From assembly GCA_964474825.1 (NCBI GenBank), contig CAYYWQ010000001.1, positions 677,609 through 741,608 of the forward strand: a DNA stretch of 64,000 bases, in the 5' to 3' direction. How positions within the stretch are numbered: position 1 is the stretch's first letter; the number at the start of each line of letters is the position of its first letter. The notes under the pieces were generated by a model, which saw only the letters and a list, made by a program, of their open reading frames with translations, made no database searches and was not told where the DNA came from. Positions 1-64,000 of this stretch are shown here, in pieces. The translations under genes were made by a program, and so were the position numbers. The DNA comes from an uncultured Candidatus Saccharibacteria bacterium. GTDB taxonomy: Bacteria; Patescibacteriota; Doudnabacteria; UBA920.

Positions 1-3000
1 AGTTCACCGTTCCCCCGCCCTGTAAAATCTGGGTCGGAGTTATAGACGAAATGTTGTAGCCCGGCGGAGGCGTGCAGACCAGAGTTTTGCTGCCTGCGTC
101 CTGGTTGGTCAAAATAGACGGCGCTGAAATGCTAACGCCGTTGAGAGTACAGAGTATTGTACGACTGTATCCGGATACGCTATTGTTAACCGTGCCGGTA
201 GTTGGCTGAGTGGGTTGAGTAGGCTGTGTAACTGTAGCCGTCCCACCCCCGCCGTAGAGCGTTGCAACTTCAGAAGCGGTGAGCGGCCGGCTGAACACAG
301 CGAAGTCGTCCAGAGAGCCGGCGAGGTTGATGCCGTAAGCGTTACCGTACCACGCGCCAATAATGAAATTGCCGAAGGAGTCGGCAACCGAAGGTGCAAT
401 GGCTGCGGAGTTGTCGAGAACGCCGTTAATGTAGCTCCTCATGGTAACACCGTCGTATGTAATGGCCACGTGGTGCCATGAGTTAAGCGGAATGGCCGTG
501 TTGCCATTGAAAATGGCCGTGTTTCCCCCGTCAACATAGGCACGGAGTTTTTGGTTCGCTAGGACTACAAATTCGTAATCTTTGTAGTTATTTGCGCCGA
601 GGTCCTTGTTGGTTGTGAAGATCTGGTGAAATTTAGCCTGACTCTGGTAGAGCCAGAAAATTATTGAGAAATTCTTGGCCGTAAAGGAAATGGGAGAGGT
701 CGGGATAATGTGGCTGCTTGAGCCGTTGAAGTTCGCGGCCTGTTCGAACTTGCCGGAACTGTAGGTGATGTTGGTGGGTGTTGCGTTGTTAGTCCCCTTG
801 CAGGTGTTCGTGTTGCCGTTGAAACTGTAGCAAACCATGAGACTGGGGTCTAAAGCAAGCGAGGTTTGGGAGAACGGGATGGGGCCGGAAACAACTGCCG
901 GAGCTACCGTAAAGGTAGCCGAAGCATTGGACCAGGCTCCGCTGTCGGTGTTGCGAAATTTTAGGTAGTGGTCGCCCGCGGCAAGTTGGACTTTTTGAAG
1001 GACCATACCGGAAGCAGTGACATTGGCGAGTAGGGAGTCAGGATGCCTGCAGCCGGCAGTACAAGCGCCGGTGTCAAACACCCAAGCCTGAATTTTTCCT
1101 AAAACAAAGTTGGTTGCGTTTGTAACCGTAATGTCAAACGGCGTGTTAGCAACCGGGTTAAGCGTTTGAATGTTTCCGGGGGTTGGCGTTGGAGGTTGCT
1201 GGGGCAATACTGAAGGCGGCTGGGCAATACCCGTACCTCCCCCACCACCATAAAGCATGGAAACCTCAGTGGAGGTTAACGGACGGTTGAAGATCGCAAG
1301 GTCATCCAGAGAACCGTTGAAGTTCGCGCCGTAAGCGTCATTAAAGAAAGCACCGACAATGCTGTTGCCGTAAGAGTCAGTTACGGAAGCCGGCACAGCA
1401 CCGGAGTTGTCCAAGACGCCGTCAACGTAGATCTTCATGGTCACGCCGTCGTAGGTAATGGCAACGTGGTGCCAAGTGTTGAGCGAAAGAACAGTGTTGC
1501 CGGTGAAGTACGCCGTGTCGGCGCCGTCAACGTAAACCCTGACTTTCTGAGAATCAATAAGGGCGAACTCGTAGCCCTTGTAGCGGTTGAGCAGTGTATC
1601 CTTGGCAGTTACCAAAATGTCCGCGTACTTGGCGAAGGTCTGGTAAGTCCACACCACAACTGAAAACTGCTTGCTAGGCAGGAACGAAATGGGAGTGGGA
1701 AGGGTGATGTGGCTGTTGCTGCCGTTAAAGCTAGCAGCTTGGCCATGTTTGCCTGCAACATAAGTAATGTTAGCAGGCACGCCGTTGTTGGTGCCCTTGC
1801 TGTCGTTGGTATTGTTGTTGAAGCTGGCGTACCACAACAAGCTCGATTCGGTAGCGAGTGAAGTGGAGGAAAGCGCCCCGGGTACAGAAGGTAGAACGGG
1901 GGCGTTAATTTGCACCGAGCAATTTGCAGTGGCAGCTTGTTTAGGACTGCCGCTGTCCGTTACCGTGAACGTTGCGCTGCCGAAACCGGCAGGCGTGGAA
2001 GTGGTTGTAGCATAGGTGGCGGTTGTGCCGCTACCGGAAACCACTTTGCCCCAAACCCCCGAAACCGCACCCGTGCCGCCCGTGTAACTGCCGGTAAAGA
2101 CAGTCGACTGCCCAGCAGTTATAACAGCCGGGTTGGCGGAGCAGGTGGGAATAAGCGTTGGCGGCGGCTGAAGTCCCGCTGCAGCAGTACGGACGACTGA
2201 GAGATCTTTAACGTGCAAGGTGTTGTCACCCTGCGACTCAATCTCCAAGTATAAGCCGTCCATTAAATCAGAAGCAACGGACCAGGTCGCACCACCGACT
2301 GACATGGACACTGTATTGTTAGTTTTGGTTATAGTTAGAAGTTTCCAGCCTCCGAAGTTACTAGCGGTTGAATTGATCGTCACCAAATTCGGAAAAGTTT
2401 CTACCGAATTCTTGACAGAATCTATGGTCAGAGCGAGGATGGTGGAGTCTTTTAATGCTTTCTTCAAGCTAAAGATAGACTTCCCACCACCAATGTTGGT
2501 GTTGATGAAAAATGTAATATCAACCGGCCCGACGAACACCCGCCGTGTTCTTAAGGTAACACTGCCGTTCACAGTAGCGGGATACATTCCCCCTCCTGAA
2601 AACAAGTAGGTGTGGGAATTAAACAGCAACACTCCTGCGCTTTGGATTGCCGTGGAGTTGCTGATTGTTGCGGAGTCACTGGTCTGCAACCAGTTACCCG
2701 TGTAATCCGCCGACCGAAAACTGTCCTTCAAGTAGCAGTTGGTATCGCCGCCGCATCCAGGGTCGGGAAGGGAGTCTTCCAGATGCTGGAAAATTTGCTT
2801 CTGGGTGTTGGAATTATCGGTCATGTAGGTCGGGAGTAGATGAGCCTTAACCGAATAACCAACATTGACGGCGTTCAATGCTGCGGCACCAAGTGACAAA
2901 CTCGGCACCACAACATATGTGGTAATACAAGACAGCAAGCTGTCTCGAACATTCCAAGGCATGGCGGACTCCGGAACCCGAACAAAAGCCGGAGCGAAGT

Positions 3001-3670
3001 GAATGAAGTCATTGCAGTGCGTGGTATACTTTTGCCGACCGTCAGCCACATTGTTGGCTGGAGTTGCAATACCGACCACGGAAAGGTAGTTGGCGTTGGG
3101 TAACTGTTTACTCTTTCCGTCCGCGTTGCGGAGACGGATACCATATTCCAAGTTAGCGTAAAAGTTTCCCTGGCTGTGACCAACAAGAACAACGTAGTAA
3201 CCCTTGCTCCAAAAGTCCAACACGACTTGATCTAAGGTTGCCAGATCAGAATCGGCTTTGAACTGATCATCCTGGAATCCCAAGGCCGCTGCCATAAAAG
3301 ATTTATGGGCTTGGGACTGTTGGTTAAGCAGGTTAAGATCGTTGAGATACTTGTCGACCTCCTGCATACCAATTTGGTCAATTGCCTGATTGATGTCGCC
3401 TCTGCCAAGCAGAGTCTTGAGCAGGCCGGAACTTTGGTTGTGGACCGCTTTAAATTCCACGCAAGAGGAACTTAGACCAGGGTTAGAGGCCATAAACCTT
3501 GCTTTGATCTGGTCAACAAAGTCTTGCCATATTTTACTATCCGGTACCAAAATCCCATTGGCCCAAACAAATGCAGTCTTGCCGTAGGGGCAATCCTGCG
3601 CCAAAACCAGGCCACTGGACGAAACCAGCAACCAAAACAAAAACAAAATACGGCCTAAGCCGCTTTTCAT
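1..3670 (-). CDS. Large secreted multidomain protein, 5' part only (C-terminus beyond window edge). Contains a signal peptide, a lipase-like alpha/beta-hydrolase domain, a Thr/Gly-rich Ig-like linker and two tandem LamG-type (concanavalin A-like, Laminin_G_3-like) jelly-roll domains.
   Basis: The minus-strand frame is open from ATG at 3668-3670 (AGGAG-like RBS ~9 nt upstream) to position 1 with no stop. It is missing from the ORF track because the stop is outside the window. Features read from my translation: N-terminal MKSGLGRILFLFWLLVSSSGLVLAQ signal; nucleophile-elbow motif VLVGHSQGNFYANLEY; two diverged repeats each ending ...WHHVAITYDGVTM(K/R).Y(V/I)(D/N)GVLDNS....GSLDD(L/F)A(I/V)F(N/S)RPLT..EV..LYGGGG, the hallmark C-terminal strands of LamG_3 domains. 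The region is visibly more GC-rich than its neighbours. Confidence 0.8.
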   Translation of the reverse strand, partial: MKSGLGRILFLFWLLVSSSGLVLAQDCPYGKTAFVWANGILVPDSKIWQDFVDQIKARFMASNPGLSSSCVEFKAVHNQSSGLLKTLLGRGDINQAIDQIGMQEVDKYLNDLNLLNQQSQAHKSFMAAALGFQDDQFKADSDLATLDQVVLDFWSKGYYVVLVGHSQGNFYANLEYGIRLRNADGKSKQLPNANYLSVVGIATPANNVADGRQKYTTHCNDFIHFAPAFVRVPESAMPWNVRDSLLSCITTYVVVPSLSLGAAALNAVNVGYSVKAHLLPTYMTDNSNTQKQIFQHLEDSLPDPGCGGDTNCYLKDSFRSADYTGNWLQTSDSATISNSTAIQSAGVLLFNSHTYLFSGGGMYPATVNGSVTLRTRRVFVGPVDITFFINTNIGGGKSIFSLKKALKDSTILALTIDSVKNSVETFPNLVTINSTASNFGGWKLLTITKTNNTVSMSVGGATWSVASDLMDGLYLEIESQGDNTLHVKDLSVVRTAAAGLQPPPTLIPTCSANPAVITAGQSTVFTGSYTGGTGAVSGVWGKVVSGSGTTATYATTTSTPAGFGSATFTVTDSGSPKQAATANCSVQINAPVLPSVPGALSSTSLATESSLLWYASFNNNTNDSKGTNNGVPANITYVAGKHGQAASFNGSNSHITLPTPISFLPSKQFSVVVWTYQTFAKYADILVTAKDTLLNRYKGYEFALIDSQKVRVYVDGADTAYFTGNTVLSLNTWHHVAITYDGVTMKIYVDGVLDNSGAVPASVTDSYGNSIVGAFFNDAYGANFNGSLDDLAIFNRPLTSTEVSMLYGGGGGTGIAQPPSVLPQQPPTPTPGNIQTLNPVANTPFDITVTNATNFVLGKIQAWVFDTGACTAGCRHPDSLLANVTASGMVLQKVQLAAGDHYLKFRNTDSGAWSNASATFTVAPAVVSGPIPFSQTSLALDPSLMVCYSFNGNTNTCKGTNNATPTNITYSSGKFEQAANFNGSSSHIIPTSPISFTAKNFSIIFWLYQSQAKFHQIFTTNKDLGANNYKDYEFVVLANQKLRAYVDGGNTAIFNGNTAIPLNSWHHVAITYDGVTMRSYINGVLDNSAAIAPSVADSFGNFIIGAWYGNAYGINLAGSLDDFAVFSRPLTASEVATLYGGGGTATVTQPTQPTQPTTGTVNNSVSGYSRTILCTLNGVSISAPSILTNQDAGSKTLVCTPPPGYNISSITPTQILQGGGTVN

Positions 3671-3817
3671 ACTTGTACACTCCTGAAATTCAGATTTGGA
3701 AAACAAAAACACAGACAGTATTAAGAACGCCTGCCTAAATGACTACCCAATGTTTCTCTTTCCCCTCCCGGTTACCAAAAATTATTGATAACCAGTATGA
3801 GGAAAGAGAAAATTTAT

Positions 3818-4648
3818 TTAATATTGATCTTTCACATTCTCACAGGAATAAATCGAACCTACGGGAGTGATATATGGTTTACCTTTGGTATCATTATCTT
3901 CAAATACTTTTTTTCGTTCTGGGGTATTTTTGACCATATACCATAGCTTGTCACTATTTGAATAATCCCTAAGACCTGTACCAAAAACAAGGTGATTGTA
4001 ACAGTCCTGAAAAGTAAACACTGAAACCATTAATTCTTTATAATGTTCATGGTCTCCTGTAGTGGTTATAACATCCTGTTCTTTTTTCACCATAGCCCTT
4101 AGCACTCTCCGTACTTCGTCGTTTCCCGGATACATAAAAACAATTTCTCTTTGCAAATCATCTCTTACTCCATCGTTGTCCGAGTCTATGCCCGCAAGAG
4201 TTGCCTTACCGGCCTCACCAGGATCGGGCGGAAGAGTAATTGAGGTATCCGTAATAGCAAACCTTACTACCGTCGCAGTTTTAAGGCCATTTACATATAG
4301 GCTAAAAGTGATGGTCTGGGGCTTCTTTAACAATTCTGGAGAAACTTGATAGCTTCCGGTAAAACCACCCTCAGTTTGTCTATCTAATAACACCTTTGAA
4401 CTCGAGGTTGTGGTAGCCAAAGATTTCAGAAAGGCACCCCATACAGGTAAACTGCTTTTAATCTTTAAGTTAAAGCTTAAAAGCGTTTGGCTCTTTGTAG
4501 TTGAGACTAAGACAGCCTCTGGACTAACCGTGGCGGAAATTACTTGTGGGGTCTGACTAAGAAAAACCAAACCTAACAATATTACTATTCCCACTGGGAC
4601 TGCCCACTTTAAATGGAATTTAAGCTTTGGTGTCATATTAATACACAA
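3818..4648 (-). CDS. Hypothetical secreted/membrane-anchored protein (N-terminal hydrophobic segment). The start may be the internal Met of MTPKLKF...
   Basis: 276-aa ORF; N-terminal KWAVPVGIVILLGLVFLS hydrophobic stretch; no recognisable catalytic motifs. Confidence 0.5.
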   Translation of the reverse strand: MCINMTPKLKFHLKWAVPVGIVILLGLVFLSQTPQVISATVSPEAVLVSTTKSQTLLSFNLKIKSSLPVWGAFLKSLATTTSSSKVLLDRQTEGGFTGSYQVSPELLKKPQTITFSLYVNGLKTATVVRFAITDTSITLPPDPGEAGKATLAGIDSDNDGVRDDLQREIVFMYPGNDEVRRVLRAMVKKEQDVITTTGDHEHYKELMVSVFTFQDCYNHLVFGTGLRDYSNSDKLWYMVKNTPERKKVFEDNDTKGKPYITPVGSIYSCENVKDQY

Positions 4649-4885
4649 TTAATTTGTTCTCTATATTATACTCTATTTCTGAATTTCGAGAACACTAAAA
4701 ACACTAAAATTTACAGTATCGCATTATGCCTCCTGGGCATTGTTAAAGTACTGTCCATAAGGTAAATTTAGGCTCAACAACATTGTTGTCAATATTAAAC
4801 AAGGCTTACTCTTGTGTTTATTTGTATATTGGTGTAATCTGTTGTCATACTCTAACAGTAAAATCATTATTAAATAATAACCTTT

Positions 4886-5659
4886 ATGGACAGTGTGTTA
4901 GTTAAACAGCTCAAAAACTTCGGACTTTCAGAAAAAGAGTCAAAAATCTACCTTGCTTTGCTGGAATTAGAAATGGCAACCGTATTTGAAGTTGCCAAAC
5001 AGTCAGGCATAAACCGCAGTTCCGCTTACGTGGTTTTAGAGGCCTTAAAGAAAAAAGGATTTGTAGGAATATCTGACGACAAAAAAGTCCGTAAATATAT
5101 TGCAGCTTCCCCGGAAACTCTTCTCCATGCAGCAAAAGCCGCTGCCAAAAAACAGGAAGATACAAAAGAAGGAATTGAATCTATTCTTCCAGAACTAAAG
5201 GCACTGCACAAGTCTACGAAACATAGACCTATAGTAAAAATATTTGAGGGGGAAAGTGGAGCAAGGGAAGTATATTGGGATGTTTTATCAACAAAAACAA
5301 AAAAAATAAAAGTTTTTGCAAACCCCGATAATATATTTAAAAGAATTCCGGATTTTTTAGATTACGATAAAGAAAGAAGTGAGAAAAAAATTAAAATGTT
5401 TGCAATAAGCCCAGCGACCAAAGGAGTGGTAAACATATATAAATACACCCCACCACATCAACCCTATGAAGCTGCTTTAATTCCTGAAAGTAAATTTAAA
5501 TTCACATCGGACATTGGAATATATGAAAATAAAGTCTCTTTTGTTTCTCCAGAGGACAACTTTGGGATAATTATAGAAAGTCAAGAGATTGCGGACATGC
5601 TCGGAAACAGCTTTGATTTGGCATGGGAAGAAGCAAAAAGACTGGATAATAGAACGTAA
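4886..5659 (+). CDS. TrmB-family HTH transcriptional regulator
   Basis: The N-terminus LKNFGLSEKESKIYLALLELEMATVFEVAKQSGINRSSAYVVLEAL matches the TrmB wHTH signature. It lies immediately upstream of, and in the same orientation as, the 7-gene operon. Confidence 0.75.
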   Translation: MDSVLVKQLKNFGLSEKESKIYLALLELEMATVFEVAKQSGINRSSAYVVLEALKKKGFVGISDDKKVRKYIAASPETLLHAAKAAAKKQEDTKEGIESILPELKALHKSTKHRPIVKIFEGESGAREVYWDVLSTKTKKIKVFANPDNIFKRIPDFLDYDKERSEKKIKMFAISPATKGVVNIYKYTPPHQPYEAALIPESKFKFTSDIGIYENKVSFVSPEDNFGIIIESQEIADMLGNSFDLAWEEAKRLDNRT

Positions 5660-5815
5660 ATAGTTCTGCATCTCATATACTTTAAGTTTTTAAAGTCTTA
5701 TGATGAGCTTTCTTTTCTCTACTATATTTTAAAATGTGTATATTTAAAAAGCACAAAAGTTAAAAATGTGTTATAATTATACAGACTTTCTTACATAAAG
5801 AAACAAAAAAACGTA

Positions 5816-6829
5816 ATGCGGCCAATAATTTCATTTCCAGATATTGAAGGCTTAAATCGCCTTTCAAAAACTGAAAAAATCAATCTTTTATTGACTGCTG
5901 CCTCTTTAGCTCCTTCCACAATCAACACCCAACCCTGGCTATTCAAGATCGAAGGCAATAGAATAGAATTATTTCTAAACCCTTCCCGCCATCTTCCGGT
6001 TTCTGACTCAAGTGGAAGACAAGCCTATATTAGCCTTGGGGCATGTTGGGCTAATTTAGAGTTACTTGCCCAAAGCTATGGACTAAAATACAGGACCGAA
6101 CAACCAACTAAAATTGCAATAAATAAAGCGGTTGCAAGTTTTATTATTGAAGACTTTAAATCCAGTAACGATGACTCCGAAACTAGGGAGGCGATAATTC
6201 AAAGGCATACCAACAGATTCCCGTTTGAAAAAAAACCCCTTCCTTTAAATTTTGTTCAAAAAATAAAACTGACATCCTCGCCTACTCTTACCCTACATTT
6301 AGCAGAAGATGGGGAAACAAAAAATGAAATAACCCCTATAGTTCTTGATTCGGTATTTGAAATGTTCTCCAAAAAAGACTGGTCTAAAGAATTATCACAT
6401 TGGGTAAAACCCGGCTTAAAAAAATACGAGGACGGTATGCCTGGTTATTATTTAGGAGTTCCCCTGCCAATTTCTTTCCTAATGCCCTTAGTCTTAAAAT
6501 ATGGCTCAGTTGCTAAAATGCAACTACAAACTCATAAAAAAATGCTTAGTTGGGTAGGTGCATACGGAGTCATTACTGCTTCAGAGAATAATCCCTTAAC
6601 TTGGTTTTTAACTGGGGAAATGTTTGAAAAAATTGCTATAGAAGCGCAAAAAAATAACATTAAGGTTGGAATACTAACAGCACCCACCGAAATAGAAACT
6701 TATAGCCAAAAACTAAAAAAAATCTTAGGGACGTCAAATACTCTACAAATGTTTTTCCGCTTAGGCTTTACTGAAAAAACCCCCATTTTCAGTCCTCGCT
6801 TACCAATAAACAAAATAATTAAAGTATGA
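5816..6829 (+). CDS. Nitroreductase-superfamily protein (double-domain Acg/SagB-like size class)
   Basis: Has LAPSTINTQPW (nitroreductase NxQPW motif) and RHTNRFPFE (RxxxRxF FMN-site motif). At 337 aa it is larger than simple NfsB-type enzymes. Confidence 0.7.
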   Translation: MRPIISFPDIEGLNRLSKTEKINLLLTAASLAPSTINTQPWLFKIEGNRIELFLNPSRHLPVSDSSGRQAYISLGACWANLELLAQSYGLKYRTEQPTKIAINKAVASFIIEDFKSSNDDSETREAIIQRHTNRFPFEKKPLPLNFVQKIKLTSSPTLTLHLAEDGETKNEITPIVLDSVFEMFSKKDWSKELSHWVKPGLKKYEDGMPGYYLGVPLPISFLMPLVLKYGSVAKMQLQTHKKMLSWVGAYGVITASENNPLTWFLTGEMFEKIAIEAQKNNIKVGILTAPTEIETYSQKLKKILGTSNTLQMFFRLGFTEKTPIFSPRLPINKIIKV

Positions 6830-7869
6830 ACGGTTCAAAAATTTTACTTAAGGACTTTGACAATCATCGCCTAGTAACTTTCATTTACGACCCCCAATCT
6901 AAGCTACAGGGATTTATTGCTATACATAGAGGCAACGGCAGCAATGTCCCCTCTTTTGGTGCCACAAGATTTGTTTCTTATAACACTCTCACAGATGGCC
7001 TACATGACGCTTTGCGATTATCCCGCTTAATGTCCTATAAGGCTGCAATGGCTGGCTTAAAATATGGAGGAGCAAAAGGAGTAATTCTTATTCCCCAAGT
7101 CCCACATAATAAAAAACAAATTTTACAGGCATACTGCAAAAAAATAAACTACCTTAACGGCCATTTTATTACCGGTGCCGACGTAGGCATTAACGGTTCC
7201 GAGGTAGGAACAATGAGGAAATATAGTAATTTTATTGTTGGTGTAAAAGTTGATCCAGTCAAATATACAGTTTTAGGCATTTTGTACGGCTTACAAGTTT
7301 CACTACAAGAAGTCTTTGGAAACTCAGACATTCAAGAAAAAACATTCTCCATTCTGGGGGTAGGAAAAATTGGCACGGGTATTTTAAAATCAATATATGG
7401 GCAGGCAAAAAAAATCTATATTTCCGACATAGACCAACAACAAATTAAAAAAATTAAGCACGCCTTTCCCAAAATAACGATTCTTTCCCCGCAAGAAATT
7501 TTCAAACAAAAAGTGAATGTGTTTATGCCCTGCGCATTAGGCAACGCATTAAATACTAAAACAATATCAAAACTTAGGTCGGATATAATTTTAGGAGGGG
7601 CAAATAATCAATTAACGAACAGCACTGTTGGGGAATTATTATTTAAACTTGGTATTCTATATGCCCCAGATTATGTTGTAAATGCAGGCGGTTTGATTTC
7701 AGTTGTGGACGAATATGAGAACAAAAATATAGTGGAAACTAGAATTGAAAAACGGCTAAGTAATATTAAGACAGCACTTCGTTCTATTTTTAAACAAAGC
7801 ATGGCAACCGGCATAGCTACAAATATGGTTGCAGATAAAATGGCAGAAAAAATTTTTAACAATCATTAA
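6826..7869 (+). CDS. Glu/Leu/Phe/Val-type amino-acid dehydrogenase family protein (Leu/Phe/Val dehydrogenase-like)
   Basis: PSFGATRFVSY...ALRLSRLMSYKAAMAGLKYGGAKGVI matches the catalytic Lys/Gly-rich region of LeuDH/PheDH. ILGVGKIGTG forms a GxGxxG NAD(P)-binding site. The start overlaps the upstream gene by 4 nt. Confidence 0.75.
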   Translation: MNGSKILLKDFDNHRLVTFIYDPQSKLQGFIAIHRGNGSNVPSFGATRFVSYNTLTDGLHDALRLSRLMSYKAAMAGLKYGGAKGVILIPQVPHNKKQILQAYCKKINYLNGHFITGADVGINGSEVGTMRKYSNFIVGVKVDPVKYTVLGILYGLQVSLQEVFGNSDIQEKTFSILGVGKIGTGILKSIYGQAKKIYISDIDQQQIKKIKHAFPKITILSPQEIFKQKVNVFMPCALGNALNTKTISKLRSDIILGGANNQLTNSTVGELLFKLGILYAPDYVVNAGGLISVVDEYENKNIVETRIEKRLSNIKTALRSIFKQSMATGIATNMVADKMAEKIFNNH

Positions 7870-7888
7870 TAATTAAGAAATAATCTTT

Positions 7889-8704
7889 ATGCAAGCTAGT
7901 GCCGAGAACACAAAAACAAAAGAATGGTGGGAGAGTGAAGGAGGTTTCTTTGGAGACCTCTATAGGCAGGCAGATAATTCTCAAGAAGGCCACCTAAACT
8001 CACCTCAAGACTTGTTAGCCAGAACGGAAAAAGAAGTTAACGGAGTTATAAAATTATGCACCTTAAACCCAGGTGGTGCCGTTATGGACTGCCCATGTGG
8101 TTACGGCAGACACTCTTTAGCCTTGGCACAAAAAGGTTTTCAAGTAACTGGAGTCGACATTAATAAAACTTTTCTCAAACACGACAGGGAAGAACTTGAA
8201 AAAGCCAAGCTTGCCAATTGTCAGTTTGTCGAAAAAGACATGAGGCAAGTGGACTTTAACAATCAATTTAATGCTGTAATAAATATGTTCTACTCTTTTG
8301 GATTTTTCGAAACAGAAGAGGAAAATTTAAAAGTCGCAGCGAATTTTTATAACGCTCTAAAACCAGGTGGAAGGTTTTTAATGCATACGCATATCACTCT
8401 TCCAAAAATCTTAAATGGTGATTACAAAACCCATGAAATCAGAACCCTACGAGACGGAAAGAAGCTAGAATTATTCCGCACATACAACACCCAAACCAAA
8501 AGAGAAGATGGAGAATGGTTTATTTTACATGAGGATGGCAAAAAAGATTCTCTTACCCCCTACTCCGTACGGATTTACAGCCTGGAAGAATATACTGATT
8601 TATGTAAAAAGGCTGGTTTTAAAGAAGTGTTAGCTTATGGAGACTGGTCCGGTACGCCGTACACCGATAAATCTCCAGAATTAATTGCAGTTGCCGTAAA
8701 ATGA
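7889..8704 (+). CDS. Class I SAM-dependent methyltransferase
   Basis: VMDCPCGYGRHSLALAQKGFQVTGVDIN (motif I, DxGxGxG-like) and a downstream acidic motif II. Confidence 0.75.
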   Translation: MQASAENTKTKEWWESEGGFFGDLYRQADNSQEGHLNSPQDLLARTEKEVNGVIKLCTLNPGGAVMDCPCGYGRHSLALAQKGFQVTGVDINKTFLKHDREELEKAKLANCQFVEKDMRQVDFNNQFNAVINMFYSFGFFETEEENLKVAANFYNALKPGGRFLMHTHITLPKILNGDYKTHEIRTLRDGKKLELFRTYNTQTKREDGEWFILHEDGKKDSLTPYSVRIYSLEEYTDLCKKAGFKEVLAYGDWSGTPYTDKSPELIAVAVK

Positions 8705-10272
8705 CTGTAAAAAATTCTTTATTCTCTGGAGCCTTACCGTTTCCCAATTCTGTGGAGTGGAAATCTTTTTATTCTGCGGATTTAAAAACGATGGTCAAAA
8801 AGTTTATAACTTTCTCCCCAAACGTTTTTGAAAAAATGGGAGAGCAAATGGCCTTTAATCTTTTTCACAACATGGCCAAGCGAGTCCCAGCTTATAAAGA
8901 TTACCTGAAGAGTAATAAGATTAACTCGCAAAAAATTAAAACGTTCTCCGATTTAAGATTTATACCGTGGATAGACAAAGAAAATTACCTTAAAAAATAT
9001 CCTCTAAAAGACTTATGCTGGGACGGTAAATTAACAGCGCCAATAATTTCAGCAAGTTCTGGCTCTTCCGGCCAACCATTTTTTTGGCCTAGGTCCTCAG
9101 CAATAGAAAAAGAAACCTCCTACATATACGAATTATTTTTACGTTTTTTGTTTGATATAGGCAAAGTACCCACTTTGTTAATAAACGGTTTTTCTATGGG
9201 TATATACATTGGGGGCACGTTCACTCTTAACTGTTCAATGAGGCTTCATCAGAAAGGTTATCCTTTAACAATAATGACCCCCGGTATCCATCAGGAAGAA
9301 ATTCTAAAAATTGTAGAAAAAATTGGTGGAAACTATGGGCAGATAATACTGGGTGGTTATCCTCCTTTTATTAGGGACATTTTAGATGCAGGCGAAAAAA
9401 GAGGTATTAACTGGAAAAAGAAAAATATAAAATTTATATTTGCTTCGGAATCCTTAAGCGAAGAATTTCGCTCTTACCTTTATTCCAAAGTTGGTATCTC
9501 TAACTCTTCATATTTGACTTCTTCAATGAACCTTTACGGAACCGCCGACGCCGCAGTTGCCGGTCACGAAATGCCCTTGAGCATACTTATTCGCAAGCTT
9601 TTTAGTAAAAACGCAGAACGTACCCAAGATTTCTTCTCCAAGACCTACGTGCCTTCTTTGAACCAATATTATCCATTTTTTAAATATTTCCAGACTGAAA
9701 ACGGTGAGTTAATTTTTTCCACTTCCCATAATGAAATTCCATTACTAAAATATAACATCCATGACAGGGGTAACATAATTTCATATGAAAATATGCTGGA
9801 GATAGCTAGGTCCTTTGGTTATAACACCAATGATTTAAACAAATTAGTTGGCAAACAATTGCTCTGGCGTTTACCATATGTTTATCTTTACGGCCGGAGC
9901 GATTTCACTACAACTCTTTACGGTTTAAATATCTACCCTGAAAATATAAAGGCCGCACTGGAAACTCCTGCGATCCGCCATCTCTGCAGCGGAAAGTTTG
10001 TTATGGAAACAAAAAATCGTGCAAAGACTCAAAAGCAGTATCTGGCGGTTCGTGTAGAACTCGCAAGTGGAATAAAGCCCTCTAAGTCTTTAGAGCGCAA
10101 ATTCCAGCAAGTAATTGTAACTACTTTACGCAAAAAAAATTCCGAATTTAACCACTTATTTCATTCAATAAAAAACCAAGCCCTGCCTGACATAAGCTTG
10201 AATATTAAAGGCGAAGGCGTTTACTTTAAACCCAGCATCAAACAACAATGGGTCAATAAAATCAAATCTTGA
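8701..10272 (+). CDS. Adenylate-forming enzyme of the phenylacetate-CoA ligase (PaaK) / coenzyme F390 synthetase / CapK-like family
   Basis: ISASSGSSGQPFFWPRS matches the P-loop-like AMP-binding motif (T/S-SG-T/S-xGxP). LYGTADAAVAG matches the core motif. The ~520-aa size is consistent with the ANL-superfamily PaaK-like subgroup. Overlaps the upstream gene by 4 nt. Confidence 0.6.
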   Translation: MTVKNSLFSGALPFPNSVEWKSFYSADLKTMVKKFITFSPNVFEKMGEQMAFNLFHNMAKRVPAYKDYLKSNKINSQKIKTFSDLRFIPWIDKENYLKKYPLKDLCWDGKLTAPIISASSGSSGQPFFWPRSSAIEKETSYIYELFLRFLFDIGKVPTLLINGFSMGIYIGGTFTLNCSMRLHQKGYPLTIMTPGIHQEEILKIVEKIGGNYGQIILGGYPPFIRDILDAGEKRGINWKKKNIKFIFASESLSEEFRSYLYSKVGISNSSYLTSSMNLYGTADAAVAGHEMPLSILIRKLFSKNAERTQDFFSKTYVPSLNQYYPFFKYFQTENGELIFSTSHNEIPLLKYNIHDRGNIISYENMLEIARSFGYNTNDLNKLVGKQLLWRLPYVYLYGRSDFTTTLYGLNIYPENIKAALETPAIRHLCSGKFVMETKNRAKTQKQYLAVRVELASGIKPSKSLERKFQQVIVTTLRKKNSEFNHLFHSIKNQALPDISLNIKGEGVYFKPSIKQQWVNKIKS

Positions 10273-10276
10273 AGCC

Positions 10277-11311
10277 ATGCTAAAACCCTACTTCTTTAAA
10301 AAACAAAAACCAACCCGAGTTGAACTAAAAAAATTTCCGGTTAAAAACATGGTGGATATTTTTACCACGCAAAATCGGGAATTGTTTGACGTTTTAAATC
10401 CTCATGCTAAATTCGAACAAAATTACAAAAAAAACCTAGAAAAATTTTTAAAAAACAGAGTTGGGCAATGGATTTATTTTCCTTGGAACCAAACCCTTCT
10501 GCACACCCTTCTTTCTAATGAGCTCTTTTTATTAAGAACCAATCGAAACAGAAATCTTATTAATAACGAGGAGCAGAATACTCTTGCTAATTTTACAGCG
10601 GCTGTAATTGGGCTTTCTATTGGCAACTCCATAGCCTTAAACCTACTCTATAATGGCATTTCCAGAAAAATTAAAATAGCAGATTTAGATACTTTAGAAA
10701 CATCTAATCTAAACCGTGTCAGAGCAAGCCTACAGGATGTTGGCAAAAGCAAAATCTCAATTACTGCAGCGCAAATTTATGAAATTGATCCCTACGCGTC
10801 TATTTATGCCTTTGAAAAAGGAATTCAAGACAAAACTTTAAAACAACTCTTTGCAAACCCAAAACCAAAAATTATATTCGAAGCAATTGATGATTTAAAA
10901 ATGAAAATCCAAATCCGATTAGCAGCAAAAAAGGCTAAAATCCCGGTTGTAATGTTGACTAATTTAGGAAATAATATACTTATAGATGTAGAACGCTATG
11001 ACTTAGATAAAAATTTACAACTCTTCAACGGCCTAATAGGAAAAGCTGGCAAAGAGATCCTAAATTCAACAATATCCGAGCAGGATAAACAACGTTATGC
11101 CGTAGCAATAGTTGGGAAAGAAAATGTTCCTTTAAAAGCATTAGATTCATTACGGGAAATTAATAGAACATTAGTTGGCAGGCCCCAACTAATGTCAACG
11201 GTAACCATTGGTAGCGGCATAGCCTCGCTTATAGCCAAAAAGATTGCTCTAGGTGAACCTGTCAAAAGCGGCCGCAGTTTAATCAAGCTAGAACAGTTGA
11301 TTAATTTTTAA
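10277..11311 (+). CDS. ThiF/MoeB/E1-like nucleotidyltransferase-domain protein
   Basis: AAVIGLSIGNSIALNLLYNGISRKIKIADLDTLETSNLNR matches the ThiF Rossmann GxGxxG segment and the downstream D..E.SNLNRQ motif. The N-terminal ~100 aa are an extension. Confidence 0.65.
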   Translation: MLKPYFFKKQKPTRVELKKFPVKNMVDIFTTQNRELFDVLNPHAKFEQNYKKNLEKFLKNRVGQWIYFPWNQTLLHTLLSNELFLLRTNRNRNLINNEEQNTLANFTAAVIGLSIGNSIALNLLYNGISRKIKIADLDTLETSNLNRVRASLQDVGKSKISITAAQIYEIDPYASIYAFEKGIQDKTLKQLFANPKPKIIFEAIDDLKMKIQIRLAAKKAKIPVVMLTNLGNNILIDVERYDLDKNLQLFNGLIGKAGKEILNSTISEQDKQRYAVAIVGKENVPLKALDSLREINRTLVGRPQLMSTVTIGSGIASLIAKKIALGEPVKSGRSLIKLEQLINF

Positions 11312-11315
11312 TCTT

Positions 11316-12197
11316 ATGGACACGAGTGAAAAAAAACTTCTTGAAAGTCTTGGAAATATTAAAGCAGAAATTAAGCAATTTACGACAGAAGATGTTACAA
11401 TAAACTATGTTAAAGCAGGAACAGGTTTTCCACTATTACTAATTCATGGAGCCAACTTTGGTTGGGGTCAATGGCATACCTTAATCACCGATCTTTCACA
11501 AAACTACACTGTGTATGCTGTAGACCTTCCAGGATTTGGCAACTCCACTTCCTTAAACTATGAAAAACTGGAATTTAACCGTCAGCTAGTTAAACCCATG
11601 GCATCTTTTGTTGAAAAAATGGGTTTGCAAAATAGTTTTGTAATGGGCCATTCTTTAGGAGCTTGGGTTGGGATGAAATTGGTTTTAGATGGTTATGCGA
11701 ATTTTAAAAAAATAATATTAGCAAATCCTTTAGGGTTCTCAAAAGATACACCACTACAATATAAATTACTTGGCCTACGCTGGGTGGCCAAACTGCTCGC
11801 AAAAACTGTCCTAAAAATAAGGCCGGGAAACATAAAAAAATTTTTAAATATTCCACTACACACTAAAGTCAGCTTCCTTCCAGAATTTACTGATTATTAC
11901 CATTCCATATCAAAAGGCGAATTCAGGCATCCTTTTTACTTATTTAACCGTATAGCTGGATTTAAAAAAGTTAACAAAGAATTAATACTTGACAGCAAGC
12001 TCTCACAAATTCATCAACCAGTTTTAATTATTGGCGGAGAGTATGATCCCATTGTATCTTTAAACCATAAACAAATAGAACTAATAAACCTACTACCTGA
12101 AGCAAAGATTAAAGTAATAAAAGGGGTTGGTCACGTCCCTTTTTTTGAAAATAGAAACGAATTTTATAAAGTCATTAATGAATTTTTAAAAAAATAG
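11316..12197 (+). CDS. Alpha/beta-fold hydrolase
   Basis: LLLIHGANFGWGQW (HG oxyanion region), VMGHSLGAWVG (GxSxG nucleophile elbow), C-terminal GHVPFFE (His of the catalytic triad). Confidence 0.75.
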   Translation: MDTSEKKLLESLGNIKAEIKQFTTEDVTINYVKAGTGFPLLLIHGANFGWGQWHTLITDLSQNYTVYAVDLPGFGNSTSLNYEKLEFNRQLVKPMASFVEKMGLQNSFVMGHSLGAWVGMKLVLDGYANFKKIILANPLGFSKDTPLQYKLLGLRWVAKLLAKTVLKIRPGNIKKFLNIPLHTKVSFLPEFTDYYHSISKGEFRHPFYLFNRIAGFKKVNKELILDSKLSQIHQPVLIIGGEYDPIVSLNHKQIELINLLPEAKIKVIKGVGHVPFFENRNEFYKVINEFLKK

Positions 12198-12201
12198 CTG
12201 A

Positions 12202-13854
12202 ATGGAAATTATATCCAAGTTAGAATTTATTCTTCTGTTATGCGCCATAGCAATCAATGCTTTACTAGCTTGGGTTGTTTATACAAGTGACAAAAAAAGT
12301 GATACAAACAGACTTTACACAGTATTAAGTTTAAATATTTCTGTTTGGCTGATTATAAACTACATCTCTCACACAACCTTATTTTTAAGTAATAGTATTT
12401 ACTGGATTCGCCTAAGTTTGTTTTTTGCGCTTCCCATGAGCATGTTGTTCTTCCTGTTTGCCCATACAATACCGGAAAAAGTAATACGTATATCCAAACG
12501 GCAGTTAGTACTATTATTCGCGCTAACTGGATCGGCCATGCTGTTAACGATATCACCCTATACTTTCACCGAGGTCAAGCTGGTTAATGGTTCGCCTCTA
12601 CCCGTTACAGGTCCGGGAATAATTTATTTTGGATTCATATCAATTACCTACAGTCTTTTTGCTGCAATTACATTTTTCCGAAAATACAAGTCTTCGACTG
12701 GCGAACAACGACTCCAATTCAAATATATTATGTATGGCGTCTTGTCGATGATAGGCTTGATTACCACTACTATTTTCTTGCCGGTTATATTTTTTAGCAA
12801 CAATACCTTTCTTGGTTTATTGCCTCTCTACACGCTAATTTTTCTTACTATTTCGGCGTATGTAATCATTGGCTTACATTTATTCAAAGTAAAACTTATC
12901 GCCACTGAGGCCTTATTTTTTGCACTTTGGATAGGTCTTTTTTCTCAGGCATTAGGAAGAAATTCTGTTTCTGATCTTTTTGTAGGCTTTATTATGCTTT
13001 TTGGATTAACTGTTTTGGGATATTTACTTATCAATGGGGTTAAAAAGGAAGTTGAACAAAAAGAGCTATTAGAAGCTTTAACACAAGAGTTAGGTGATGC
13101 TAATGAGAAGCTTCAGAGTTTGGACAAGGCTAGGGCGGAGTTTATTTCTATTGCTAGCCACCAACTACGCACTCCCCCTTCCACTGTAAAATGGTATATG
13201 TCTTCCGTGCTTTCCGGGGATTTTGGAAGAATTTCGGCCAAAGTTTTAGAGCCTCTTAAAAAAGTAAACGAAACCAACAACCATTTAATTTCTTTAATTG
13301 AGGACATGTTAAACGTTTCGCGTATAGAACGCGGAAAAATGGAATTTTTATTTGAGCAGACTAATGTGCAGGACTTGGCCAAACAGGCTTTTGACCAGTT
13401 AATTCCTATGGCCAGCGACAAAAAACTAAAGTTTGATTTCGATTCCCCCAAAAAACCCTTACCAGAAATAATGGCAGACAAAGAAAAACTTAAGCAGGTT
13501 ATGAACAACCTAACAGATAACGCCTTAAAGTATACCAAGTCCGGCAGCGTTAAAGTTAAAATTTACGAAAAAGACGGAAATATTTTCTTTGAAGTCACAG
13601 ACAGCGGTAAAGGCATTAGCAAAGAAGACCGTGAAAGCATTTTCCAAAAATACACCAGAGGCAAAGAATCTGTTAAGCAAAGCGCGGGCCTGGGCCTTGG
13701 GCTTTATGTTGCCAAAATAATTATAGAGCAGCACAAAGGCAAAATTTGGGCCGAAAGCCCTGGCGAAGGCCAAGGCAGCACCTTTGCCTTCAGCGTCCCA
13801 ATTAAGAATGACTTAAAGGCTACTACGCTTGTTGACCTAGCCACACAAAAATAA
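12202..13854 (+). CDS. Sensor histidine kinase with an N-terminal multi-pass (about 7 TM) membrane domain. No adjacent response regulator in the window.
   Basis: Hydrophobic N-terminal ~290 aa, coiled-coil linker, H-box FISIASHQLRTPPSTV, N-box DNALKYT, G-boxes DSGKGISKE and GLGLGLYVAKII. Confidence 0.85.
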   Translation: MEIISKLEFILLLCAIAINALLAWVVYTSDKKSDTNRLYTVLSLNISVWLIINYISHTTLFLSNSIYWIRLSLFFALPMSMLFFLFAHTIPEKVIRISKRQLVLLFALTGSAMLLTISPYTFTEVKLVNGSPLPVTGPGIIYFGFISITYSLFAAITFFRKYKSSTGEQRLQFKYIMYGVLSMIGLITTTIFLPVIFFSNNTFLGLLPLYTLIFLTISAYVIIGLHLFKVKLIATEALFFALWIGLFSQALGRNSVSDLFVGFIMLFGLTVLGYLLINGVKKEVEQKELLEALTQELGDANEKLQSLDKARAEFISIASHQLRTPPSTVKWYMSSVLSGDFGRISAKVLEPLKKVNETNNHLISLIEDMLNVSRIERGKMEFLFEQTNVQDLAKQAFDQLIPMASDKKLKFDFDSPKKPLPEIMADKEKLKQVMNNLTDNALKYTKSGSVKVKIYEKDGNIFFEVTDSGKGISKEDRESIFQKYTRGKESVKQSAGLGLGLYVAKIIIEQHKGKIWAESPGEGQGSTFAFSVPIKNDLKATTLVDLATQK

Positions 13855-13858
13855 CATA

Positions 13859-13968
13859 GGACTTCCACACCGCTACTTTTCTGGACTGGCGGAACTTGTC
13901 ACCGTAGATAAACTACGCCTCCAAACATCCTCAGAAAATGCCTCGAACTTGGCTCAGTGTGGAAGCCC
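13859..13968 (+). ncRNA. Candidate structured RNA element (copy 1), of unknown family, followed by an intrinsic terminator
   Basis: A ~110-nt intergenic segment closed by the 9-bp inverted repeat CTTCCACAC/GTGTGGAAG, with an internal conserved hairpin CGTAG-ATAAA-CTACG. Three sequence blocks are conserved, in reverse complement, at 57428..57650. Confidence 0.35.
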
Positions 13969-13972
13969 TATC

Positions 13973-14004
13973 AAAAAAACTCTTGTTAAAACAAGAGTTT
14001 TTTT
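13973..14004 (+). terminator. Rho-independent terminator
   Basis: AAAAAAACTCTTGTT-AAA-ACAAGAGTTTTTTT: a perfect stem followed by a T-tract. Confidence 0.65.
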
Positions 14005-14064
14005 GGGTCACAAGAATTGAGTTAACATAGTGTATAATAGAATTACTTACATAACATTAGCGGT

Positions 14065-14814
14065 ATGGTTAATTTAACAACAGGCGGTAAATATAAGTTT
14101 GCAACAGTAAAACAGAACTACGAAGATTATTCTAGCGGGAGGGTACTTTATGGCGCAACCGGAGCAACCGGTTTTCCTGTTAGGTTAACAAGTGAAATTT
14201 TCCAGAGAGCCGCTAGAAGACTAGAGAACGCTGGGGTTAAGGCCCCTTATTCTATTTACGACCCTTTTTGCGGGGCCGGTTACTCCTTAACCGTTATAGG
14301 GTTTTTGCACGGAAGCGCGATTAAAAATATAGTCGCTTCTGACGTTAACAAAGAAGCCCTGGTGACCGCACATAAAAACCTTTCCCTATTAACTACAAAA
14401 GGGTTTAACAATAGGATTCAAGAATTAATTAAATTAAAAAATACCTACAACAAAACTTCACATAAAGAGGCTTTAGAAAGTAGCGAGCGTTTGAAAAACA
14501 AGGTGCCAAATATAGACATTAAAATATTTGAATTTAATATACTTAGTAAACAAAATTTACCTATACCCCAAACTTCCATAGATTTAGTTTTAACAGACTT
14601 ACCCTACGGCAAACTTACCCAATGGGAAGGAAAGGAAGCAGCGGTTAACCCAACCCAAAACTTTTTAAATAATATTAGCCTCCTGCTTAAACCAAACGCA
14701 ATAATAGCAATAAGCGCTAACAAAAAACAAAAACTCGCTCATGAAGGCTATAAACGAGTAGACCTGCTCAAACTCGGAAAAAGACAAGTGTTGTTTCTTA
14801 CTAAAATAGCTTAG
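14065..14814 (+). CDS. Putative N6-adenine/N2-guanine-type nucleic-acid methyltransferase (UPF0020/RlmL-like putative RNA methylase)
   Basis: DPFCGAGYSLTVIG (motif I, D-P-x-C-G-S/A-G) and DLVLTDLPYG (motif IV, a (D/N/S)PPY variant). Confidence 0.6.
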   Translation: MVNLTTGGKYKFATVKQNYEDYSSGRVLYGATGATGFPVRLTSEIFQRAARRLENAGVKAPYSIYDPFCGAGYSLTVIGFLHGSAIKNIVASDVNKEALVTAHKNLSLLTTKGFNNRIQELIKLKNTYNKTSHKEALESSERLKNKVPNIDIKIFEFNILSKQNLPIPQTSIDLVLTDLPYGKLTQWEGKEAAVNPTQNFLNNISLLLKPNAIIAISANKKQKLAHEGYKRVDLLKLGKRQVLFLTKIA

Positions 14815-14832
14815 ACCATTAAAACTGGAATA

Positions 14833-14866
14833 AAAAAAACAGCCCCAACTTTTGGGGCTGTTTTAA
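14833..14866. terminator. Bidirectional Rho-independent terminator
   Basis: AAAAAAAACAGCCCC-AACTTTT-GGGGCTGTTTT, with A-tract and T-tract flanks, between convergent genes. Confidence 0.7.
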
Positions 14867-14871
14867 ATTTT

Positions 14872-15273
14872 TTAATTCGCTTGGTCTTTCATGCTTCCCA
14901 GCATTTCTTCTTCAAAGTGGAGTAAGAATTGTTCGGGGTCTGGGGTACTTCCGAATAGAATGTGTTCTACGCTGTTGCGCTGGCCGCGGTTTTGGCTGCT
15001 GCCCACGCCTTTGGTTTGAAACCATTCCTGCCAAGCTGCGCTGAAGTCTTTATAACCTTGGGTACCCTCTTTGCCATATTTGGCAAAAATTAAATCATAC
15101 TTGGTTGTGTCGCAAATATTTATGAATTCACTTTTTTCTTCCATGCTTAAAAAACCATTTACCTGCGCGGAATGCTTTATTCTTTGGCAGTGGGGGTTGG
15201 TGTAAACAGCCTGGCAAATTTCCCGGCCAAGCTGAGTCCATTCTTTGTCGAATTTTTGAAAATCAAAACCCAT
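14872..15273 (-). CDS. Hypothetical cytoplasmic protein
   Basis: 133-aa ORF ending at the convergent terminator; no recognisable motif. Confidence 0.45.
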   Translation of the reverse strand: MGFDFQKFDKEWTQLGREICQAVYTNPHCQRIKHSAQVNGFLSMEEKSEFINICDTTKYDLIFAKYGKEGTQGYKDFSAAWQEWFQTKGVGSSQNRGQRNSVEHILFGSTPDPEQFLLHFEEEMLGSMKDQAN

Positions 15274-15334
15274 GGGGGTACAAGCTAATCAGCCGATCAG
15301 CTAATAAGCATATCAGCTAAAATCCAGTAGGATT

Positions 15335-15607
15335 TTATGCGGTTACTTTTAATTTCAGTTTGTCTACCAATTTTTCCCAGCGCTTTTCGTCTTCGTTTTT
15401 TAAATATCTCAATAAGCGGCGGCGGTTGCCGACCATTTTAAGCAAACCACGGCGGGAATGATTGTCTTTGCGGTGGGTCTTTAAATGCTCGCTGACCTGT
15501 TCAATTTCTTTGGTCAAAATAGCAACCTGGACTTCCGGGCTTCCGGTGTCGTCTTTATGCGTCTGAAACTTCTTAATTAACGCGTTTTTCTCTTTAGGGG
15601 TAAGCAT
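15335..15607 (-). CDS. rpsO: 30S ribosomal protein S15
   Basis: [50 protein letters not shown] is the near-universal S15 signature. Confidence 0.95.
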
Positions 15608-15636
15608 AGCTTTTCCTTTGTCTACACGTAATAAAT

Positions 15637-15663
15637 TGCGGCCCTGCTCTGTTTACGGCCGCA
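15637..15663 (-). promoter_or_regulatory. Stable hairpin in the rpsO 5' leader, downstream of a TATAAT-like -10 element. Possible S15 autoregulatory structure.
   Basis: TGCGGCC-N13-GGCCGCA stem about 25 nt upstream of the rpsO ATG on the coding strand. A GTATAAT motif lies further upstream. Confidence 0.35.
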
Positions 15664-15736
15664 TTACAGATTTATTCGTGGATTAATAAATATAAGGACA
15701 TTATACTTTATTTACTGCCTTTTGGCAAATCTAATT

Positions 15737-16549
15737 CTACCTTAAATATGCTACAAACTCCCCAATTGCATTGTAACCCGTTAACTCTTCATACCCGCTC
15801 ACCCCAGGCCAGCGGTTAACTTCTAATATATAGTACTTGCCTTTACTTTCAATAATGTCTACTTTGGCCAGCTCCCGTTTAAGCAAAGCAGATGCTTTTT
15901 CAGCTAGCGCTACAACCTCTGCCACTGACTGTGCAGCAACGGAATCATGGGCATAATAATCCACCCCAAAGCCTGTGTCAGAAATTTTATGCCTTAAAAC
16001 CACAGGCAAACTTTTGTAGCCAACTGTAATAACTTTATACTCATACTCAGCCTCTAAAAATTCCTGAACCATTAATTCATCCCGCGGAATAGTGGACGGG
16101 ATTTTTTGCATGTCTTCTAGCTGGCGAATTAAAAAAGTACCCTGGCCCTTAAAACCGTAGATCCATTTTAAAATTAGCGGATACCTTAAATCTTCAATCT
16201 TAAATCCTAAATCAGTTTTAGGAATTGCCAGCCCTGCCTTTCCTAAAACTTTATAATCTTCCCATTTTCCTTCTCCTAATTCGCCCTGAGCAATAGCAGC
16301 ATCTACAACTTTTTTACCGGCGACTTTAAATTTTTTGGCCAAGTCAATAATTTGCAGAAAGTATTTGGGGCTGCCGTTCAAATACGGTAGGCGAATGTAA
16401 AAAACGCTATAGTCGTCCACGTTAACCTCAAAACTCCTTTCCACCAACTCCTGCATACTCAAAACCTCCACAGCAACATTTTGCAGTTTAGCTTCTTCCA
16501 CAAACCTTCGCGTAAAATAAACGCTTTTTAGAGATATCAACAGTATCAT
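15737..16549 (-). CDS. RimK-type ATP-grasp ligase (alpha-L-glutamate ligase-like)
   Basis: ATP-grasp motifs: PLILKWIYGFKGQGTFLI, YKVITVG and the C-terminal YILEVNRWPGVSGYEE. Confidence 0.8.
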   Translation of the reverse strand: MILLISLKSVYFTRRFVEEAKLQNVAVEVLSMQELVERSFEVNVDDYSVFYIRLPYLNGSPKYFLQIIDLAKKFKVAGKKVVDAAIAQGELGEGKWEDYKVLGKAGLAIPKTDLGFKIEDLRYPLILKWIYGFKGQGTFLIRQLEDMQKIPSTIPRDELMVQEFLEAEYEYKVITVGYKSLPVVLRHKISDTGFGVDYYAHDSVAAQSVAEVVALAEKASALLKRELAKVDIIESKGKYYILEVNRWPGVSGYEELTGYNAIGEFVAYLR

Positions 16550-16582
16550 TGTTTAATTGTACAAGAAAATCAGCTATACTGA

Positions 16583-16766
16583 CAGTGTCGCATAATGTTA
16601 AAACTACCCCTTCAGAAAAGCCCGTGTCGTAATATCACCTGTGGACATTGTGGATAACACCTCGCGTCGCATAATGTTATTAGCGAGTAGGATGTAGCCG
16701 GTAGCTTGTAGCCAAACAAGTATCGCAGGCCTACTTCCTACTCACTACTAGCTACAAGCTAACCCC
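16583..16766. repeat. Integrase-proximal repeat block: two dif-like XerC-arm motifs (GTGTCGCATAATGTTAAAA at 16583..16604; GCGTCGCATAATGTTATTAGCGA at 16664..16687) plus an imperfect hairpin U1/U2 (16681..16718 and 16730..16765)
   Basis: TCGCATAATGT matches the XerC-binding arm of proteobacterial dif (GGTGCGCATAATGTATATTATGTTAAAT). U1 and U2 are partial reverse complements of each other. Diverged copies D1 and D2 lie downstream of the gene. Confidence 0.45.
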
Positions 16767-16767
16767 T

Positions 16768-17763
16768 ATGAACCCTATCACTCCCCTGCGCAAGCTTATA
16801 ATGGATTTTTTGGAATACTGTGAGCTGGCCAAAAACCAAAGCCGCAATACTATTGCCGCGTATTTTAGGTATTTGGACAAATTTGAAAAATTTGCCCAAA
16901 GCTTGGGACTTAAGGAACCCAGCGACATAGACTTAGACACAATAAAAAAATACCGGCTTTACTTAAACCGGCTAACAGACAGCAAAGGGAATACTTTAAA
17001 GCTTATAACCCAAAATTACCACTTAATTGCGCTTAGGGCATTCTTAAAATTCCTAACAAAGCAGGACATAAAGACCTTAGCGCCGGAAAAAATAGAATTA
17101 CCAAAAAACCCGGAGCGCCAGGTGGAATTTTTAGAAAACCAGGAACTGGAAAGATTATTCGAAGCCGTAAAGTCCGAGAAAGACGAACTCCAGCGCCTGC
17201 GCGACGCAGCCATTTTACAAACCCTGTTCTCTACCGGTCTGCGCGTAAGCGAGCTAGCCAGCCTGCGAATAGATTCCATAAACCTTGAGAGGCGCGAGTT
17301 TACTGTGCGCGGAAAAGGCAGCAAACTTAGGTTGGTATTTTTGTCTGAAGAAGCAGCGGATGGCGTAAAAAAATATTTGACCAAAAGAAAAGACAACAGC
17401 AAAGCTTTGTTTGTAAGCCATAGCGGCGTTGGACAGAGCGTGGAAAAGCAGATAGACAGCCAAAGTAAAAAAAATAACATTAACGACAAAAATAACTATG
17501 GCAAAGCCGCGGGACTCACTCCCCGCTCCATTCAAAGGATTATAAAAAAATACTGCAAAATTGCAGGTATTGTAAAAAAAGTATCTCCCCACACCCTGCG
17601 CCACAGCTTTGCCACAGACCTTTTGCAGAACGGCGCGGACATAAGGAGCGTCCAGGCCATGCTAGGCCACAGCAGCATTACCACAACGCAAATTTACACT
17701 CACGTAACCAACCAGGGCCTTAGGGATATACATAAGAAATTTCATGGGAAGACTAATAGCTAG
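16768..17763 (+). CDS. Tyrosine site-specific recombinase (XerC/XerD family) with an internal Lys/Asn-rich insertion
   Basis: N-terminal SAM-like core-binding domain (LEYCELAKNQSRNTIAAYFRYL). The catalytic C-terminus has R (LRVSEL), HTLRHSFATDLLQNGADIRSVQAMLGHSSITTTQIYTHV (H-R-H...Y). A ~45-aa insertion (SVEKQIDSQSKKNNINDKNNYGK...) precedes the HxxR box. Confidence 0.85.
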   Translation: MNPITPLRKLIMDFLEYCELAKNQSRNTIAAYFRYLDKFEKFAQSLGLKEPSDIDLDTIKKYRLYLNRLTDSKGNTLKLITQNYHLIALRAFLKFLTKQDIKTLAPEKIELPKNPERQVEFLENQELERLFEAVKSEKDELQRLRDAAILQTLFSTGLRVSELASLRIDSINLERREFTVRGKGSKLRLVFLSEEAADGVKKYLTKRKDNSKALFVSHSGVGQSVEKQIDSQSKKNNINDKNNYGKAAGLTPRSIQRIIKKYCKIAGIVKKVSPHTLRHSFATDLLQNGADIRSVQAMLGHSSITTTQIYTHVTNQGLRDIHKKFHGKTNS

Positions 17764-17901
17764 TAGTAAGTAGCGGGTAGATGGTAGCCAAACAAAAAAT
17801 CCCACACCTTTTTGGTGTGGGATTTTTAATTAGGTCTCCATCTCATTTTTGCTCAAAAATGTTCTATCCTACTTACTACTAACTACAAGCTACTAGCTAA
17901 A
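17761..17901. repeat. Downstream repeat block D1 (17761..17795) and D2 (17868..17901) bracketing a terminator. These are direct copies of U1 and U2.
   Basis: D1 TAGTAGTAAGTAGCGGGTAGATGGTAGCCAAACA matches U1 TAGCGAGTAGGATGTAGCCGGTAGCTTGTAGCCAAACA. D2 CCTACTTACTACTAACTACAAGCTACTAGCTAA matches U2 CCTACTTCCTACTCACTACTAGCTACAAGCTAA. Confidence 0.45.
17795..17827. terminator. Rho-independent terminator (bidirectional)
   Basis: AAAAAATCCCACACC-TTTTT-GGTGTGGGATTTTT. Confidence 0.8.
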
Positions 17902-17909
17902 CTTACCTC

Positions 17910-19721
17910 TTACCAGCTTCCACCACCGCCGCCGCCAAAGCCTCCGCCGGACGAACCGCCGGAAAAACCGCTTCCCCCGCCTGAGGCTGAACTGCCGGGG
18001 CTGCTGGCCAAAGTAGTGCTGGACGTACTGTGGAACCGGTCTATAGAATTCACAAAAGCCAGGGCGCCAAAAGTGGAATAATTACCACTATACCAGGAAG
18101 GCGGACTCAAATAAATCCCTTCAAATTTTTTGGCCCACTGTTTTTCCACGCCTAGGGCAATGGCATAAGGCAATAACTTTTCAAACCGTTCCGGCGTTTT
18201 GCTTGGGGCATTGTGGAATTCCAAGCGGTCTTTTTCTGCCACTTCTAAATATAATTTTAGACCCAAAATCTGTTTTGCGGCCAACGCGCCGCTTAAAGTC
18301 CGCCTAGGCATTGCTAAACCAAAAATTATAATAATAACCGCGGAAACCAGCATGCTTACAAGCCCAATCAGCCCAAAAGCACCAATTAAAGGAAAACCCA
18401 AACAGCCTACAAAAAAAGCAATTACAACAAACCCAACCTTAACCTTTGCCGGGTCAGAAGTAAAATATTTTTGATTAATTAAAGATTTAACAATTTCGGA
18501 TTTCGCCTTAATTAATTTAGTATAAAAACTGTCTTCCAAAGAAGAGAGCATTACAACATTAGGATTTTTAGGATCAGGATTCTCTTTCGTAACAAACTTT
18601 TGTAATGTATTCAAAAATCCAGCAGCTGCGGGAAGGTTTTTTGCAAGCTTTTTAAGTCCTTCTCCGTCCCCGGGTACTTCGGAAAGTGTAGACTGGTCAA
18701 ACAAACCATTCAGTAAGGTTTTCTGGAATTTTTTTTCCGAGCCGTCCGGAGGTTTTAACTTAGTAAGTTCGTAGTCGTCCTTTTTAGCCGTTATTTTTAA
18801 ATATCCGTTTACAGCCAAAAAAATAATTTCCCCTGTAATCCCCCGAACGGGTTCGGAAAATTTTAACAGCTGGGCAATTTCTGCAGGAGAAAGCCCGGCA
18901 GGAGCCTCGTATTCGGCCACAACAATTTTAGAAACTTCCGGGTCCCGGCCAAAAGAATACCAAATCCAGAAAAAGATTATAAAAATAAACAATGGCACAA
19001 CGGCTATCCAGTTGTCTGAAAATATTTGCATTACCTTTTGCCAGGTTGTGGCTGGAATTACCAAACCTTTAGGAAAAACCACAACAATGGTTAAGCCTTC
19101 ATTGGCCGCCAAACTCTGCTGACTAAAACCTGCGCCGCCAGTTTGAGCAATTGCTTCCTGGCACGCCTGGCCGCTACCAAAACTTCCGGCAAAACACTTA
19201 ATTTTTATACTGCTTTGCGGAACTTCTCCTGGCAAGAGAACAAATGCCTGGGCACTTAAAATAGGCACGTTCCACTCATTGCCGGTAATGTTCCAGTAAA
19301 GCTCGTCGTGGTCTTCAAAAAAATTAATTACCCGCTCAATGGAGTAATTAATCACATAAGTTTGAATGCCGCTAGCAGTTGTGTTAGCGTCTCCAATTTT
19401 AATTTCCAGGTTATTTCCGGACTTAGATGTGCTAAATTTATAAGGACTCCCACTTTCATTGCTAACTGTTACAGCAGAAATTTTAGTCTTTAGCTTACCG
19501 TAATTTGTTGTAAAAACTACTGGAATGTTCCTAAAAATTCCATGCTTGTCGTAGTCGCCAAAATTGTAAACTATTTCTTCTTTAACGGTAACAGTGTTGT
19601 CGCTATGCACTGTAAGCGTGGCTTTAAAACTATTAATCTGCTCCTCTCCATTTGCAGCCCTAGCAGCAGCAGGGAAAAAAAGAAAAACTGCCAAAAATAA
19701 AATTGCGTATTTTAACTTCAT
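17910..19721 (-). CDS. DUF2207-family membrane protein with a Gly/Ser-rich C-terminal tail
   Basis: Signal peptide MKLKYAILFLAVFLFFPAAARA, a large extracytoplasmic domain, internal TM segments, and the C-terminal ...GGGSGFSGGSSGGGFGGGGGGSW typical of DUF2207 proteins. Confidence 0.75.
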   Translation of the reverse strand: MKLKYAILFLAVFLFFPAAARAANGEEQINSFKATLTVHSDNTVTVKEEIVYNFGDYDKHGIFRNIPVVFTTNYGKLKTKISAVTVSNESGSPYKFSTSKSGNNLEIKIGDANTTASGIQTYVINYSIERVINFFEDHDELYWNITGNEWNVPILSAQAFVLLPGEVPQSSIKIKCFAGSFGSGQACQEAIAQTGGAGFSQQSLAANEGLTIVVVFPKGLVIPATTWQKVMQIFSDNWIAVVPLFIFIIFFWIWYSFGRDPEVSKIVVAEYEAPAGLSPAEIAQLLKFSEPVRGITGEIIFLAVNGYLKITAKKDDYELTKLKPPDGSEKKFQKTLLNGLFDQSTLSEVPGDGEGLKKLAKNLPAAAGFLNTLQKFVTKENPDPKNPNVVMLSSLEDSFYTKLIKAKSEIVKSLINQKYFTSDPAKVKVGFVVIAFFVGCLGFPLIGAFGLIGLVSMLVSAVIIIIFGLAMPRRTLSGALAAKQILGLKLYLEVAEKDRLEFHNAPSKTPERFEKLLPYAIALGVEKQWAKKFEGIYLSPPSWYSGNYSTFGALAFVNSIDRFHSTSSTTLASSPGSSASGGGSGFSGGSSGGGFGGGGGGSW

Positions 19722-19807
19722 AAAAATTCTTTAACTCATTTTAAGTATAGCATTTCTGAAAATTTTAGGCAGCCAGATGCCAACAATGTACTACATTTAA
19801 AGAAAAC

Positions 19808-19839
19808 AAAAAGCCCACACATTCCTGTGTGGGCTTTTT
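19808..19839. terminator. Rho-independent terminator (the stem is nearly identical to the one at 17795..17827)
   Basis: AAAAAGCCCACACA-TTCCT-GTGTGGGCTTTTT. Confidence 0.7.
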
Positions 19840-19962
19840 ACATTTCGTTATTCATTTTTCTTTAATTCTAACTCATGGTTTAACTCCGAATAATTAATAA
19901 GTCAAGCATAGTTACGCACTTTTAAAAAGACAAAATAAAAAACCCTTTTCGGGTTTAAGTTA

Positions 19963-20037
19963 TGGTGGTCCCGGTTGGAATCGAACCAACATCAATGCCT
20001 TAGAAGAGCACTGCTCTATCCATTGAGCTACGGAACC
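19963..20037 (-). tRNA. tRNA-Arg (anticodon UCU)
   Basis: Reverse complement GGTTCCGTAGCTCAATGGATAGAGCAGTGCTCTTCTAAGGCATTGATGTTGGTTCGATTCCAACCGGGACCACCA folds as a cloverleaf: 7-bp acceptor, GCTC/GAGC D-stem, anticodon loop CTTCTAA, T-loop TTCGATT, encoded CCA. Confidence 0.85.
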
Positions 20038-20226
20038 ACGTAAGTTTTCAAGTTAAAAGTAAAAAGTTATCAAGTTATTTGTTACTTGATAACTTGGAGC
20101 TTAAAGCTTATTCTGCCCCTCGACTTCGCTCGGGACACTCGACTTGCTTCGAGGTTTATGAGTGGTTAAGGCCTCCTAAAGGCCGAAACCACGAGCGAGC
20201 TTTGACGTTAGTCAAAGCGAGTCGAG

Positions 20227-20303
20227 TGGTGATCCCGGCAGGAGTTGAACCTGCGACCTCAAGCTCCGCAAGCTTGCGCTCTATCCAGCTGAGCTACGGG
20301 ATC
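20227..20303 (-). tRNA. tRNA-Arg (anticodon read as GCG)
   Basis: Reverse complement GATCCCGTAGCTCAGCTGGATAGAGCGCAAGCTTGCGGAGCTTGAGGTCGCAGGTTCAACTCCTGCCGGGATCACCA: perfect 5-bp anticodon stem CAAGC/GCTTG, loop TTGCGGA (G37), encoded CCA. Confidence 0.8.
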
Positions 20304-20382
20304 ATGCAACTTCCAGATTTTACCACAAACCCGTATTTTTTTCAAGCTGTAATATACTCTATTCTCAAGAAAAATATGCGGA

Positions 20383-21411
20383 TTATTTAAGCGTTACAGA
20401 AGTTAAATACTGCCTGTTTATTCTTACGGCGTAATAACCAACAACCATTATAACCAACCCGGCCAAAACCAACGCAAGTGGCCAGCCAAGGCCTGAGGTA
20501 AAGTATTCACCGGTAAGCTTTAAAATGTAACCTACCAAGGACAAAGTACCAAAAGTTAAAAAGGCTTTGCTTTTTACATAGACGCTTAAAAATACAATAC
20601 CAAACACAAGCAGCGGGTAAATTAGTTCCCAAAAGACATTTTGGTCCGGCTGCCACCCGCCCAAGGCCATAGTGGAACCCAAAAAGAACAAGCTACCAAA
20701 ACCATAAAGCGGACCCACCAGACCTCTTTGGGAAGTTTGCGACAAGTAATATCCCAAAAGCATATAAACTAAGCCAACAACCATAAACTGATATTCCCAA
20801 ATTTTACTGACATCGCTATAACTTAAATTATCCCCCACCAGCCAGCTTACCAAAAAGTGGAAAAGCACAGTTGCAAAAATAATACTAAAGAGCAGCAGGA
20901 CTGTTTGCTGTTTAAAATACCAAAACACTCCTAAAAATATTGCGGTTAAGGAAGCATAAATTGCGACCTGCAGTATATTAGAAGACAAATCAAACCCAGC
21001 TTCTTTGACAGTAACACCTACACCTAAAGGGGCCAGCATGCCAAACAGCAAAAAGAAAGCTTGGGCAAGTTTGCTTAAATTTTCATAACGGCTCAGCAAA
21101 ATGGCCACAAGCCCGCTGGCTAAACAGCTCCCAAGAGTTATAAAAATCCGGAGAGGTGCGCTAAAGCTATCCCAGTTCTGGTAGCAAAGCACAATAATTC
21201 CCAAAAACACAATAGCGCCGCCAATATAATACAGAATCTCGGAAACCCCAACATGACTCTTTTGTTCAACATACTGGGGCACAGCCGTTGAAACTCCGCC
21301 CAAAGCGCTTAAAATTTCCGCCTGGCTTAGTTGCCCGCTTTGGGCCATTTGCCTAACCTCATTTAGTAGTTCTTGTTTTTCCATAAATTTATTTTTATTT
21401 ACTCTATCCAA
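20383..21411 (-). CDS. Polytopic integral membrane protein (8 or more TM segments), hypothetical
   Basis: 342 aa. The soluble N-terminal ~45 aa are followed by repeated hydrophobic helices. Overlaps the upstream ORF by 13 nt, so an operon is likely. Confidence 0.5.
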   Translation of the reverse strand: MDRVNKNKFMEKQELLNEVRQMAQSGQLSQAEILSALGGVSTAVPQYVEQKSHVGVSEILYYIGGAIVFLGIIVLCYQNWDSFSAPLRIFITLGSCLASGLVAILLSRYENLSKLAQAFFLLFGMLAPLGVGVTVKEAGFDLSSNILQVAIYASLTAIFLGVFWYFKQQTVLLLFSIIFATVLFHFLVSWLVGDNLSYSDVSKIWEYQFMVVGLVYMLLGYYLSQTSQRGLVGPLYGFGSLFFLGSTMALGGWQPDQNVFWELIYPLLVFGIVFLSVYVKSKAFLTFGTLSLVGYILKLTGEYFTSGLGWPLALVLAGLVIMVVGYYAVRINRQYLTSVTLK

Positions 21412-21926
21412 CCTAAAAATTGGAAATTATAATAATTGTTGCTGCCGCTTAGTTTTAAGTTGAGCTTACGGCTACGGTTGTGGCCTTTTATAAACCAGCT
21501 GTTGTAATCCGAAGAGCCCCCGCCAAACAGAAAATCTCCTCCCCCACCATTACCCTGCTGTACCGTATAACCGTCGGGCGAAGGATTACTGCTGTCCAAA
21601 TTATAACCTTGGGCCTGTTCAAAAGTTATTTCACTGCTCTGATCTTTGGCTACGTCGTAAATATAAAAATGCACTTCCCCAGGCTGAGGCTTGTAATAGT
21701 CGGGCGGATTTGTTGTTGGGGGCGGATTATGTATTAAATGCCCGTTACTAACCTGGTATTCCTGCTGGCCGTAACCATAATAAACATTATTATTGCTGGA
21801 ATATAAAAAATTATATTGTGGCTTTTTGCCTATTCCTGGAACGTAAATAAAAATCGCGACTAAAATAATCATTAAAACTGGCACTGCTAAGGCAATGTAT
21901 AGGGGGAGATTTTTCTTGTTTAACAT
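21399..21926 (-). CDS. Single-pass membrane-anchored hypothetical protein (Pro/Tyr/Gly-rich ectodomain)
   Basis: N-terminal TM segment LPLYIALAVPVLMIILVAIFIYV; low-complexity PPPTTNPPDYYKPQPG and GNGGGGDFLFGGG segments. Confidence 0.45.
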   Translation of the reverse strand: MLNKKNLPLYIALAVPVLMIILVAIFIYVPGIGKKPQYNFLYSSNNNVYYGYGQQEYQVSNGHLIHNPPPTTNPPDYYKPQPGEVHFYIYDVAKDQSSEITFEQAQGYNLDSSNPSPDGYTVQQGNGGGGDFLFGGGSSDYNSWFIKGHNRSRKLNLKLSGSNNYYNFQFLGWIE

Positions 21927-22030
21927 AAAATTACAAGTTAATGTCTACTTAGAACCTAACTTAAAAATACTTCGGGCTGCAATTCCATAATTTTGACGGC
22001 TTGTATCAAAAAATTTTTCCGCTTATGCCT

Positions 22031-22114
22031 CCGGCTAAACATCAAAATTTGTTTGAGCCCAATCCGCTCAAAATTCTGAAATTTCGCCTACAAATTATTT
22101 TTAAGATAGCTTCT
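22031..22114 (+). repeat. Copy A of an ~85-nt intergenic repeat element (also at 36452..36614), ending about 55 nt upstream of the rluB-like start
   Basis: CCGGCTAAACATCAAAATTTGTTTGAGCCCAATCCGCTCAAAATTCTGAAATTTCGCCTACAAATTATTTTTAAGATAGCTTCT is about 90% identical to the reverse complement of 36452..36545 and about 75% identical to 36546..36614. Confidence 0.5.
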
Positions 22115-22171
22115 GTTAATTATAGCACTTTTCCCTAAAATCATATATGATGATAGTAGAAGTTATATTTT

Positions 22172-22858
22172 ATGCAAGAACGAGTACAAAAGTTTATCAG
22201 TAGCGCTGGCGCGGCCAGCAGGCGCAAAGCCGAGGAATTCATAAAGTCCGGCCAGGTTTTTATTAATGGCAGAAAAGCTAAGCTTGGTGACAAAGTAGAC
22301 CCTGAAAAAGACGTGGTAAAAATTTACGGAAAAGTTGTAAAACCAGCGGAACAAAAAATTTACGTAATGTTAAATAAACCAAAAGGCGTAGTAGTAAGCA
22401 AAAGCGACCCAAGGCACAGGAAAACTGTGTTCGATTTACTGCCGGAGGAACTTAGGACTAAAGTTTGGAACATTGGCCGCTTAGATTTTGACACTGAAGG
22501 CCTTATAATTTTAACTAACGATGGCGACCTTACCCAGCAGCTAGCCCACCCCAAATACGAACACGACAAAGAATATGAAGTCTTAACCCAGGAAGCTCCA
22601 ACTGAAAGCCAGCTGGAAGCATTAAGGAGCGGGGTGGAAATTGCCACGGGCACAACTTACCCGGCCACAGTAAAAACCCGCGGAGACATTATTCGCATTA
22701 TTATTCACGAAGGCAAGAAGCGACAGATAAGACGGATGTTCGCGGCCGTAGATTTAACAGTAAAAAATCTAAAACGTATTCGCATAAACAAACTGCTATT
22801 GCCGGCAGACTTACCCCTTGGGCAATACAAGCTAATTAAAAAAGAGTCGATTCTCTAG
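22172..22858 (+). CDS. rluB: Pseudouridine synthase, RsuA/RluB family (S4 domain plus catalytic domain)
   Basis: N-terminal S4 RNA-binding segment (RVQKFISSAGAASRRKAEEFIKSGQVFINGR) and catalytic-Asp motif GRLDFDTEGLIILTNDG. Confidence 0.85.
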   Translation: MQERVQKFISSAGAASRRKAEEFIKSGQVFINGRKAKLGDKVDPEKDVVKIYGKVVKPAEQKIYVMLNKPKGVVVSKSDPRHRKTVFDLLPEELRTKVWNIGRLDFDTEGLIILTNDGDLTQQLAHPKYEHDKEYEVLTQEAPTESQLEALRSGVEIATGTTYPATVKTRGDIIRIIIHEGKKRQIRRMFAAVDLTVKNLKRIRINKLLLPADLPLGQYKLIKKESIL

Positions 22859-22867
22859 CAAAGTATA

Positions 22868-23647
22868 ATGTATAAACACAGAGCAGCAATTATTATTTTT
22901 GTTTTAGCAATAGTTATTTTTGCTGTGTCGTTATTTAAAATAAACCAGCATTACCCACAAAATAAGATTGCAGATGCTCCAAAATTTAAACCGCATGCCT
23001 CCCCCACGCCTACATTTGTTGTCCCATCACCTTCCTCGTCTGTGTCTCCCACGCCTACCAGCTACGAACTACCAGCTACTCTGCTACTTCCAGTCCCCTT
23101 CACACCCCAAGCGCCAACCGGCAACTGGGACACCATTCATAACGAAGACTGCGAAGAAGCCAGCGCAATAATGGCTAATGCTTATTACAATGGCCCGGAC
23201 GACGTAAAGCTAAACACCGACTATGTTGAAGGACAATTAACCAAACTCACGGACTGGGAAATGCAAACCTATGGTTATAACCTGGACATAAACAGCGAGC
23301 AGACCGCGGAAATGATACAAGCCAACTACGGCCTTCACACAAAAATTTTATACAGCTACACGGAAGACGACATAAAAAAAGAATTGTCCCAAAAACATTT
23401 GGTATTATTCCCGGCCAACGGGCAAATGCTGGGCAACCCCAACTTTAAACAACCAGGTCCTAAATACCACATGATAGTCCTGCGGGGCTACACAACAGGA
23501 ACTATAATTACCAATGACCCCGGCACCCGCAACGGCCTAAACTATTCCTACTCCTTTGACACCCTCTACGAAGCCAACGGCAACTGGGATCACGATACTG
23601 AGAAGGTAAATTTAAATATAAAAAATATTATTGTGGTTTGGAAATAA
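22868..23647 (+). CDS. Membrane-anchored papain-like cysteine peptidase domain protein (Peptidase_C39_2-like)
   Basis: N-terminal TM segment, Pro/Ser/Thr linker, then NEDCEEASAIMANAYYNG (catalytic Cys context) and downstream YHMIVLRGY (His). These fit the C39-like fold. Family assignment by motif only. Confidence 0.5.
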   Translation: MYKHRAAIIIFVLAIVIFAVSLFKINQHYPQNKIADAPKFKPHASPTPTFVVPSPSSSVSPTPTSYELPATLLLPVPFTPQAPTGNWDTIHNEDCEEASAIMANAYYNGPDDVKLNTDYVEGQLTKLTDWEMQTYGYNLDINSEQTAEMIQANYGLHTKILYSYTEDDIKKELSQKHLVLFPANGQMLGNPNFKQPGPKYHMIVLRGYTTGTIITNDPGTRNGLNYSYSFDTLYEANGNWDHDTEKVNLNIKNIIVVWK

Positions 23648-23804
23648 AGGTTGTAAGCAGCCTGTATTAGCTCCTCGCCTCGCTTGTCTTGCAAGCAAGA
23701 CAGACTCATCTACGTGCTAATAAAATTAAGAAAGCGCAAGGACAGCCGGGGGGCCGCCTTGCGCGATCACGTTGAATTGAGTCTTTCTCCCATGGTCGCC
23801 TCTT

Positions 23805-24524
23805 CTAGGCGACCTTTGCTTTTGGTAACGATTTCACCTTTGCGAGCCCGATGGACTCGAGCAGGCAAATAACAGGCCATGCGGGGTCGATTTCGCCGGC
23901 TTCGTGCGCGAACCGCGCCGAGGTCGGATACTGATGGTGGTTGTTATGCAAGCCCTCCCCGCCGGTCAAAAACGCGACCGACTGCAGGTTGGTTGCGAGG
24001 TTGTCGTAGTTCCGGTAGCCCACCATGTGACAGATGCTGTTGATCGCCGAATTCAGCAGAATGTAGAAAATTACGTGGAATCCCCAAGCAAAGAATCCCC
24101 ACATCCAGCCGAACATCAGCATAAAAATCGCCAAACCGCCGAGGACGCCGAACTTGATGAACGGCAGGCGGTCCAGTATGTCCGGTCGGTAATCCGGAGC
24201 ATACTTGGCAACCATAGCAGCGTCCTTCGTCGCCGTGCGATAGTAAAAAAAGTTACCGAACAGCACGTTCCACATTCCGTACAAGTACGGACTGTGCGGA
24301 TCCCCTTCCTTGTCGGAAAACTGGTGATGCTTACGGTGCACCGCCACCCACTCCCGGGGCATAATCCCGGTAAAAAGAGCGAGCTCCAAGTGCATTACCA
24401 GTGCGAGTGCCGGGTGAATATCCAGACCCCTGTGCGTCAGGTGCCTGTGCAGGTAGATGGTCGTCAACAAGACCGACGTCTGCAAAATTCCGAGCGTAAT
24501 CAAAAACATCAAAAACGGACTCAT
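23805..24524 (-). CDS. Membrane fatty-acid desaturase (acyl-CoA/acyl-lipid Delta9 desaturase-like), in a GC-rich island
   Basis: Three His boxes typical of the integral-membrane desaturases: HRHLTHR, HRKHHQF, HNNHHQYP. A strong GAGGAGG RBS precedes the ATG. GC content is clearly higher than in the flanking regions. Confidence 0.8.
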   Translation of the reverse strand: MSPFLMFLITLGILQTSVLLTTIYLHRHLTHRGLDIHPALALVMHLELALFTGIMPREWVAVHRKHHQFSDKEGDPHSPYLYGMWNVLFGNFFYYRTATKDAAMVAKYAPDYRPDILDRLPFIKFGVLGGLAIFMLMFGWMWGFFAWGFHVIFYILLNSAINSICHMVGYRNYDNLATNLQSVAFLTGGEGLHNNHHQYPTSARFAHEAGEIDPAWPVICLLESIGLAKVKSLPKAKVA

Positions 24525-24611
24525 TTGTATTGAATCCTCCTCACGTTAAGTATAACAGCAACCCAAACTAATTACGAAAAATTTCCAACAAAAAAACCGT
24601 AACTTGCGGTT

Positions 24612-24653
24612 TAAAAATAAAATACCGCGGACCTCTGAGGAGATGGTCCGCGG
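24612..24653 (-). terminator. Rho-independent terminator of the deaminase-like gene
   Basis: On the minus strand: CCGCGGACC-ATCTCCTCAGA-GGTCCGCGG followed by TATTTTATTTTT. A second weaker hairpin+T-run lies at 24590..24612. Confidence 0.65.
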
Positions 24654-24694
24654 CGGGCATAGCCCTAAGTTTTGATGCGGGAGTGAGCGTAAAA

Positions 24695-25234
24695 CTAGAT
24701 GTTGGCTTTCTTGTTCTTGTACTTGGTTGGATACGGGAACAAGAAGAACTTACGAATAGGAAACTTGATCCACTCCCTCTTGTACTTCATGATCACGGTT
24801 GCGTTGGAAGTGGAAAAACGCCTTAAAACTTCAATGCACTTCGCGCACGGCGCCTGCACAGTACGGCGACTGTAACCAGGCTTGAAGTGGACAACAACCA
24901 GTTTAAGAACGATATCATCGTTATCCACTGTCTCGGCCACTGCCGAAGGCTCTGAGCACTGGTTGAATTCGCGTCCGCGCGAACAATTGAGTTGCGGTTT
25001 GCCGTAAAAGTCTTTACGACCCTTGATCACACAGTAAGTGTGACTACGGCGATTCTTGCATTTCAGCTTTGCCTTTTCTAAGGCCAGGTCGACCATCGAC
25101 ATGTCTTCTTTGTTAACCGGCCGCGCTAACTTGCGGATGTAGGCATCACGCAATTCGTCCGCGGTCATCTCGTCTACGGTTTTTCCGACATGCATCGAAG
25201 GTCGCTTCTTCATTACAACCACAGCGGTTCCCAC
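24695..25234 (-). CDS. Hypothetical protein with a cytidine-deaminase-fold zinc-binding signature (C-S-E ... PCAKC). GC-rich, GTG start.
   Basis: NQCSEPSAVAE (C-x-E) followed ~35 aa later by APCAKCIEVLRRF (PCxxC then L..F). This is the spacing and context of the CDA superfamily. GTG start with an AAGGAGG RBS 7 nt upstream. Confidence 0.4.
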   Translation of the reverse strand: MGTAVVVMKKRPSMHVGKTVDEMTADELRDAYIRKLARPVNKEDMSMVDLALEKAKLKCKNRRSHTYCVIKGRKDFYGKPQLNCSRGREFNQCSEPSAVAETVDNDDIVLKLVVVHFKPGYSRRTVQAPCAKCIEVLRRFSTSNATVIMKYKREWIKFPIRKFFLFPYPTKYKNKKANI

Positions 25235-25351
25235 GAAATTCCTCCTTATTCCCTTTCTTGCAGTACTATAATAACATCTACTAACATAATAAAAGCCTAA
25301 GAGTAAGCATCTGAAATCTTAGTAGATCGACTTGTAATTTAAACATTTTTC

Positions 25352-27103
25352 TTATTTTACGTCAAGGTTTTCGCCAATTTGCTGTCTCCACATGGCATAG
25401 TATAAACCTTTTTGGTCTAGCAAGTCTTGGTGTTTGCCATGTTCGGCGACGTTACCTTTTTCTAGGACGTATATTCTATCCGCGTGCATAATTGTAGACA
25501 GGCGATGCGCTATCATTACCGTAATTTGCTCACCAGCACCCGAAAGGTCGCGAATGGTTTTGGTAATTTGTTCTTCGGTTAAAGAGTCGAGGGAAGATGT
25601 TGCTTCGTCGAATACCAAAAGTTTAGGGTCACGCAGTAATGCGCGCGCGATAGATAAACGCTGTTTTTCTCCCCCGCTGACTTTAACTCCGCCTTCGCCA
25701 ATTACCGTGTCCAGCCCTTTTGTGGCCCTTTGCATTAAACTGTCAGCAGCGGATTTTTTTAAGGCTACATTCAATTGCTCATCTGTCGCGTTAGGATTTA
25801 CAAACTTTAAGTTGTCGCGAATACTGCCGGCGAACAATTGAGTGTCTTGGGTCACTAAACCAATTTGGGACCTGAGTTCTTCCAGGTTCGACTCAGTCAT
25901 GTCGACACTATTATAAAATACTTTGCCGTTTTGCGGCCTGTAGAGCCCAACGAGCAATTTTACCAAAGTAGTTTTGCCGGCTCCCGAAGGCCCAACAAAA
26001 GCAATTGTTTCGCCGCTTTGTGCCTGAAAAGAAACTTTTTCCAAAGCAGATTTCCCGGCGCTTAAGTGCTGGAAAGAAACATTTTCAAAAGCAATTTTTT
26101 TGAGGCTGCCAATGCTCTTGGGATTTTCCGCCTTTGGCTCTTTAGGCGAATTTAAAATTTTGCTGAAATTTTCCAGCGATGCCTGGGCTTCGCGGTAAGA
26201 ATTTACTACATCGCCGAGCTGCTGCAGCGGGCTAAACAAAAAGAAGGAATAAATCCACAGGGAGAAAAACTGCCCAATGCTTAAAACCCGGGTAAACACC
26301 AAATAAATCATTACAAATAAAATAAGCGTGCGTAAAAAGTTAATTGCGGAACCCTGCACAAAACTTAAGGTGCGCAAATATTTAACTTTTTGCAGTTCTA
26401 GTTTTAAAATTTCGTTGGTCGTGTTGTTTAAGCGTTTAACTTCGGCCTCGGAAAGCCCCATAGACTTAACCAGCTCAATGTTACGCAGGCTTTCTGTTGT
26501 GGAGCCGGCCAAGGAAGTAGTTTGGGCAACAATTTTAATTTGGACCGCCTTAATTTTTTTGCTCAAAAACGCCGACAAAAACCCTAACACAGGGACCATG
26601 GCCAAATAAACCACAGCCACAATCCAACTTAAAAAGAAAGCATAAATAATAACAAAAACAAATCCAATAATGGAAAAAAATAAAATGTTAACAAAATTGG
26701 TTATTAAAACCTGGCTGTCCTGGCGCACGCGCTGGAGCTTTTCCAAAGTCTCGCCGCTTCTCTGGTCTTCAAACACCTGGTAAGGCAGCTGCAAAGAATG
26801 GGCCAAGCCGTCGGTATACATTTTAGCCCCAACCCTTTGGGTAACGGTGTTTACGTAAAAGTCCTGGAAGTTTTTGGCAATTCGGGAAACCAGGTTAGTA
26901 CCCATAGACAGCAAAAGTAAAATGCCTACGCCGCGGAAAAAATCACTACTGGAAAGTTCGGCGAACTTTGTAGCGTAGTTGTCTAAAATCAGGCGAAAAA
27001 TATATGGATCAAGCAGGGAAAAAATTTGGTTGACCGCGGCCAAAAACATGGCAAGAGCCAAAATTTTCCAGTAGCGTTTTAAGTAACCCAATAAAATTTT
27101 CAT
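25352..27103 (-). CDS. ABC transporter, fused permease/ATP-binding subunit (MsbA/MdlB-type exporter)
   Basis: Six-TM N-terminal domain, Walker A GPSGAGKTT, signature LSGGEKQRLSIARALL, Walker B LLVFDEATSSLD, H-loop IAHRLS. Confidence 0.9.
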   Translation of the reverse strand: MKILLGYLKRYWKILALAMFLAAVNQIFSLLDPYIFRLILDNYATKFAELSSSDFFRGVGILLLLSMGTNLVSRIAKNFQDFYVNTVTQRVGAKMYTDGLAHSLQLPYQVFEDQRSGETLEKLQRVRQDSQVLITNFVNILFFSIIGFVFVIIYAFFLSWIVAVVYLAMVPVLGFLSAFLSKKIKAVQIKIVAQTTSLAGSTTESLRNIELVKSMGLSEAEVKRLNNTTNEILKLELQKVKYLRTLSFVQGSAINFLRTLILFVMIYLVFTRVLSIGQFFSLWIYSFFLFSPLQQLGDVVNSYREAQASLENFSKILNSPKEPKAENPKSIGSLKKIAFENVSFQHLSAGKSALEKVSFQAQSGETIAFVGPSGAGKTTLVKLLVGLYRPQNGKVFYNSVDMTESNLEELRSQIGLVTQDTQLFAGSIRDNLKFVNPNATDEQLNVALKKSAADSLMQRATKGLDTVIGEGGVKVSGGEKQRLSIARALLRDPKLLVFDEATSSLDSLTEEQITKTIRDLSGAGEQITVMIAHRLSTIMHADRIYVLEKGNVAEHGKHQDLLDQKGLYYAMWRQQIGENLDVK

Positions 27104-27108
27104 AGAAT

Positions 27109-28362
27109 TTAGAGATTAAGAAACTTTCCAAAAAAAGTTACCAGAACTGCAATAGTAATACAAACAGCGGAAACGCGCAAAAACCATTTGGAAAAGCCCT
27201 TGGATATATACTCCCCCATAATGGCCTTGTCTTCAGAAAAACGGATAAGAAAATAGAATATTACAGGAAGCAGCGCGCCGTTTAAATAGTCGGCATATAA
27301 AGTCAGGCCAAATAAATTCACTGCCGGAAACAAGGCGGTAATGACGCCAAGGGCAATTTGTAAAATAAAAAAAGTATAAAACACGCGCCCCTTAGTAAAG
27401 TTGGCGTTAAGCGTGCGCTCGTAGCCAAAAAATTCCGTAAACACATAAGCTGTGGCCAACGGCACAATTGTCAGGCCCAAACAGGAGGCAGCGAACAAAC
27501 CCGTGGCGAATAAACCGTAAGACAAAGCGCCGGCCAAAGGCTTAATGGCCAAGGCCGCGGTTAAGCCGTCGGTTACCACCTGGTGATTAACAAACAAAGT
27601 GTATGTAACGGCTATAGCTATCATCCAGGAAAAAAAGTTGGTAACCAAAGCACCAAAATAAACTTCTGCTCGTGCTTCTTTAATTTGTTCGGGTTTAAGC
27701 CCCTTGTCTGCCACATAGCTGTTAATAAAAAACTGGCCCCAGGCTGTTACCGTGGTTCCCAAAACCGCAATAAGCGCGAACCAGTATTTAAAATCCGTTA
27801 GCTGCACCAGCTGCGGATAGACTAAACTTTCTGTTAAAGCCTGCCCCCAATTTGGATGGACCAAAAACGCGGAGACAACATAGCTGCCGTAAAACAAAAT
27901 AGTGAACAAAAAAATGCGCTGGAGGTTTTTATAATTAAGTTTTATTACCAGCGCTACAAGGAGGGAACAAAAAACAATTAACATTAATTGCCAGGGCAGG
28001 CCGAACAATTGCATGGAGGCTTTTAGGCCGCTGACGTTTTGCAGAACCACGCCTTGGTTTACAACAAAATAAAAAATAAACAGAACAACGGCCACGCGCG
28101 CGCCGTAATGCTCGCGAATTAAATCCCCAAGACCCTTGCCGGTAACAATGGCAATGCGCGCGCCAATCTCCTGGGTAATGGCAAGCAGAATGGTAGTGAG
28201 TATTACAAAATACTGCGAAGCCATACCAAACATGGCGGCGGCCACTGTGTAGGTAGCCACGCCGCCTGCATCGTTGTCGGCCACGGCCGTAATTAGGCCG
28301 GGACCAACAACCATCATGAACAACATGAAGTGGCGTTTAAAATTTTGCCAAAAAGATTTCAT
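27109..28362 (-). CDS. mntH: NRAMP-family divalent metal cation transporter (MntH-like)
   Basis: VVGPGLITAVADNDAGGVATYTVAAAMFG matches the NRAMP TM1 DPGN-type motif. About 11 TM segments. Confidence 0.8.
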   Translation of the reverse strand: MKSFWQNFKRHFMLFMMVVGPGLITAVADNDAGGVATYTVAAAMFGMASQYFVILTTILLAITQEIGARIAIVTGKGLGDLIREHYGARVAVVLFIFYFVVNQGVVLQNVSGLKASMQLFGLPWQLMLIVFCSLLVALVIKLNYKNLQRIFLFTILFYGSYVVSAFLVHPNWGQALTESLVYPQLVQLTDFKYWFALIAVLGTTVTAWGQFFINSYVADKGLKPEQIKEARAEVYFGALVTNFFSWMIAIAVTYTLFVNHQVVTDGLTAALAIKPLAGALSYGLFATGLFAASCLGLTIVPLATAYVFTEFFGYERTLNANFTKGRVFYTFFILQIALGVITALFPAVNLFGLTLYADYLNGALLPVIFYFLIRFSEDKAIMGEYISKGFSKWFLRVSAVCITIAVLVTFFGKFLNL

Positions 28363-28484
28363 AAATATTGCGCCGAGGGCAACGGATTTACTCCGTGACT
28401 GAGGCAGCTTTGTGGTAAGGATGGGATCCCGACCGAGGCGGGATGGTTGGGAAGGGAAACCTATAGGTTTACCTTCCCAAAATT
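28363..28484 (-). promoter_or_regulatory. GC-rich structured leader/intergenic RNA upstream of the NRAMP gene (candidate riboswitch or attenuator, unclassified)
   Basis: On the minus strand: GGGAAGGTAAACC-TAT-AGGTTTCCCTTCCC extended hairpin, then ATCCCG-CCTCGGT-CGGGAT hairpin, then further GC-rich sequence ending about 20 nt before the ATG. Compositionally unlike the neighbouring AT-rich spacers. Confidence 0.3.
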
Positions 28485-29723
28485 TTACGCTGTCGGGAAC
28501 AGCTGTCTCATAACATCATCTATTGTAACAATTCCGAGTAATTTTTTATCTGAGTCTAAAACAGCGGCTGTATATAAATTATAGCGGGTCATAAGCTGAA
28601 TAATTTGGCGGATTTTGTCGTCCGGATGCAAAATAGAAGCCGCAGTTAATTTTTTTGCCAGCTTGCTGACTTTGTATTCCTGAGAAGCCGAAATTAAGCG
28701 GCGCAAACTGACTACACCGGTAAACTTACCCTTCTCGTCTGTAACATAAACGTACACAATGGACCTAAATTCACTGGACTTCTGTTTAATTTCTTCCACA
28801 GCACGCTGTACTGTCCATTCCGGCCTAACAGTAACAAAGTCTACGGTCATAAGCCCCCCGGCAGTGTCATCCCCATAAGAAGACAGCTCGGCAACACTGG
28901 CCGCCCGCCCGCCATGGAGCTTGGACAAAAATTGACGCGACTCCTCGGTAGTAAAAGTTTTTGCCAGGTCCACAATTTCGTCGGTAGACATATATGCCAA
29001 AATTTTTCCAGCTTTGTCAGGTCCTAAATATTTTATTAAAATGTTTTGCCAGGTTGGGTCCACCTCTTCCAAAACTTTAGCCGCGTCACGGTCCCCCAAA
29101 GAAGCCAATAGGCTGCTGCCGCGTTTAACATCCAACTCTTCCACAATATTAGCTAAGTCCGCCGGATGCAAATGCCCCAAGTGTTCAGCCATGGTATTTA
29201 AATGCACCGTACCCTTGTTGTCTACCAGTTGAGCCTGGCGCCAATCTATTAAATTCACCTTAAACGGCCAAGCTATGGCACTGCCAATCCAGCCAAGCCT
29301 GCGCAAAAGGCCCCGAAAACTGGAGTCTATGCCTAGCACGCAAGTACGGTTTTCAAAATTGCCTATTCGTAAATCGTTAACTCGCACCACGCGGGTGCCG
29401 GCCACGTCTACAATTTGCTGGTCTAACACGTCCCGTTTTAAATGAATAAACTGGCGTTCAGGCAAAGCCGGCAACGCAATATGCGTAAATAAATTTTTAA
29501 GTGAAATTTCGCTGGTGGTAAAATTTTCTACGTAATCGTAAGGAACAAATTTTAAAGGCTGGTTGTTGCCGGTTTTGACCACTAAAAATTCCAGTGGGCT
29601 AAAGCTGCCGTTTTTTTGGCTAATTAAAATATCCTCCAGCTTGCCTGCTACGGCGTCTGAGCTGTCGTAAATTTTGTTGTTCAGTAATTCGCTAATGTAG
29701 GGCATAAATGACAAACCACCCAA
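28485..29723 (-). CDS. Soluble MgtE N-terminal domain plus tandem CBS domain protein (no transmembrane transporter domain)
   Basis: HPADLANIVEELDVKRGSSLLASLGDRDAAKVLEEVDP (MgtE_N). Two CBS motifs lie near the C-terminus (VSLRRLISA; LLGIVTIDDVMRQL). No hydrophobic helices. Confidence 0.7.
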   Translation of the reverse strand: MGGLSFMPYISELLNNKIYDSSDAVAGKLEDILISQKNGSFSPLEFLVVKTGNNQPLKFVPYDYVENFTTSEISLKNLFTHIALPALPERQFIHLKRDVLDQQIVDVAGTRVVRVNDLRIGNFENRTCVLGIDSSFRGLLRRLGWIGSAIAWPFKVNLIDWRQAQLVDNKGTVHLNTMAEHLGHLHPADLANIVEELDVKRGSSLLASLGDRDAAKVLEEVDPTWQNILIKYLGPDKAGKILAYMSTDEIVDLAKTFTTEESRQFLSKLHGGRAASVAELSSYGDDTAGGLMTVDFVTVRPEWTVQRAVEEIKQKSSEFRSIVYVYVTDEKGKFTGVVSLRRLISASQEYKVSKLAKKLTAASILHPDDKIRQIIQLMTRYNLYTAAVLDSDKKLLGIVTIDDVMRQLFPTA

Positions 29724-29770
29724 ATTAAAACAGCCATCTGTTTATAAAAACCACCAATGCTGTGGCTAAA

Positions 29771-30331
29771 TTATAACATATCTCTAAGGATTTTTCTATC
29801 TAGAATAATGCGTTCCAACAATTTTTGATTGACCAAAACCAAATCCTGTTTGCCTTTAGCCCAAAGCAGCGCGGGCAAGCTAAAATTGCCTGAGGTAATG
29901 AGCATGACTTTGTCAAAATGTTCAGCCCACTTAACCCCGTAAAGGTCGCGTACCTCCGGTTCGCCGACTAGCCACTTGTCATATTTTTTGCACTGAATGC
30001 CAATACGGCGTCCCTGGTATTCCGCCACTACATCTATACCGTGGTCCCCCTGCTGCCCTCTGTGTTTGGCCTTTGCCCCAACACTTAAGAGTAATTGCAC
30101 CACCCATTGTTCAAAACCCTGGCCGCTTAAATTTTGCACAATATGCGAAGTGTCACGGTTGCGCAAAAATATTTCACGAAAATGCTTTTTGGTAAAATGC
30201 CATTTTAAGACCAGGCCTAAAATTACTACAACTGCCAAAGCCGCCAGCATCCACAGCGCAGGCACAAGCGGCGACAATAAATCCTGGTTGCGCGGCGCGC
30301 CGACCTGATATGTAAATTCCACTACAAACAT
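29771..30331 (-). CDS. Membrane-anchored restriction-endonuclease-like (Mrr_cat) domain protein
   Basis: N-terminal TM segment, then GQQGDHGIDVVAEYQGRRIGIQCKKY, matching the Mrr catalytic core (D...D/E-x-K within GIDxx...QCKxY). Confidence 0.6.
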   Translation of the reverse strand: MFVVEFTYQVGAPRNQDLLSPLVPALWMLAALAVVVILGLVLKWHFTKKHFREIFLRNRDTSHIVQNLSGQGFEQWVVQLLLSVGAKAKHRGQQGDHGIDVVAEYQGRRIGIQCKKYDKWLVGEPEVRDLYGVKWAEHFDKVMLITSGNFSLPALLWAKGKQDLVLVNQKLLERIILDRKILRDML

Positions 30332-30400
30332 GAATACATTATATCACTAAAATGATACAATACTTAAGCCAAAATCTGCTTATTAGTCGTATAAATTTAT

Positions 30401-31699
30401 ATGAAGAAATTTCTGCTCTACGGGTTATTGCTTTGCAACCTGGTAATAATTGCTGTTTTGTGGTGGGAGGGCTCCGGTTTTATGTGGACCCTAGGCTCAT
30501 CCGGCAAGCTTATAGCTTTGGGCCGTATTGCCGGACTACTCCTGGAATTTACGATTTTACTGCAGCTACTTTTAATTGGCCGCGTGCCCTGGATAGAGCG
30601 GATTTTTGGCCATGACAAATTAAACCGCCTGCATAGGCTTATTGGCTACAGCGTAAGCAGCCTGCTCATTACCCACCCCCTGCTTTTAATATTTGGCTAT
30701 GCCCAAATTAACCAGTTTTCCCTGTGGCGGCAATTTTTGGATTTTTGGTTTCATTGGGAAGACGCATGGAAAGCCGCGGTGGCTCTGGTAATATTTTTGT
30801 CCATAATATTTATTTCAATTGCTGTGGTGCGGAGAAAACTTCGCTACGAAACCTGGCATGGTATTCACTTGCTAATGTATGTTGCTATTTTCTTGGTGTT
30901 TGGTCACCAAATTAACACGGCCGATGTTTCCTCGGGACAACCCCTTTACTATTGGTATGTTTTAAATTTCTCGGTCTTTGGGCTAGTCCTATTATATAGA
31001 TGGCTAAGGCCGCTGTGGCTGTTTTACAAACATAAGTTTAGTGTGGCAGATATTAAAAGAGAAACTCTAGACGTTGTGTCTGTCTATATTAATGGGAATG
31101 ATTTGGGAAAATACAAATTCCAAGCCGGGCAATTTGCCAACTTGACCTTCTTAAAAAAAGGGATGTGGTTCACGCACCCGTTTTCTTTTTCTAAAGCGCC
31201 AGATGGAAAAACTTTGCGCTTCTCCGTTAAAGCAAGTGGCGATTTTACAAACCAGGTTAGCAGCTTGCCTCTGGGAACAAAAGTAATAATAGACGGCCCT
31301 TTAGGAACTTTTACTGCCAAATCCGCCCGGGCAAATAAATTCCTGCTTTTAGCCGCAGGCATTGGCATAACTCCTCTAAGGGCCCTGGCACAGGAACTGG
31401 CTGATGAGGAGCGTGATGCTATTCTAATTTATGGAAATAAAACTGAAAGTGATATTGCTTTTAAACCAGAGCTGGCTAAATTAAATATAAAAAAATACTT
31501 TTTATTGTCGCGGCAGCATTTAACCAATTTTGAACACGGACGGCTTAGCCACGAAAAAATTTCGCGGTTAGTGCCCGATTATAAAGAACGGGAAATTTAC
31601 ATTTGCGGCCCGGACGAAATGATAAAAAGGACGCGCGATGAACTGCTAAAATCCGGTGTCGCTAAAAAACAAATCCACTATGAGAGGTTTGCTTACTAA
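30401..31699 (+). CDS. Ferric-reductase-like transmembrane oxidoreductase (FRE/NOX-type; heme-binding 6-TM domain plus FAD/NAD(P)-binding domain)
   Basis: His-containing TM helices (HRLIGY, HGIHLLMY, GHQIN), the FAD motif HPFSFS, and the NAD(P) motif GIGITP with a C-terminal CGP. Confidence 0.8.
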   Translation: MKKFLLYGLLLCNLVIIAVLWWEGSGFMWTLGSSGKLIALGRIAGLLLEFTILLQLLLIGRVPWIERIFGHDKLNRLHRLIGYSVSSLLITHPLLLIFGYAQINQFSLWRQFLDFWFHWEDAWKAAVALVIFLSIIFISIAVVRRKLRYETWHGIHLLMYVAIFLVFGHQINTADVSSGQPLYYWYVLNFSVFGLVLLYRWLRPLWLFYKHKFSVADIKRETLDVVSVYINGNDLGKYKFQAGQFANLTFLKKGMWFTHPFSFSKAPDGKTLRFSVKASGDFTNQVSSLPLGTKVIIDGPLGTFTAKSARANKFLLLAAGIGITPLRALAQELADEERDAILIYGNKTESDIAFKPELAKLNIKKYFLLSRQHLTNFEHGRLSHEKISRLVPDYKEREIYICGPDEMIKRTRDELLKSGVAKKQIHYERFAY

Positions 31700-31834
31700 C
31701 CCCCCAAAACTTTTTGAAAAAAATTCAGGCGAGTGATAAATTTCTTTTGGTTGTAAAATAAAATAAATCTTCCACCTATTTAAAAAAAGTTTAGTGGGGT
31801 AAACAAACAGCTATTGTGATATAATAAAATCAAG

Positions 31835-32398
31835 ATGCAAAATCAAACAGACGAACAATTAGTTAAAGCTTATTTAAAAGGCAACGAACAGGCCTTGGAG
31901 CTCTTAGTAGAGAGGTATTTATCCCCTCTTTATAATTTTGCCTTTAAATATGTCCACACCCCGGCAGCAGCCGAAGACGTAGTACAGGAAGCTTTGGTAA
32001 AAATTTGGAAGAATATAAACAAATTCAATAAAAAATTTAAATTCAAAACCTGGGCATACACCATTACTAAAAACACGGCTTTAGATCACTTAAAGAAAAA
32101 AGGGATGGTTGCGGTGCCCGAAGGCACGGACGAGCAGCATAGCCAGCTTTTAGAAGCCTTGGTGTCACACGACCCGCTGCCTCAGCAGGCTATGGAGGCC
32201 ATAGATAATGCGGTAATGGTTAAAACCGCTGTAGCCAAGTTACCAGGCAAATACCGCCAAATAATTTCTCTGTACTACGACCAGGGCTTTAATTTCCGTG
32301 AAATTGCCCAGAATTTAAAAGAGTCTATTAACACCATAAAAACCCGCCACAGAAGGGCTGTTCTCTATTTAAAAAAACAAATAGTCAGTAAAGATTAG
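31835..32398 (+). CDS. ECF-subfamily RNA polymerase sigma-70 factor
   Basis: Region 2 (VVQEALVKIWKNINKFN...FKTWAYTITKNTALDHLK) and region 4 HTH (FREIAQNLKESINTIKTRHRRAVLYLK). Confidence 0.85.
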   Translation: MQNQTDEQLVKAYLKGNEQALELLVERYLSPLYNFAFKYVHTPAAAEDVVQEALVKIWKNINKFNKKFKFKTWAYTITKNTALDHLKKKGMVAVPEGTDEQHSQLLEALVSHDPLPQQAMEAIDNAVMVKTAVAKLPGKYRQIISLYYDQGFNFREIAQNLKESINTIKTRHRRAVLYLKKQIVSKD

Positions 32399-32420
32399 CC
32401 GGGTGTTTTGTTAATTTTTT

Positions 32421-32443
32421 AGGCCTAACAAGGCCTTTTTTTT
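32421..32443 (+). terminator. Rho-independent terminator
   Basis: AGGCC-TAACA-AGGCC followed by TTTTTTTT. Confidence 0.7.
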
Positions 32444-32484
32444 AATGAACCTAATCACCGCCATTTTACGTATAATAACCACTT

Positions 32485-32862
32485 ATGAGCCAGCTAACTC
32501 CCCCGCCAAAACTTTATAACCAGATACTGGAAGAAATCCGCTACCAGGAAAGTTTGGCCAAACTGAAAAGGAAAATTTTGACCTGGATTATTGGTCTGTC
32601 ACTTTCCTGGGTGGCTTTTTTATTACTGCTGAAAAATTTTTCCCAGGAAGCAGGACGGAGCGGTTTTGGCGATTTAAGTTTTTTAATAATTAGTGACTTC
32701 TCAGAAATTAAAATTCATTTTTACGATTACATACTCTCCCTCGCCGAAAGCCTGCCGCTTATTAGCCTAACCCTTTTGGCTTTAATGCTTTTAATTGTAA
32801 TTATTGCGGCAATTAAACTCACCTCTTCCGCTTGGGAGTTAAAAAAACTTCGGGTTGGTTAA
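32485..32862 (+). CDS. Putative membrane-bound anti-sigma factor (partner of the upstream ECF sigma)
   Basis: 125-aa protein with a short cytoplasmic N-terminus and TM segments, immediately downstream of the ECF sigma. Assignment is by context only. Confidence 0.45.
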   Translation: MSQLTPPPKLYNQILEEIRYQESLAKLKRKILTWIIGLSLSWVAFLLLLKNFSQEAGRSGFGDLSFLIISDFSEIKIHFYDYILSLAESLPLISLTLLALMLLIVIIAAIKLTSSAWELKKLRVG

Positions 32863-32882
32863 TAGTCCCGGCCTTCCTAGGT

Positions 32883-32988
32883 GTCATTCCGAGCGAGTGC
32901 ATCCGAAGCAAGAAATCCCTAATGTCCGATAATTTCCAGGTTTAAGGGATCCCTCCGCTCCTCGGATGTACTCGTCGGTCGGAATAAC
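32883..32988. repeat. Long imperfect inverted repeat (about 26-bp arms, about 50-nt spacer) overlapping the annotated start of the next ORF
   Basis: Left arm GTCATTCCGAGCGAGTGCATCCGAAG. Right arm CTCGGATGTACTCGTCGGTCGGAATAAC, whose reverse complement matches the left arm with a few mismatches. The inner GGGATCCC palindrome sits at 32946..32953. Confidence 0.45.
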
Positions 32989-33454
32989 ACACGAAAAAAA
33001 TATTATGGAACTTCACGAAATAATTGTGTCTAAAAATTTCCGGCGCGGTATAGAAATTGCCGTAGCTGTTTTGGTTTTACTTGTTGTTTTTGGCACCGGC
33101 GTTTTTGTTGGACTCGAGAAAGCACGCTTCTCCTACCGCTGGGGCGAAAATTATTTCCGCAATTTTGCAGGGCCCAGGCCAATGTCCCTTGACCGCGGCT
33201 ACTTAAACGCCCACGGCATAGCCGGTGCTATTTTAAAAATTGGAGAAGACGGCTTAGTTATTCAGGACAAAGACGGCGACGAAAGAAATATTTTAATTAC
33301 CGAGCAAACAATGATTAAACGAGGACCAACCAGCGCTAACATTACTCAGCTAAAAACCGGCGAATATATTGTAAGCATTGGTTCCCCAAACAACGAAGGA
33401 GAAATTAACGCCAAATTTATCCGCATAATGCCCGGCCCCCCTCTTTCCTATTAA
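32966..33454 (+). CDS. Hypothetical membrane-anchored protein. The real start is probably the internal Met (MELHEII..., about 33005).
   Basis: TM segment IEIAVAVLVLLVVFGTGVFVGL. No motifs. The annotated 5' end overlaps the inverted repeat. Confidence 0.45.
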   Translation: MYSSVGITHEKNIMELHEIIVSKNFRRGIEIAVAVLVLLVVFGTGVFVGLEKARFSYRWGENYFRNFAGPRPMSLDRGYLNAHGIAGAILKIGEDGLVIQDKDGDERNILITEQTMIKRGPTSANITQLKTGEYIVSIGSPNNEGEINAKFIRIMPGPPLSY

Positions 33455-33472
33455 TTTAATTAAATTTTTACA

Positions 33473-35137
33473 ATGCCTAAAATCACAACTTATTTAAAGG
33501 AACACAAAATCCCGACTATTATTACGGCAGTTGTAATTATTTTAATTGGTTATTTTTGGTACCAAAAAACCCACACTACTGCCGCTACTATAAAATATGT
33601 TACCGCAGCCGCGCAAAACGACACAGTAATAGCAACTATTACGGGCACTGGCCAGGTTCAGGCACTAAACCAATTGGACGTTAAACCTCAGACGGATGGA
33701 CGACTAACTTCCCTCAGCGTGCAATTAAACCAACAAGTAAAAAAAGGACAGACTTTGGGAGTAATTGACCAACAAACCGCGGCCAACAGCACAGCCCAAG
33801 CTCGCGCATCGCTTCAGCAGGCCCAGGCCAATTACGACAAGCTAATTGCCGGCGCAACACAAAACACTATAAATGGCCAAAAACTTTCCATTGAATCCGC
33901 GCAGCAAGCCTTGGACCAAGCGAAAAAAGATTACACGCTCACCGTAAAACAACAGCAGCAAGCCGTGGAAAAAGCTTATTCCGATTTACTAAACAGCGGA
34001 CTTGAGGCAGACCCAAGCGATATACAATCTTCGGCTACGGTCAGCGTTAGCGGCAACTACATAGGGAAAGAAAAGGGCCAATATGTAATTACTTTATACA
34101 ACTCGGGCGATGGCGTTCATTATAGCGCCGCGGGTTTAGGAACAGGCACCGGTTCTATTAAACCAGGACTGGCGCAGCCTATTGGCAACGGACTGTATAT
34201 AACTTTTAGCAGCTCCTCCATAAATGTCCAAACTAAATGGACAATAGATGTGCCTAATATAAAAGGCAGCAGTTATTTAGGGAACTTAAACAGCTATAAC
34301 ACTGCGCTGCAAAACCAACAGCAAGCAATAGATAAAGCGCAAAATACAATTAACTCCGACCAGAACGCCTTAGACAAAGCCAACCTGTCCCTCCAGACAA
34401 CCGTAGAGCCTCCAACGGCGGCGGACATTGCCTCAGCCAAGGCGCAAATTACTTCAGCCCAAGCCCAACTGGCAAATGCACAAACCGCTTACAGTAATAC
34501 CATACTGACCGCGCCTTTTGACGGCGTTATTGCCACTTTAAATTTTTCAGCCGGAGACAAGCTTACGGCCGGCAGCGTTTTTGCCACTATTATTACCAAC
34601 CAGCAAGTGGCCAAAATTACTTTAAATGAAGTTGATGTTGCCAAAATTAAATTGGGACAAAAAGCCACGCTGACCTTTGACGCAATTGACGGCTTGCAAA
34701 TTGCCGGAACCGTGGCGCAAATAGACACACTCGGAACGGTAAGCCAAGGCGTGGTTACTTACGGGGTAAAAATTGCAATGGACACTTCTGACCCTGCCGT
34801 TAAACCGGGAATGAGCGTGAGCGCCTCTATAATTACGGCTGTTGCCGCAGATGTTTTAACTGTGCCAAACGCCGCCGTAAAATCTAATGCCTCTGGAAAT
34901 TATGTACAAATTTTAGGTAGTGACGGCAAACCGGAAAATAAAGTTGTAACAATAGGCTTGGCCGATAACAGTAATACCCAAATTACAGACGGACTAAACG
35001 CGGGCGACCAGGTAGTAACCCAAACTATTAATTCCACCGCAGCCACAACAAATACTTCATCTTCCAGCTTACGTCTCCCCGGGCTCGGCGGAGGCAACGC
35101 GGGATTTACCGGAGCTGTTAGAATTCAGGCAAGATAA
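33473..35137 (+). CDS. Efflux-pump periplasmic adaptor (HlyD/MacA-type membrane fusion protein) with a long Gln/Ala-rich coiled coil
   Basis: N-terminal TM anchor, the biotin-lipoyl-like half motifs DGRLTSLSVQLNQQVKKGQTLGVID and ILTAPFDGVIATLNFSAGDKL, and a long coiled-coil hairpin. Confidence 0.8.
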   Translation: MPKITTYLKEHKIPTIITAVVIILIGYFWYQKTHTTAATIKYVTAAAQNDTVIATITGTGQVQALNQLDVKPQTDGRLTSLSVQLNQQVKKGQTLGVIDQQTAANSTAQARASLQQAQANYDKLIAGATQNTINGQKLSIESAQQALDQAKKDYTLTVKQQQQAVEKAYSDLLNSGLEADPSDIQSSATVSVSGNYIGKEKGQYVITLYNSGDGVHYSAAGLGTGTGSIKPGLAQPIGNGLYITFSSSSINVQTKWTIDVPNIKGSSYLGNLNSYNTALQNQQQAIDKAQNTINSDQNALDKANLSLQTTVEPPTAADIASAKAQITSAQAQLANAQTAYSNTILTAPFDGVIATLNFSAGDKLTAGSVFATIITNQQVAKITLNEVDVAKIKLGQKATLTFDAIDGLQIAGTVAQIDTLGTVSQGVVTYGVKIAMDTSDPAVKPGMSVSASIITAVAADVLTVPNAAVKSNASGNYVQILGSDGKPENKVVTIGLADNSNTQITDGLNAGDQVVTQTINSTAATTNTSSSSLRLPGLGGGNAGFTGAVRIQAR

Positions 35138-35143
35138 CCCCTA

Positions 35144-36382
35144 ATGACCACTTTGGATTTAATAAAAGAATCATATGTTGCCCTGGCGGCAAATAAGGTC
35201 CGCTCCGGCCTGACCATGCTTGGGATTATTATTGGCATTGGCAGCGTAATTGCCATGGTCGCCATTGGCCAGGGCGCGCAAGCTTCCATTAATGCCAATA
35301 TTTCTTCTTTAGGCTCTAACTTAATAATTGTAAGTCCGGGCGCACAGCGTGGCCCTGGTGTCACTGTAAGCGCGGGCTTAGGCAGCGCGCAAAGCTTAAC
35401 CCTTGCCGACCAACAAGCTATTAGTTCGCAAATCAGCCTGGCCAAAGCAGTGGACGGCGAACAGCAGCGCCGTTTCCAAGTCACTGCCAAAGGAACGAAT
35501 ACAAACACAACAGTAATCGGTACGGACGATAATTATCCTATTGTCAGAAACGTAAATATAGACAGTGGCTCGTTCATTACCGCGCAAAATGTAAAAGACT
35601 CTTCCAAAGTCGCGGTTTTAGGACCGACCACCCGTGACAATTTATTTGGCGAAGGTGCGGATGCCTTAGGACAAACCATTCGTATTAGCGGAATCCAATT
35701 TAAAGTTATTGGCATTACAAAATCCAAAGGCGGCAGTGGTTTTTTTAACCAGGACGACACTATTTTTATACCCCTGTCCGTTTCTCAGCACTATTTAGCA
35801 GGGCCAAACCAAAATGGCCAGCCTTACTTAAGCAGTATTGCCATTTCAGCCCAAAGTCCGGAAGTCATGACAACAGTGCAGCAACAAGTAACGGAGCTCT
35901 TACTTGAGCGCCACAAAATTTCTGAAGCGGCACAAGCAGATTTTACAGTTCAAAATCAGGCGGACATAGTTTCCGCCGCCTCGTCCGTAACAAATACTTT
36001 TACAATGCTTCTGGCTAGCATTGCCGGAATTTCTTTATTGGTCGGCGGCATTGGGATTATGAACATGATGCTGACAACCGTAACTGAACGCACGCGCGAG
36101 ATTGGACTTCGCAAAGCCGTGGGCGCCACTGCCTCCAACATTAACCTGCAATTTTTAATTGAAGCGGTGCTGCTGACTTTTTTGGGCGGAGGAATTGGTA
36201 TAGTCCTGGGCTGGCTATTGGCTGCCTTACTCTCAAAATTCGGAGGACTAACCACTTCTATCTCGGGATCTTCCGTTCTTTTGGCTTTTGGGGTTTCCGC
36301 AGCTATTGGTTTAATTTTTGGTTACTACCCCGCCCGCCGCGCCTCCAAATTAAATCCTATTGAGGCATTACATTTTGAATAA
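35144..36382 (+). CDS. ABC-transporter permease of the MacB/FtsX family (periplasmic MacB_PCD domain plus C-terminal FtsX 4-TM domain). No ATPase domain.
   Basis: N-terminal TM, then a ~230-aa extracytoplasmic domain, then a C-terminal FtsX-like helix bundle (REIGLRKAVGAT....). No Walker motifs. Confidence 0.8.
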   Translation: MTTLDLIKESYVALAANKVRSGLTMLGIIIGIGSVIAMVAIGQGAQASINANISSLGSNLIIVSPGAQRGPGVTVSAGLGSAQSLTLADQQAISSQISLAKAVDGEQQRRFQVTAKGTNTNTTVIGTDDNYPIVRNVNIDSGSFITAQNVKDSSKVAVLGPTTRDNLFGEGADALGQTIRISGIQFKVIGITKSKGGSGFFNQDDTIFIPLSVSQHYLAGPNQNGQPYLSSIAISAQSPEVMTTVQQQVTELLLERHKISEAAQADFTVQNQADIVSAASSVTNTFTMLLASIAGISLLVGGIGIMNMMLTTVTERTREIGLRKAVGATASNINLQFLIEAVLLTFLGGGIGIVLGWLLAALLSKFGGLTTSISGSSVLLAFGVSAAIGLIFGYYPARRASKLNPIEALHFE

Positions 36383-36451
36383 TCCTGCTTGGGGGGACAT
36401 CTTATTGCAACTTTAAAACTTGCAATGGATGCCCGCCTGATCAGGAATATT

Positions 36452-36614
36452 TAGAAGCTATTTTAAAAATAATTTGTAGGCGAAATTGTCAGAATTTTGA
36501 GCAGATTGGGCCAAATAAATTTTGATGTTTAACTATAGTTAAGCGGAAAAATTTTTTGGGCCAAGATGCCGAAATTCTGACAATTGCAGCCCAAAGGATT
36601 TTTAAGATAGCTTC
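36452..36614. repeat. Palindromic double copy (B', inverted, 36452..36545; B, direct, 36546..36614) of the ~85-nt element also found at 22031..22114
   Basis: See the element at 22031..22114. Both copies end with TTTTTAAGATAGCTTCT facing outward. The direct copy ends about 30 nt upstream of the 36644 start codon. Confidence 0.5.
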
Positions 36615-36643
36615 TAACTGATCTTAATAATTAACAAACAATA

Positions 36644-37114
36644 ATGAACAAATCTATCATCACCACAATTGTGGTGGCAGTCATTGTGGGAGTCGTGGGT
36701 TTTTTTGGCGGCTACAAGTATGGGCAAGGCAAAACAACAGGAATTCCGGGCAACCGTCAAATAAATTTCTTAGGCGGTCCGGCCGGCGCAACAGGCGCCA
36801 CGCGTCGCTTTGGCACCACCGGCAATAATTTCGTCAACGGCACTATTTTGTCCAAGGACGAAAGCGGCATTACGGTGCAGACGCGGGGCGGCTTGCCAGG
36901 CAGCGCCACATCAACTACAGGCTCTAAAATTGTAATTGTTTCAAACAACACCCAAATTTTTAAAGCAGTGCAAGGCACGTCCGCCGACTTAACCGTTGGC
37001 GAAAATGTTACGGTTACAGGGACAGACAACCCTGCTGGCGCCTTAACCGCGCAAACTATCCAGGTCAGGCAAATGCCGCCGGCCGGCCAGCCTAACGTCT
37101 TTATGGGAAATTAG
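36644..37114 (+). CDS. Small membrane-anchored/secreted hypothetical protein (Gly/Thr-rich)
   Basis: N-terminal TM segment IITTIVVAVIVGVVGFFGG. The remainder is low-complexity and predicted extracytoplasmic. Confidence 0.5.
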   Translation: MNKSIITTIVVAVIVGVVGFFGGYKYGQGKTTGIPGNRQINFLGGPAGATGATRRFGTTGNNFVNGTILSKDESGITVQTRGGLPGSATSTTGSKIVIVSNNTQIFKAVQGTSADLTVGENVTVTGTDNPAGALTAQTIQVRQMPPAGQPNVFMGN

Positions 37115-37173
37115 ACACCACTTTAAAATCTGCTATACTACAATCTGTCTAAAAATAATTAAACTATTTAACT

Positions 37174-37713
37174 ATGGACGAAAACACCACACCTCAAACC
37201 ACTCCCCCAACGGGCAAAAACAACACAGCTATTTGGGTCACAATTATTGTAATCGTAGTACTGCTTATAGTCGGCTTTTTCTTAATGCAGAACAAAAACA
37301 ACGACCAAGAACAAAACGAGGACACAAGCCAGGACCAAGTTATACCAACAATTCCCGATACCACTCCGACCGCAACCCCCTCCGCTGCAGACAACATGCC
37401 CACTCCTACCACCACCCCAACGTCTACAGCTCAGGAAACAAAAACTTTTACCATTGAAGGCGGTGAATTTTACTATAAGCCAAATAAAATAACCGTCAAC
37501 AAGGGCGATAAAGTAAAAATTATTTTTAACAACGTCGGAGGCTTCCACGATTTAGTCATAGACGAATTTAGTGGCGCGCGCACTCCAAGAATACAAGGCA
37601 ACCAAACTTCTACCATTGAATTTACAGCCGACAAAACCGGAAGCTTCGCCTACTACTGTTCCGTAGGCAGCCACCGCCAAATGGGCATGGAAGGCACTCT
37701 AATAGTCCAGTAA
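37174..37713 (+). CDS. Membrane-anchored cupredoxin (blue-copper, plastocyanin/azurin-like) domain protein
   Basis: TM anchor, Pro/Thr linker, then the type-1 copper ligand pattern H (GGFHDLV) ... C-x2-H-x2-M (YYCSVGSHRQMGMEGTL). Confidence 0.7.
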   Translation: MDENTTPQTTPPTGKNNTAIWVTIIVIVVLLIVGFFLMQNKNNDQEQNEDTSQDQVIPTIPDTTPTATPSAADNMPTPTTTPTSTAQETKTFTIEGGEFYYKPNKITVNKGDKVKIIFNNVGGFHDLVIDEFSGARTPRIQGNQTSTIEFTADKTGSFAYYCSVGSHRQMGMEGTLIVQ

Positions 37714-37724
37714 GCTTTACCTAT

Positions 37725-37761
37725 AAAAAAAGCCGGCCACCTCAAGGGTAGCCGGCTTTTT
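37725..37761 (+). terminator. Rho-independent terminator
   Basis: AAAAAAAGCCGGCCACC-TCAAGGG-TAGCCGGCTTTTT. Confidence 0.8.
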
Positions 37762-37845
37762 AAATTTGTGTAACAATGTACATTCCAAGAAACAATTTAC
37801 CAAATTTAACGATATAAATAATAGTAAACTACCCCTGCAAATGTT

Positions 37846-38403
37846 ATGGATATAAAAGAGCTTGTTTACAAGGCCAAAAACGGGGACAGTTACGCTTTTG
37901 GGCAAATTTACGACGAATTTTCGGCAAAAATTTTCCGCTATATAAAGATTAAAGTCCAGAGCCCCCAGGAAGCCGAAGACGTCCTCCAGGAAGTTTTTTT
38001 AAAGGCCTACAGGGGCCTGGAAGGGCTTAACATGGAAAATTTAAATTTTTCGGCCTGGCTCTACAAAGTAGCCGGGAACACCATAAACGACTTTTTCCGC
38101 AAAAAATACCGCTCCCCCCAAATTTCGGAACTAAACGACAATCTTGACGTAGCGGGCGGGAGTTTAATAGAAAAAGATTTTGAAATTAACTGGGACTGGA
38201 ACCTTGCGCACACGGCTTTTCAAGAACTTCCCCCCATATACAGGCAGGTGCTGGAACTGCGGTTTGTACAGGATTTGTCTTTAAGCGAAGTCTCGGAAAT
38301 TTTAAACAAGAATAATTTGTCCGTGCGCTTAATTCAGCACCGCGCTCTAAAAAAAATCCGCAAAATTTTAAACAACAGTAACTTAGAATATGGAAAAATT
38401 TAA
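37846..38403 (+). CDS. ECF-subfamily RNA polymerase sigma-70 factor (second copy)
   Basis: Region 2 (DVLQEVFLKAYRGLEGL...FSAWLYKVAGNTINDFFRK) and region 4 (LSEVSEILNKNNLSVRLIQHRALKKIRK). Confidence 0.85.
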   Translation: MDIKELVYKAKNGDSYAFGQIYDEFSAKIFRYIKIKVQSPQEAEDVLQEVFLKAYRGLEGLNMENLNFSAWLYKVAGNTINDFFRKKYRSPQISELNDNLDVAGGSLIEKDFEINWDWNLAHTAFQELPPIYRQVLELRFVQDLSLSEVSEILNKNNLSVRLIQHRALKKIRKILNNSNLEYGKI

Positions 38404-39265
38404 ACAGGAAATTTCAGCAATAAAACAGTTAAGTGGGCATGACCATTCTTTGCCGCCTGAACGGCAAGAACTTATTAAACAGCGCCTGCTTGCGGCTATT
38501 GCCAATGAACCTTTACCACAGACGCAGAAACATTTTCCGTCGTGGAAAGAAAAAATAAGCAAGATTTTTCGCCTGGCTGCTTCCGTGGCCCTAGGGTTGT
38601 CTTTAGCCGGCGGCACGGCATATGCAGCGGGTAATTCAAAACCCGGGGATGTTTTGTACCCTGTTAAACTAGCAACCGAAAAAATTCGCCTGGGGCTTTC
38701 GATTACAGAACAAACCAAAGCCCAGCTTCAGGCCCAATTTGCTTTGGAAAGGCTCAGGGAGCTTAAAGAAATAAAGCTTAAAAATTTTCCCGTGCAAATT
38801 TTGGACAACAGTAATACCCACAGCGGCAGCACTTCCACGGCCCAAGGCGAAGTATGGCTAACTTTGCCAGCAAACGCCACTGGCTCTCCCCTGCTGAATA
38901 AAAGGCAAAATCAACTACAAGTTAACACCCAAGCAGAAGCTAATTTGGAAATTAGCGCGGCAATTAGCTCCTTAGAAAAAGTCCAAAGCAAACTTCAGGA
39001 TAAAGGAGAAACCGAAGCGGCGGAAAAAATTTCCAAAAAAATTCTCCAGCTCCAAACCGGCGCCAAAAGTGAAAATATCATTATTACCAAAAATAAAGAA
39101 AAACAGGGGGAGAACAACGCAGCTACCAGCACTCCTGCACAAGCCCGGGAAAAAAATACCATAAAAAAACCGGAAACTCCTAAATTACAAATGCAAATAA
39201 TAGACAAAACCGGAAGCTCCAGCCCATCAGGATTAATTAAGAAATTGCCTTTAAAAAAAGACTGA
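38390..39265 (+). CDS. Putative anti-sigma factor / membrane-anchored coiled-coil protein (overlaps the sigma gene by 14 nt)
   Basis: Translationally coupled to the ECF sigma. One central TM segment (LAASVALGLSLAGGTAYAAG). Assignment by context only. Confidence 0.4.
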   Translation: MEKFKQEISAIKQLSGHDHSLPPERQELIKQRLLAAIANEPLPQTQKHFPSWKEKISKIFRLAASVALGLSLAGGTAYAAGNSKPGDVLYPVKLATEKIRLGLSITEQTKAQLQAQFALERLRELKEIKLKNFPVQILDNSNTHSGSTSTAQGEVWLTLPANATGSPLLNKRQNQLQVNTQAEANLEISAAISSLEKVQSKLQDKGETEAAEKISKKILQLQTGAKSENIIITKNKEKQGENNAATSTPAQAREKNTIKKPETPKLQMQIIDKTGSSSPSGLIKKLPLKKD

Positions 39266-39335
39266 AACAATCCCAGCCGCATAGCGATATACTGCCCAGA
39301 GAGTGAAAAATTAACTCAAAGGGAAAGGTAAATTT

Positions 39336-39785
39336 ATGCGCAAATTTTTACAAACATCTATAGTCATTGGATTAATTGGCCTTTTGCCAACCTTGGCTTT
39401 GGCCCACAACCTTAACACTGAAGGTTCGGCTAAAACCTCCGCGCGAGGGGTTAAAATTAACAACGGGCTGCATTTAGGCTGGGAAAAACAGGACAACAAA
39501 CACGAAAAAAATGACGCGGCAACCACAACTCCCGCAAACACCCATCCGGCTTCCGGCCGTGGGACTGTAACCGCGGTTTCCGGAAACAATTTTACTTTGC
39601 AGTTAAACAATCACGGTATTATAAGCTCCGCGACAGTTAACACAAACGCCAGCACAACTATTATTACTAAAAATGGGACAGCCACCACGACTGCTGCAAT
39701 AACAGTTGGCTCCAAAGTAAAAGTTAAAGGTTTTTGGGACGAAATCTCAAATATTTTAAAAGCAATAAAAGTTAAAATCTTCTAA
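39336..39785 (+). CDS. Small secreted hypothetical protein (signal peptide; Thr/Asn-rich; distantly resembles the 36644 product)
   Basis: Signal peptide MRKFLQTSIVIGLIGLLPTLALA. A C-terminal ...ITVGSKVKVKG... segment parallels ...LTVGENVTVTG... in the 36644 ORF. Confidence 0.5.
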   Translation: MRKFLQTSIVIGLIGLLPTLALAHNLNTEGSAKTSARGVKINNGLHLGWEKQDNKHEKNDAATTTPANTHPASGRGTVTAVSGNNFTLQLNNHGIISSATVNTNASTTIITKNGTATTTAAITVGSKVKVKGFWDEISNILKAIKVKIF

Positions 39786-39872
39786 AAAAACTGGCTGAAA
39801 AAATTATAAGGAGACAAAATGCCCCGGCTACGGCTGGGGTGTTTTGTTGTTGGCGTTATGTTATAATAAACC

Positions 39873-40457
39873 ATGACTTGGTATGAGCATCTTCTTGGAT
39901 TTTTAAGTTTTTCCCGCTACGCGCTGGTATTTATTGGCTGTATTGTGGAAGGGCCGGTGGTAATGGTAACAACCGGATTTCTGCTTAAAGCCGGACAGTT
40001 TCAGTTGGTTCCATTGTATTTCACACTCATGGCCGGAGATTTTGTTGCTGACATGGGATGGTACGCATTTGGCCGCTTTGGTGCCCGCAAGCTTATTAAC
40101 CGCTTCGGGCATTTTTTAAATATTACTCCCGAGGTCATAACAAAAATTGAAAAACGTTTTCATAAGTACCAAGACAGAATTCTTTTTATTTCCAAAATTA
40201 CTATGGGCTTTGGTTTTGCCTTAGCAACTCTAATAGTTGCCGGCATGCTGCATGTGCAGTTTAAGCGTTATGTTTTACTTAATTTTTTAGGTGGCTTCAT
40301 TTGGACAGCACTGCTTATAGCCTTAGGGTACTTCTTTGGCCAAGTTTATTTTTCACTCGCGGGCCCGGTCAAAACCGTTTTCCTTATTTTAGCTCCAATT
40401 GTTGTAATCTATGGCTTATGGGCAATTAACAGGTATTTGATAAAGAAAGAAATATGA
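39873..40457 (+). CDS. DedA/SNARE-associated (VTT domain) family membrane protein
   Basis: The ~190-aa, 4-5 TM topology and the characteristic G.F..K......P motif region (GFLLKAGQFQLVPLYFTLMAGDFVADMGWYAFGR). Confidence 0.75.
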   Translation: MTWYEHLLGFLSFSRYALVFIGCIVEGPVVMVTTGFLLKAGQFQLVPLYFTLMAGDFVADMGWYAFGRFGARKLINRFGHFLNITPEVITKIEKRFHKYQDRILFISKITMGFGFALATLIVAGMLHVQFKRYVLLNFLGGFIWTALLIALGYFFGQVYFSLAGPVKTVFLILAPIVVIYGLWAINRYLIKKEI

Positions 40458-41182
40458 GGCTTTCAATAATAATTCCTACCTTAAACGAAGAAAAAATTTT
40501 AGAGCGGACTATTAAAGCGCTCCGTCTTTTAAACAATATTGATTATGAAATTATTGTTTCCGATGGCTTAAGCACCGACAGCACGCTTGATATTGCCAAA
40601 CGCCTGGCAGACAAAGTTGTAGTACATGAAAGCAAGACCAGGCAGACTATTGGGCAGGCGCGCAACGCCGGCGCCGCGGCGGCCATTGGAGAATTTTTAG
40701 TTTTTTTAGACGCGGATGTTACTATTTTTAATCCTAATGATTTTTTTAAGCGGGCTTTGGCGCATTTTCAAAAAGACCCAAAGCTTGTTGGCCTGGGCGG
40801 CTGGCTTAAAGTCTTTCCGGAAATGGAAACTATTGGCGACCGCATAGGCTACGGCATATTTTCTAACTGGTCATTCACCATCCATAACAACATTTTAAAA
40901 ATTGGCGGCAACTGCGGAGAGTTTGGAATAATCAGGGCCGATGTTTTCCATAAACTTGGAGGCTACCACGAAAACTTGGCTGCCGGAGAAGATTTTGAAC
41001 TTTTCCGCCGTTTAGCTAAAGCTGGGCGTGTCTTTACCGACTCAAAACTTGTAGTCTTCCATACAGGCCGCCGGCCTCATACCATAGGCTGGCCAAAACT
41101 TCTTTTTACGTGGTTTAAAGAATTTATTTACGTGGCTGTGTTCCATCGTTCGGCAAGTAAGGAATGGACAGTAATTAGATAA
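40454..41182 (+). CDS. Family 2 glycosyltransferase
   Basis: LSIIIPTLNEEKIL (N-terminal GT2 motif), DYEIIVSDGLSTDST (DxD context) and FLDADV (DxD). Confidence 0.8.
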   Translation: MRLSIIIPTLNEEKILERTIKALRLLNNIDYEIIVSDGLSTDSTLDIAKRLADKVVVHESKTRQTIGQARNAGAAAAIGEFLVFLDADVTIFNPNDFFKRALAHFQKDPKLVGLGGWLKVFPEMETIGDRIGYGIFSNWSFTIHNNILKIGGNCGEFGIIRADVFHKLGGYHENLAAGEDFELFRRLAKAGRVFTDSKLVVFHTGRRPHTIGWPKLLFTWFKEFIYVAVFHRSASKEWTVIR

Positions 41183-41189
41183 ACTACCT

Positions 41190-41828
41190 ATGAAAAAACT
41201 GCTACTTATTGGTTTAATTTTTTTGGCTGCCGGATGCGGTAAAACTATTGCTCCCAATACGCCTTCGCCAATAGCAACTCCTAGCCCCACCTCATCGGAA
41301 GCTCCTTCCCCTGTTCCAACATCTACGATGATGATCGAGGAGCCTATTAGCAACGCTCTGACGCGTGTTACTAAGAAATCTTTTGGCACTTATGTGAATC
41401 CACAAAATTCTCCTGTTAGCCCGGAAGTATTTACAGGCTTTCACACAGCAGTAGATTTTGAAACTGGTGAAGATGAAAAAGATATTGACGTCCCAATTTA
41501 CGCTATATGCGACGGAAAATTACTGCAAAAAAGATCTGTCACGGGTTATGGCGGCATGATTGTGCAATCTTGCTTGGTAAATAATGAGCCAGTAACGGTT
41601 ATATATGGACACTTACGACTTTCAAGCATTTCTTTAAAGAGCGGTGATGCGGTTAAAGCCGGCGATCAATTAGCAGTTTTAGGAACCGGGTATAGCTCAG
41701 AAACCAGCAATGAGCGCAAACATTTACACTTGGGAATTCACAAAGGCACCGCCATAAATATTTTAGGCTATGTCCAAAATAAAAAAGACCTAGCCTTTTG
41801 GTTAGATCCTTTAACATTACTTAAGTAA
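41190..41828 (+). CDS. M23/LytM-family metallopeptidase lipoprotein
   Basis: Lipobox LAAGC. M23 motifs HTAVDF (HxxxD) and HLHLGIH (HxH). Ser/Pro/Thr-rich linker. Confidence 0.75.
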   Translation: MKKLLLIGLIFLAAGCGKTIAPNTPSPIATPSPTSSEAPSPVPTSTMMIEEPISNALTRVTKKSFGTYVNPQNSPVSPEVFTGFHTAVDFETGEDEKDIDVPIYAICDGKLLQKRSVTGYGGMIVQSCLVNNEPVTVIYGHLRLSSISLKSGDAVKAGDQLAVLGTGYSSETSNERKHLHLGIHKGTAINILGYVQNKKDLAFWLDPLTLLK

Positions 41829-41831
41829 TAA

Positions 41832-42290
41832 CTATTTTGTCCTGGCTTTTGGGTCCAAAAAATTAATCTGCGCCACAACAACCAAAGACAACGCAATAAT
41901 TAAAACATTTTTTATAATATATTGTCCTTCCAGTGTGGGCACCAAAAACCCTTGCCAAGTTACTGAAGGCAGTAAAACCAACGGCATAAAAGTCGTGAAC
42001 ATGTGAACGGCGAGCAGAGCGGCAACTACTCTTTCCACTTTGGGGATTAAAAATAAAATACCAATAAGAATTTCAAAAAGCGCTAACAAAATAATAAATT
42101 GGTCAAAAGTAATAAAGGGCAAGGTGCGCTTAAGCAGGTCTTCTACTAAAGGATTAGCCGGACTGCTGCCAACTAACTTTAAAATACCAAACCAAAAATA
42201 AACAATAAAAATAGCCACCCGCGCAAAAATGAGGTGGTATTTTTTTATGAAAGCTAAAACAACGTAATCGAACTTGTGTATTTTACTCAT
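41832..42290 (-). CDS. DoxX-like small membrane protein
   Basis: About 150 aa and 4 TM, with the conserved DoxX-style FIVYFWFGILKLVG segment. Family call is moderate. Confidence 0.5.
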   Translation of the reverse strand: MSKIHKFDYVVLAFIKKYHLIFARVAIFIVYFWFGILKLVGSSPANPLVEDLLKRTLPFITFDQFIILLALFEILIGILFLIPKVERVVAALLAVHMFTTFMPLVLLPSVTWQGFLVPTLEGQYIIKNVLIIALSLVVVAQINFLDPKARTK

Positions 42291-42318
42291 ATTTATTTTT
42301 TTATTTTATTGTTTAAAT

Positions 42319-43044
42319 TTAAGCCAGCCTGGTTATAAGGTAAATAAAAACAGTACCAAAAACTGTGAGTCCGATTAATTTAGTAGAACTATTTTTACTA
42401 TGGGCTTCGGGCAAAATGTCGCTCGCGCCTATGTAAAGCAAAAATCCGGCAAAGAAACCCAAGTACCACAGCAAAAAATGAGGAGAAACGCTGAAAAATA
42501 AAGTGGAGACCGCTCCGAGCATTGGCGCTAGGGAATCTATTAATAAAAACCATTTGGTTTTTTTAGTGGTGTTGTTATGGTTAAACATTAAAGCCACGGT
42601 GTTCATGCCGTCTGTAAAGTCGTGGGAAATTACTGCTATGGCAACAATTAAGCCAACGGCAGGACTTACCTGAAAACCCAAACCAATCCCCACGCCGTCC
42701 ATAAAACTGTGTCCGGCAAGCGCAATGGCGGACATTACACCCACGTGCGGGTGCTTATGTTCGGCATAATCCCCCTCATGCGCGTGGTGGATCATTATGG
42801 ATTTTTCTAAAATATGGAACAGCAAAAAACCAATGACCAAGGCTATCATTGGCTCAATAGGCTTAAAACCATATTCATTTACCTGACTAATAATTTCCGG
42901 AAGAATATCAAAAGCTACAACGCCAAGCAAGACTCCGGCAGTAAAGCCCATTATTAAATGCAGCTTTTTCTTAAAACGAAGGGCAAACAAACCGCCAAAC
43001 AAAGTAGAAAAAAAAGTGGCAAGGGCTAAAAGAACTATTTGCAT
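42319..43044 (-). CDS. zupT: ZIP-family metal (zinc) transporter (ZupT-like)
   Basis: His-rich cytoplasmic loop HHAHEGDYAEHKHPH. ZIP signature helices HSFMDGVGIGLGFQ and ISHDFTDG. Confidence 0.8.
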   Translation of the reverse strand: MQIVLLALATFFSTLFGGLFALRFKKKLHLIMGFTAGVLLGVVAFDILPEIISQVNEYGFKPIEPMIALVIGFLLFHILEKSIMIHHAHEGDYAEHKHPHVGVMSAIALAGHSFMDGVGIGLGFQVSPAVGLIVAIAVISHDFTDGMNTVALMFNHNNTTKKTKWFLLIDSLAPMLGAVSTLFFSVSPHFLLWYLGFFAGFLLYIGASDILPEAHSKNSSTKLIGLTVFGTVFIYLITRLA

Positions 43045-43054
43045 GTTTTATAAA

Positions 43055-43474
43055 TTAATTATTACAATTTTTACAAAGACCAAAAAATTCCAGGGAGTGC
43101 CTTGTTATTTTAAATTTCTGCTCGGTCAATACCCGCTTTTCAATATTACCCACGTCGTGCTTTACCTCAATGTCTTTAACTTCCCCGCAGTCAGTGCAAA
43201 CCAAATGATGATGGTGGTGTCCAGCTAGTTCATAACGAATTTTACCGTCTCCAAAATCTACCTGGTGAATAATCCCATAACCACTTAACACTATAAGTTC
43301 CCGATAGGTTGTTGTTTTATTAACCACCTTCCCTTTTTTTGCCAACAGCTCTCTAATTTCTAACTCAGTCATTGGCAAATGCCGCTGCTCAAGTATATCA
43401 ATTACGAACTGTCGTGTTTGGGTTAACCTTGCCCCTTTTTGCTTTAATAAACCAATAGCCTTATTCATAAACAT
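43055..43474 (-). CDS. zur: Fur-family metalloregulator (Zur-like, given the zupT linkage). I trimmed the ORF-track start at 43549; the real start is at the MFMNK.../MNK... Met.
   Basis: wHTH LTQTRQFVIDIL, the metal site HHHHHLVCTDCG...C..C at the C-terminus. The 25-codon upstream extension in the ORF track contains an operator-like palindrome and has no RBS. Confidence 0.8.
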   Translation of the reverse strand: MFMNKAIGLLKQKGARLTQTRQFVIDILEQRHLPMTELEIRELLAKKGKVVNKTTTYRELIVLSGYGIIHQVDFGDGKIRYELAGHHHHHLVCTDCGEVKDIEVKHDVGNIEKRVLTEQKFKITRHSLEFFGLCKNCNN

Positions 43475-43479
43475 ATAAT

Positions 43480-43498
43480 AACGCAACTTAGTTGCGTT
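43480..43498. promoter_or_regulatory. 19-bp palindrome AACGCAAC-TTA-GTTGCGTT immediately upstream of the zur start (candidate operator or leader hairpin)
   Basis: Perfect 8-bp arms with a 3-nt spacer, 6 nt from the Met codon. It does not match the AT-rich Fur-box consensus, so its identity is open. Confidence 0.3.
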
Positions 43499-43590
43499 TG
43501 TCAAATAATAACCCTCTCTTTCAAAGATATAAATTGACCGGCTGGGCATATTTCTTTATACTTCTTCTATCTTCTTAAGGAGGTTACCCT

Positions 43591-44109
43591 ATGCCTAGCA
43601 CAGCGGTGCTGGAACCAAGCGTAACACTGGCTACAACACGAGCAACAACGGCACAGGAATGCCCTGTTCCGACAGTCGAAGGCGCATTTCGCGCCGTTCG
43701 ACTAACCGTAATGAACGGCAAAACCAGACGGCAACTCAAGCATAAGGCCGAGTTGCAGATGTACCACGATACCATGCTGGTCAAACCGCGTAATTACAAT
43801 GACATCCTGAGGATGGGCTGGATCTGGCACGTCGGCAAGTACGACCCCGCTACTGGACACTTCAAGGCACTCGACTACCTCGGCATGACTGAGGTCGATA
43901 CGCCGGCCGATCCACTGTTCGTGAGCATGACGGCCGCGCTGGACCGGGAACTGTCCAAGGTGCCGGGGATCCAATACCGCTTCACGGTGGAAAGCCTCTG
44001 GATCGACCCGATTGGCGCGGTTGAAATCTGGACCGGCGGCGTCAAACGGATCTACCGTTACTACGCCTGGTACGGCAACCGCACCACCTGGCCGCCCAGC
44101 CGCGGCTAG
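43591..44109 (+). CDS. Orphan GC-rich hypothetical protein (172 aa), compositionally foreign
   Basis: A strong AAGGAGG RBS 7 nt upstream. Codon GC is far above the neighbouring genes. No TM segment and no recognisable motif. It is followed by a 9-bp-stem hairpin (GACCGGTAG...CTACCGGTC) and a T-run. Confidence 0.5.
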   Translation: MPSTAVLEPSVTLATTRATTAQECPVPTVEGAFRAVRLTVMNGKTRRQLKHKAELQMYHDTMLVKPRNYNDILRMGWIWHVGKYDPATGHFKALDYLGMTEVDTPADPLFVSMTAALDRELSKVPGIQYRFTVESLWIDPIGAVEIWTGGVKRIYRYYAWYGNRTTWPPSRG

Positions 44110-44287
44110 TCCGCCAACCGCTTCGCGGCCAGATTTTGGCCGCCGCTTAAAGCTGCTCCCACGAGCAAGACCGGTAGAATTGTTGTCAGCACCTGCGCTG
44201 ATGATGATACTACCGGTCTTTCATTTGGAAAACATTGATATGATTACAATAATCTCCTTTGTACACGAAGATTTTTATATTTAAAAA

Positions 44288-46471
44288 TCAAATTTTATTA
44301 TTTTTTATTCTCAAACTATTTCCAACAACACTAAAACTGGAAAAGGCCATGGCTGCGCCGGCTATCATGGGGTTTAAATACCCTAGTGCTGCTAGCGGAA
44401 TAGCCGCTACATTATAGAAGAAGGCCCAAAATAAATTTTGTTTAATAATGCTAAAAGTTTTTTGGGACAATTGCAGTGCCTGAACAACCTTTAGAGGACT
44501 TCCTTTTACCAAAACAAGCTCACCGGATTCAATTGCAATGTCTGTGCCTGTGCCAATAGCTATACCTAGGTCGGCTTGCACTAAGGCCGGAGCGTCGTTA
44601 ATGCCGTCGCCAACAAATGCAACTTTTTTCCCTTGAGCCTGAAGTTTTTTTACTTCCGCGGCTTTGTCCTGTGGCAAGACCTCTGCCAGAACTTGATCTA
44701 CCCCCGCCTCTTTAGCAATAGCCTGCGCGGTTCTTTGATTGTCCCCGCTAATCATAATACTCGTAATACCCATAGCCTTTAGTTTACCTATGGCTTCCTT
44801 GGCGTCAGGCTTTAAAGTATCGGCAATCGCAATAACGCCAATCATCTGCTTGTTTTTTACAACGCAGACAACTGTTTTTGCCTCATGTTCCAAACTTTCA
44901 ATTTGGGATTTTAAATTATTTTCTATGTCTAGTTCTAAAATTAATCTCGGACTGCCTATTAAAATTTCATCTTGGCCAACTTTCGCGGAAACTCCTTTAC
45001 CTGCCAAATTAAGAAAATCCAATGAAATCGGCAAAATAATTTTGCTTTCTGTAGCAAAACGAAAAACAGCTTGGGCTAACGGATGTTCTGAATGTTTTTC
45101 AACGGAAGCCGCAAAAGCCAATACCTGATTTTTTTCTATTCCTGATAACGGAACAACATCGGTAACCGCAGGTTTACCTTCTGTTAATGTTCCGGTTTTG
45201 TCGAACATAACCACATCTATATGTTTAGCCTTTTCCAAAGCCTGCCCATTTTTTATAAGTATCCCTTTTTTAGCTCCCTCCCCCGTTCCTACTAAAATAG
45301 CTACGGGAGTTGCAAGACCCAAGGCACAAGGACAAGCAATAACCAAAACCGCCACCGCGGCAATTAAACTTCTGCCAATATCTCCGCTAATAAAAAACCA
45401 AACCCCAAAAGTTCCCAAGGCTAACACAATTACTATGGGAACAAAAATTCCGGCAATTTTGTCGGCCAATTTTTGTATGGGGGCTTTTTTTACCTGCGCG
45501 TCTTCCACCATTTTAATTATTTGCGAAAGCACTGTGTCTTTACCGACTTTTAGTGTCTGGATTTCCACGGAGCCGTCTATATTTATGGTGGCGCCAAAAA
45601 TTTCGTCGCCTTCTTTTTTGCTTACAGGCATACTCTCCCCTGTTAACATAGATTCGTCTACAGTTGTTTGGCCTTTAAAAATTTTTCCGTCTACCGGATA
45701 CTTTTCTCCGGGCTTCACCGCTAAAATATCGCCCACCCGAACCTGTTCAATTGCAATTTCGCTTATGTTGCCGTCTTTGATCAAATGCGCGGATTTGGCA
45801 CCCAATTGCATTAGCTTACTAATTGCCTGGCTGGCCTGACCGCGGCTCTTAGCTTCCAAATACCTCCCAAGCAAAAGAAAAGCAGTTATAATGGCAGCAG
45901 TTTCAAAATAAAACTCTTGTCGTCCGGCAAACATTGCCCAAAAACTAAACGCCATGGCTGAGGCAGTTCCCAAAGAAATAAGGGTATCCATATTCGCCGC
46001 AAACTGCCTAAGTAATTTCAAAGTCATAATATGGAATTCTTTACCCACTATAAAAACAGTAATAACGCTTAAAATTGCTTGCAGCCAAATACTGGCATTT
46101 AAAAAACCAATTTGCCAAGGCAAATTTATTTTCATCATTGCTAAAACCAAAGTAGGCACAGCAAAAACTAAAGATACAATTGCTTTATTGCGCGCACTAC
46201 TAACCTCCTTTTCGCCAGCCATGCCCCCATGCTTGTGTTCAATTTCTTGGCGATGATGAGAATGCATTTCAACATGGTAACCATTTTTTTCCACGGCCTT
46301 ATACAGATCGTGTTCGGAAACCTGGGTTTCATCAAACTCCACTGAAGCTGAACGCATTGCGTAATTAACCGAAGCGCTTTTTACCCCCGTTAATTTATTT
46401 AAAGAATTTTCATTACGCGTAACGCAGGAAGCGCAGTGCATGTCCGGAATAAGAAATTTTGTTGTTGTCAT
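44288..46471 (-). CDS. copA: Copper-translocating P1B-type ATPase
   Basis: N-terminal HMA domain with MHCASC. TM CPC motif [12 protein letters not shown]. Phosphorylation site [17 protein letters not shown] hinge. Confidence 0.95.
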
Positions 46472-46482
46472 ATATTTTAAAA

Positions 46483-47814
46483 TTAATCAATTACAGTAAA
46501 TTTGCCTCGGTACATTCCCATTGAACAAGAAAAGGCAATCTCACCGGTTTTAGTGGGAGTAAACTCTATAATATTCTCGCCGGATTTTAGCGGCTGACTA
46601 ATGTTATAAGCCGGCATCATTATGTAACTGGCGCATGTAAATTGGCTAGTGGAATTAATTACCCAACGGACAAGTTTGCCTTTTTTTATTGTAAATTGAT
46701 TTGGGGAATAGCCTCGGCTACCCTGGGTCATGATAATTTCTTGATAATCACCTTTAGGCAAATTTGCAGTTTGGTTCGTGGCCGCAGACCCCGATGCAGA
46801 AACAAACACTACGCGGCTTGCATTGGAAATATTAAACACTCCTAGTAAAATTACAGCAAGTCCGGCGGTGGCAAAAAATAGCTTAGCCTTACTGCCTTTA
46901 AAAGCGGAAGACAGTCCCCCAACACTAAGCAAACCTGGCGCGGTCCCTACGGCAAACAAAGACATTATTAACGCGCCGGAAACGAAACTGCCCGTACTAA
47001 TTGCGTACAACTGCATAGCCTGCGTAAAGCCGCAGGGCAAAAAGAAAGTTAACATGCCGCCAATAAAAGCAGATTTATGGCTGTATTCTTTGTCGCTTTG
47101 TTTTATTCCCAAAAACCTGGAAACAAATTTTGGCATGGTTATATTTACTCTCTGCAAAATTGGAAAAATTTCTATAAGCTTTAGGCCAAGCAATATCATA
47201 ACCCCTCCTACAAAAAGAGTAACAATGGCCATAACTTTCGCGGAAGGTTGAAGCGCCCCGCCAACAAACCCTATAAGGCCACCTAACAGGGCAAACCCAA
47301 TAATTCTGCCTAAATTAAAAAACAAATGGGGACGAAATTTTTGCATTGCCGTAGCTTCAAGGTGAAGCTCTGCGTGCCTTGCTGATAAAGCTAAAACAAG
47401 TCCGCCAATTAAAGCCATACAAGAAGAAACACCGGCAACTAAACCTATAACCAAAGACATGGCAACGCTCTGTTGATTAAAGCCCCCTACAACACTATCC
47501 ACACCAAAAAATTGGGTCGCTATAAACAAAAAGAGTAAAATTGCTCCTGCATTTACCAAGAAAAAATAATCCCGTGGATTTCTGGAAAACCACTGCCTGC
47601 TGTCTTCCTGTCCAACCGTGTAACCTGCGTCTTCCACTGCTTTACTAATTTGACCAAGTGACGGTTTGGAGTCCTCATACCAAATTTTCGCCCTGCCTGA
47701 AACGTGACTAACATCGCATTTTTTTATTTCCTTAACGTTTTTTAAATTTTCCTCAATAGTCATTTCGCAAGACTTACAGTGCATGCCCTTTATGGGCACA
47801 ATAATTTTTTGCAT
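46483..47814 (-). CDS. HMA-domain membrane protein: N-terminal metal-binding domain (MHCKSC), a polytopic permease-like domain, and a C-terminal cupredoxin-like domain
   Basis: [15 protein letters not shown] (HMA). About 8 hydrophobic helices including a conserved FLPCGF segment. C-terminal [14 protein letters not shown] resembles a C-x-M-x-M copper site. Confidence 0.55.
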
Positions 47815-47820
47815 GGATGT

Positions 47821-48087
47821 TTATTTATTATATAAACTGTAAATTTTTAGAAGCTCGGCTGTGGCCTTGTCAGTCTGGCCATGCTGGAATTGGTGCGACA
47901 CATGCTCTTCCAAATGGTTTTTTAACAACTCCTGGTCAAAGCTTTCCAGGGATTTTTGCACCGCGCGGGACTGGGTAATTATGTCCACGCAATACTTATT
48001 TCCGTCTAACATTTTCTGCAAGCCCTTAATTTGCCCCTCTATTCTGCGCAGGCGATTGTTTAACTTACTCTGATATTTAGTTTGCAT
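47821..48087 (-). CDS. csoR: CsoR/RcnR-family metal-sensing transcriptional repressor (copper-sensing CsoR by context). I trimmed the start to the Met of MQTKYQSK...
   Basis: LNNRLRRIEGQIKGLQKMLDGNKYCVDIITQSRAVQKSLESF carries the conserved R-x2-G-Q-x3-M, the Cys (YC) and His ligands (HLEEHVSH). Confidence 0.8.
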   Translation of the reverse strand: MQTKYQSKLNNRLRRIEGQIKGLQKMLDGNKYCVDIITQSRAVQKSLESFDQELLKNHLEEHVSHQFQHGQTDKATAELLKIYSLYNK

Positions 48088-48120
48088 TGTTATAATTATT
48101 ATGATTGATATTTTCACTAT

Positions 48121-48137
48121 ATACCCCCTGGGGGTAT
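48121..48137. promoter_or_regulatory. Candidate CsoR operator: perfect GC-tract palindrome ATACCCCCTGGGGGTAT about 34 nt upstream of the csoR start
   Basis: CsoR-family operators are pseudo-palindromes built on C/G tracts (for example TACCC-N-GGGTA types). This 17-bp perfect palindrome sits in an otherwise AT-rich promoter with a TATAAT-like box nearby. Confidence 0.55.
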
Positions 48138-48184
48138 GTGTCAAGTCCAAATAAAAAACACTCCAATTTGGAGTGTTTTTTATT

Positions 48185-48260
48185 TGGGGCGGCTAACGGG
48201 AATTGAACCCGTGTTCCCGCTGCCACAGAGCGGTGTAATAACCACTATACCATAGCCGCC
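48185..48260 (-). tRNA. tRNA-His (anticodon GUG) with an encoded G-1
   Basis: Reverse complement G-GCGGCTATGGTATAGTGGTTATTACACCGCTCTGTGGCAGCGGGAACACGGGTTCAATTCCCGTTAGCCGC-C-CCA. Anticodon loop CTGTGGC. An extra 5' G pairs with C73, as is typical of bacterial tRNA-His. Confidence 0.9.
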
Positions 48261-48288
48261 ATATTGGGATTATTTTATTGTATTACCA

Positions 48289-48819
48289 TTATAATATTTC
48301 CTTTTCTAATCTTCTTTCCAATTCTTCCGCGCTTATAGGTTTAAGGAGGTGTTTTAATTCCGGGTCTTTAGAAAGATCAACACCATTTTTTTCCAGTATA
48401 ATTGCTGTCATTTTCATAATTTTGGTAACTTCTTTTTCAGCAATTAAATTGACCTGTAAATGAATTTCTTCCCGTAAATCGTCTACCTTCATGGAGCGGT
48501 TCTGTGAAATAAGTACTATTATGGCCAGGAAAATAGCTTCTAAAGACACAAAAGTTGTTAGCAGACTAAAAGGGAAAGGGTCAAACACCGGAAGAAAAGA
48601 AATTTGGCCGGTATTTGTCAAAATCCAAAGCAGGAATATTACCGCATTAAGAGCCAAGAAAGCCATACTTCCAAAACCGGAAGTCATTTTGTCGGCCAAA
48701 CGTTCTATAAACGTCCGTCTAGCGTCTGCCTTAGCTTTAATAGTTTTAATTACCACTCTTCTTTGGCCTTCATTTTCAGGAGCATTAACGTTAGTAGAAG
48801 AGGGCGGATTGCTTGGCAT
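48289..48819 (-). CDS. DUF1003-family membrane protein
   Basis: Two central TM helices with FGSMAFLALNAVIFLLWILTN and ISQNR, matching the DUF1003 core. C-terminal coiled coil. Confidence 0.55.
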   Translation of the reverse strand: MPSNPPSSTNVNAPENEGQRRVVIKTIKAKADARRTFIERLADKMTSGFGSMAFLALNAVIFLLWILTNTGQISFLPVFDPFPFSLLTTFVSLEAIFLAIIVLISQNRSMKVDDLREEIHLQVNLIAEKEVTKIMKMTAIILEKNGVDLSKDPELKHLLKPISAEELERRLEKEIL

Positions 48820-49016
48820 AAACTAATGGTTAAAATAAAAACCCTTGCACAGAATTTGTGAAGAGCTTGCAAATATACCTGCTGTGCCAGGTAAGAACAT
48901 TATATCAATTTATTGGGTTTTAGTCAATTAAAAAGGGTTAAAAGGTCCTGAGGACAGCGGCCTGGATATATTTTGCTCGCCTAGATGATAAAACGATAAG
49001 ATGGTAAAATGTAAAT

Positions 49017-49787
49017 ATGAGTACCCCTATTATTTGTTTTGGCCAGCAGCCCAATGGGTTTTTCCCCAAAAATTTTGTTGTGTCTAAAATTAACACCGCG
49101 CGCAAGCTGCAAAAAGAAGTTGGGGGGAAGATTGTGTGGTTTTACCACGACAGCGATGCGGACTATAGAGAGACTATAACTATCCTCCACGATAAAAAAT
49201 CTGGCAACGAAGTTCGCTTAAATTTTTTGCAAGAAAATAAAATCCAAAAAAAGTTTTCGCCCCTTTACGCCAAAAGAATCCCAAACGGCTGGAAAGAAGA
49301 AATTTTAAAACAACTTCCCCGGTTTGTTAATCCACCAACGATTGAAATCTTCCGATCAATAGAAAAAAGTAATGTCGCGGATTTCTGTCTGGAAATGTAC
49401 GAAAAACTGGGACTTTTAGAAGGCATTGAAGTAATGCGTTCTTCTGACAAAAATTTTAGGGAAGCCGCGCCGGACCTTTTACAAGACTACTTTGCTGATG
49501 TAAAATACCAAGGCGAGATTGTCAGGGCGCAAATGATTGAAGGTCAGCTTAAACTTCACGAAGGTGGCGGCAAATACATTACATTAGATAATCAAACACT
49601 ACAAAAATCCCAAAAAACCCCAGGTCGTGACCATCGTCTTTCCTGGATGCAAGCAGTTATAAACTGCACCCACTACATTCACGGCGAGGGTGAAAAAGAT
49701 TATTTAAATTTTGAGCAACACCCGGAAATTAAATACATTCAGCGCGACCCAATTGAAAATTCTGATTCTGCTTGGCTTCCTTCTTAA
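49017..49787 (+). CDS. Short BshC-like protein (candidate minimal bacillithiol-type cysteine-adding enzyme; resembles only the N-terminal domain of BshC)
   Basis: PIICFGQQPNGFFPKNFVVSKI parallels the BshC N-terminal signature ...IGGQQAG(L/F)...P...KI recalled from Bacillus BshC. At 256 aa it is about half of BshC. It is followed, with small intergenic gaps, by the bshB-like and bshA-like genes. Confidence 0.35.
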   Translation: MSTPIICFGQQPNGFFPKNFVVSKINTARKLQKEVGGKIVWFYHDSDADYRETITILHDKKSGNEVRLNFLQENKIQKKFSPLYAKRIPNGWKEEILKQLPRFVNPPTIEIFRSIEKSNVADFCLEMYEKLGLLEGIEVMRSSDKNFREAAPDLLQDYFADVKYQGEIVRAQMIEGQLKLHEGGGKYITLDNQTLQKSQKTPGRDHRLSWMQAVINCTHYIHGEGEKDYLNFEQHPEIKYIQRDPIENSDSAWLPS

Positions 49788-49814
49788 ATCTTTCAATTAT
49801 TAAATCTTTCAATT

Positions 49815-50507
49815 ATGAAATTACTAGCTATTGGTGCCCACCCCGACGACATTGAATTTGGTTGCGGCGGGTTAATAATTAAAGAGGTGGAAAAAGGTAG
49901 TCAGGTGAAATATCTTACCTGCTCTTTAGGTGAGGCCGGCAGTAATGGTACGGCGGACGGACGGAAGGCCGAAGCCGAAGCAGCTGCCAAATTAGTTGGC
50001 GCGGAAATTGAATTTTTGGATTTTGGCGGCGATTGCCACTTTGAATACAAACCACAAAACGCTATCGCTTTGGCCAAAATAATAAGGCAATTCAAACCGA
50101 ATGTGGTTTTAACCCAGCAGCTAAAGGAAAACCAGCATCCTGACCATGCGGTTATTGCCAAACTTACCCGCGACGCGTGCCGTATGGCTCGTTACGGAGG
50201 CCTTACAGAACTAAAAGAATTACCAGTACATAAAATAGACGGACTCTATTATTTCCCAAGCTCCGTAGATTTTGACGGCCAACCGGATATTTTAATAGAC
50301 GTAAGCGACTATTTTGAAAAATGGCAGGAAGCTATGAATTGCCACAAAAGCCAAATGAAAACTACTGACTATTTGGAATTAATAAACAGCAAAGCCGCTG
50401 CCTTAGGCAGGTCTATTGGCATAAAATACGCTGTTGCACTCTGGGCCAACGAACCAATGCGCTTAGACAGTTTAGCTGATATAACCCTGTCTTCCCGCAA
50501 TTACTAA
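49815..50507 (+). CDS. bshB: PIG-L/LmbE-family N-acetylglucosaminyl deacetylase (BshB-like)
   Basis: LAIGAHPDDIEFGCGG (AHPDDE zinc-site motif) and downstream HPDH. Confidence 0.75.
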   Translation: MKLLAIGAHPDDIEFGCGGLIIKEVEKGSQVKYLTCSLGEAGSNGTADGRKAEAEAAAKLVGAEIEFLDFGGDCHFEYKPQNAIALAKIIRQFKPNVVLTQQLKENQHPDHAVIAKLTRDACRMARYGGLTELKELPVHKIDGLYYFPSSVDFDGQPDILIDVSDYFEKWQEAMNCHKSQMKTTDYLELINSKAAALGRSIGIKYAVALWANEPMRLDSLADITLSSRNY

Positions 50508-51658
50508 TGAAAACTTCCTACAAGCTAAAGATCGGAATAGTCTGTTATCCTTCCATTGGCGGCAGCGGCGTTGTTGCCACGAATTTAGGTTTGGAATTGG
50601 CAAAGCTTGGCCACCAGGTGCATTTTATTTCCTACGAAAAACCTTTTAGGCTAAACGGAAGCCACCATAAGAATGTTTATTTCCATAAAGTAAATATAAA
50701 TAAATATCCCGTTTTTAAGTATCCTGACTATTCCTTGCCCTTAGCCGTTACTATTGGTAATGTGCATGAAAAATACGAACTGGATATTGTCCATGTACAT
50801 TACGCGGTACCCCATGCCACCGCAGCACTTTTAGCCAATGGCATGATACGGCAATGTAGCCACTGCACTCCCCCAAAAATTATTACTACTTTGCACGGCA
50901 CCGACATTACGCTTTTAGCGCAGGACCCAAACCTCTACGAGGTTATAAAATTTTCCATAGAAAGATCTGACGGCGTAACCGCAGTTTCAGACAGCTTAAA
51001 AAATGAAACACACAAAGTTTTAAAAACTAAAAAACCTATAGAGACAATTTACAATTTTTATAACCCCGTGCCCGCGACTAAATCCCGCGAGTCCATTCGC
51101 AGAGCTTTAAAAATTAAGACTGATAATATCCTGGCAATACATCTTTCAAACTTAAGGCCCGTAAAAAGAATCCCTGACTTGCTAAAAATTGCCTCCTTAA
51201 TTCAAAATTCTAAATTCAAACTTCTAATTCTGGCCGGAGAAAAATTTGATCCCTATTTAACATTAGTAAAAAAGCTTGGCGTTCAAAATAAGCTCATTGT
51301 TAAAGAAAATGTTCAGGACATAGAAAACTATTTAAGCGCCGCAGACCTGGGACTCTATACTTCTGAAACCGAAAGCTTTGGTATGGGCATGCTTGAAACT
51401 ATGGCCTATGGAAACCCAGTATTAGCCACAAAAACCGGCGGGATTCCTGAAGTTTTAATTAACGGTGAAAATGGCTACCTGTTAAAACTTGGGGACACCA
51501 AAGGCTTTGCAAGCAAAATTAAGGATTTAATAAACAACCCCTATCTTCTAAAAAAGCTAGGAGCGCAAGCCAAACTCCGCGCCGCTGAACATTTTTCCTC
51601 CCAAAAAATAGTTAAAGACTACTTAGAATATTACTTTAAAATATTAGAAAAAAAATAA
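50507..51658 (+). CDS. bshA: GT4 glycosyltransferase, N-acetyl-alpha-D-glucosaminyl L-malate synthase-like (BshA-like)
   Basis: The N-terminus KIGIVCYPSIGGSGVVATNLGLELAKLGHQVHFIS closely matches the BshA/MshA-type GT4 start. C-terminal E-x7-E region (ETESFGMGMLETMAYGNPVLATKTGGIPEV). Confidence 0.75.
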   Translation: MKTSYKLKIGIVCYPSIGGSGVVATNLGLELAKLGHQVHFISYEKPFRLNGSHHKNVYFHKVNINKYPVFKYPDYSLPLAVTIGNVHEKYELDIVHVHYAVPHATAALLANGMIRQCSHCTPPKIITTLHGTDITLLAQDPNLYEVIKFSIERSDGVTAVSDSLKNETHKVLKTKKPIETIYNFYNPVPATKSRESIRRALKIKTDNILAIHLSNLRPVKRIPDLLKIASLIQNSKFKLLILAGEKFDPYLTLVKKLGVQNKLIVKENVQDIENYLSAADLGLYTSETESFGMGMLETMAYGNPVLATKTGGIPEVLINGENGYLLKLGDTKGFASKIKDLINNPYLLKKLGAQAKLRAAEHFSSQKIVKDYLEYYFKILEKK

Positions 51659-51694
51659 AAAAATCACCGCGTGAGGCGGTGATTTTTTTATTTT
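51655..51694. terminator. Bidirectional Rho-independent terminator
   Basis: AAAAAAATCACCGC-GTGA-GGCGGTGATTTTTTTATTTT. Confidence 0.8.
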
Positions 51695-52311
51695 GCCCAT
51701 TCTTGCAATCTTCCGGCTTTAATTTCAATTTTGTCCGCCTTTCTTAAATTCTTGATTTGCCTTATCGACAAAATTTTATAATGTTTTGTGGCGTCTAGTT
51801 TCTCGGGCAAAGTTACTAAATCTTTTTCCGTGGTTCTCCAAGAGAGATTATTTATTTTATTTAAATTAAACGGCCCGGAATATTCCCTTAAAGTTTTTTT
51901 GCCGTTGTCTAAAAAATATTCGTGAAAATAACTAAGCGCTAATTCGCGGATAGTTTTATAAATAGGTTCGCGATAACGCAGGACTACGTGGTTAGTTTTG
52001 CTAATGGCGCCCCAGCTGCCAAACTGCCGAAACAAACAAACTACATGATCAAGGTCGTTTGATGTAGAGCGAAGATCTAAAAGAAGTGGCTTTTGCCCGT
52101 GAAATTCCAAAATTGCAGCAGCTAGTGCCGCGCCATCCATACAATGGGCTTTGCCAAATTTTAAGACTTCCCGGGGGCTCCTGCACTCTACCCCGTCCTT
52201 GGCCGGGTTATGCTTTATTTTAAAAGTTAAAAAATCCTGGATTTTTTTAGGAGAATCCAGTTTTTTAAAAATTGCTATTTCTTTTTTATTGTATGGTTGG
52301 AGGCGCGACAT
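51688..52311 (-). CDS. Hypothetical cytoplasmic protein with a possible transglutaminase/papain-like Cys-His core
   Basis: GKAHCMDGAALAAAILEF (Cys in a G-x-C context followed by a hydrophobic helix) and downstream His/Asp residues. Weak, motif-level only. Overlaps the upstream gene by 26 nt. Confidence 0.35.
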   Translation of the reverse strand: MSRLQPYNKKEIAIFKKLDSPKKIQDFLTFKIKHNPAKDGVECRSPREVLKFGKAHCMDGAALAAAILEFHGQKPLLLDLRSTSNDLDHVVCLFRQFGSWGAISKTNHVVLRYREPIYKTIRELALSYFHEYFLDNGKKTLREYSGPFNLNKINNLSWRTTEKDLVTLPEKLDATKHYKILSIRQIKNLRKADKIEIKAGRLQEWAK

Positions 52312-52927
52312 TACTTTGTTTAAAGAAAAATCTGCATTCCACTAAAGCACAAAGAGCGTAATACAAAACACCCCACGCAACAATAGTTTGCGGCACGCGT
52401 TCAAACATACCCCCTCCCCCGGGAAATACTCCAGTAGGAAACGGAAACCATTTTAGCAAAAGGCCTTGAAACAAAACAACTAAAACAATAGCCCCTAAAA
52501 AGCATAAGAAGAAAGACGCAAGCCTACCCTGTTCAGTTTGGGACAAAGCCTGTCTGCCAAAAAATTTGGAGAGAACGCTAACCGCAAACATTCCGGTTAA
52601 AGTCCAATTATTAAAATGTACGGCGTAAGTTATGGCAAAAAGAAAATAAAATGCTATAAGCAAAGCTTCTGTGCCATAAAAACTAAAGGTTTTACCAAAA
52701 ATAGATACTGTAAACTGTTTAAAGGCTTTTAAATTTTCCGGTCTGGTATTTTGCAACCCGCCAAACATGCCGCTGGCATGAAGACTTAAAAATTCAAAAA
52801 CAAAAAAAAGAACACTTAAACTGGTAATAAATTGGGCGTTTGCAACAGGATTTAACAAAGCAGCCCAAAACAACCATACAAGTACAATATTACCTGTTAA
52901 AGCCAAGACAAAATTAAAGCTTTTCAT
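52286..52927 (-). CDS. Polytopic membrane protein, hypothetical
   Basis: 213 aa with about 6 TM segments and no motifs. Sits between the pilin gene and the Cys-His protein gene. Confidence 0.45.
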   Translation of the reverse strand: MKSFNFVLALTGNIVLVWLFWAALLNPVANAQFITSLSVLFFVFEFLSLHASGMFGGLQNTRPENLKAFKQFTVSIFGKTFSFYGTEALLIAFYFLFAITYAVHFNNWTLTGMFAVSVLSKFFGRQALSQTEQGRLASFFLCFLGAIVLVVLFQGLLLKWFPFPTGVFPGGGGMFERVPQTIVAWGVLYYALCALVECRFFFKQSNVAPPTIQ

Positions 52928-52951
52928 AAACCATTTTAAGAAATTTAACGA

Positions 52952-53554
52952 CTACCTAGCATCAAAACGTATAGCTGCTTCCCCCAAGCCCGTACCCTGG
53001 TTAGACCAGCCATTGCCATTACCGCGCATGTCTCCGGTAGCAAGGTTGCCATCGTCTATTGCTTTATCTATATTTATTAGTTCTGCCACAGGAACAAGTC
53101 CGGAATTATTAGCGGCTACTGTACCAGCTTTGTCGTCGTCCAAAAAAATAAAATAATCAGGTTTGCCGTCCCCGCTGCCGTCCGCAGTTCCGTCGTCTCC
53201 CCCAAATTCATAACCCACATGGCCGCCCCAGGGATGATTTTTTTCCCACTGGGAAATATAAGGACCTGCCCATTTTGGAACTCCTAAACTATTAAGAAAT
53301 GGGTCATTTAATGCATTGCAGGTAAAAGTAATATCAGATTCAACCATACAGTCATTAGGAGGGTACTGGCCGGTGTCTGAAACGTATAATTCCAACCTCT
53401 GCCTTAAATCGTTAACTAAAATTTCTGTCTTTGCGGTTTTACTTCTGTCCCTTGCTTTAGTAAGAGACACCAACACAACCGAAGCCATTAACCCAATAAT
53501 TGCAATTACCACGAGCAATTCCAGTATGGTAAAACCTTTTTGTGTTCGAGACAT
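52952..53554 (-). CDS. Type IV pilin / pseudopilin (prepilin-type N-terminal cleavage/methylation domain)
   Basis: MSRTQKGFTILELLVVIAIIGLMASVVLVSL: a class III signal with G-F-T-L-x-E and a hydrophobic N-terminal helix. Confidence 0.85.
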   Translation of the reverse strand: MSRTQKGFTILELLVVIAIIGLMASVVLVSLTKARDRSKTAKTEILVNDLRQRLELYVSDTGQYPPNDCMVESDITFTCNALNDPFLNSLGVPKWAGPYISQWEKNHPWGGHVGYEFGGDDGTADGSGDGKPDYFIFLDDDKAGTVAANNSGLVPVAELINIDKAIDDGNLATGDMRGNGNGWSNQGTGLGEAAIRFDAR

Positions 53555-53564
53555 CTAAAAAAAT

Positions 53565-54470
53565 TTATTTTTTTTCGGTTTTATGCCCGCCAAACTGTTT
53601 TCGCAGCAAGGCCACAATTTTGTTGGAAAATTTTTGTTGGTTCTCCGGCTGCGCGGATTCCTGGCGTACTTTAAGCGCGTCTTCAATAATCCTAACGTCC
53701 ACCCCCAACTCTTTAGCAGTCTTAACTGTCCACTCGCCTTCACCGGTTGCTTCTATCAATCCTGAAGTTTCTTCCACATTTTCATTTTCAAAAATATTCT
53801 TGGTCAAATCAATCAACCAACTTTTAACTACCGACCCTTCCTGATAAATCTTTGTAACCTGGTTTAAATCTAAATTAAAATCACTGGCCTTTAAAACTCC
53901 ATAACCTTCGGCAATAGCTTCCATCATTCCGTATTCAATGCCGTTATGCACCATTTTAACAAAATGCCCGGCGCCGTTACTGCCAACCAATCCGTAATTC
54001 TGTCCTGATGATAAAACTTTAAGGACCGGCTCTATAACTGGCCACTGCTCCTTTGGTCCCCCGACCATTAACGCAAAACCATTTTTATAACCCCAAACCC
54101 CGCCGCTGGTGCCGCAATCGTAAAAAATTATCCCTTTGCTTTTTAATTCTTCCGCTCTCCTAATGCTGTCTTTATAAAAACTATTACCGCCGTCTATAAC
54201 AATGTCACCGGGCTTAAGATGTGGCCCCAACTGGTCTTTTAAGAACTCGTCTACAATTTTATGCGGCAACATTAACCAAAACACACGCTGAACGTCTGTA
54301 ATATTTTTTACAAGCTCGCTTACATCAGCAAAAGTTTTTACGCCAAATTTTTCAGCCTCTTCCCTATGCTCAGCCGACCGATTCCAGCCTAAAACTTCAA
54401 AACCATTTTCTTGAAGTTTCCTGGCAATCTGACCACCCATTCTTCCTAAACCAAAAATTGAAATTTGCAT
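53565..54470 (-). CDS. gnd: 6-phosphogluconate dehydrogenase, short (about 300 aa) NAD-binding decarboxylating form
   Basis: MQISIFGLGRMGGQIARKL (Rossmann GxGxxG), the GGNSFYKD substrate-binding segment, and the HNGIEYGMM catalytic region. Confidence 0.8.
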   Translation of the reverse strand: MQISIFGLGRMGGQIARKLQENGFEVLGWNRSAEHREEAEKFGVKTFADVSELVKNITDVQRVFWLMLPHKIVDEFLKDQLGPHLKPGDIVIDGGNSFYKDSIRRAEELKSKGIIFYDCGTSGGVWGYKNGFALMVGGPKEQWPVIEPVLKVLSSGQNYGLVGSNGAGHFVKMVHNGIEYGMMEAIAEGYGVLKASDFNLDLNQVTKIYQEGSVVKSWLIDLTKNIFENENVEETSGLIEATGEGEWTVKTAKELGVDVRIIEDALKVRQESAQPENQQKFSNKIVALLRKQFGGHKTEKK

Positions 54471-54474
54471 AAAT

Positions 54475-54792
54475 TTATTGTAGCAAATAACGGTATTTTT
54501 TCATATCTATTTTAAAATCGGGGCTAACCTTTACTCCTTCTTTCTTTAACAACACCATTTGTAGTTCCTTATTCGCCGTCCAATTGCCTTTAATCGATAT
54601 TACTCCCTGATTATTTATTACCCGCCACCAAGGGATACCATCATCCGCTGATAATGAACGAAGTACTCCTCCAACCTGCCTTGCCGCCCTCGGGCTGCCA
54701 GAGGCCGCGGCAACCTGACCATAACTAACAACTCTCCCCTTAGGGACGCGCGAAATAATTTCCAAAACTTTTTTCCTGAAATCTTTTGCCAT
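54475..54792 (-). CDS. Alkyltransferase-like (ATL) protein: MGMT-fold DNA-binding domain lacking the acceptor cysteine
   Basis: IPKGRVVSYGQVAAASGSPRAARQVGGVL is the Ogt/MGMT HTH. The active-site P-C-H-R-V is replaced by IPWWRVIN (Trp for Cys), as in ATL proteins. Confidence 0.7.
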   Translation of the reverse strand: MAKDFRKKVLEIISRVPKGRVVSYGQVAAASGSPRAARQVGGVLRSLSADDGIPWWRVINNQGVISIKGNWTANKELQMVLLKKEGVKVSPDFKIDMKKYRYLLQ

Positions 54793-54793
54793 T

Positions 54794-55405
54794 TTATTCC
54801 ATATCTACACTTGCCCATAGCAGTCTGCTGGCGAGAGTTTTATGCGGGTGCCAAGAGTCCAATAATTTTTGTAGTTTTTTGCTATGTTTCTTAGTGTCTA
54901 TATTATATAGCTTCTTTAAACCATTACGCAGGCCTAAGTCTCCCATACTAAACACATTTGGCCTGCCAAGACTAAACATTAAAAACATTTCCGCGGTCCA
55001 GCGGCCAATACCTTTAATTTGGATAAGTTGATTAATTATTATTTCGTCCTGAAGTTTAGAAAGCTTCCTAAAATCCAAACTTTTATTTGTAGCTGCTTCA
55101 GCCAAATTTTTTATATAAGATATTTTTTGGAAGGAAAGCCCACAAGAACGAAGTCTGGAATCTGATATTTTTAGCACATCATCGGCCTTAGGAAATTTGT
55201 TACCAAAAAGCCCGCGGAACCTTTTTTCAATTGTGGCGGCAGCCTTGCCGGAAAGCTGTTGGTTAATTATTGCCACGACCAAAGACTGGAAATGGTTGCG
55301 ACGGGGCAACAATGCTTTAATATTGGCGCGTTTAATTATCCCAGCCAAAACCGGATCAGCTTTTCCCAGATGTTTCAGTGCCCGCTGATGAATATTTATA
55401 GCCAT
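54794..55405 (-). CDS. alkA: DNA-3-methyladenine glycosylase II (AlkA-type, HhH-GPD superfamily)
   Basis: IKGIGRWTAEMFLMFSLGRPNVFSMGDLGLRNG shows the HhH, Gly/Pro-rich loop and catalytic Asp. Confidence 0.8.
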   Translation of the reverse strand: MAINIHQRALKHLGKADPVLAGIIKRANIKALLPRRNHFQSLVVAIINQQLSGKAAATIEKRFRGLFGNKFPKADDVLKISDSRLRSCGLSFQKISYIKNLAEAATNKSLDFRKLSKLQDEIIINQLIQIKGIGRWTAEMFLMFSLGRPNVFSMGDLGLRNGLKKLYNIDTKKHSKKLQKLLDSWHPHKTLASRLLWASVDME

Positions 55406-55452
55406 TTAAGATAAAAAAACGGCCGCCCAAAGCGACCGAAAATATTTAAATA

Positions 55453-55815
55453 TTAAAATAAATTAAATTCAGAGTTTTTATTAAGCCCATAATATGTACC
55501 AAGGTCCTCGCCTTTAAACTGATGGACTATACCTAAACTTTCCAGCTGCGCTAAATATTCGGAAGTACTCGATTCGTCCGCCATTAAAAAAGAGGTTAGC
55601 TCTTCCATTTTGGCCCCTTCGGGTTTTTGTACCAAAAAATTATAGAGCTGTTCCATTTTTTCCGCGCTCTCGCGGCTGGCTTTAGACTGGGACTCAGTCG
55701 CTGCGCCGGCAGCCTTGGCCTGCTTTTTCCAAACATACAAAACCAGCCCAATACCGAGCAGCACCCAACAACCTACCAAAGCAATTTTTACTATATCAAT
55801 ACTGGACATTTTCAA
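55453..55815 (-). CDS. Small membrane-anchored hypothetical protein
   Basis: One N-terminal TM segment (IVKIALVGCWVLLGIGLVLYVW) and an acidic C-terminus. Confidence 0.4.
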   Translation of the reverse strand: MKMSSIDIVKIALVGCWVLLGIGLVLYVWKKQAKAAGAATESQSKASRESAEKMEQLYNFLVQKPEGAKMEELTSFLMADESSTSEYLAQLESLGIVHQFKGEDLGTYYGLNKNSEFNLF

Positions 55816-55887
55816 TATTCTCTAACAAAATTATAACCTGTTAAGGTTAAAAAGTAAATTTAACAATATTTTAGCCTTAACTTAAAC

Positions 55888-57378
55888 CTATTTAGTATGC
55901 CACTGTCGACCGTCCCTAGCCAAAAATTCGTCCGCTTCTTTTGGGCCGTTGCTTCCGGCCTTATAAATTTGCAGCGGAAGATCTTTAAAAGCGGAGTTTT
56001 GGGTAATACTGTCCACAAATTTCCAGGCTGCTTCAATTTCGTCACTGCGGATAAACAAACGCTGGTCCCCTTCCATAAAATCCAACAGCAGACGTTCATA
56101 AGCAGAAGGAATTTCCGAGGCAAAATTTTTCTGGTAACCAAACTCGTAATCCCCCTGGTGAAGCTTAATTCCAAAACCGGGCTGTTTGTTGTTCAAATGC
56201 AAATTAACACTTTCGTCCGGCTGGATGCGGAACGTTAAAGTATTGGCGGCGCAGCCTTCAAACAGGCAGCGTGCCGGTTCACGGAAGTGAATGGTAATTT
56301 CCGTTAATTTTTTACTTAATTTTTTACCGCTGCGCAAATAAAACGGCACTCCGGCCCAGCGCGGCAAATTAATATAGGTTTTTAGTGAGAAAAAAGTTTC
56401 CGCGTTGCCGCCCGTGTCATTCAAAATTTTGGGTCCAATGTCTTTTTTGTAACCCTGGTACTGCCCCTTTACCAAACGCACAGGCAATTTTTGCTGGTCA
56501 AACAATTGCAAAGCATTAAGCACGCGCAATTTTTCGCTGCTTATCATATCCGCGGTTAACTGGTAAGGCTCTTCCATGGCAATTAACGCAAGCATTTGCA
56601 AAATGTGATTTTGCAAAAAATCTTTTAAAGCGCCGGTTTGTTCGTAATACATGGCGCGGCCACCCACTCCGTCTTTTTCTAAAACGGAAATTTCCACATG
56701 CTCAATAAAGCGGTTATTCCACAGGGGCTCAAAAATGCTGTTGGCAAAACGTACCACCATTAAATTCTGTACGGTTTCCTTGCCGGCATAATGGTCAATG
56801 CGGTAGATTTGTTCCTCGGTAAAATACTTGAGGAGCAATTTATTTAAGTCGCGTGCAGATTCCAAATTAAAACCAAAAGGCTTTTCCACCAAGATCCGCA
56901 CTTTGCGGTCATGGGAAGCGCAACTGGTTAAAAGCCCGTTCTCTTTTAAAATATGGGTAATGGAAGCAAAAAACTGCGGACTGGTCGCGAAATAATACAA
57001 ACGATTAAAGCATTTATGGGTCGGCTTTTCGCGCGTTTGCAAAAGCTTAGTTAAGGCGGCAAAAGATTCCGGCTTCTCAAAATCCCCTTCAAAGTAAACC
57101 AGGTGCTTTAAAAAATGCTGTCGTTGTTTTTTGCTAATTTTTTTTTGCGACCTGGATTTTTTTAAAATAAAATCCAAATACCCTGCCGCGTCCAGGGACC
57201 TTCTGCCTACACACACCAAAGTAAAATCTTTGGGGAGCATCCCTTGCCCATCCATGCGAAGCAGCGCTGGCAATAAATAATTGCCAGACAAATCACCCGT
57301 AGCGCCAAAAATAGTCAAAACCGTTGGCGGCAGGTTTAGGTCTAATTTATGGAATTTATTATTGCCGGACTTTTTCAT
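55888..57378 (-). CDS. zwf: Glucose-6-phosphate 1-dehydrogenase
   Basis: N-terminal NADP site LTIFGATGDL. Active-site RIDHYAGKETVQNLMVVRFANSIFEPLWN (RIDHYLGKE motif). Confidence 0.9.
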   Translation of the reverse strand: MKKSGNNKFHKLDLNLPPTVLTIFGATGDLSGNYLLPALLRMDGQGMLPKDFTLVCVGRRSLDAAGYLDFILKKSRSQKKISKKQRQHFLKHLVYFEGDFEKPESFAALTKLLQTREKPTHKCFNRLYYFATSPQFFASITHILKENGLLTSCASHDRKVRILVEKPFGFNLESARDLNKLLLKYFTEEQIYRIDHYAGKETVQNLMVVRFANSIFEPLWNNRFIEHVEISVLEKDGVGGRAMYYEQTGALKDFLQNHILQMLALIAMEEPYQLTADMISSEKLRVLNALQLFDQQKLPVRLVKGQYQGYKKDIGPKILNDTGGNAETFFSLKTYINLPRWAGVPFYLRSGKKLSKKLTEITIHFREPARCLFEGCAANTLTFRIQPDESVNLHLNNKQPGFGIKLHQGDYEFGYQKNFASEIPSAYERLLLDFMEGDQRLFIRSDEIEAAWKFVDSITQNSAFKDLPLQIYKAGSNGPKEADEFLARDGRQWHTK

Positions 57379-57427
57379 ATTCAGCTTTCGTTTATTGGAT
57401 ATTTATGTTATATTGAGTCAAGAATTA

Positions 57428-57650
57428 CACACTGAGCCAAGTTCGAGGCATTTTCTGACAATAGCTTGCTGGCCTAAGTCGGGCTTAGCCCGACTAGCGG
57501 CCAGCATAATGCTTCAGGATGTTTGGAGGCGTAGTCAGACTACGGCGACAAACACCGGAAGAAAATAACGAAGAAATTGGCCAGAGCTGCTTTTTTAAGG
57601 ATTCCCAATTCACTTGGGATCCAAAAAAAAGCAGCGGTGCGGAAATCTTG
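57428..57650 (-). ncRNA. Candidate structured RNA element (copy 2, expanded), in the zwf 5' region. Same family as 13859..13968.
   Basis: The reverse complement carries the three conserved blocks of copy 1: CCGCACCGCTGCTTTT; TTGTCGCCGTAG-TCTGA-CTACGCCTCCAAACATCCT; CAGAAAATGCCTCGAACTTGGCTCAGTGTG. Two inserted hairpins (GGATCCCAA-GTGAA-TTGGGAATCC and GCTGGCC...GGCCAGC) lie between the blocks. The 3' block ends about 45 nt before the zwf ATG. Confidence 0.35.
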
Positions 57651-57654
57651 ATAT

Positions 57655-57885
57655 ATGAGCTATTACGAACATCACAAACGATCAATTGTTAAAACCATTG
57701 GCTTTCATGCCTTAATAATATTGTCCGATGCTTTGGTAATTTTTATTCTTACCCACAAAGTCACCCTGACCCTTAGTATAACTATTTTCTCAAATCTGGT
57801 CAGCGGCCTAATTTACTTTATTCACGAACGAGCCTGGAATAATATTCACTGGGGCAAGAGTAAGCTGGAAATAGACTTGAAATAA
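57655..57885 (+). CDS. DUF2061-family small membrane protein
   Basis: HKRSIVKTIGFHALIILSDALVIFILT....FIHERAWNNI matches the DUF2061 two-helix pattern with a conserved HER(V/A)WN. Confidence 0.6.
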   Translation: MSYYEHHKRSIVKTIGFHALIILSDALVIFILTHKVTLTLSITIFSNLVSGLIYFIHERAWNNIHWGKSKLEIDLK

Positions 57886-57927
57886 CCGTGACAATAAACT
57901 ATAGCAATAACTTAGGCTATAGTTTTT

Positions 57928-58959
57928 TTATTTTCCCATGTAACCTTTTAAGTCTACTCTATAAATTTCCACGAGTGCCATAAACATTGCCATGAGCACG
58001 GGGCCGAGCAAAATTCCCAAAAGGCCAAAAAATTGCAAGCCGCCCAAAACCGAAAACAAAACCAAAAAAGGATGCAAATCCATTTTCCTGCCAACAAGTT
58101 TTGGGCCGACAAAGTTGTCTATGGTGCCAACCGCAAGCGTGCCCCATATGGCCATTCCAACCCCCGCGCCAATATGGCCGGTTACAAACAAATAAATTAC
58201 CGCGGGAATTAAAGAAAGAGAAGTTCCCACAGTGGGTACCAACGCGGCCAAAATGGTAAACGCCCCCCATAGCAGCGGCTGTGGTACGCCAAACAACAGG
58301 AATCCGGCCACAGCCGTAACTCCCTGAATTAACGCGACCAAAAACTGCCCCTTAATAACTCCGGACACCGCGCGCTCTAATTTTATAATAAGCAAGTCCC
58401 CGTGCGCCGGATCAAGCGGTAAAATTCCTCCCAAATAATCTTTTACCCTCTGTCCGTCTTTTAATAAATAGTAAAAAGAAAAGAACACAAAAAAGAAAGA
58501 CAAAAAGAAATTAAAAACATTGGACAAAAGAGAGGCCGTGCCCGCAAATGCGTTGGACGCGAAGTCGCTTAATTTTTGGCCAAAATTAGAAGAGAAATCC
58601 CCGGCCCAGCCCTGGAACTGCGGCGGCAAACCTTTAACAAATTCCGTCTGGTTCCAAACCAGTTGGCCGGATTGGTATTCTTTGTAAATTACATTTAATT
58701 CGTTATACGCAAGCTGGCCAATTAAATACAACGGGATCATAACTATTAGCAAAACTAAAATAATTGTGGCCCAGGCTGCCAAACTTTCTTTCCCCATTTT
58801 TGCGAGTAAATATTTATAAACCGGGTGGAACAAAATTGCTAAAATCGCGCCCATGGCCACAAAAGTTAAATACGGCCACCACATAAGCACGACAATAACA
58901 GCTAAAATCGCAAAAATAATGGACAATACGACAACTTGTAATCTTTGGTTTGTTAACAT
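57928..58959 (-). CDS. AI-2E family transporter (UPF0118/PerM-like)
   Basis: About 8 TM segments. Conserved C-terminal segment IDNFVGPKLVGRKMDLHPFLVLFSVLGGLQFFGLLGILLGPVL. Confidence 0.85.
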   Translation of the reverse strand: MLTNQRLQVVVLSIIFAILAVIVVLMWWPYLTFVAMGAILAILFHPVYKYLLAKMGKESLAAWATIILVLLIVMIPLYLIGQLAYNELNVIYKEYQSGQLVWNQTEFVKGLPPQFQGWAGDFSSNFGQKLSDFASNAFAGTASLLSNVFNFFLSFFFVFFSFYYLLKDGQRVKDYLGGILPLDPAHGDLLIIKLERAVSGVIKGQFLVALIQGVTAVAGFLLFGVPQPLLWGAFTILAALVPTVGTSLSLIPAVIYLFVTGHIGAGVGMAIWGTLAVGTIDNFVGPKLVGRKMDLHPFLVLFSVLGGLQFFGLLGILLGPVLMAMFMALVEIYRVDLKGYMGK

Positions 58960-58968
58960 AATTTTTAA

Positions 58969-59988
58969 TTAATTTTCTTTTACTTCTGTCCTATACATTT
59001 CTACTAAGGCTACAAAAATTGCCATAATAATTGGCCCAAGCAAAACACCTAAAACTCCAAAAGTTACCACTCCCCCCAAAATTGCAAAAATGGTGAGCAG
59101 CGGATGCAAGCGCGCCTTGGAAGAAACAATTTTTGCGGCCAAAATATTGTCTATTAACGCTACGCTCACTCCGGCCCAAATGGCCATGCCAATTGCCCCG
59201 CCCACATGACCCGTAAAATATAAAAACAAAACTGCGGGCACCCAAACTAAAGCCGTGCCAAAAGTAGGAACAAACGCGGCGACAAACATTACGCACGCCC
59301 AAAGCAAAGCGTTGGGAAGTCTAAATATGGAAAAACCGATGAATGAGGCAACAGAAATAGTTAACACAACCAAAAACTGGCCTTTAACCACGCCGTTAAC
59401 CGCTAAATTTAATTTGTCGAACAAAATGTTTTCATTAGCGTCTGAAAGAGGAAGAATATCTTTTAATAATTTTTTTATTTTCTCGCCGTCTCGCAAAAGA
59501 AAAAATGTACTAAAAGCCACAACCACTAACGAGCCAAAAAACCAACCGAGCGATGACAAAAGACCGGAAAGAGAATTAAAAGCCTGGCCAGTTAATTGCG
59601 AAACCCAGGCACCTAAATCTACATTAAAATTGGTAGCTAAGTTCTGTAAGGGTACTGGCAAACTGTGAACAAAACTTCCGGACTGTCCCGCCAAGTCCCC
59701 TAAATTAAGTGTGTGATAAAAATCTGAAAGTTCAAAAAACACCTGCTGCCCCACCAAAAGCACCGGACCTGCAACAATTACAGCTATAACCGCCACAACA
59801 AAACCAGCGGACAAGTTAGGCATTTTTGTCTCTTTATGAATTCGTTCATAAAGCGGCTGAAAGAGCAAAGTTAAAATTACCGCAAAAGCCAGCAGTTCCC
59901 AAAACGGCCAAAAAATAGCAAGCACAACCAAACCAACCAAACCCATTAAAATATAAAACCCAATTTTTTGTGATTTTTGTTTCAACAT
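58969..59988 (-). CDS. AI-2E family transporter (tandem paralog)
   Basis: Same architecture. IDNILAAKIVSSKARLHPLLTIFAILGGVVTFGVLGVLLGPII. Confidence 0.85.
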   Translation of the reverse strand: MLKQKSQKIGFYILMGLVGLVVLAIFWPFWELLAFAVILTLLFQPLYERIHKETKMPNLSAGFVVAVIAVIVAGPVLLVGQQVFFELSDFYHTLNLGDLAGQSGSFVHSLPVPLQNLATNFNVDLGAWVSQLTGQAFNSLSGLLSSLGWFFGSLVVVAFSTFFLLRDGEKIKKLLKDILPLSDANENILFDKLNLAVNGVVKGQFLVVLTISVASFIGFSIFRLPNALLWACVMFVAAFVPTFGTALVWVPAVLFLYFTGHVGGAIGMAIWAGVSVALIDNILAAKIVSSKARLHPLLTIFAILGGVVTFGVLGVLLGPIIMAIFVALVEMYRTEVKEN

Positions 59989-60087
59989 AATACTACGGAA
60001 CTACGGATTAATTACACTACGGATGCCTACAGAATAACTGCAAGACTCCTTTATTGATATTATAACAAAAAATGGGCTAAAAAGCAT

Positions 60088-60133
60088 TAAAAAAGAGCGC
60101 TCCTTGACCATCGTGTCAAAAAGCGCTCTTTCA
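60088..60133 (-). terminator. Rho-independent terminator of the GC-rich ORF
   Basis: On the minus strand: AAAGAGCGCT-TTTTGACACGATGGTCAAGG-AGCGCTCTTT followed by TTTAAT. Confidence 0.65.
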
Positions 60134-60238
60134 AGATTTTACTACTAATTTCCTCCTGTCTATAACTGACAGTTTTTGCCTGGTTACGCCAGACTAGCGA
60201 GCGGTTTTAATGGTTCGCTAAACCAACGCCGAATACCG

Positions 60239-60964
60239 CTACTTAATCAGAGGGTATCCATAACGGGTACGTAGTACATACCCAGCTTCGGAGAGGATTA
60301 CTGTGCCGTCGGCCTTGACCAGATGCCGGAGCGTGCAGCGCAACTTCTTTTCAAGCCGCCATCCCAGTGGATTTTGCTTGGCAAGTTCCTCCATTTTTGG
60401 CTCTCGGGAATCCTTGAAGGATTTCACCAAAACAGCCGCCGAGGCATCCGCAATCAACCCGAGCTGCCGTGCCGCTTCAATAACGAGCGCGCGAACGTCA
60501 AAATGGGCCCTCTCTTCCCATACTACCGTCCGGCCCGGATTGCTCAGCACCCGGGCGTTCATTACCGTAGGCAGCAAGTTGGCAATTGCAGCCACCTCGG
60601 ACTTTGAAAGGTAGAGTTTTACTTCTACCCCCATTGCCGCGACATCCTCGTGGGATACCGCGGGAAGGACTACAATGTCGGCAACCGTAGCCCCACCACT
60701 GCCCCGAGTGAAATACTCAGAGCGGCAGTGGCGCCACATAAAAAATGCGGCGTCATAAATCTGCACCCGAGTAGAGGCCAGCCACTCCACTCCCTGTTCT
60801 GTTTTCGTACTCTCTCTCCACACTTCAAATCCTCCGCTCTCCAGAGGCGTCAAAGTGTACCCCTCCCAAGTAGAGGGGAAAAGATTTTTGGACCATTGCT
60901 GGATGGTCACAAAACCACTGGCTTGGCGAACCTTCCGCCAATTCTCCAGTTCTTCGTTGTTCAT
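60239..60964 (-). CDS. Orphan GC-rich hypothetical protein (241 aa), compositionally foreign
   Basis: A GGAGAAGGAG RBS precedes the ATG. GC-rich codons contrast with the neighbours. No TM segment or signal and no motif I can name. It has its own terminator. Confidence 0.5.
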   Translation of the reverse strand: MNNEELENWRKVRQASGFVTIQQWSKNLFPSTWEGYTLTPLESGGFEVWRESTKTEQGVEWLASTRVQIYDAAFFMWRHCRSEYFTRGSGGATVADIVVLPAVSHEDVAAMGVEVKLYLSKSEVAAIANLLPTVMNARVLSNPGRTVVWEERAHFDVRALVIEAARQLGLIADASAAVLVKSFKDSREPKMEELAKQNPLGWRLEKKLRCTLRHLVKADGTVILSEAGYVLRTRYGYPLIK

Positions 60965-61046
60965 GGCAGATCTCCTTCTCCCAATGCGGCATAACCTGCC
61001 TAATTACCCGCCGGGGCAAAAAGTCAGCTTTGTGAGCTGGCCCTTC

Positions 61047-61100
61047 TTTTCAGAAAAGCAATTTAAAAACATGTTTATTTTCAAATTGCTTTTCTGAAAA
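61047..61100. repeat. Near-perfect 54-bp AT-rich palindrome (18-bp perfect arms TTTTCAGAAAAGCAATTT / AAATTGCTTTTCTGAAAA)
   Basis: The arms are exact reverse complements. The spacer itself contains AAACATGTTT. It lies between the divergent GC-rich ORF and typA. Confidence 0.5.
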
Positions 61101-61402
61101 CCTAAATTCTTTATTAAAGAACAATTCCGGGCACAATTTCCCAGACTGCTGATTATGACATTTTTTTAACTTAATGTCAACCATTTGACGTATATGCCCT
61201 ATTTATGCTATATTTGCATCACCTTGCCCTGGCAGTTTCGGGCATTTTTGTTTGCATAGCGCGAAGCACATTATTTTTCTCCCCAAATCGTGGGGAGATG
61301 TCCCGACTGAAGTCGGGACAGAGAGGTTTAAAACCTAAAATTAACCTCACCCCCAGCCCTCTTCACAAATTGGAGAGGGAGACTATAAGGAATAAAACTA
61401 TT

Positions 61403-63271
61403 ATGAGACGAGACAACATAAGAAACATTGCAATAATTGCTCACGTTGACCATGGTAAGACAACCTTGGTGGACGCTATGCTTAAGCAGACCCATACGGT
61501 AAAGGACAATGCCGATACCACGGATTTAATTATGGACAGCATGGACCTGGAGCGCGAGCGCGGTATTACCATTCGGGCCAAGAACGCGTCGCTTATTTAT
61601 AATGGCATTAAAATAAATATTGTAGACACCCCGGGCCACGCGGATTTTGGCGGTGAAGTTGAACGCACACTCAGAATGGCAGACGGTGTTTTGTTGTTGG
61701 TAGACGCCAAAGAAGGCCCAATGCCTCAAACTAAATTCGTACTTAAAAAAGCTTTGGAACTTGGTCTTAAAGCTATTGTTGTCATAAATAAAATAGACAA
61801 GCCCGACGCCCAAACCGAAGAAACCATTAACAAAACTTTTGACTTATTCGTAAAGCTGGACGCTAAAGACCACCAGTTAGATTTCCAAATTATTTACGCT
61901 GCCGGCAAAATGGGTTTGGCCGAGACAGATTTGGAAAAATTAAAAGCCAAAATCGCGGCCAATGCCGCTCCGGACGTTACTCCCCTGTTTGAATCTATTG
62001 TTAAATTTATTCCGGCTCCGGAAGTTAAACCAGAAGACCCGTTTGCTATGTTAGTTCTTGCTTTGGTTTATGACAACTACAAAGGTAAAATGGGTATTGG
62101 TAAAATTGTTTCCGGCAATATTAAAAAAGCCCAAAACATTGTCCGTATTAAACCTGCCGGCGAAAAAGAAAACGGCAAAATTTCCAGCTTACAAATGTAC
62201 CAGGGTTTAAAACCGATCGATGTGGAAGAAGCCGTAGCCGGCGACATTGTTGCCATTGGCGGTTTTGACGACATTTCCATTGGCGAAACTTTAACAGACC
62301 CAGTAAGCCCTATTCATTTAGAGCCAGTAGCTATAGAGCCTCCTACTATTAAAATGACTTTTGGCGTAAACACTTCCCCGTTTGCGGGACGCGAGGGCAC
62401 AAAAGTTACCTCCAGAAATATTCGCGACCGCTTAGTAAAAGAACTGGAAGTAAACGTTGCTCTTAAAGTTGAAACTTTAGAAGGCCAACCTTTGTCTGCC
62501 GAAACTTCCGGCGGCGGCGAAAACTTTTTGGTTTCCGGCCGCGGTGAGTTACATCTCGGAGTACTTATTGAAACCATGAGACGCGAAGGTTTTGAACTCC
62601 AGGTTTCCCAGCCTCAGGTTATTTACCACGAAAAAGACGGCGTTAAAATGGAACCTTATGAAGTCGTTACCATAAACGTGCCTAGCGAATACCAAGGTTC
62701 GGTTATTGAAGAAATGGGTAAACGCGGCGGCGAACTCCAGCATATGGATTCCTCTAACAACAACGAACTCCAGGCGGAATACTTAATTCCTACCCGCGGG
62801 CTTATTGGCCTAAAAAGCCTTTTGCTTACCCGCACCCGCGGTACCGTTATTTTAAACAACCTTTTTGATAGCTATAAACCAGTACACGAAATAGACACCC
62901 ATGTTAACGAACACGGCTCCCTTATTTCCTCTGAAACTGGCCTCAGCAACTCCTACGGACTTAACAACGCCCAAGAACGCGGTATTATGTTCATTGGCCC
63001 TGCCGTAGACGTTTACGCTGGTATGGTGGTTGGAAAAAACGCACTAAACGATGACATTGAACTAAACGTTTGTAAAACTAAAAAACTCACCAACATTCGT
63101 TCCAGTGGAACAGATGAAGCTATAATCCTCACCCCTCCCCGCCCTGTAGAACTCGACTTCGCCCTAGAATACATTGGCGCCGACGAACTAGTAGAAGTAA
63201 CTCCAAAATCTATAAGAATAAGAAAAAAAATCCTAGACGCCACCGCCCGCAAACGTTCTGAAAGAAAATAA
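61403..63271 (+). CDS. typA: Translational GTPase TypA/BipA. Start set at [22 protein letters not shown]; the ORF-track start at 61205 is an in-frame leader without support.
   Basis: G1 [10 protein letters not shown]2/G3 [15 protein letters not shown]4 NKID. EF-G-like domain layout, about 620 aa. Confidence 0.9.
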
Positions 63272-63280
63272 GCAAACTTA

Positions 63281-63307
63281 AAACCCCGCCGAATGGCGGG
63301 GTTTTTA
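63281..63307. terminator. Bidirectional Rho-independent terminator
   Basis: AAAACCCCGCC-GAATG-GCGGGGTTTTT. Confidence 0.85.
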
Positions 63308-63313
63308 AAATTA

Positions 63314-63991
63314 CTAATACCCTATTGTTTTTTTAATTTCCTTAATATATAAATCACTCTTACCCAAAAGTATGCTTTGACTTTCATTCGAAAGACTTTT
63401 AAATTTTTCTAAATATTCCAAAGCAACTGGGTAATTAAATTCTTTTTTAAACTTTATAAACCCCAACCAAAAATATAATTGCGCCTTATTTTGTTCAGTC
63501 TTAAGTAAATTTAAATTAAAATTTTCTACCTCCTGCAGCGTTCCATATTCGTTGTCATAAGTATGATTTTCGATTCTTTCACAAGACTTTAAGGCTTCGC
63601 TATACTTTTCTAGCCAAAAATACAAAAATGCTTCGCTATATCTCCACTCCGAAGTTCCATTTGAAAATTTTTTTGATTTCTTTATATCTATTAAAGCCAG
63701 CTTGGGGTCTTTTAAAATGCTAAAATCATAAACGGCTTTAAATAACCACGCCCCATAATTTGAAGGATTAAATCTGAAGGAATCATCTAAAAATTGTTTT
63801 GCTGATAAAATATCATTTTTTAAAAATTTATGTCTGGAGATCACCAGCTGCTCTTCAGATATTACTCCTGGAAGCTTATTCTTAATTATGAGTAAATTGG
63901 GTGGCAAAGGATTAAATTTGGCAAAATCCTTTTCTAAATTACTGTGAAGCTTGTAAGCCAAAAATGGATCCCCGGAAAGAAATGCCGCCAT
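63314..63991 (-). CDS. Hypothetical protein, possibly N-terminally truncated by the window edge (helical, TPR-like composition)
   Basis: The ORF runs to within 9 nt of the window end with no upstream in-frame stop. Lys/Phe/Tyr-rich helical repeats. No motif. Confidence 0.4.
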   Translation of the reverse strand: MAAFLSGDPFLAYKLHSNLEKDFAKFNPLPPNLLIIKNKLPGVISEEQLVISRHKFLKNDILSAKQFLDDSFRFNPSNYGAWLFKAVYDFSILKDPKLALIDIKKSKKFSNGTSEWRYSEAFLYFWLEKYSEALKSCERIENHTYDNEYGTLQEVENFNLNLLKTEQNKAQLYFWLGFIKFKKEFNYPVALEYLEKFKSLSNESQSILLGKSDLYIKEIKKTIGY

Positions 63992-64000
63992 ACCTGTAAT

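Follow-up and report, generated by a model that had tools for sequence, protein, structure and literature searches.

The first part of the window, a 64,000-nucleotide stretch of DNA, carries two adjoining minus-strand genes. One encodes a very large protein with an N-terminal hydrolase head and the other, directly upstream, encodes a small protein referred to here as the partner (Table 1). The organism is a CPR bacterium, the BipA that it encodes being 83-88% identical to BipA of Candidatus Doudnabacteria MAGs.

The original prediction of more than 1,220 open codons is borne out, the minus-strand frame being stop-free for 1,223 codons from the ATG at 3670 down to base 2. The complete gene was found in the public record P0005 (1,421 aa), which is identical to the window product (100% over 1,223 aa). 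The gene had been described as missing from the ORF track, which is a window-edge artefact with no biological meaning, since the list omits ORFs that run off the end of the sequence. The N-terminus is conserved among homologues and has a hydrophobic core at aa 4-26, consistent with the secreted multidomain protein proposed originally. Cleavage would take place between VLA and QD, as judged from the VLA motif. No further hydrophobic segment was found in the 1,223 aa, none is visible in the last 198 aa of P0005, and the 1,421-aa product contains no LPxT[GAS] motif. A sortase-anchored (LPXTG) surface adhesin was rejected on the grounds that the hydrolase has neither LPXTG nor a C-terminal hydrophobic or transmembrane segment.

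Table 1. Features of the hydrolase gene and its upstream partner gene, in window coordinates
Feature	Position	Strand	Basis or remark
Hydrolase gene, first 1,223 of 1,421 codons	1..3670	-	Open frame; 198 codons lie past the window edge
Shine-Dalgarno-like AGGAG	3680..3684	-	9 nt before ATG 3670, read from the sequence
Predicted Sec-type signal peptide, aa 1-24 (MKSGLGRILFLFWLLVSSSGLVLA, followed by QD)	3599..3670	-	Hydrophobic segment aa 4-26
Head domain, aa 25-310, alpha/beta-hydrolase-like serine hydrolase of an uncurated family	2741..3598	-	AF2, Foldseek, relatives
GHSQG nucleophile elbow, aa 164-168 (Ser166 codon 3173-3175)	3167..3181	-	Ser166 in 339/340
Asp221 codon, proposed catalytic acid	3008..3010	-	340/340; follows strand aa 215-217 in the model
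His277 codon, proposed catalytic base	2840..2842	-	Conservation; 5 residues before invariant Tyr282
Domain 2, aa 311-497, beta-sandwich, probably ConA-like	2180..2740	-	AF2 all-beta (moderate confidence), Foldseek
Ig-like module A, aa 505-592, Thr/Gly/Ser-rich, two Cys	1895..2158	-	Internal repeat
LamG unit 1, aa 601-808	1247..1870	-	Pfam Laminin_G_3
Spacer module B, aa 830-925, presumed beta-rich	896..1183	-	Not placed in any family
LamG unit 2, aa 933-1140, old duplicate of unit 1	251..874	-	Second Pfam stretch; PDB 5hon, 4qvs
Pro/Thr linker and start of further Ig-like modules, aa 1141-1223	2..250	-	P0005 sequence; modules run to aa 1421
Partner gene, 272 aa, uncurated family	3818..4636	-	Directly upstream of the hydrolase gene
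Partner, predicted transmembrane anchor, aa 9-31	4544..4612	-	Kyte-Doolittle windows above 1.6
Partner, conserved core, aa 128-272	3821..4255	-	LPPDPGEAGKxTLxGIDSDxDGVRDD ... C ... NTxxR ... C; invariant columns in alignment A7
Promoter-like site TTGACA-16-TAAATT, upstream of the partner gene	4765..4792	-	Consensus scan only

The hydrolase gene has a GC content of 0.516 and a GC3 of 0.594, compared with a GC3 of 0.26-0.39 in nine adjacent genes, and was thus rightly described as GC-rich. The GC-richness is more than an effect of amino-acid composition, and high GC is also found in the orthologues.

The head belongs to an uncatalogued family of serine hydrolases. Its sequence gave no match in Pfam, NCBIfam or the PDB, no Pfam hydrolase model matched the window protein even at E up to 10, and a literature search by motif returned nothing relevant to the family. 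The relatives obtained with a profile search amount to 1,517 representatives. Most members are short, about 480-500 aa, and without adhesin-like arrays, and the modules fused to the head in relatives include CBM96, DNRLRE, PKD and Lcl_C. A Pfam scan of 90 members gave DUF3089 in five (weak, best E 2.5e-5), Abhydrolase_6 in five, and other weak matches in the AB-hydrolase clan (PE-PPE, DUF676, LIDHydrolase and Tle3).

The residues expected of a catalytic triad are close to invariant within the family. HSQG is 98-100% conserved, His277 is at least 90% conserved in three MAFFT alignments (A3, A4 and A6), and a His is found 4-9 residues ahead of an invariant Tyr in 326 of 327 sequences; the pair N38-G39 is present in all 314 sequences compared (314/314). 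The AF2 model of the head (pLDDT 80.3, pTM 0.82) has a beta-alpha-beta order, with Ser166 at the turn between a strand (aa 158-165) and a helix that begins at aa 168, as in a nucleophile elbow. Both the order Ser-Asp-His and the loop positions of the three residues agree with the modelled secondary structure. The model also includes a helical insert of ~70 aa with four helices (aa ~83-155) preceding the nucleophile strand, and a second, variable insert of ~50 aa lies between the Asp and the His. Nearly all of the top 40 Foldseek matches in the PDB are cutinases, lipases (2zyr, LipA 1i6w/1t4m, Rhizomucor), PlaB/DDHD phospholipases and feruloyl esterases, with weak scores (probability up to 0.98, best E 2.3e-3, TM 0.2-0.5 and not above 0.5 with either normalisation).

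The near-invariant Ser166, Asp221 and His277, together with an AlphaFold model that matches, although weakly, cutinase- and lipase-type alpha/beta-hydrolases, give good support for reading the head as an alpha/beta-hydrolase-type serine esterase. DUF3089 corresponds to lipolytic family XV, of which the characterised members are secreted GHSQG esterases that favour short acyl chains (PMC4431682). The GHSQG region was originally predicted to be a lipase/esterase-type domain. The hydrolase part of this stands, but identity as a lipase is not established, because Pfam, NCBIfam and the PDB give no sequence match and the nearest curated relatives, by the weak DUF3089 matches, are short-chain esterases.

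The fold matches would also suit a carbohydrate esterase that frees cell-wall glycans or polysaccharides of acyl groups, for example a feruloyl- or acetyl-esterase whose fold is cutinase-like and of CE5 type. Both cutinases and feruloyl esterases rank high among the matches, and a preference for short acyl chains like that of the family XV enzymes would fit such a role. The long helical insert is more like a lipase-type lid, however, and no CE family model was matched. In this reading the three ConA-like/LamG domains behind the head would act as carbohydrate-binding modules of the enzyme.

The original prediction had two tandem LamG/ConA-like domains and an Ig-like linker in this part of the protein, and both are present. 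Laminin_G_3 (PF13385) was matched in two stretches with 180 bits against a cutoff of 27.6 (E 4.1e-53); the best stretch, aa 649-804, spans the whole profile (positions 1-151 of 151) and the second copy lies at about aa 960-1140. The combination with a hydrolase head is uncommon, as had been supposed, Laminin_G_3 being attached to the head in only one of the 90 members scanned. Ig-like module A has a second copy in the full protein (aa 1236-1335), to which it is 34% identical with a z of 8.6 over shuffled sequences, and gives a weak PDB match to phage decoration proteins (E 0.067). Spacer module B gave no Pfam match and no significant internal repeat. A probable third ConA-like domain, domain 2, and the conserved upstream gene were both absent from the original prediction. 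Domain 2 opens with a conserved LPDPGC...C motif and includes RTRRVF; about 24 of 253 family proteins carry it directly behind the head. Its Foldseek matches are L-type lectins, GH16, PL7 and CBM66, with E about 1e-6.

The duplication of the LamG unit is real, with a register of +996 nt, and is older than had been suggested. In place of about 75%, the DNA identity is 64% over the whole unit and 70% in the best ungapped 300 nt, and reaches 75-77% only in 60-nt patches. The proposed pairing of positions 215-480 with 1290-1560 was misregistered by about 80 nt and gives an aligned identity of only 49%. The protein identity of the two units is 57-59% and the identity at third codon positions 46%, values that point to an old duplication.

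The resemblance of domain 2 to lectins, GH16 and CBMs, and the glycan-binding types of module in the protein and its relatives (Laminin_G_3, CBM96, DNRLRE, PKD and Lcl_C), speak for the carbohydrate esterase, in which the partner would still be an accessory factor. Against it stands the partner itself, for we know of no carbohydrate esterase that requires a dedicated membrane-tethered partner, and on balance this reading is considered rather unlikely.

The partner family is uncatalogued, and no other feature of the locus is as informative as the partner gene. The family search gave at least 735 proteins. In the partner, an N-terminal transmembrane anchor is followed by an Ig-like region and then by a conserved domain at the C-terminus, from which a tethered, extracytoplasmic location is predicted; two Cys are invariant in the family and Gram-negative members have lipobox-like N-termini. 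No match was found in Pfam, NCBIfam or the PDB, and a Pfam scan of the partner together with 37 relatives (E up to 0.1) gave neither a lipase chaperone nor any other relevant model. No terminator-like site was found between the partner stop codon and ATG 3670, and the promoter-like site upstream of the partner gene is a possible promoter of an operon.

The linkage of the two genes is widely conserved. The partner is 61% identical to the product of the gene upstream of the hydrolase orthologue P0001. It adjoins the head gene upstream in 64 of 80 metagenomic loci, across phyla, and precedes it in 25 of the 26 metagenomic loci with at least 1 kb of flank on both sides. Among hand-picked loci, which included Minisyncoccota, Pseudomonadota and Helicobacteraceae, the two adjoin in six of eight. 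Fusions of partner and head, with the order kept, make up 6 of 253 family proteins, and in L122 both lie in one polypeptide without a signal peptide between them. One locus has tandem partner duplicates (L091) and another a partner without a head gene nearby (L090).

Tight linkage, and a partner anchored by membrane or lipid on the extracytoplasmic side, would be expected also of a toxin-immunity pair, in which the head attacks membranes of hosts or competitors as a (phospho)lipase and the tethered partner shields the membrane of the producer, as Tli does for T6SS Tle. The tandem duplicates and the orphan partner are patterns common for immunity genes, one family member has a weak Tle3 match, and Legionella PlaB is among the fold matches. 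An immunity protein would nevertheless hardly be expected to be fused repeatedly to its toxin in one polypeptide. The partner sequence is also highly conserved across phyla, with an invariant DSDxDGxRDD core, whereas immunity proteins usually diverge fast. Neither secretion-system nor polymorphic-toxin modules were seen in the window ORFs scanned (~26), and PADLOC (anti-phage defence models) gave no match for head or partner. A toxin-immunity pair is regarded as improbable.

The partner could also be a docking subunit that holds an otherwise unanchored enzyme on the surface of the producer, the protein then being mainly an adhesin with catalysis secondary or lost. The full-length enzyme is without LPXTG, transmembrane segment or lipobox and has many Ig-like and lectin modules, and the partner has a membrane anchor and an Ig-like stalk. 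An active enzyme is favoured by the essentially invariant catalytic residues over ~340 sequences, and most family members, being short and without adhesin-like arrays, nevertheless keep the partner. This reading is very improbable.

The explanation preferred here, with modest confidence, is an exported esterase that is handled by a dedicated foldase- or pro-domain-like partner and targeted by lectin modules. The two genes would form an operon of a Candidatus Doudnabacteria (CPR) bacterium, the first giving a small protein tethered on the outer face of the cytoplasmic membrane and the second a 1,421-aa enzyme exported through Sec. The minimal alpha/beta-hydrolase head would cut carboxylic esters by Ser166-Asp221-His277, with the oxyanion hole expected where N38-G39 sit, after the first strand, and a helical cap that may gate the active site. 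The substrate would most likely be a lipid or another acyl ester. Glycans or other surface ligands are the probable targets of the modules behind the head (three predicted ConA-like/LamG beta-sandwiches and several Ig-like spacers), which would keep the enzyme on its target surface, for a CPR cell plausibly the host envelope. Judged from linkage and fusion only, the partner would act directly on the enzyme emerging from Sec, being either its dedicated foldase or a detached pro-domain, and would shape the hydrolase or restrain it; functionally it would be analogous to the Lif foldase of Pseudomonas and Burkholderia lipases or to lipase propeptides.

Some observations count against the preferred explanation. 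The head resembles solved hydrolases only weakly in structure, and the window protein matches no hydrolase model. Modules such as LamG, CBM96, DNRLRE and PKD are usual in carbohydrate-active enzymes and do not point to a lipase, the partner has no similarity to Lif or any known chaperone, and partner genes also occur without a nearby head gene. A broader proposal can be made only tentatively, and is doubtful: head and partner may constitute an undescribed, widespread two-component secreted-hydrolase system in which the membrane-tethered DxDxDG-loop partner is an obligate foldase or detachable pro-domain for a new family of alpha/beta-hydrolases. This would be a second, independent invention of the lipase-Lif principle, with the CPR enzyme extended by lectin and Ig modules into a device for harvesting lipid or acyl groups from the host surface.

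Among known systems, lipolytic family XV (Est10, EstD2, Est5S, EstGK1, EstZ3 and EstWSD) shares with the head secretion and the GHSQG pentapeptide, while a dedicated partner gene, as in the head family, is not mentioned in the excerpt of PMC4431682 used. DUF3089 (PF11288) is the commonest Pfam match in the head family, although it is weak, and is not matched by 85 of the 90 members or by the window protein. Membership of the head in DUF3089/family XV was rejected, the window protein not reaching the PF11288 gathering threshold. A family XV enzyme consists of one domain and has about 370 aa, unlike the multidomain protein of the window. The models of the curated clan CL0028 as a whole are not matched by the window head and have sporadic weak matches in other family members. 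The closest structures are those of cutinases (5x88, 8jct, Fusarium 1cus-type) and of Bacillus subtilis LipA (1i6w), at a probability of 0.84-0.98 and a target-normalised TM of 0.37-0.50. They share with the head a small 5-6-stranded core, the elbow and the order Ser...Asp...His, but with an identity of 13-17% and E no better than 2e-3, and unlike them the head has two inserts and is joined to large arrays of lectin and Ig modules.

The family I.1/I.2 lipase and Lif operons of Pseudomonas and Burkholderia likewise place a secreted hydrolase beside an outward-facing, TM-anchored partner, and Burkholderia lipases also carry GHSQG. The partner is predicted to be membrane-anchored and outward-facing and its gene adjoins that of the hydrolase, a Lif-like arrangement that is to be taken as a functional analogy only. 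The gene order is reversed, the partner coming first here, and Lif is a helical scaffold of ~250 aa, whereas the partner core, of ~135 aa, contains a Cys pair and a loop of the DxDxDG type. Membership of the Lif family was rejected for the partner (no lipase-chaperone Pfam match and no PDB relative), as was membership of the family I lipases for the head (no sequence similarity). T6SS Tle/Tli pairs also combine a lipase-type hydrolase with an adjacent small extracytoplasmic, often lipid-anchored protein. Unlike Tle effectors, the window enzyme has a predicted Sec signal peptide, and partner-enzyme fusions occur. Tle/Tli membership was rejected, the one weak Tle3 match in 90 members being the only match to a Tle or Tli family. 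No T6SS, VgrG or PAAR domain was found among the ~26 window ORFs scanned, and to our knowledge CPR bacteria do not possess a T6SS. The LamG domains are similar to LamG-like modules found in an extracellular arabinanase (5hon) and an S-layer-domain protein (4qvs); as in bacterial surface proteins with LamG, full-length copies are present, here two of them, yet attached to a head family in which such modules are rare.

The head domain of the secreted hydrolase and the protein encoded directly upstream of it belong to two families whose genes are paired almost obligately in CPR bacteria, Campylobacterota and Pseudomonadota and are occasionally fused. This pairing was not found in the literature searched or in the curated libraries used. 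The partner gene, which lies outside the coordinates of the original prediction, is the most informative result at the locus.

The hydrolase gene is open for 1,223 codons from its ATG to the window edge, with AGGAG 9 nt 5' of the ATG. An exhaustive protein search gave a protein of 1,421 aa (P0005) that is 100% identical across all 1,223 window residues. P0005 is encoded full-length on a single 1,211,450-bp NCBI contig, which also bears the other genes of the window, so the interruption of the gene is due solely to the window. The predicted open frame thus belongs to a complete gene; its absence from the ORF track is real but has no biological cause, since ORFs running off the source are not listed. 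The 198 residues beyond the window are more Ig-like modules, and the 1,421-aa product has neither an LPXTG motif nor a C-terminal hydrophobic segment. A scan of genome contigs for relatives of the protein gave none. The BipA/TypA of the window is 83-88% identical to its counterparts in Candidatus Doudnabacteria MAGs, which places the source among the CPR/Patescibacteria. Independent short-read contigs in the Logan assemblies SRR14271365 and SRR14271372 (loci L001 and L002) end inside the hydrolase gene, the L001 contig at about aa 521, where the repetitive Ig/LamG region begins; the gene may be routinely truncated by assemblers.

The domain layout is given in the table. With the whole protein and five segments as queries, no Pfam or NCBIfam match was obtained for aa 1-503, the 830-925 spacer or the C-terminal 84 aa within the window. 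Domain 2 is limited to the closest subfamily, about 24 of 253 family proteins; its model, used with caution and for this domain only, comes from an AF2 prediction of aa 1-503 based on an alignment of five sequences (pLDDT 50). The two predicted LamG domains were recovered as Laminin_G_3 units. Between them, at a register of +996 nt, protein identity is 57-59% and overall DNA identity 64%, rising to 70% in the best ungapped 300 nt. The duplication is real but old. The intervals originally paired miss the register by about 80 nt and are 49% identical, and a recent duplication or instability in copy number was rejected because the third codon positions agree at only 46%.

Features of the hydrolase protein, the window and the orthologous loci
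Feature	Position	Strand	Description
Hydrolase gene	ATG 3670 to beyond window edge	-	
Sec-type signal peptide	aa 1-24		
GHSQG head	aa 25-310		
Asn38-Gly39	after first strand of head		conserved in 314/314 (Gly39 313/314)
Ser166	head		conserved in 339/340
Asp221	head		conserved in 340/340
His	4-9 residues N-terminal to invariant Tyr282		conserved in 326/327
Domain 2	aa 311-497		all-beta; match to ConA-like lectins/glucanases, E ~1e-6, moderate-confidence model
Ig-like module	aa 505-592		copy at aa 1236-1335, 34% identity, z 8.6
Laminin_G_3 units	aa 601-808 and 933-1140		Pfam E 4.1e-53; PDB relatives 5hon, 4qvs
Partner ORF	3818-4636	-	272 aa, N-terminal TM anchor
TrmB-like regulator	4886-5659		divergent
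Compact gene set	5816-12197	+	Acg/Rv3131-like FMN oxidoreductase, ScyB-like tryptophan (ELFV) dehydrogenase, SAM methyltransferase, PaaK-like adenylating ligase, ThiF/Rv1355c-like adenylyltransferase, Abhydrolase_1 enzyme
DesA-family fatty-acid desaturase-like ORF	23805-24524	-	239 aa against a 385-position profile; GC3 0.73
ORF overlapping the DesA-like ORF	23904-24533	opposite	209 aa
Heavy-metal handling pair	44288-47814	-	HMA-domain P-type ATPase; HMA-DsbD_2-cupredoxin fusion protein
ORF without Pfam/NCBIfam match	60239-60964	-	241 aa; GC3 0.59, equal to that of the hydrolase gene
Hydrolase orthologue	L003:1180-2673		GC3 0.54
Hydrolase orthologue	L007:3373-4533		GC3 0.60
Hydrolase orthologue	L006:545-2614		GC3 0.48

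No Pfam or NCBIfam model matched the head, even when E values up to 10 were allowed, and searches of PDB sequences with the single protein and two head profiles gave chance-level matches only (phytohaemagglutinin, ColH and Tip-alpha). A first word-indexed homology search found four relatives. The notion of a tiny family was overturned when an exhaustive search with a profile from these four relatives found 1,517 representatives, of clusters defined at 50% identity, at E <= 1e-3, 236 of them at E <= 1e-10. When the word-indexed search was repeated with a diverse head profile, it gave 291 proteins, nearly all named "hypothetical protein"; their sources include Aquabacterium, Desulfuromonadales, Sulfurospirillum, Sulfurimonas and Thiodiazotropha. 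The putative Ser/Asp/His triad is so well conserved, in a comparison of about 340 sequences, that a role in adhesion alone, without catalysis, is unlikely.

The AlphaFold model of the head (pLDDT 80.3, pTM 0.82, 123-sequence alignment) has a beta-alpha-beta alternation with Ser166 in a strand-to-helix turn; N-terminal to the nucleophile strand, about 70 residues form an insert of four helices. Nearly all its Foldseek matches in the PDB are cutinases, lipases (A. fulgidus, B. subtilis LipA, Rhizomucor and Yarrowia), feruloyl esterases, DDHD phospholipase domains or Legionella PlaB, with probability up to 0.98 but a best E of 2.3e-3 and TM of 0.2-0.5. A Pfam scan of 90 head relatives gave scattered weak matches, all in the alpha/beta-hydrolase clan and most often to DUF3089. 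This is lipolytic family XV; its characterised representatives are short-chain esterases that are secreted and carry a GHSQG pentapeptide (PMC4431682). The GHSQG motif alone is not diagnostic because it is also carried by PKS acyltransferases; a literature search for HSQGN found nothing relevant.

Taken together, the head is most probably a serine hydrolase with the alpha/beta-hydrolase fold, a member of a large uncurated lineage whose likely chemistry is ester hydrolysis. The alpha/beta-hydrolase domain of the original prediction is supported by the conserved Ser, Asp and His and by the weak structural matches; a lipase specifically is not established. The main rival for the substrate is a carbohydrate ester, a reading suggested by the kinds of modules fused to the head.

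At L006, the gene next after that of the P0002 homologue (2724-5522) encodes a protein of 995 aa with PGAP1, LCAT and Lipase_2 matches, so that two different secreted lipase-like proteins stand in tandem. No relationship of this protein to the head is claimed, because hhalign matched the nucleophile elbow only (probability 7.7%).

The partner is one of at least 735 proteins in a family without a match in Pfam, NCBIfam or the PDB. The family core of about 135 aa reads LPPDPGEAGKxTLxGIDSDxDGVRDD ... C ... NTxxR ... C, and its two Cys are invariant. At the N-terminus, CPR members have a TM anchor and several Gram-negative members a lipobox-like sequence. Directly upstream of the Doudnabacteria orthologue P0001 is a gene whose product is 61% identical to the partner, and the C-terminal half of the partner is 52% identical to the product of the gene upstream of the homologue P0004. 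P0002 is on a 231,850-bp contig; the record of P0285, a partner-family protein, gives a contig of equal length, where it falls outside the listed 6-kb flanks. In the window the partner and hydrolase genes are separated by 147 nt without a terminator-like site, and a promoter-like site is found upstream of the partner.

Among 80 metagenomic loci chosen by the head motif only, a partner ORF was found directly upstream on the same strand in 64, usually abutting or overlapping the head gene; where at least 1 kb of flank was present on both sides, the fraction was 25/26. At partner loci picked by hand, head-family genes are neighbours in several phyla. The two genes overlap in a Pseudomonadota MAG. 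In a Helicobacteraceae MAG (JAIRNH010000012.1, L088:3098-6032) the head (aa 370-606) is C-terminal in an RCC1/WD40-like repeat protein; the partner there has a duplicated core and lies downstream rather than upstream. In Minisyncoccota, tandem partner paralogues of 288 and 266 aa are divergent from the head gene (L091:5001-6749). The head-family protein of this locus has 1,105 aa, with Bact_surface_Ig-like and CBM96 domains.

A toxin-immunity pair is kept alive as an explanation by these tandem partners and by an orphan partner at L090, although the high conservation of the partner across phyla and the existence of partner-head fusions favour a foldase or pro-domain. Fusions account for 6 of 253 family proteins (P0127, P0051, P0147, P0205, P0250 and P0158), invariably with the partner first and the head after it. 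At L122:3264-5747 both are in a single 828-aa ORF, with no Met and no signal peptide between them; the same protein carries a lipoprotein-type signal as well, together with two repeated beta-domains and another beta-domain at its C-terminus. With PADLOC, neither the head nor the partner matched a defence system.

The high GC content predicted for the hydrolase gene was confirmed, with a GC3 of 0.59 (0.55-0.62 in all its parts) against 0.26-0.39 in nine adjacent genes; that of the partner is 0.34. Orthologues in other CPR genomes also have GC3 above most adjacent genes, clearly for P0001 and P0004 and with a weaker contrast for P0002. Recent horizontal transfer as the sole cause was rejected, since the same excess is found in the orthologues of three other genomes and is not shared by the conserved partner. 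The recurrence makes it a lineage-wide property of the gene and no mark of one recent transfer. Elsewhere in the window, the DesA-like ORF, whose GC3 is very high by the standard of this genome, may be a truncated or foreign gene. The compact co-directional gene set that follows the TrmB-like regulator resembles a cluster for the biosynthesis or modification of small molecules, which is unusual in a CPR genome of about 1.2 Mb; its ThiF-like and nitroreductase-like proteins each match one half of the fused Rv1355c family (NF005901).

The best-supported reading of the locus is a two-gene operon in which a Sec-exported esterase would meet a co-expressed, outward-facing, membrane-tethered partner. 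The partner would act directly on the enzyme, as a foldase or a detached pro-domain, and the lectin and Ig modules would then hold the enzyme to a glycan-bearing surface. In CPR bacteria, the cells in question being lipid-auxotrophic and surface-attached, a Sec-exported esterase/lipase with three lectin-type domains is a candidate for acting on the envelope of the cell's partner. For enzymology, the head represents a putative new minimal alpha/beta-hydrolase lineage with an unusually placed helical cap, and if the foldase reading is true, active enzyme may need the co-expressed partner.

The original prediction stands in outline, with corrections to the register and identity of the repeat, the reason for the untracked ORF and the certainty of a lipase. 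A secreted hydrolase and lectin modules are of familiar kinds; what appears new is the pairing of two uncurated families, both sizeable (about 1,500 clusters for the head) and absent from Pfam, NCBIfam and the PDB. The linkage suggests, for both families, the testable idea of an enzyme served by a dedicated helper, and it provides an annotation rule that replaces two "hypothetical protein" labels. The likeness to the lipase-Lif system lies in this combination of an enzyme with a dedicated partner.

Follow-up and report, generated by a model that had tools for sequence, protein, structure and literature searches.

What do seven consecutive genes for a flavin oxidase, an amino-acid dehydrogenase, a methyltransferase, two adenylating enzymes, a hydrolase and a sensor histidine kinase make, and why does such an operon end in a kinase? 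The question is raised by positions 5816-13854 of a 64-kb stretch of DNA that we analyzed as a whole (the window). The operon is conserved across many ultra-small bacteria of the CPR/Patescibacteria and most likely yields a small oxazolone-type (N-acyl-dehydroamino-acid) metabolite made from amino acids, a type of metabolite that is poorly understood. Our preferred reading, which we hold at about even chances, is that an amino acid is joined to an aromatic 2-oxo acid, the conjugate is cyclized and desaturated, and the product is coupled to the 7TM kinase.

An operon conserved among CPR bacteria

The open reading frames place all seven genes in one orientation, with 4-nt overlaps at 6826 and 8701 and intergenic gaps of 19, 4, 4, and 4 nt otherwise, just as originally predicted (Table 1). 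The operon has its own putative extended -10 box, which is missing from a consensus promoter scan because a good -35 element is absent. A hairpin downstream of the kinase gene (100% complementary arms, 2-nt loop) is likely a bidirectional intrinsic terminator that closes the operon, and a scan for terminator-like sites on the plus strand within 5816-13854 returned weak, chance-level ones only. A repeat search around the region found neither a flanking repeat nor the dif-like pair that had been suspected to bound it. Similarly, the proposed linkage to TrmB did not hold up: the regulator gene is a separate upstream transcription unit, 156 nt from the operon, and a TrmB homologue lies close to the cluster in just three of 80 loci (L018, L026, and L028), i.e., the association is loose.

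Table 1. Features of the operon and its flanks (positions within the window).
Feature	Position	Strand	Basis
TrmB-family HTH regulator	4886..5659	+	PF01978, 66 bits
Extended -10 promoter element TGTTATAAT	5769..5777	+	Direct sequence reading; ca. 40 nt before first operon gene; putative function
Acg/FDO-type flavin oxidase ("nitroreductase-like")	5816..6829	+	NF047509, 185 bits
Leu/Phe/Trp-type amino-acid dehydrogenase (ELFV)	6826..7869	+	PF00208, PF02812 (Pfam)
Class I SAM methyltransferase	7889..8704	+	PF13649 and others
Divergent PaaK-fold adenylate-forming ligase, 523 aa	8701..10272	+	TIGR02155 and predicted fold
ThiF/E1-like adenylating cyclodehydratase, Rv1355c/TrzS clade	10277..11311	+	NF005901, 268 bits
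Alpha/beta-fold serine hydrolase or acyltransferase	11316..12197	+	PF00561
HisKA_7TM sensor histidine kinase, final operon gene	12202..13854	+	PF16927, PF00512, PF02518
Inverted repeat I10	13972..14005	.	Perfect 16-bp hairpin flanked by A-run and T-run

The check for synteny was strongly positive: with ThiF as anchor, about 60 of 80 genome loci have the same genes, as do 11 of 29 long metagenome loci with the PaaK-like gene as anchor. Homologues are also present in Streptomyces (L074/L076). The PaaK-like ligase, ThiF, FDO, and 7TM kinase are found together in ca. 60 CPR loci, and this clustering is far above chance. The suspected dedicated, secondary-metabolite-like operon is real, and it lies in a reduced genome of CPR type. 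Across 39 loci, the ELFV dehydrogenase is present in 18 and a class-I aminotransferase in 13, but never both (Fisher p=2.6e-5, not corrected for phylogeny). Fusions (ELFV-PaaK-ThiF, PaaK-ThiF, ThiF-PaaK, ELFV-PaaK, ThiF-FDO, FDO-hydrolase, and ThiF-hydrolase) link the enzymes into a single pathway. Variants without ThiF that keep the link of PaaK-like ligase and kinase (L088, L102, and L115) and variants without FDO also exist, so whatever joins ligase to kinase does not require the oxazolone step.

Source annotations such as "phenylacetate-CoA ligase", "molybdopterin/thiamine biosynthesis adenylyltransferase", or "tRNA threonylcarbamoyladenosine dehydratase" would fit chance-adjacent housekeeping genes, i.e., a plain LeuDH, a plain PaaK, and a ThiF protein of thiamine, molybdopterin, or ct6A metabolism. 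This possibility is effectively refuted: the equivalog models all fall far short of their cut-offs (47.6 vs. 646 for PaaK, 64 vs. 159 for ThiF, 35 vs. 304 for TcdA, and 43 vs. 266 for MoeB), and together with synteny across many CPR classes and multi-domain fusions these scores exclude a plain LeuDH, a plain PaaK, or a lack of conservation.

A putative split oxazolone synthetase

Pfam and NCBIfam agree with the original family assignment of every gene, the PaaK-like protein being placed by a weak TIGR02155 match (47.6 bits) and its predicted fold. The match of ThiF to NF005901 (Rv1355c family) spans residues 16-343 and covers the N-terminal half of the Rv1355c/TrzS model, while the runner-up ThiF model reaches 64 bits. 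ThiF shares 32% identity with a TrzS-like fusion protein of M. gordonae (E 5e-55), has AclA (9egb) as its nearest solved relative, gives a confident structural model (pLDDT 91), and carries invariant residues at G112/S114/G116, D138, N144-R147, K159, and D205. The FDO protein in turn matches positions 370-530 of the Rv1355c model, in its C-terminal half (74 bits), though it scores higher against the model of Acg/Rv3131 (FDO-B), and Acg (2ymv) is its sole PDB relative; FDO-B enzymes are not known as oxazolone makers (PMC10404671). Among 60 homologues including fused TrzS-like proteins, conservation reaches at least 97% for its APSxxNxQPW motif and 100% for R130, and we predict the protein to be a C-alpha/C-beta desaturase. 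Because of these N-half and C-half matches, and because CPR loci L029 and L032 encode a ThiF-FDO fusion as in mycobacterial TrzS, the two proteins look like a split oxazolone synthetase comparable to OxzB, TyzBC, and TrzS. All three are oxazolone synthetases by experiment, so that a pair the original prediction could not map onto a known pathway has characterized counterparts in Pseudoalteromonas and Mycobacterium (PMC12856293, PMC10404671, bioRxiv 10.1101/2020.06.11.147165). Every known natural oxazolone derives from aromatic amino acids (PMC12856293).

The pairing of an E1-like protein with a flavoprotein had first been likened to azoline-forming systems with SagB-type enzymes, in which case ThiF might activate the C-terminus of a ribosomal peptide or protein, possibly the kinase, alongside a SagB-like flavoprotein. 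Most characterized ThiF enzymes of secondary metabolism indeed use peptides (PMC12596934), ThiF has an N-terminal winged-helix-like domain, and Foldseek alignments to MccB with its peptide clamp extend over 313-349 columns vs. ca. 260 for ThiF/MoeB. However, the MccB alignments have an rmsd above 10 Å, and the N-terminal extension is common to the model of TrzS, whose substrate is a small molecule. Moreover, ThiF has zero cysteines and no ThiS/MoaD-like partner, and a SagB-type match of the flavoprotein is absent in an NCBIfam profile search. YcaO is absent, as noted from the start, and for a precursor peptide a systematic small-ORF screen across loci gave only antisense shadows of neighboring genes. 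With ThiF in the Rv1355c/TrzS clade and a flavoprotein of Acg/FDO type, the azoline analogy is not supported and we consider peptide or protein tailoring highly improbable.

Predicted substrate supply and ligation

The best NCBIfam match of the ELFV dehydrogenase is the TrpDH ScyB (261 bits vs. a cut-off of 600), and its best PDB matches are TrpDH 5b37 (3e-61) and LeuDH 3vpx. K72, K84, and D119 are invariant and the pocket is that of Phe/TrpDH (G117 in 27/27 and L290 in 23/27 homologues), so we predict that the enzyme converts between an aromatic L-amino acid and the corresponding 2-oxo acid.

No homologue of the FeeM/GNAT N-acyltransferases was found in the window or in any CPR locus examined, while loci of Moorena, Nannocystis, and Mycobacterium have such a gene next to the fused enzymes. 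The CPR clusters instead encode the PaaK-like protein, which had no match in our Pfam search and has 545 representative clusters at E<=1e-30. Its AF2 model (pLDDT 89.9) retrieved PaaK-type ligases in Foldseek at E ca. 1e-21 and AjiA1 and ClxA at 1e-15 to 1e-13, though identity to any solved ligase is just 13-17%; the SSGSSG P-loop, D355, and K514 are invariant. AjiA1 and ClxA are CoA-independent amide/ester ligases (PMC7204872, PMC9400959, PMC12519233). Based on this modeled fold, we predict a CoA-independent amide-forming enzyme in place of the N-acyltransferase of known oxazolone pathways; alternatively, it could form a CoA thioester or nucleotidylate another target.

The methyltransferase resembles mostly amine N-methyltransferases among its named relatives (daptide MTase, CypM, DesVI, GSMT, and PEAMT). 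It is not a general operon member: it lies between the ELFV and PaaK-like genes also in the closest relative (L082/L083) but in none of the 80 ThiF-anchored loci, and we predict a lineage-specific tailoring step confined to the window and its closest relatives. The hydrolase, with an S113/D244/H273 triad and HG motif invariant among homologues, is present in 13 of 39 loci, fused to FDO in eight and to ThiF in one (L007), and is predicted to be an optional module that opens or transfers the oxazolone.

The operon could also be read as a pathway for catabolism, salvage, or detoxification of host-derived aromatic acids or N-acyl amino acids, with the kinase detecting the external compound that the enzymes activate and transform. 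CPR bacteria rely on host metabolites, PaaK-family enzymes classically open the breakdown of aromatic acids, ELFV dehydrogenases and aminotransferases have classical roles in catabolism, and the hydrolase most resembles HsaD and BphD, which hydrolyze meta-cleavage products. Nevertheless, we judge this improbable: downstream catabolic genes (paaABCDE, thiolases, etc.) are present in none of the loci examined, the PaaK-like protein reaches 47.6 bits against the 646-bit cut-off for PaaK, and a ThiF cyclodehydratase with an FDO desaturase has biosynthetic precedents only (PMC12596934).

The kinase and its possible signal

The kinase has a conserved H320, N box, and G box and is encoded immediately downstream of the enzymes in 35 of the 39 loci anchored on ThiF and in 21 of the 24 cluster-type loci anchored on PaaK. 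Its architecture is identical in five of six sampled orthologues, while its sensor domain is fast-evolving (two homologues recovered). No response regulator is encoded inside the window; many relatives encode a receiver-only response regulator nearby. Adjacency of a kinase would also be expected under ordinary regulation. Beyond the CPR, a TrzS-type ThiF and a GNAT adjoin 7TMR-DISM kinases in Bacteroidota, a mycobacterial trzAS-like locus overlaps a GAF-GGDEF-EAL gene, and in 21 of 30 loci of a second PaaK-like subfamily, two Ser/Thr receptor kinases lie alongside. This gene context suggests that oxazolone-type metabolites act as signals.

With the same chemistry, the kinase might instead be a plain regulator that responds to another cue such as host contact or envelope stress, and the product an effector, i.e., an antimicrobial, a lipid of the membrane or envelope, or a molecule aimed at the host. 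Stieleriacines (N-acyl dehydrotyrosines) are reported to be antimicrobial and tyrazolones are cell-associated lipids (PMC12856293, PMC10404671). The GAF domains of the kinases in many lineages could sense a cytoplasmic cue, one cluster (L087) adjoins pilMNO genes, and a conserved exporter was not found in the cluster neighborhoods. On the other hand, the biosynthetic operon itself ends with the kinase gene, at 4-nt spacing, in dozens of lineages, and three different enzyme/kinase pairings recur across unrelated phyla. Recurrent pairing of this kind is typical of a synthase and its receptor, as with LuxM/LuxN or CqsA/CqsS, more than of generic regulation. We view an effector product as rather unlikely.

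Proposed pathway

In our preferred reading of a product sensed by the kinase, the ELFV dehydrogenase would convert an aromatic L-amino acid into its 2-oxo acid, a role that the class-I aminotransferase would take in Saccharimonadia, and in the lineage of the window the SAM methyltransferase may tailor substrate or intermediate. The PaaK-like ligase would then adenylate a carboxylic acid, probably this 2-oxo acid, and transfer the acyl group straight onto the amino nitrogen of an amino acid to give an N-acyl amino acid, standing in for the acyl-CoA-dependent FeeM/GNAT acyltransferase of known systems; we infer these substrates from context. By homology, ThiF would adenylate the free carboxylate such that the amide oxygen closes the 5(4H)-oxazolone ring, and the FDO flavoprotein would desaturate C-alpha/C-beta with O2. 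As judged from gene context, the hydrolase, if present, may open or transfer the reactive azlactone, and the 7TM kinase may sense the product or a related molecule, with the receiver-only response regulator in many relatives, so that the unit would act like an autoinducer synthase-receptor pair.

Comparison with known systems

The oxazolone synthetase systems OxzAB (Pseudoalteromonas rubra), TyzACB, and TrzAS (Rv1356c/Rv1355c of Mycobacterium tuberculosis) share with the operon an ATP-dependent ThiF-type cyclase from a common clade, whose Rv1355c family model is the top match here, and the indicated aromatic-amino-acid chemistry. ThiF and the FDO-type oxidase of the nitroreductase superfamily are split as in TyzB/TyzC and fused in TrzS, OxzB, and the two CPR loci mentioned above, and signaling genes also adjoin the trzAS locus of M. 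tuberculosis. Unlike these systems, the operon encodes a PaaK-fold adenylating ligase instead of a FeeM/GNAT/AHL-synthase-like N-acyltransferase, has additional conserved partners (ELFV dehydrogenase or aminotransferase, hydrolase, and here a methyltransferase), includes a 7TM histidine kinase, and resides in CPR/Patescibacteria, with an FDO whose model scores place it as near the Acg/Rv3131 type as the C-terminal half of TrzS.

The clusters for stieleriacine, thalassotalic acid, and kyonggic acid likewise combine methyltransferase, ThiF, and nitroreductase, and they lead to ring-open N-acyl-2,3-dehydro-amino acids, not oxazolones, as end products (PMC12479983), which by analogy would fit the role suggested for the hydrolase. 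However, they use NAS acyltransferases and fatty acyl donors and lack a PaaK-like ligase, amino-acid dehydrogenase, and kinase. Resemblance to TOMM/azoline systems (SagBCD and McbBCD) is superficial: these also pair an E1-like protein with a flavoprotein of the nitroreductase superfamily, but the operon has no YcaO, precursor peptide, or SagB-type signature, and its E1-like protein retains an intact site for adenylation and is a member of a small-molecule clade. The benzoxazole ligases NatL2, AjiA1, and ClxA have the same PaaK fold (E 1e-15 to 1e-13 in Foldseek) and set a precedent for forming ester or amide bonds directly from an acyl-adenylate, yet they are just 13-16% identical in sequence, act on aminohydroxybenzoates, and have a partner amidohydrolase of NatAM type that the operon lacks.

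LuxM/LuxN, CqsA/CqsS, and LqsA/LqsS are pairs of an autoinducer synthase and a polytopic membrane histidine kinase. Although the operon bears no sequence relationship to these synthases or receptors, its ligand sensing is putative, and the response regulators near the clusters of its relatives are receiver-only, the arrangement is alike in that a small-molecule synthase adjoins a multi-pass kinase without a large periplasmic domain.

A probable oxazolone-synthetase-type gene cluster wired to a membrane kinase

The seven co-oriented genes at 5816-13854 probably encode an oxazolone-synthetase-type pathway of genome-reduced bacteria that uses a different first enzyme, includes extra conserved partners, and is wired to a 7TM kinase. 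The open reading frames, from the TrmB regulator through the kinase, agree exactly with those of the original prediction. The 4-nt overlaps at 6826 and 8701 and the 4-19-nt gaps were confirmed, as was each family assignment by Pfam and NCBIfam models, with the PaaK-like ligase lacking a Pfam match. An extended -10 box (TGTTATAAT) was read in the intergenic DNA before the first enzyme gene, and the kinase gene is followed by a perfect hairpin of 16 bp and a T-run, so all seven genes appear to be transcribed together.

Features of the window in and around the gene cluster
Feature	Position	Strand	Remarks
Stop-free frame	2-3298	-	over 1099 codons; continues past the left window edge
TrmB regulator	4886-5659		156 nt upstream of the operon; separate transcription unit
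Extended -10 box	5769-5777		before the first enzyme gene
Nitroreductase-like flavin oxidase (FDO)	5816-6829
ELFV amino-acid dehydrogenase	6826-7869
SAM methyltransferase	7889-8704
PaaK-like ligase	8701-10272		523 aa
ThiF	10277-11311
Alpha/beta hydrolase	11316-12197
HisKA_7TM histidine kinase	12202-13854
Hairpin and T-run	13972-14005		after the kinase gene
TATAAT box	14033-14038		promoter of the AviRa-type gene
AviRa-type 23S rRNA methyltransferase	14065-14814	+	PF11599, 256 bits; directly 3' of the operon
Bidirectional terminator	14836-14864		strong; ends the AviRa-type unit
Ribosomal protein S15	15335-15607		between operon and recombinase
RimK-like ATP-grasp protein	15737-16549		between operon and recombinase
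XerC/D-type tyrosine recombinase	16768-17763	+	PF00589, 155 bits; 3 kb downstream of the operon

The GC content of the operon is ca. 0.35 compared to ca. 0.41 for its surroundings, and its flanks are not syntenic with those of L082, the locus of a close relative. Both features are no more than hints at a relocation of the operon. A mobile island was rejected, as no direct or inverted repeats border the operon; the suspected dif-like boundaries were not borne out either. A XerC/D-type recombinase gene is encoded downstream, and no repeat pair joins it to the operon.

The gene immediately following the operon belongs to the avilamycin-resistance family, and such an orthosomycin-resistance-type gene is unexpected in a CPR-like genome (i.e., of the Patescibacteria, ultra-small bacteria). 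We considered it as a self-resistance determinant of the cluster and rejected this idea: the gene forms its own unit with promoter and terminator, and no AviRa-type gene is found beside the cluster in the other loci, so it is probably unrelated. At the left window edge, the GC content of the long minus-strand frame reaches 0.53 vs. 0.35-0.42 across the rest of the first 20 kb. This GC-rich end gave no Rfam matches and is thus not rRNA; the frame of more than 1099 aa is probably the gene of a very large secreted or surface protein of atypical composition.

Conservation and domain fusions across CPR lineages

A scan anchored on ThiF with one genome per species returned 134 relatives, and ca. 60 of the best 80, which we analyzed, are CPR/Patescibacteria spanning Saccharimonadia, Magasanik-, Woyke-, Gottesman-, Doudna-, Nomura-, Staskawicz-, Lloyd-, Berkelbacteria, and others (some loci are labeled “Gammaproteobacteria”, yet their neighbor genes look CPR-like). 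Loci were annotated by BLASTP against the window proteins, and counts refer to the 39 ligase-containing loci whose flanks extend for 4.5 kb or more in both directions. Across these, the company of the ligase and ThiF is well preserved, as the synteny check proposed for the cluster called for: the 7TM kinase lies directly downstream in 35 of 39, FDO occurs in 31 with another 7 divergent or opposite-strand copies, a receiver-only response regulator in 19, the ELFV dehydrogenase in 18, and the hydrolase in 13. The four exceptions for the kinase come from two Streptomyces, an Actinomycetota MAG, and a Liptonbacteria locus. A divergently transcribed class-I/II aminotransferase also occurs in 13 loci yet never together with ELFV (Fisher p=2.6e-5 over the 39 loci, with phylogeny ignored). 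Within the 64-kb window itself, neither a response regulator nor an aminotransferase was found.

All enzymes of the cluster are linked by domain fusions, which include ThiF-FDO (L029, L032), FDO-hydrolase (eight loci), ThiF-hydrolase (L007), and ligase fusions of the types ELFV-PaaK-ThiF (1242 aa), PaaK-ThiF, ThiF-PaaK, and ELFV-PaaK. These fusions, and the fact that dehydrogenase and aminotransferase exclude each other, argue that interconversion of 2-oxo acids and amino acids feeds the ligase. The methyltransferase is absent from the 80 ThiF-anchored loci and found at the same position in L082/L083, which encode the closest relative of the window ligase (62% identity).

We also collected loci anchored on the ligase, by three look-ups and by scanning metagenomes, which gave 511 relatives and 80 loci. 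Of the 29 loci in which the ligase has 4 kb or more of flanking sequence in both directions, 11 show the cluster-type arrangement, 10 of them with the kinase and 9 with ThiF; the remaining 18 carry a second ligase subfamily. Minimal variants such as L088 (5729-10978), L102, and L115 consist of an aminotransferase or ELFV, the ligase, and a 7TM(-GAF) kinase with neither ThiF nor FDO, and two loci on short contigs (L098, L104) show the same set. The invariant core is therefore the ligase and the kinase rather than the oxazolone step, and ThiF, FDO, and hydrolase form a frequent optional tailoring module.

A few individual loci deviate from this scheme. Three Streptomyces sp. NPDC strains (L074 at 8037-11940, L076, and L078) encode a PaaK-like/ThiF/FDO trio with 4-nt overlaps and no kinase, beside large proteins without Pfam domain. 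In a complete Saccharibacteria genome (L052; CP064992.1, ca. 7800-14300), the aminotransferase is split in two, ThiF is truncated, FDO is a short opposite-strand fragment, and the kinase is split over two ORFs; this cluster appears decayed, which may reflect pseudogenization or an assembly error. In the CPR locus L087, the gene divergent from the ligase (5866-6945, minus strand) encodes an NAD-dependent epimerase/reductase whose Pfam list includes “Beta_methylindole_red_C”, a hint at indole chemistry, and the cluster is followed there by a response regulator, pilM/N/O, and T2SSF genes (12599-15527).

ThiF and FDO resemble a split oxazolone synthetase

Residues 16-343 of ThiF match NF005901, the model of the Rv1355c family, over its N-terminal half with 268 bits, compared to at most 64 bits for other ThiF families, and FDO scores 74 bits against the C-terminal half of Rv1355c; judged from these sequence matches, the pair therefore resembles a split Rv1355c. 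The latter is the oxazolone synthetase TrzS, whose counterparts for tyrosine and phenylalanine are the split TyzB/TyzC and the fused OxzB (PMC12856293, PMC10404671, bioRxiv 10.1101/2020.06.11.147165; reviewed in PMC12596934). ThiF shares 32% identity (E 5e-55) with the TrzS-like protein of M. gordonae, whose conserved Asp aligns with D205. This Mg-binding residue, the glycine loop, the Arg finger R147, and Lys K159 are invariant among 20 homologues. The closest solved relative by both sequence and fold is AclA of Tenacibaculum discolor (PDB 9egb, a substrate complex; 25% identity, TM 0.80 on the target), and its chemistry may bear on the reaction proposed for ThiF.

FDO lies in the same operon as ThiF here, adjacent to it in most loci, and fused to it in two. 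Its APSxxNxQPW motif is kept and Arg130 is invariant across 60 sequences including fused TrzS-like proteins. By model scores, FDO is at least as near to the Acg type as to the C-terminal half of TrzS (185 bits for the Acg/Rv3131 FMN-oxidoreductase model vs. 74 bits) and could thus belong to either subgroup, FDO-A or FDO-B; we know of no role of Acg-type enzymes in oxazolone formation.

The original prediction had likened the operon to peptide or azoline tailoring. Searches with Pfam and NCBIfam models revealed neither a YcaO protein in the operon nor a SagB-type signature in FDO, and the small ORFs at both operon ends (4600-5900 and 13800-14100), where a precursor peptide had been thought worth looking for, include no plausible candidate. 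Clustering of small ORFs across loci recovered solely antisense shadows of aminotransferase and bactofilin genes. Without YcaO, SagB-type signature, or conserved small ORF, the RiPP/azoline reading falls away. Anti-phage defense of the CBASS Cap2 kind and similar was rejected as well, given that PADLOC returned generic Rossmann-core matches of at most 34 bits to E1-E2 models and nothing for the other proteins.

A PaaK-like ligase instead of an acyltransferase

No FeeM/GNAT/AHL-synthase-like N-acyltransferase domain is encoded in the operon, and BLAST with TrzA-like, GNAT, and FeeM queries (E<=1e-3) gave no match in the window or any CPR locus. In the non-CPR loci L063, L068, L062, and L080, such genes flank the fused ThiF-FDO; they encode FeeM domain proteins where the locus is of the Moorena type, while those of M. 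gordonae and Nannocystis encode TrzA-like proteins. The Nannocystis MAG (L062, 3726-12247) contains two sets of GNAT and ThiF-FDO fusion flanking a tryptophan halogenase (PF04820, 379 bits), which suggests halogenated tryptazolone-type products.

The ligase of the window cluster scores 47.6 bits against the PaaK equivalog TIGR02155 (cut-off 646.3) and paa catabolic genes were found in none of the loci examined. Its AlphaFold model, built from 36 homologues (pLDDT 89.9), best matches PaaK-type ligases (E ca. 1e-21) followed by AjiA1 and ClxA, with E 1.9e-15 to 6wuq and 8.7e-14 to 9s3l at just 13-16% identity. AjiA1 and ClxA, which are PaaK-like as well, make esters or amides straight from the acyl-adenylate without CoA (PMC7204872, PMC9400959, PMC12519233). 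The P-loop SSGSSG, hinge Asp355, and C-terminal Lys514 are invariant in what is a distinct and moderately large family (545 clusters at 50% identity, E<=1e-30). For the second subfamily, from metagenome loci, identity is 37-41%.

Among the other enzymes, the ELFV dehydrogenase retains catalytic K72, K84, and D119 as invariant residues, scores 261 bits against the equivalog of the tryptophan dehydrogenase ScyB (cut-off 600), and is equally near to Nostoc TrpDH and to LeuDHs. Glycine (G117) occupies the A113/G124 position in 27/27 homologues and leucine (L290) the V291/L307 position in 23/27; these positions, which we take from published PheDH/LeuDH mutagenesis to be diagnostic, predict a Phe/Trp-type pocket. 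The hydrolase keeps its Ser-Asp-His triad, and the named relatives of the methyltransferase are mostly amine N-methyltransferases.

Recurrent neighborhood of signal-transduction proteins

The kinase has kept its phospho-acceptor His and ATP-binding boxes. The HisKA_7TM architecture is common to the kinases that we sampled from different classes, with a GAF domain added in the longer ones, and the sensor region (residues 1-288) is highly divergent, with only 2 matches in a database search.

Similar pairings recur elsewhere. Genes of the second ligase subfamily (L106-L163; e.g., L138 at 3889-9413 and L110 at 3859-9407) lie, in 21 of 30 long metagenome loci, divergent from two tandem Hanks-type Ser/Thr kinases, which have a TM segment and lengths of about 570 and 720 aa; neighbors such as Uma2 endonuclease, fasciclin, and GST genes may point to cyanobacteria. 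Three Bacteroidota loci (L066 at 4208-8152, L069 at 9962-14990, and L072 at 9863-15473) encode, in this order, a TrzS-type ThiF (467 bits to the Rv1355c model), a 230-250-aa GNAT-like protein homologous (E 1e-11) to the GNAT beside the Nannocystis ThiF-FDO fusion, a 7TMR-DISM histidine kinase, and a hybrid receiver-(PAS)-kinase. In these loci, which lack FDO, oxazolone-type enzymes and a 7TM kinase have been paired independently. The trzAS-like genes of M. gordonae overlap a GAF-GGDEF-EAL gene, as reported for M. tuberculosis (PMC12856293), and at L061 the ThiF-FDO fusion overlaps a gene for a SpoIIE-type phosphatase. There are thus four or more unrelated settings in which enzymes of this pathway type adjoin signal-transduction proteins.

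Proposed pathway and significance

In the pathway that we propose, ELFV or the aminotransferase would convert an aromatic amino acid to the 2-oxo acid and the PaaK-like ligase would couple a carboxylic acid, probably this 2-oxo acid, with the amino group of an amino acid. ThiF would then close the oxazolone ring, which FDO would desaturate, and the hydrolase may open or transfer the azlactone. The methyltransferase would add a lineage-specific decoration and the kinase would sense the pathway product. Experimental precedent exists by homology, and for the putative ring closure by ThiF and desaturation by FDO only; the chemistry of the ligase, the substrates, and the signaling role are what we infer. 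Stieleriacine-type clusters with methyltransferase, ThiF, and nitroreductase give ring-open dehydro products (PMC12479983).

A bolder reading, which we regard as possible though rather doubtful, is that the cluster is a self-contained CPR communication module in which ligase and split oxazolone synthetase make an autoinducer and the co-transcribed 7TM kinase is its receptor. The signal would be an aromatic N-acyl-dehydroamino acid or oxazolone built from scavenged amino acids, and the kinase would signal via the receiver-only regulator, possibly to pili or host-attachment functions. If so, oxazolones and their N-acyl precursors would be widespread bacterial signals that are read by membrane kinases, i.e., HisKA_7TM proteins in CPR, 7TMR-DISM proteins in Bacteroidota, and Ser/Thr receptor kinases alongside the second PaaK-like subfamily, or by c-di-GMP enzymes in mycobacteria.

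Oxazolone natural products are a recent discovery, and work on Pseudoalteromonas and M. tuberculosis left their role open with some speculation about signaling. The window is evidence of a large branch of oxazolone biosynthetic logic that had not been described before, in which the acyl-CoA-dependent acyltransferase is swapped for an ATP-dependent PaaK-like ligase, whose hosts are genome-reduced, host-dependent CPR that rarely keep dedicated secondary metabolism, and which, across dozens of lineages, is firmly tied to a membrane sensor kinase. Oxazolones and CPR are nowhere mentioned together in the literature that we searched, and the cluster genes do not come up in a Cell paper on the genetics of Saccharibacteria. 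The cluster yields a concrete ligand-receptor hypothesis for oxazolones and a candidate system of cell-cell or symbiont-host communication in CPR, while the kinase-less homologues of culturable Streptomyces offer a practical route to identifying the product.

Comparison with known systems

Several known systems resemble parts of the cluster. TOMM/azoline systems are defined by three components (YcaO, SagB-type dehydrogenase, and precursor peptide) of which the window cluster has none. ThiF/MoeB sulfur-carrier enzymes and TcdA differ from the window ThiF, which scores far below all three model cut-offs, contains no cysteine, and has no conserved small ubiquitin-like ORF (ThiS/MoaD-like partner) nearby. 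The phenylacetate-CoA ligase PaaK has the fold alone in common with the window ligase and differs in score and gene context. NatL2, AjiA1, and ClxA likewise share the PaaK fold at low identity, and the window ligase may have in common with them the direct transfer of the acyl-adenylate to an amine or hydroxyl nucleophile. Modules of autoinducer synthase and receptor kinase, in which the synthase product is the ligand of the neighboring membrane kinase, resemble the cluster in gene adjacency. The known oxazolone systems OxzAB, TyzACB, and TrzAS, whose products are 2-substituted 4-arylidene-5(4H)-oxazolones, begin with an N-acyltransferase that uses acyl-CoA or acyl-ACP, unlike the window cluster, but share with it a ThiF of the TrzS/TyzB/OxzB clade with intact adenylation motif and an FDO encoded in the same operon.

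Follow-up and report, generated by a model that had tools for sequence, protein, structure and literature searches.

The window analysed here, a stretch of 64 kb of DNA, carries two related sequences that run in opposite directions. Copy 1 (13857-13970, + strand) is 114 nt long and begins 2 nt past the stop codon of a co-oriented histidine kinase gene (12202..13854, +). Copy 2 (57419-57650, − strand) is 232 nt long and precedes the co-oriented zwf gene (glucose-6-phosphate dehydrogenase; 55888..57378, −), the ATG of which lies 40 nt past the element. Copy 2 occupies nearly the entire spacer between zwf and a divergent DUF2061 ORF, whose ATG is 4 nt from the 5′ end of the copy. These ends were set by a covariance model (R1) and are slightly wider than those first proposed; a search of the window with R1 returned only the two known copies. 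The original prediction had described three sequence blocks shared by the two regions, and all three are confirmed by reading both regions. The 30-mer CAGAAAATGCCTCGAACTTGGCTCAGTGTG is found at 13932-13961(+) and, as an exact match, at 57428-57457(−), while the 19-mer CTACGCCTCCAAACATCCT at 13913-13931(+) is matched exactly at 57516-57534(−). Each of these strings occurs exactly twice in the 64-kb window, the number of such matches expected by chance being 0 (100 shuffles gave 0). A blind inverted-repeat search of the window recovered the same 30-mer and 19-mer as arms, listed as I2 and I5. The shared block at the 5′ side, CACACCGCTACTTTT in one region and CGCACCGCTGCTTTT in the other, was seen on reading both regions.

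The structure of the two copies is best described against the six helices (P1-P6) of the family consensus. Copy 1 scores 38.6 bits with R1 (E=3e-7), with about 40-50 consensus positions missing and many pairs broken, and nhmmer aligns it to model positions 84-165 only. Still present are P1, the P2 loop together with the half of P2 on its 5′ side (GCTACTTTTCTGGACTGGCGGA; cf. L029 and L009), the hairpin P6 and, from P5, P4 and P3, their 3′ strands. The corresponding 5′ strands of P3-P5 are gone, as is the 3′ half of P2. The two strands of P1 are the TIRs of the copy: the 5′ TIR TAGGACTTCCACAC (13857..13870, +), homologous to the family terminus YAGGACTTACGCAC, pairs with the 3′ TIR GTGTGGAAGCCCTA (13957..13970, +). 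The P6 hairpin, CACCGTAG-ATAAA-CTACGCC (13900..13919, +), is a covarying helix throughout the family, formed by alignment columns 103-109 with 115-121. The 3′ core block, made of the 3′ strands of P4 and P3 (CAGAAAATGCCTCGAACTTGGCTCA; 13932..13956, +), recurs unchanged in copy 2 and hardly varies among 21 diverse copies. The middle of copy 1 is best read as having been lost by a deletion that began in the P2 loop; L014, a copy in the MAG SKS1.bin76, has an analogous deletion, likewise beginning in the P2 loop. Copy 1 had at first been viewed as a “compact” form of the element. This view has to be abandoned, as half of the consensus helices cannot form in what is an internally deleted relic.

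Outside the repeat, 2 nt after copy 1, lies a hairpin with a T-run (AAAAAAACTCTTGTT..AACAAGAGTTTTTTT; 13973..14004, +), which was read by eye. It probably serves the histidine-kinase transcript as a bidirectional intrinsic terminator. The intrinsic terminator originally placed after copy 1 is convincing by eye in its hairpin and T-run, but it is not called by the terminator scan, and promoter and terminator scans called nothing at either window copy. Because copy 1 lies 2 nt past a stop codon and 2 nt before this terminator-like hairpin, it would belong to the 3′-UTR of the histidine kinase gene.

Copy 2 contains the full set of helices P1-P6 (R1, 93.5 bits, E=5e-20, model positions 1-164; nhmmer), to which it adds an enlarged P2 hairpin and an optional hairpin of 58 nt. 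The P2 hairpin, GCTGCTTTTTTTT..GGATCCCAA-GTGAA-TTGGGAATCC..AAAAAAGCAGC, spans 57586..57635 (−). It is followed by the 5′ core block, the 5′ strands of P3 and P4 (GGCCAATTTCTTCGTTATTTTC; 57561..57582, −), which is nearly invariant in the family and missing from copy 1. The 3′ core block lies at 57433..57457 (−) and is identical to that of copy 1. The optional hairpin is inserted in the internal loop between P4 and P5 (57458..57515, −) and has 92.6% identity to an insert at the same site in L039/L042, from another organism. With this same-site counterpart, the insert is a subfamily marker and no local accident, and copy 2 belongs to a long subfamily with the extra 58-nt hairpin. The extra well-paired hairpins of copy 2 were noted correctly at the outset, as was the CGTAG/CTACG stem retained with a different loop.

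Both window sequences are taken to be old, degenerate copies of the repeat, since they lack a clear target duplication and their termini have diverged. The flanks of copy 1 match at 3 of 5 positions, and by eye the corrected ends of copy 2 show no duplication. The divergence of the termini consists of compensatory changes in P1, from A:T to C:G and from G:C to A:T.

Neither window copy matches a known RNA family in Rfam 15, as the original prediction had supposed. At gathering thresholds, the whole window returned tRNAs only. At E<=10, the two copies gave nothing relevant beyond chance hairpin matches, and four canonical copies from other loci gave no match at E<=1. The weak hairpin-type matches were confined to 13973-14004, outside the repeat. 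Both copies form much more stable folds than shuffled controls do, with z=-4.3 for copy 1 and z=-9.2 for the MFE fold of copy 2.

The two sequences belong to a dispersed repeat family of ~165 nt, with ~40 distinct insertion sites in MAGs that are unclassified or labelled as Saccharibacteria and in groundwater-type metagenomes. The first probe was a 21-mer from the 3′ block, which was compared with 185,579 species-representative genomes. It matched 19 loci, 18 of which bear the element, in 4 MAGs: 15 loci in SKS1.bin76 (assembly JAJZRC01) and one in each of three MAGs labelled Candidatus Saccharibacteria. The match in Riflebacteria (L011) was judged a chance or coding-sequence match, having a marginal partial nhmmer hit (E=1.3e-4) and no covariance-model hit. 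A profile search with nhmmer added 2 further copies in bin76, bringing this MAG to at least 17 copies on about 14-15 contigs. The family has multiplied recently in at least one genome. A second, independent 21-mer probe, GGCCAAYTTCTTCGTTATTTT, was taken from the 5′ core block that copy 1 lacks, and returned 28 metagenome loci with much more diverse copies. R1 was built from 21 non-redundant full copies. On 333 kb of loci it gave 45 sense-strand matches of 78-193 bits, with only 22-37 bits on the antisense strand. No match to the element was found in collections of viral contigs, phages and plasmids. As far as sampled, the family appears confined to Saccharibacteria-like Patescibacteria (CPR).

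Full copies measure 162-168 nt and reach up to 262 nt with optional hairpins. Coding potential is absent, as most of the insert lengths (19, 38, 39, 40 and 58 nt) cannot be divided by 3, and the only ATG-led frame in the element is 8 codons long and broken in some copies. Essentially all full copies end in YAGGACTTACGCAC...GTGCGTAAGTCCTR, with TIRs of 13-15 bp and the pattern YAGGAC...GTCCTR; as a search string, the family terminus is TAGGACTTACGCAC. A perfect AT-rich target-site duplication (TSD) of 5 bp flanks 18 of 38 copies, and in 4 more there is a match at 4 of 5 positions. In mismatched pairs of flanks, which served as the control, 1% are perfect (binomial p ~3e-26). The duplicated sequences vary and include TATAT, TAAAT, ATAAA, AATTA, CTGTA, AATAT, TTTTA, TTATC, TAAGA, TGATT, AAATG and ATAAT.

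An all-against-all protein comparison of the ORFs revealed syntenic pairs, which were later used for an empty-site test. This yielded one clean filled/empty pair. In L045, the element lies between two genes at 690-856 with AGTAA duplicated, and in L039 the orthologous spacer of 47 nt is without the element. The flanks can be aligned to the left and right of the site, and protein identity between the neighbouring genes is 88-94%. The same comparison covered 358 flanking ORFs, among which no transposase-like protein in multiple copies turned up. A search for an autonomous partner, with matching termini 0.3-6 kb apart in 409 kb of loci and the window, gave noise only.

The fold of the family was predicted by RNAalifold on an alignment of 21 sequences (A1). 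It has 60 base pairs, with the helices P1-P6 around a three-way junction. P1 consists of 13 bp formed by the two terminal repeats, P2 is a side hairpin, and P3-P4-P5-P6 make up a long arm. Compensatory double changes occur at 26 of the 60 pairs, with pairing intact in 95.8% of cells. Values as high as these were not reached in any of 500 column shuffles, and only 3-8 such pairs remained when the 3′ partners were slid by 1-3 columns. The base of P2, for example, covaries as GCCGC/GCGGC, GCCAC/GTGGC and GCTGC/GCAGC. The hairpin loops, P1 and P2 are variable, while a core of 42 nt is almost invariant. Within it, the P3/P4 strands GGCCAATTTCTTCGTTATTTT and AAAATGCCTCGAACTTGGCTC hardly vary, and this includes their 3x3 internal loop. 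Such near-invariance points to a sequence-specific constraint beyond pairing. The wobble counts point both ways as to which strand folds. There are 51 G.U cells, of which two invariant pairs supply 42, versus 27 A.C cells. The two invariant G.U pairs favour folding of the sense strand; at variable pairs, A.C cells outnumber G.U cells.

Extra hairpins are restricted to a small number of fixed sites, which lie within or next to loops. The 3′ loop between P4 and P5 is such a site in window copy 2, L007, L035 and L039, with the inserts of L007 and L035 differing from that of window copy 2. The 5′ loop between P4 and P5 is used in L039 and L046, the 5′ side of P3/P4 in L007 and L020, the 3′ side of P3/P4 in L046, and the P2 loop in L034.

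The repeat shows a marked preference for the sense orientation, although the orientation counts rest on crude ORF calls. Between co-directional genes, 25 copies are sense and 3 antisense (p=2.7e-5), and the upstream neighbour is co-oriented at 33 of 38 unique sites. Most copies begin 2-30 nt past the stop codon of a co-oriented upstream gene, often 2-16 nt. The window copies are opposite in direction and each matches its local gene block, while the sign of the GC skew does not change from 4 kb onward; the genes of the window are split 32/32 between the strands. For this reason, the bias appears to follow transcription and not replication. The flanking genes are functionally unrelated. Among their products are a histidine kinase, an AviRa-type methyltransferase, the zwf product, a DUF2061 protein, EF-Tu, sigma-70, a PfkB kinase, an amidohydrolase, 2-hydroxyacid dehydrogenases, an SIS protein, a tRNA-editing protein and a glycosyltransferase. 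A gene-specific regulatory role is not borne out, as these genes share no function and the repeat is usually found downstream of genes.

The window sequences are very probably old copies of a non-autonomous DNA transposon of ~165 bp, a MITE. In the published definition, MITEs are generally <200 bp, up to about 400, and have no transposase gene (PMC3184786). The family fits this definition in its small size without a conserved ORF, its TIRs, its TSD of fixed length, its dispersed copies in high number and its presence or absence at an insertion site. A MITE is the very outcome that the original prediction had set against its own reading of the element as a structured RNA. That reading stands in part, as the fold is conserved and covarying, with variable hairpins at fixed sites in or beside loops. 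It does not stand for a gene-specific cis-regulatory or ligand-sensing RNA, since the family is a mobile, multi-copy repeat with TIRs, 5-bp TSDs and a filled/empty site.

A DDE-type transposase supplied in trans would recognize the 13-15-bp termini and make staggered cuts of 5 bp. The element inserts into AT-rich intergenic DNA, where 5 bp of the target are duplicated. Following insertion, it would be co-transcribed with its neighbours, and selection on the sense transcript may maintain both fold and orientation. One option is that antisense insertions in operons are harmful, with tolerated read-through being selected. Another is that the folded sense RNA protects or processes the 3′ ends of mRNA, which has been proposed for ERIC and Correia elements (PMC3184786). 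Either the transposase or an RNA-binding protein probably binds the invariant P3/P4 core. A plain MITE needs no invariant core, no covarying internal helices and no strand bias. The occurrence of all three suggests an additional constraint on the single-stranded form.

This constraint could also be read as the primary one. The repeat would then be a functional structured RNA (protein-binding, mRNA-stabilizing or processing, or catalytic) that is selected for its RNA function and only incidentally mobile, a reading that is possible but doubtful. It would account for the strong covariation in all helices, the almost invariant 42-nt core, a strand bias that follows transcription, optional hairpins restricted to fixed sites, one of which is common to two organisms, and retention in streamlined genomes of roughly 1 Mb. 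A pair of loci, L032 and L040, can also be cited in its favour. The loci come from two species, and in each a copy follows the orthologous amidohydrolase gene (75% protein identity) at the same position; between the two copies, the differences in P1 and P2 are compensatory, and the cores have ~93% identity. The pair fits long retention under structural constraint, or may reflect independent insertions. Against an RNA function as the primary cause, the repeat has no tie to any gene class, deleted copies persist (window copy 1 and L014), and near-identical copies with intact TSDs in one MAG speak of a recent selfish burst. Moreover, compensatory change can be mimicked by template switching from arm to arm in palindromic DNA, and the excess of A.C over G.U cells at variable pairs does not favour selection on RNA. 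It is unlikely, but would be of interest, that the repeat is a mobile functional RNA and not a mere transposon relic, with the P3/P4 strand GGCCAAUUUCUUCGUUAUUUU paired with AAAAUGCCUCGAACUUGGCUC as a recognition module. If this were true, CPR bacteria would keep a module for protein or RNA recognition in the sense strand of operon transcripts. Such a module might control mRNA processing or decay, or might aid its own mobility via an RNA or single-strand intermediate, a mechanism undescribed for elements with TIRs and TSDs.

Two further readings are very improbable, and to about the same degree. The conserved, covarying fold and the position of copy 2, 40 nt upstream of the zwf start codon, would suit a riboswitch-like cis-regulatory leader of zwf or of the rRNA methylase, with stems of variable length. 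Such a leader would hardly be present in at least 17 copies beside unrelated genes in one genome, nor would most of its copies begin 2-30 nt past the end of a co-oriented gene, nor would it have target-site duplications and an empty orthologous site. In addition, no element was detected upstream of the zwf homologue at L014, the terminator-like hairpin stands between copy 1 and the methylase gene, copy 1 has lost half of its helices, and there is no Rfam match. The other reading is that of a different single-stranded DNA element, either an IS200/IS605-derived palindrome (PATE/REP-like, moved by a Y1 transposase) or a site resembling integron attC; elements of either kind fold as single-stranded DNA and are strand-specific. 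A conserved single-strand fold, a strong strand bias and copies placed right after stop codons would agree with this. Y1 transposases of the IS200/IS605 type have a fixed target and leave no duplication, so the variable 5-bp duplications and true TIRs of the repeat are not of their making. The termini differ by inspection from the R''/R' cores of attC, the copies are single among housekeeping genes and form no cassette arrays, and the two window copies are opposite in direction where GC skew keeps one sign.

Taken as a MITE, the repeat can be compared with other structured, co-transcribed elements of bacteria, namely ERIC, Correia, NEMIS and RUP, of which it resembles the type but is a member of none, and with which it appears to share no sequence. 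ERIC (IRU) elements, of ~127 bp, are non-coding and intergenic, have TIRs and a target duplication and are co-transcribed, often at the 3′ ends of genes; their RNA forms a long stem-loop with proposed effects on mRNA stability (PMC3184786). The repeat shares with them its small size, lack of coding capacity, TIRs and TSD, intergenic location at the 3′ ends of genes and length variants due to indels. Wilson and Sharp reportedly described, in 2006, longer and shorter variants of ERIC that arose via internal indels, in a sequence that is said to be unusually conserved between species. Unlike ERIC, the repeat has a 5-bp AT-rich TSD instead of TA, a three-way junction with P2 instead of a simple foldback, hosts among the Patescibacteria and a much stronger bias for the sense orientation. 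These features, together with the lack of a matching Rfam model, set it apart from ERIC.

The Correia elements of Neisseria (NEMIS, CREE), of about 104-157 bp, are multi-copy, with TIRs, a target duplication and presence or absence between strains, and, transcribed together with their neighbours into structured RNA, they can also supply promoter elements from their ends (PMC3184786). The repeat is similar in being multi-copy, in its TIRs and TSD and in its variable presence between relatives. Correia elements differ in their 26-bp repeats, TA duplication, IHF site and functional promoters, whereas the repeat has TIRs of 13-15 bp, a TSD of 5 bp and no consistent promoter. Membership of either ERIC or Correia was rejected on the variable 5-bp TSD, which is not TA, and on the lack of a matching Rfam model; the resemblance is functional only. 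Of two canonical copies scanned, a hybrid outward promoter was called in one (L003), with the conserved TTGGCT inside the element as its −35 and its −10 in the duplicated AT-rich target. Across the family, a −10-like hexamer occurs at the right spacing in 15 of 41 copies, while two control spacings gave 11 and 5 of 41.

Non-autonomous elements of the Tn3-family type are alike in their 5-bp TSD in AT-rich DNA and their similar size range. Tn3-family ends are about 38 bp long and begin with GGGG. The repeat differs in its YAGGAC ends of 13-15 bp and in that no Tn3-type transposase was seen, and membership is not claimed. Palindromic elements derived from IS200/IS605 (PATE/REP) were rejected as a class on the TIRs and the variable duplicated 5-mers, since such palindromes have neither TIRs nor a TSD and insert 3′ of a fixed target of 4-5 nt. 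Integron attC was rejected, by inspection, on termini that read YAGGAC...GTCCTR and not RYYYAAC...GTTRRRY, and on the lack of cassette arrays, in which attC sites stand next to an integrase. With riboswitches and Rfam leaders, the repeat has in common a fold of several covarying helices, internal loops that are conserved and peripheral hairpins that vary. It is unlike them in being mobile and multi-copy, in lying usually 3′ of genes and in having no common class of downstream gene. Assignment to riboswitches or cis-regulatory leaders failed, as there is no consistent 5′ UTR position or coherent gene set.

The Patescibacteria (CPR) have streamlined genomes of ~1 Mb, in which little repetitive DNA is expected. 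Full-text literature searches for MITEs or intergenic repeats in either Saccharibacteria or Patescibacteria gave no relevant report. The family indicates that streamlined CPR genomes can host a recently active non-autonomous transposon. What is unusual is the combination of an invariant core, modular hairpins and a strong sense bias in such genomes. The covarying fold, invariant core and sense bias make the family a good candidate for the study of how mobile repeats are tolerated or co-opted in operon transcripts. It also serves as a warning for annotation that conservation of structure alone is insufficient for calling riboswitches.

The repeat breaks short-read assemblies and may mediate rearrangements, or at least assembly chimeras, and it could be used as a marker for strain typing and for quality control of assemblies in these uncultivated lineages. 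The flanks of L026/L050 and of L049/L037 are reciprocally exchanged, either by a real inversion or through a chimera. The databases hold no informative orthologous locus for the window copies, with the closest zwf homologue being ~72% identical. The bin76 locus L014 is partly syntenic with the window, with no element detected in the short spacer that precedes its zwf homologue. Exact-protein look-ups led to nothing but short contigs from the same strain, which break off at the repeat. The short-read contigs of this strain in Logan all end inside the element, one of them in the block that is absent from copy 1, which suggests that the genome or its community holds further copies elsewhere. A 1.21-Mb contig at NCBI also carries the zwf protein, which puts the host genome at ~1.2 Mb or more.

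Copy 2 of the element, located on the minus strand at 57419-57650, is closely bordered by genes on both sides. On one side, a mere 40 nt separate the element from the ATG of zwf, and the promoter scan called none. On the other, in the region 57651-57657, just 4 nt lie between the 5′ end of copy 2 and the start of a DUF2061 ORF on the plus strand (57655-57885). The ribosome-binding site and promoter of this ORF would therefore have to reside in the antisense strand of the element.

In contig loci from other genomes and metagenomes, some copies have similar gene neighbours in more than one organism. The copies at L032 (22-186) and L040 (1373-1537) occupy the same position in two different organisms, directly downstream of orthologous amidohydrolase genes whose proteins share 75% identity, and the two copies differ by compensatory changes in helices P1 and P2. 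This site may represent an ancient insertion that has been retained vertically. In three organisms, the element lies directly upstream of a gene of the 2-hydroxyacid dehydrogenase family (L045, 690-856; L046, 3079-3326; L034, 375-583). The corresponding site before this gene is empty in L039, a close relative of L045. The recurrent adjacency is probably a coincidence or the product of an insertion hot spot.

The element may itself be a target for insertion. One copy of the element carries, as an insert in its P4/P5 loop, a perfect palindrome of 19 nt, CTGCCTGCCGGCAGGCAGG. Sites of the palindrome lie at L007 (170-189), L028 (634-653) and L029 (1790-1809), and a variant of it is found within the element at L035. 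As the palindrome also stands alone on contigs from other organisms, its sequence distribution suggests that it is a separate, tiny palindromic repeat which can insert into the element.

Between samples, two copies of the element show a reciprocal swap of their flanks, at 99.7-100% identity: locus L026 joins the left flank of L049 to the right flank of L037, and L050 is the converse. This arrangement results either from homologous recombination (inversion) between the copies or from assembly chimeras formed at the repeat. All of the short-read contigs from the strain of the window itself (L001, L002, L022, L023 and L024) terminate within the element, at the 30-mer shared by copies 1 and 2 or at the 5′ core block (window 57419-57650 and 13932); thus, the repeat fragments de Bruijn assemblies. 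These contig ends also suggest that more copies exist than the two in the window.

The window also holds a second MITE-like repeat family, unrelated to the element. One copy, 163 nt in length (36453-36615), is bounded by 18-bp terminal inverted repeats, AGAAGCTATCTTAAAAAT and ATTTTTAAAATAGCTTCT, and a related copy, degenerate at its 5′ end, lies at about 21951-22114. The first 4000 nt of the window (1-4000) have a GC content of 0.50, compared with 0.36-0.45 elsewhere, and are occupied by a long minus-strand ORF that continues past the window start and shares 58% identity with an ORF in contig locus L013.
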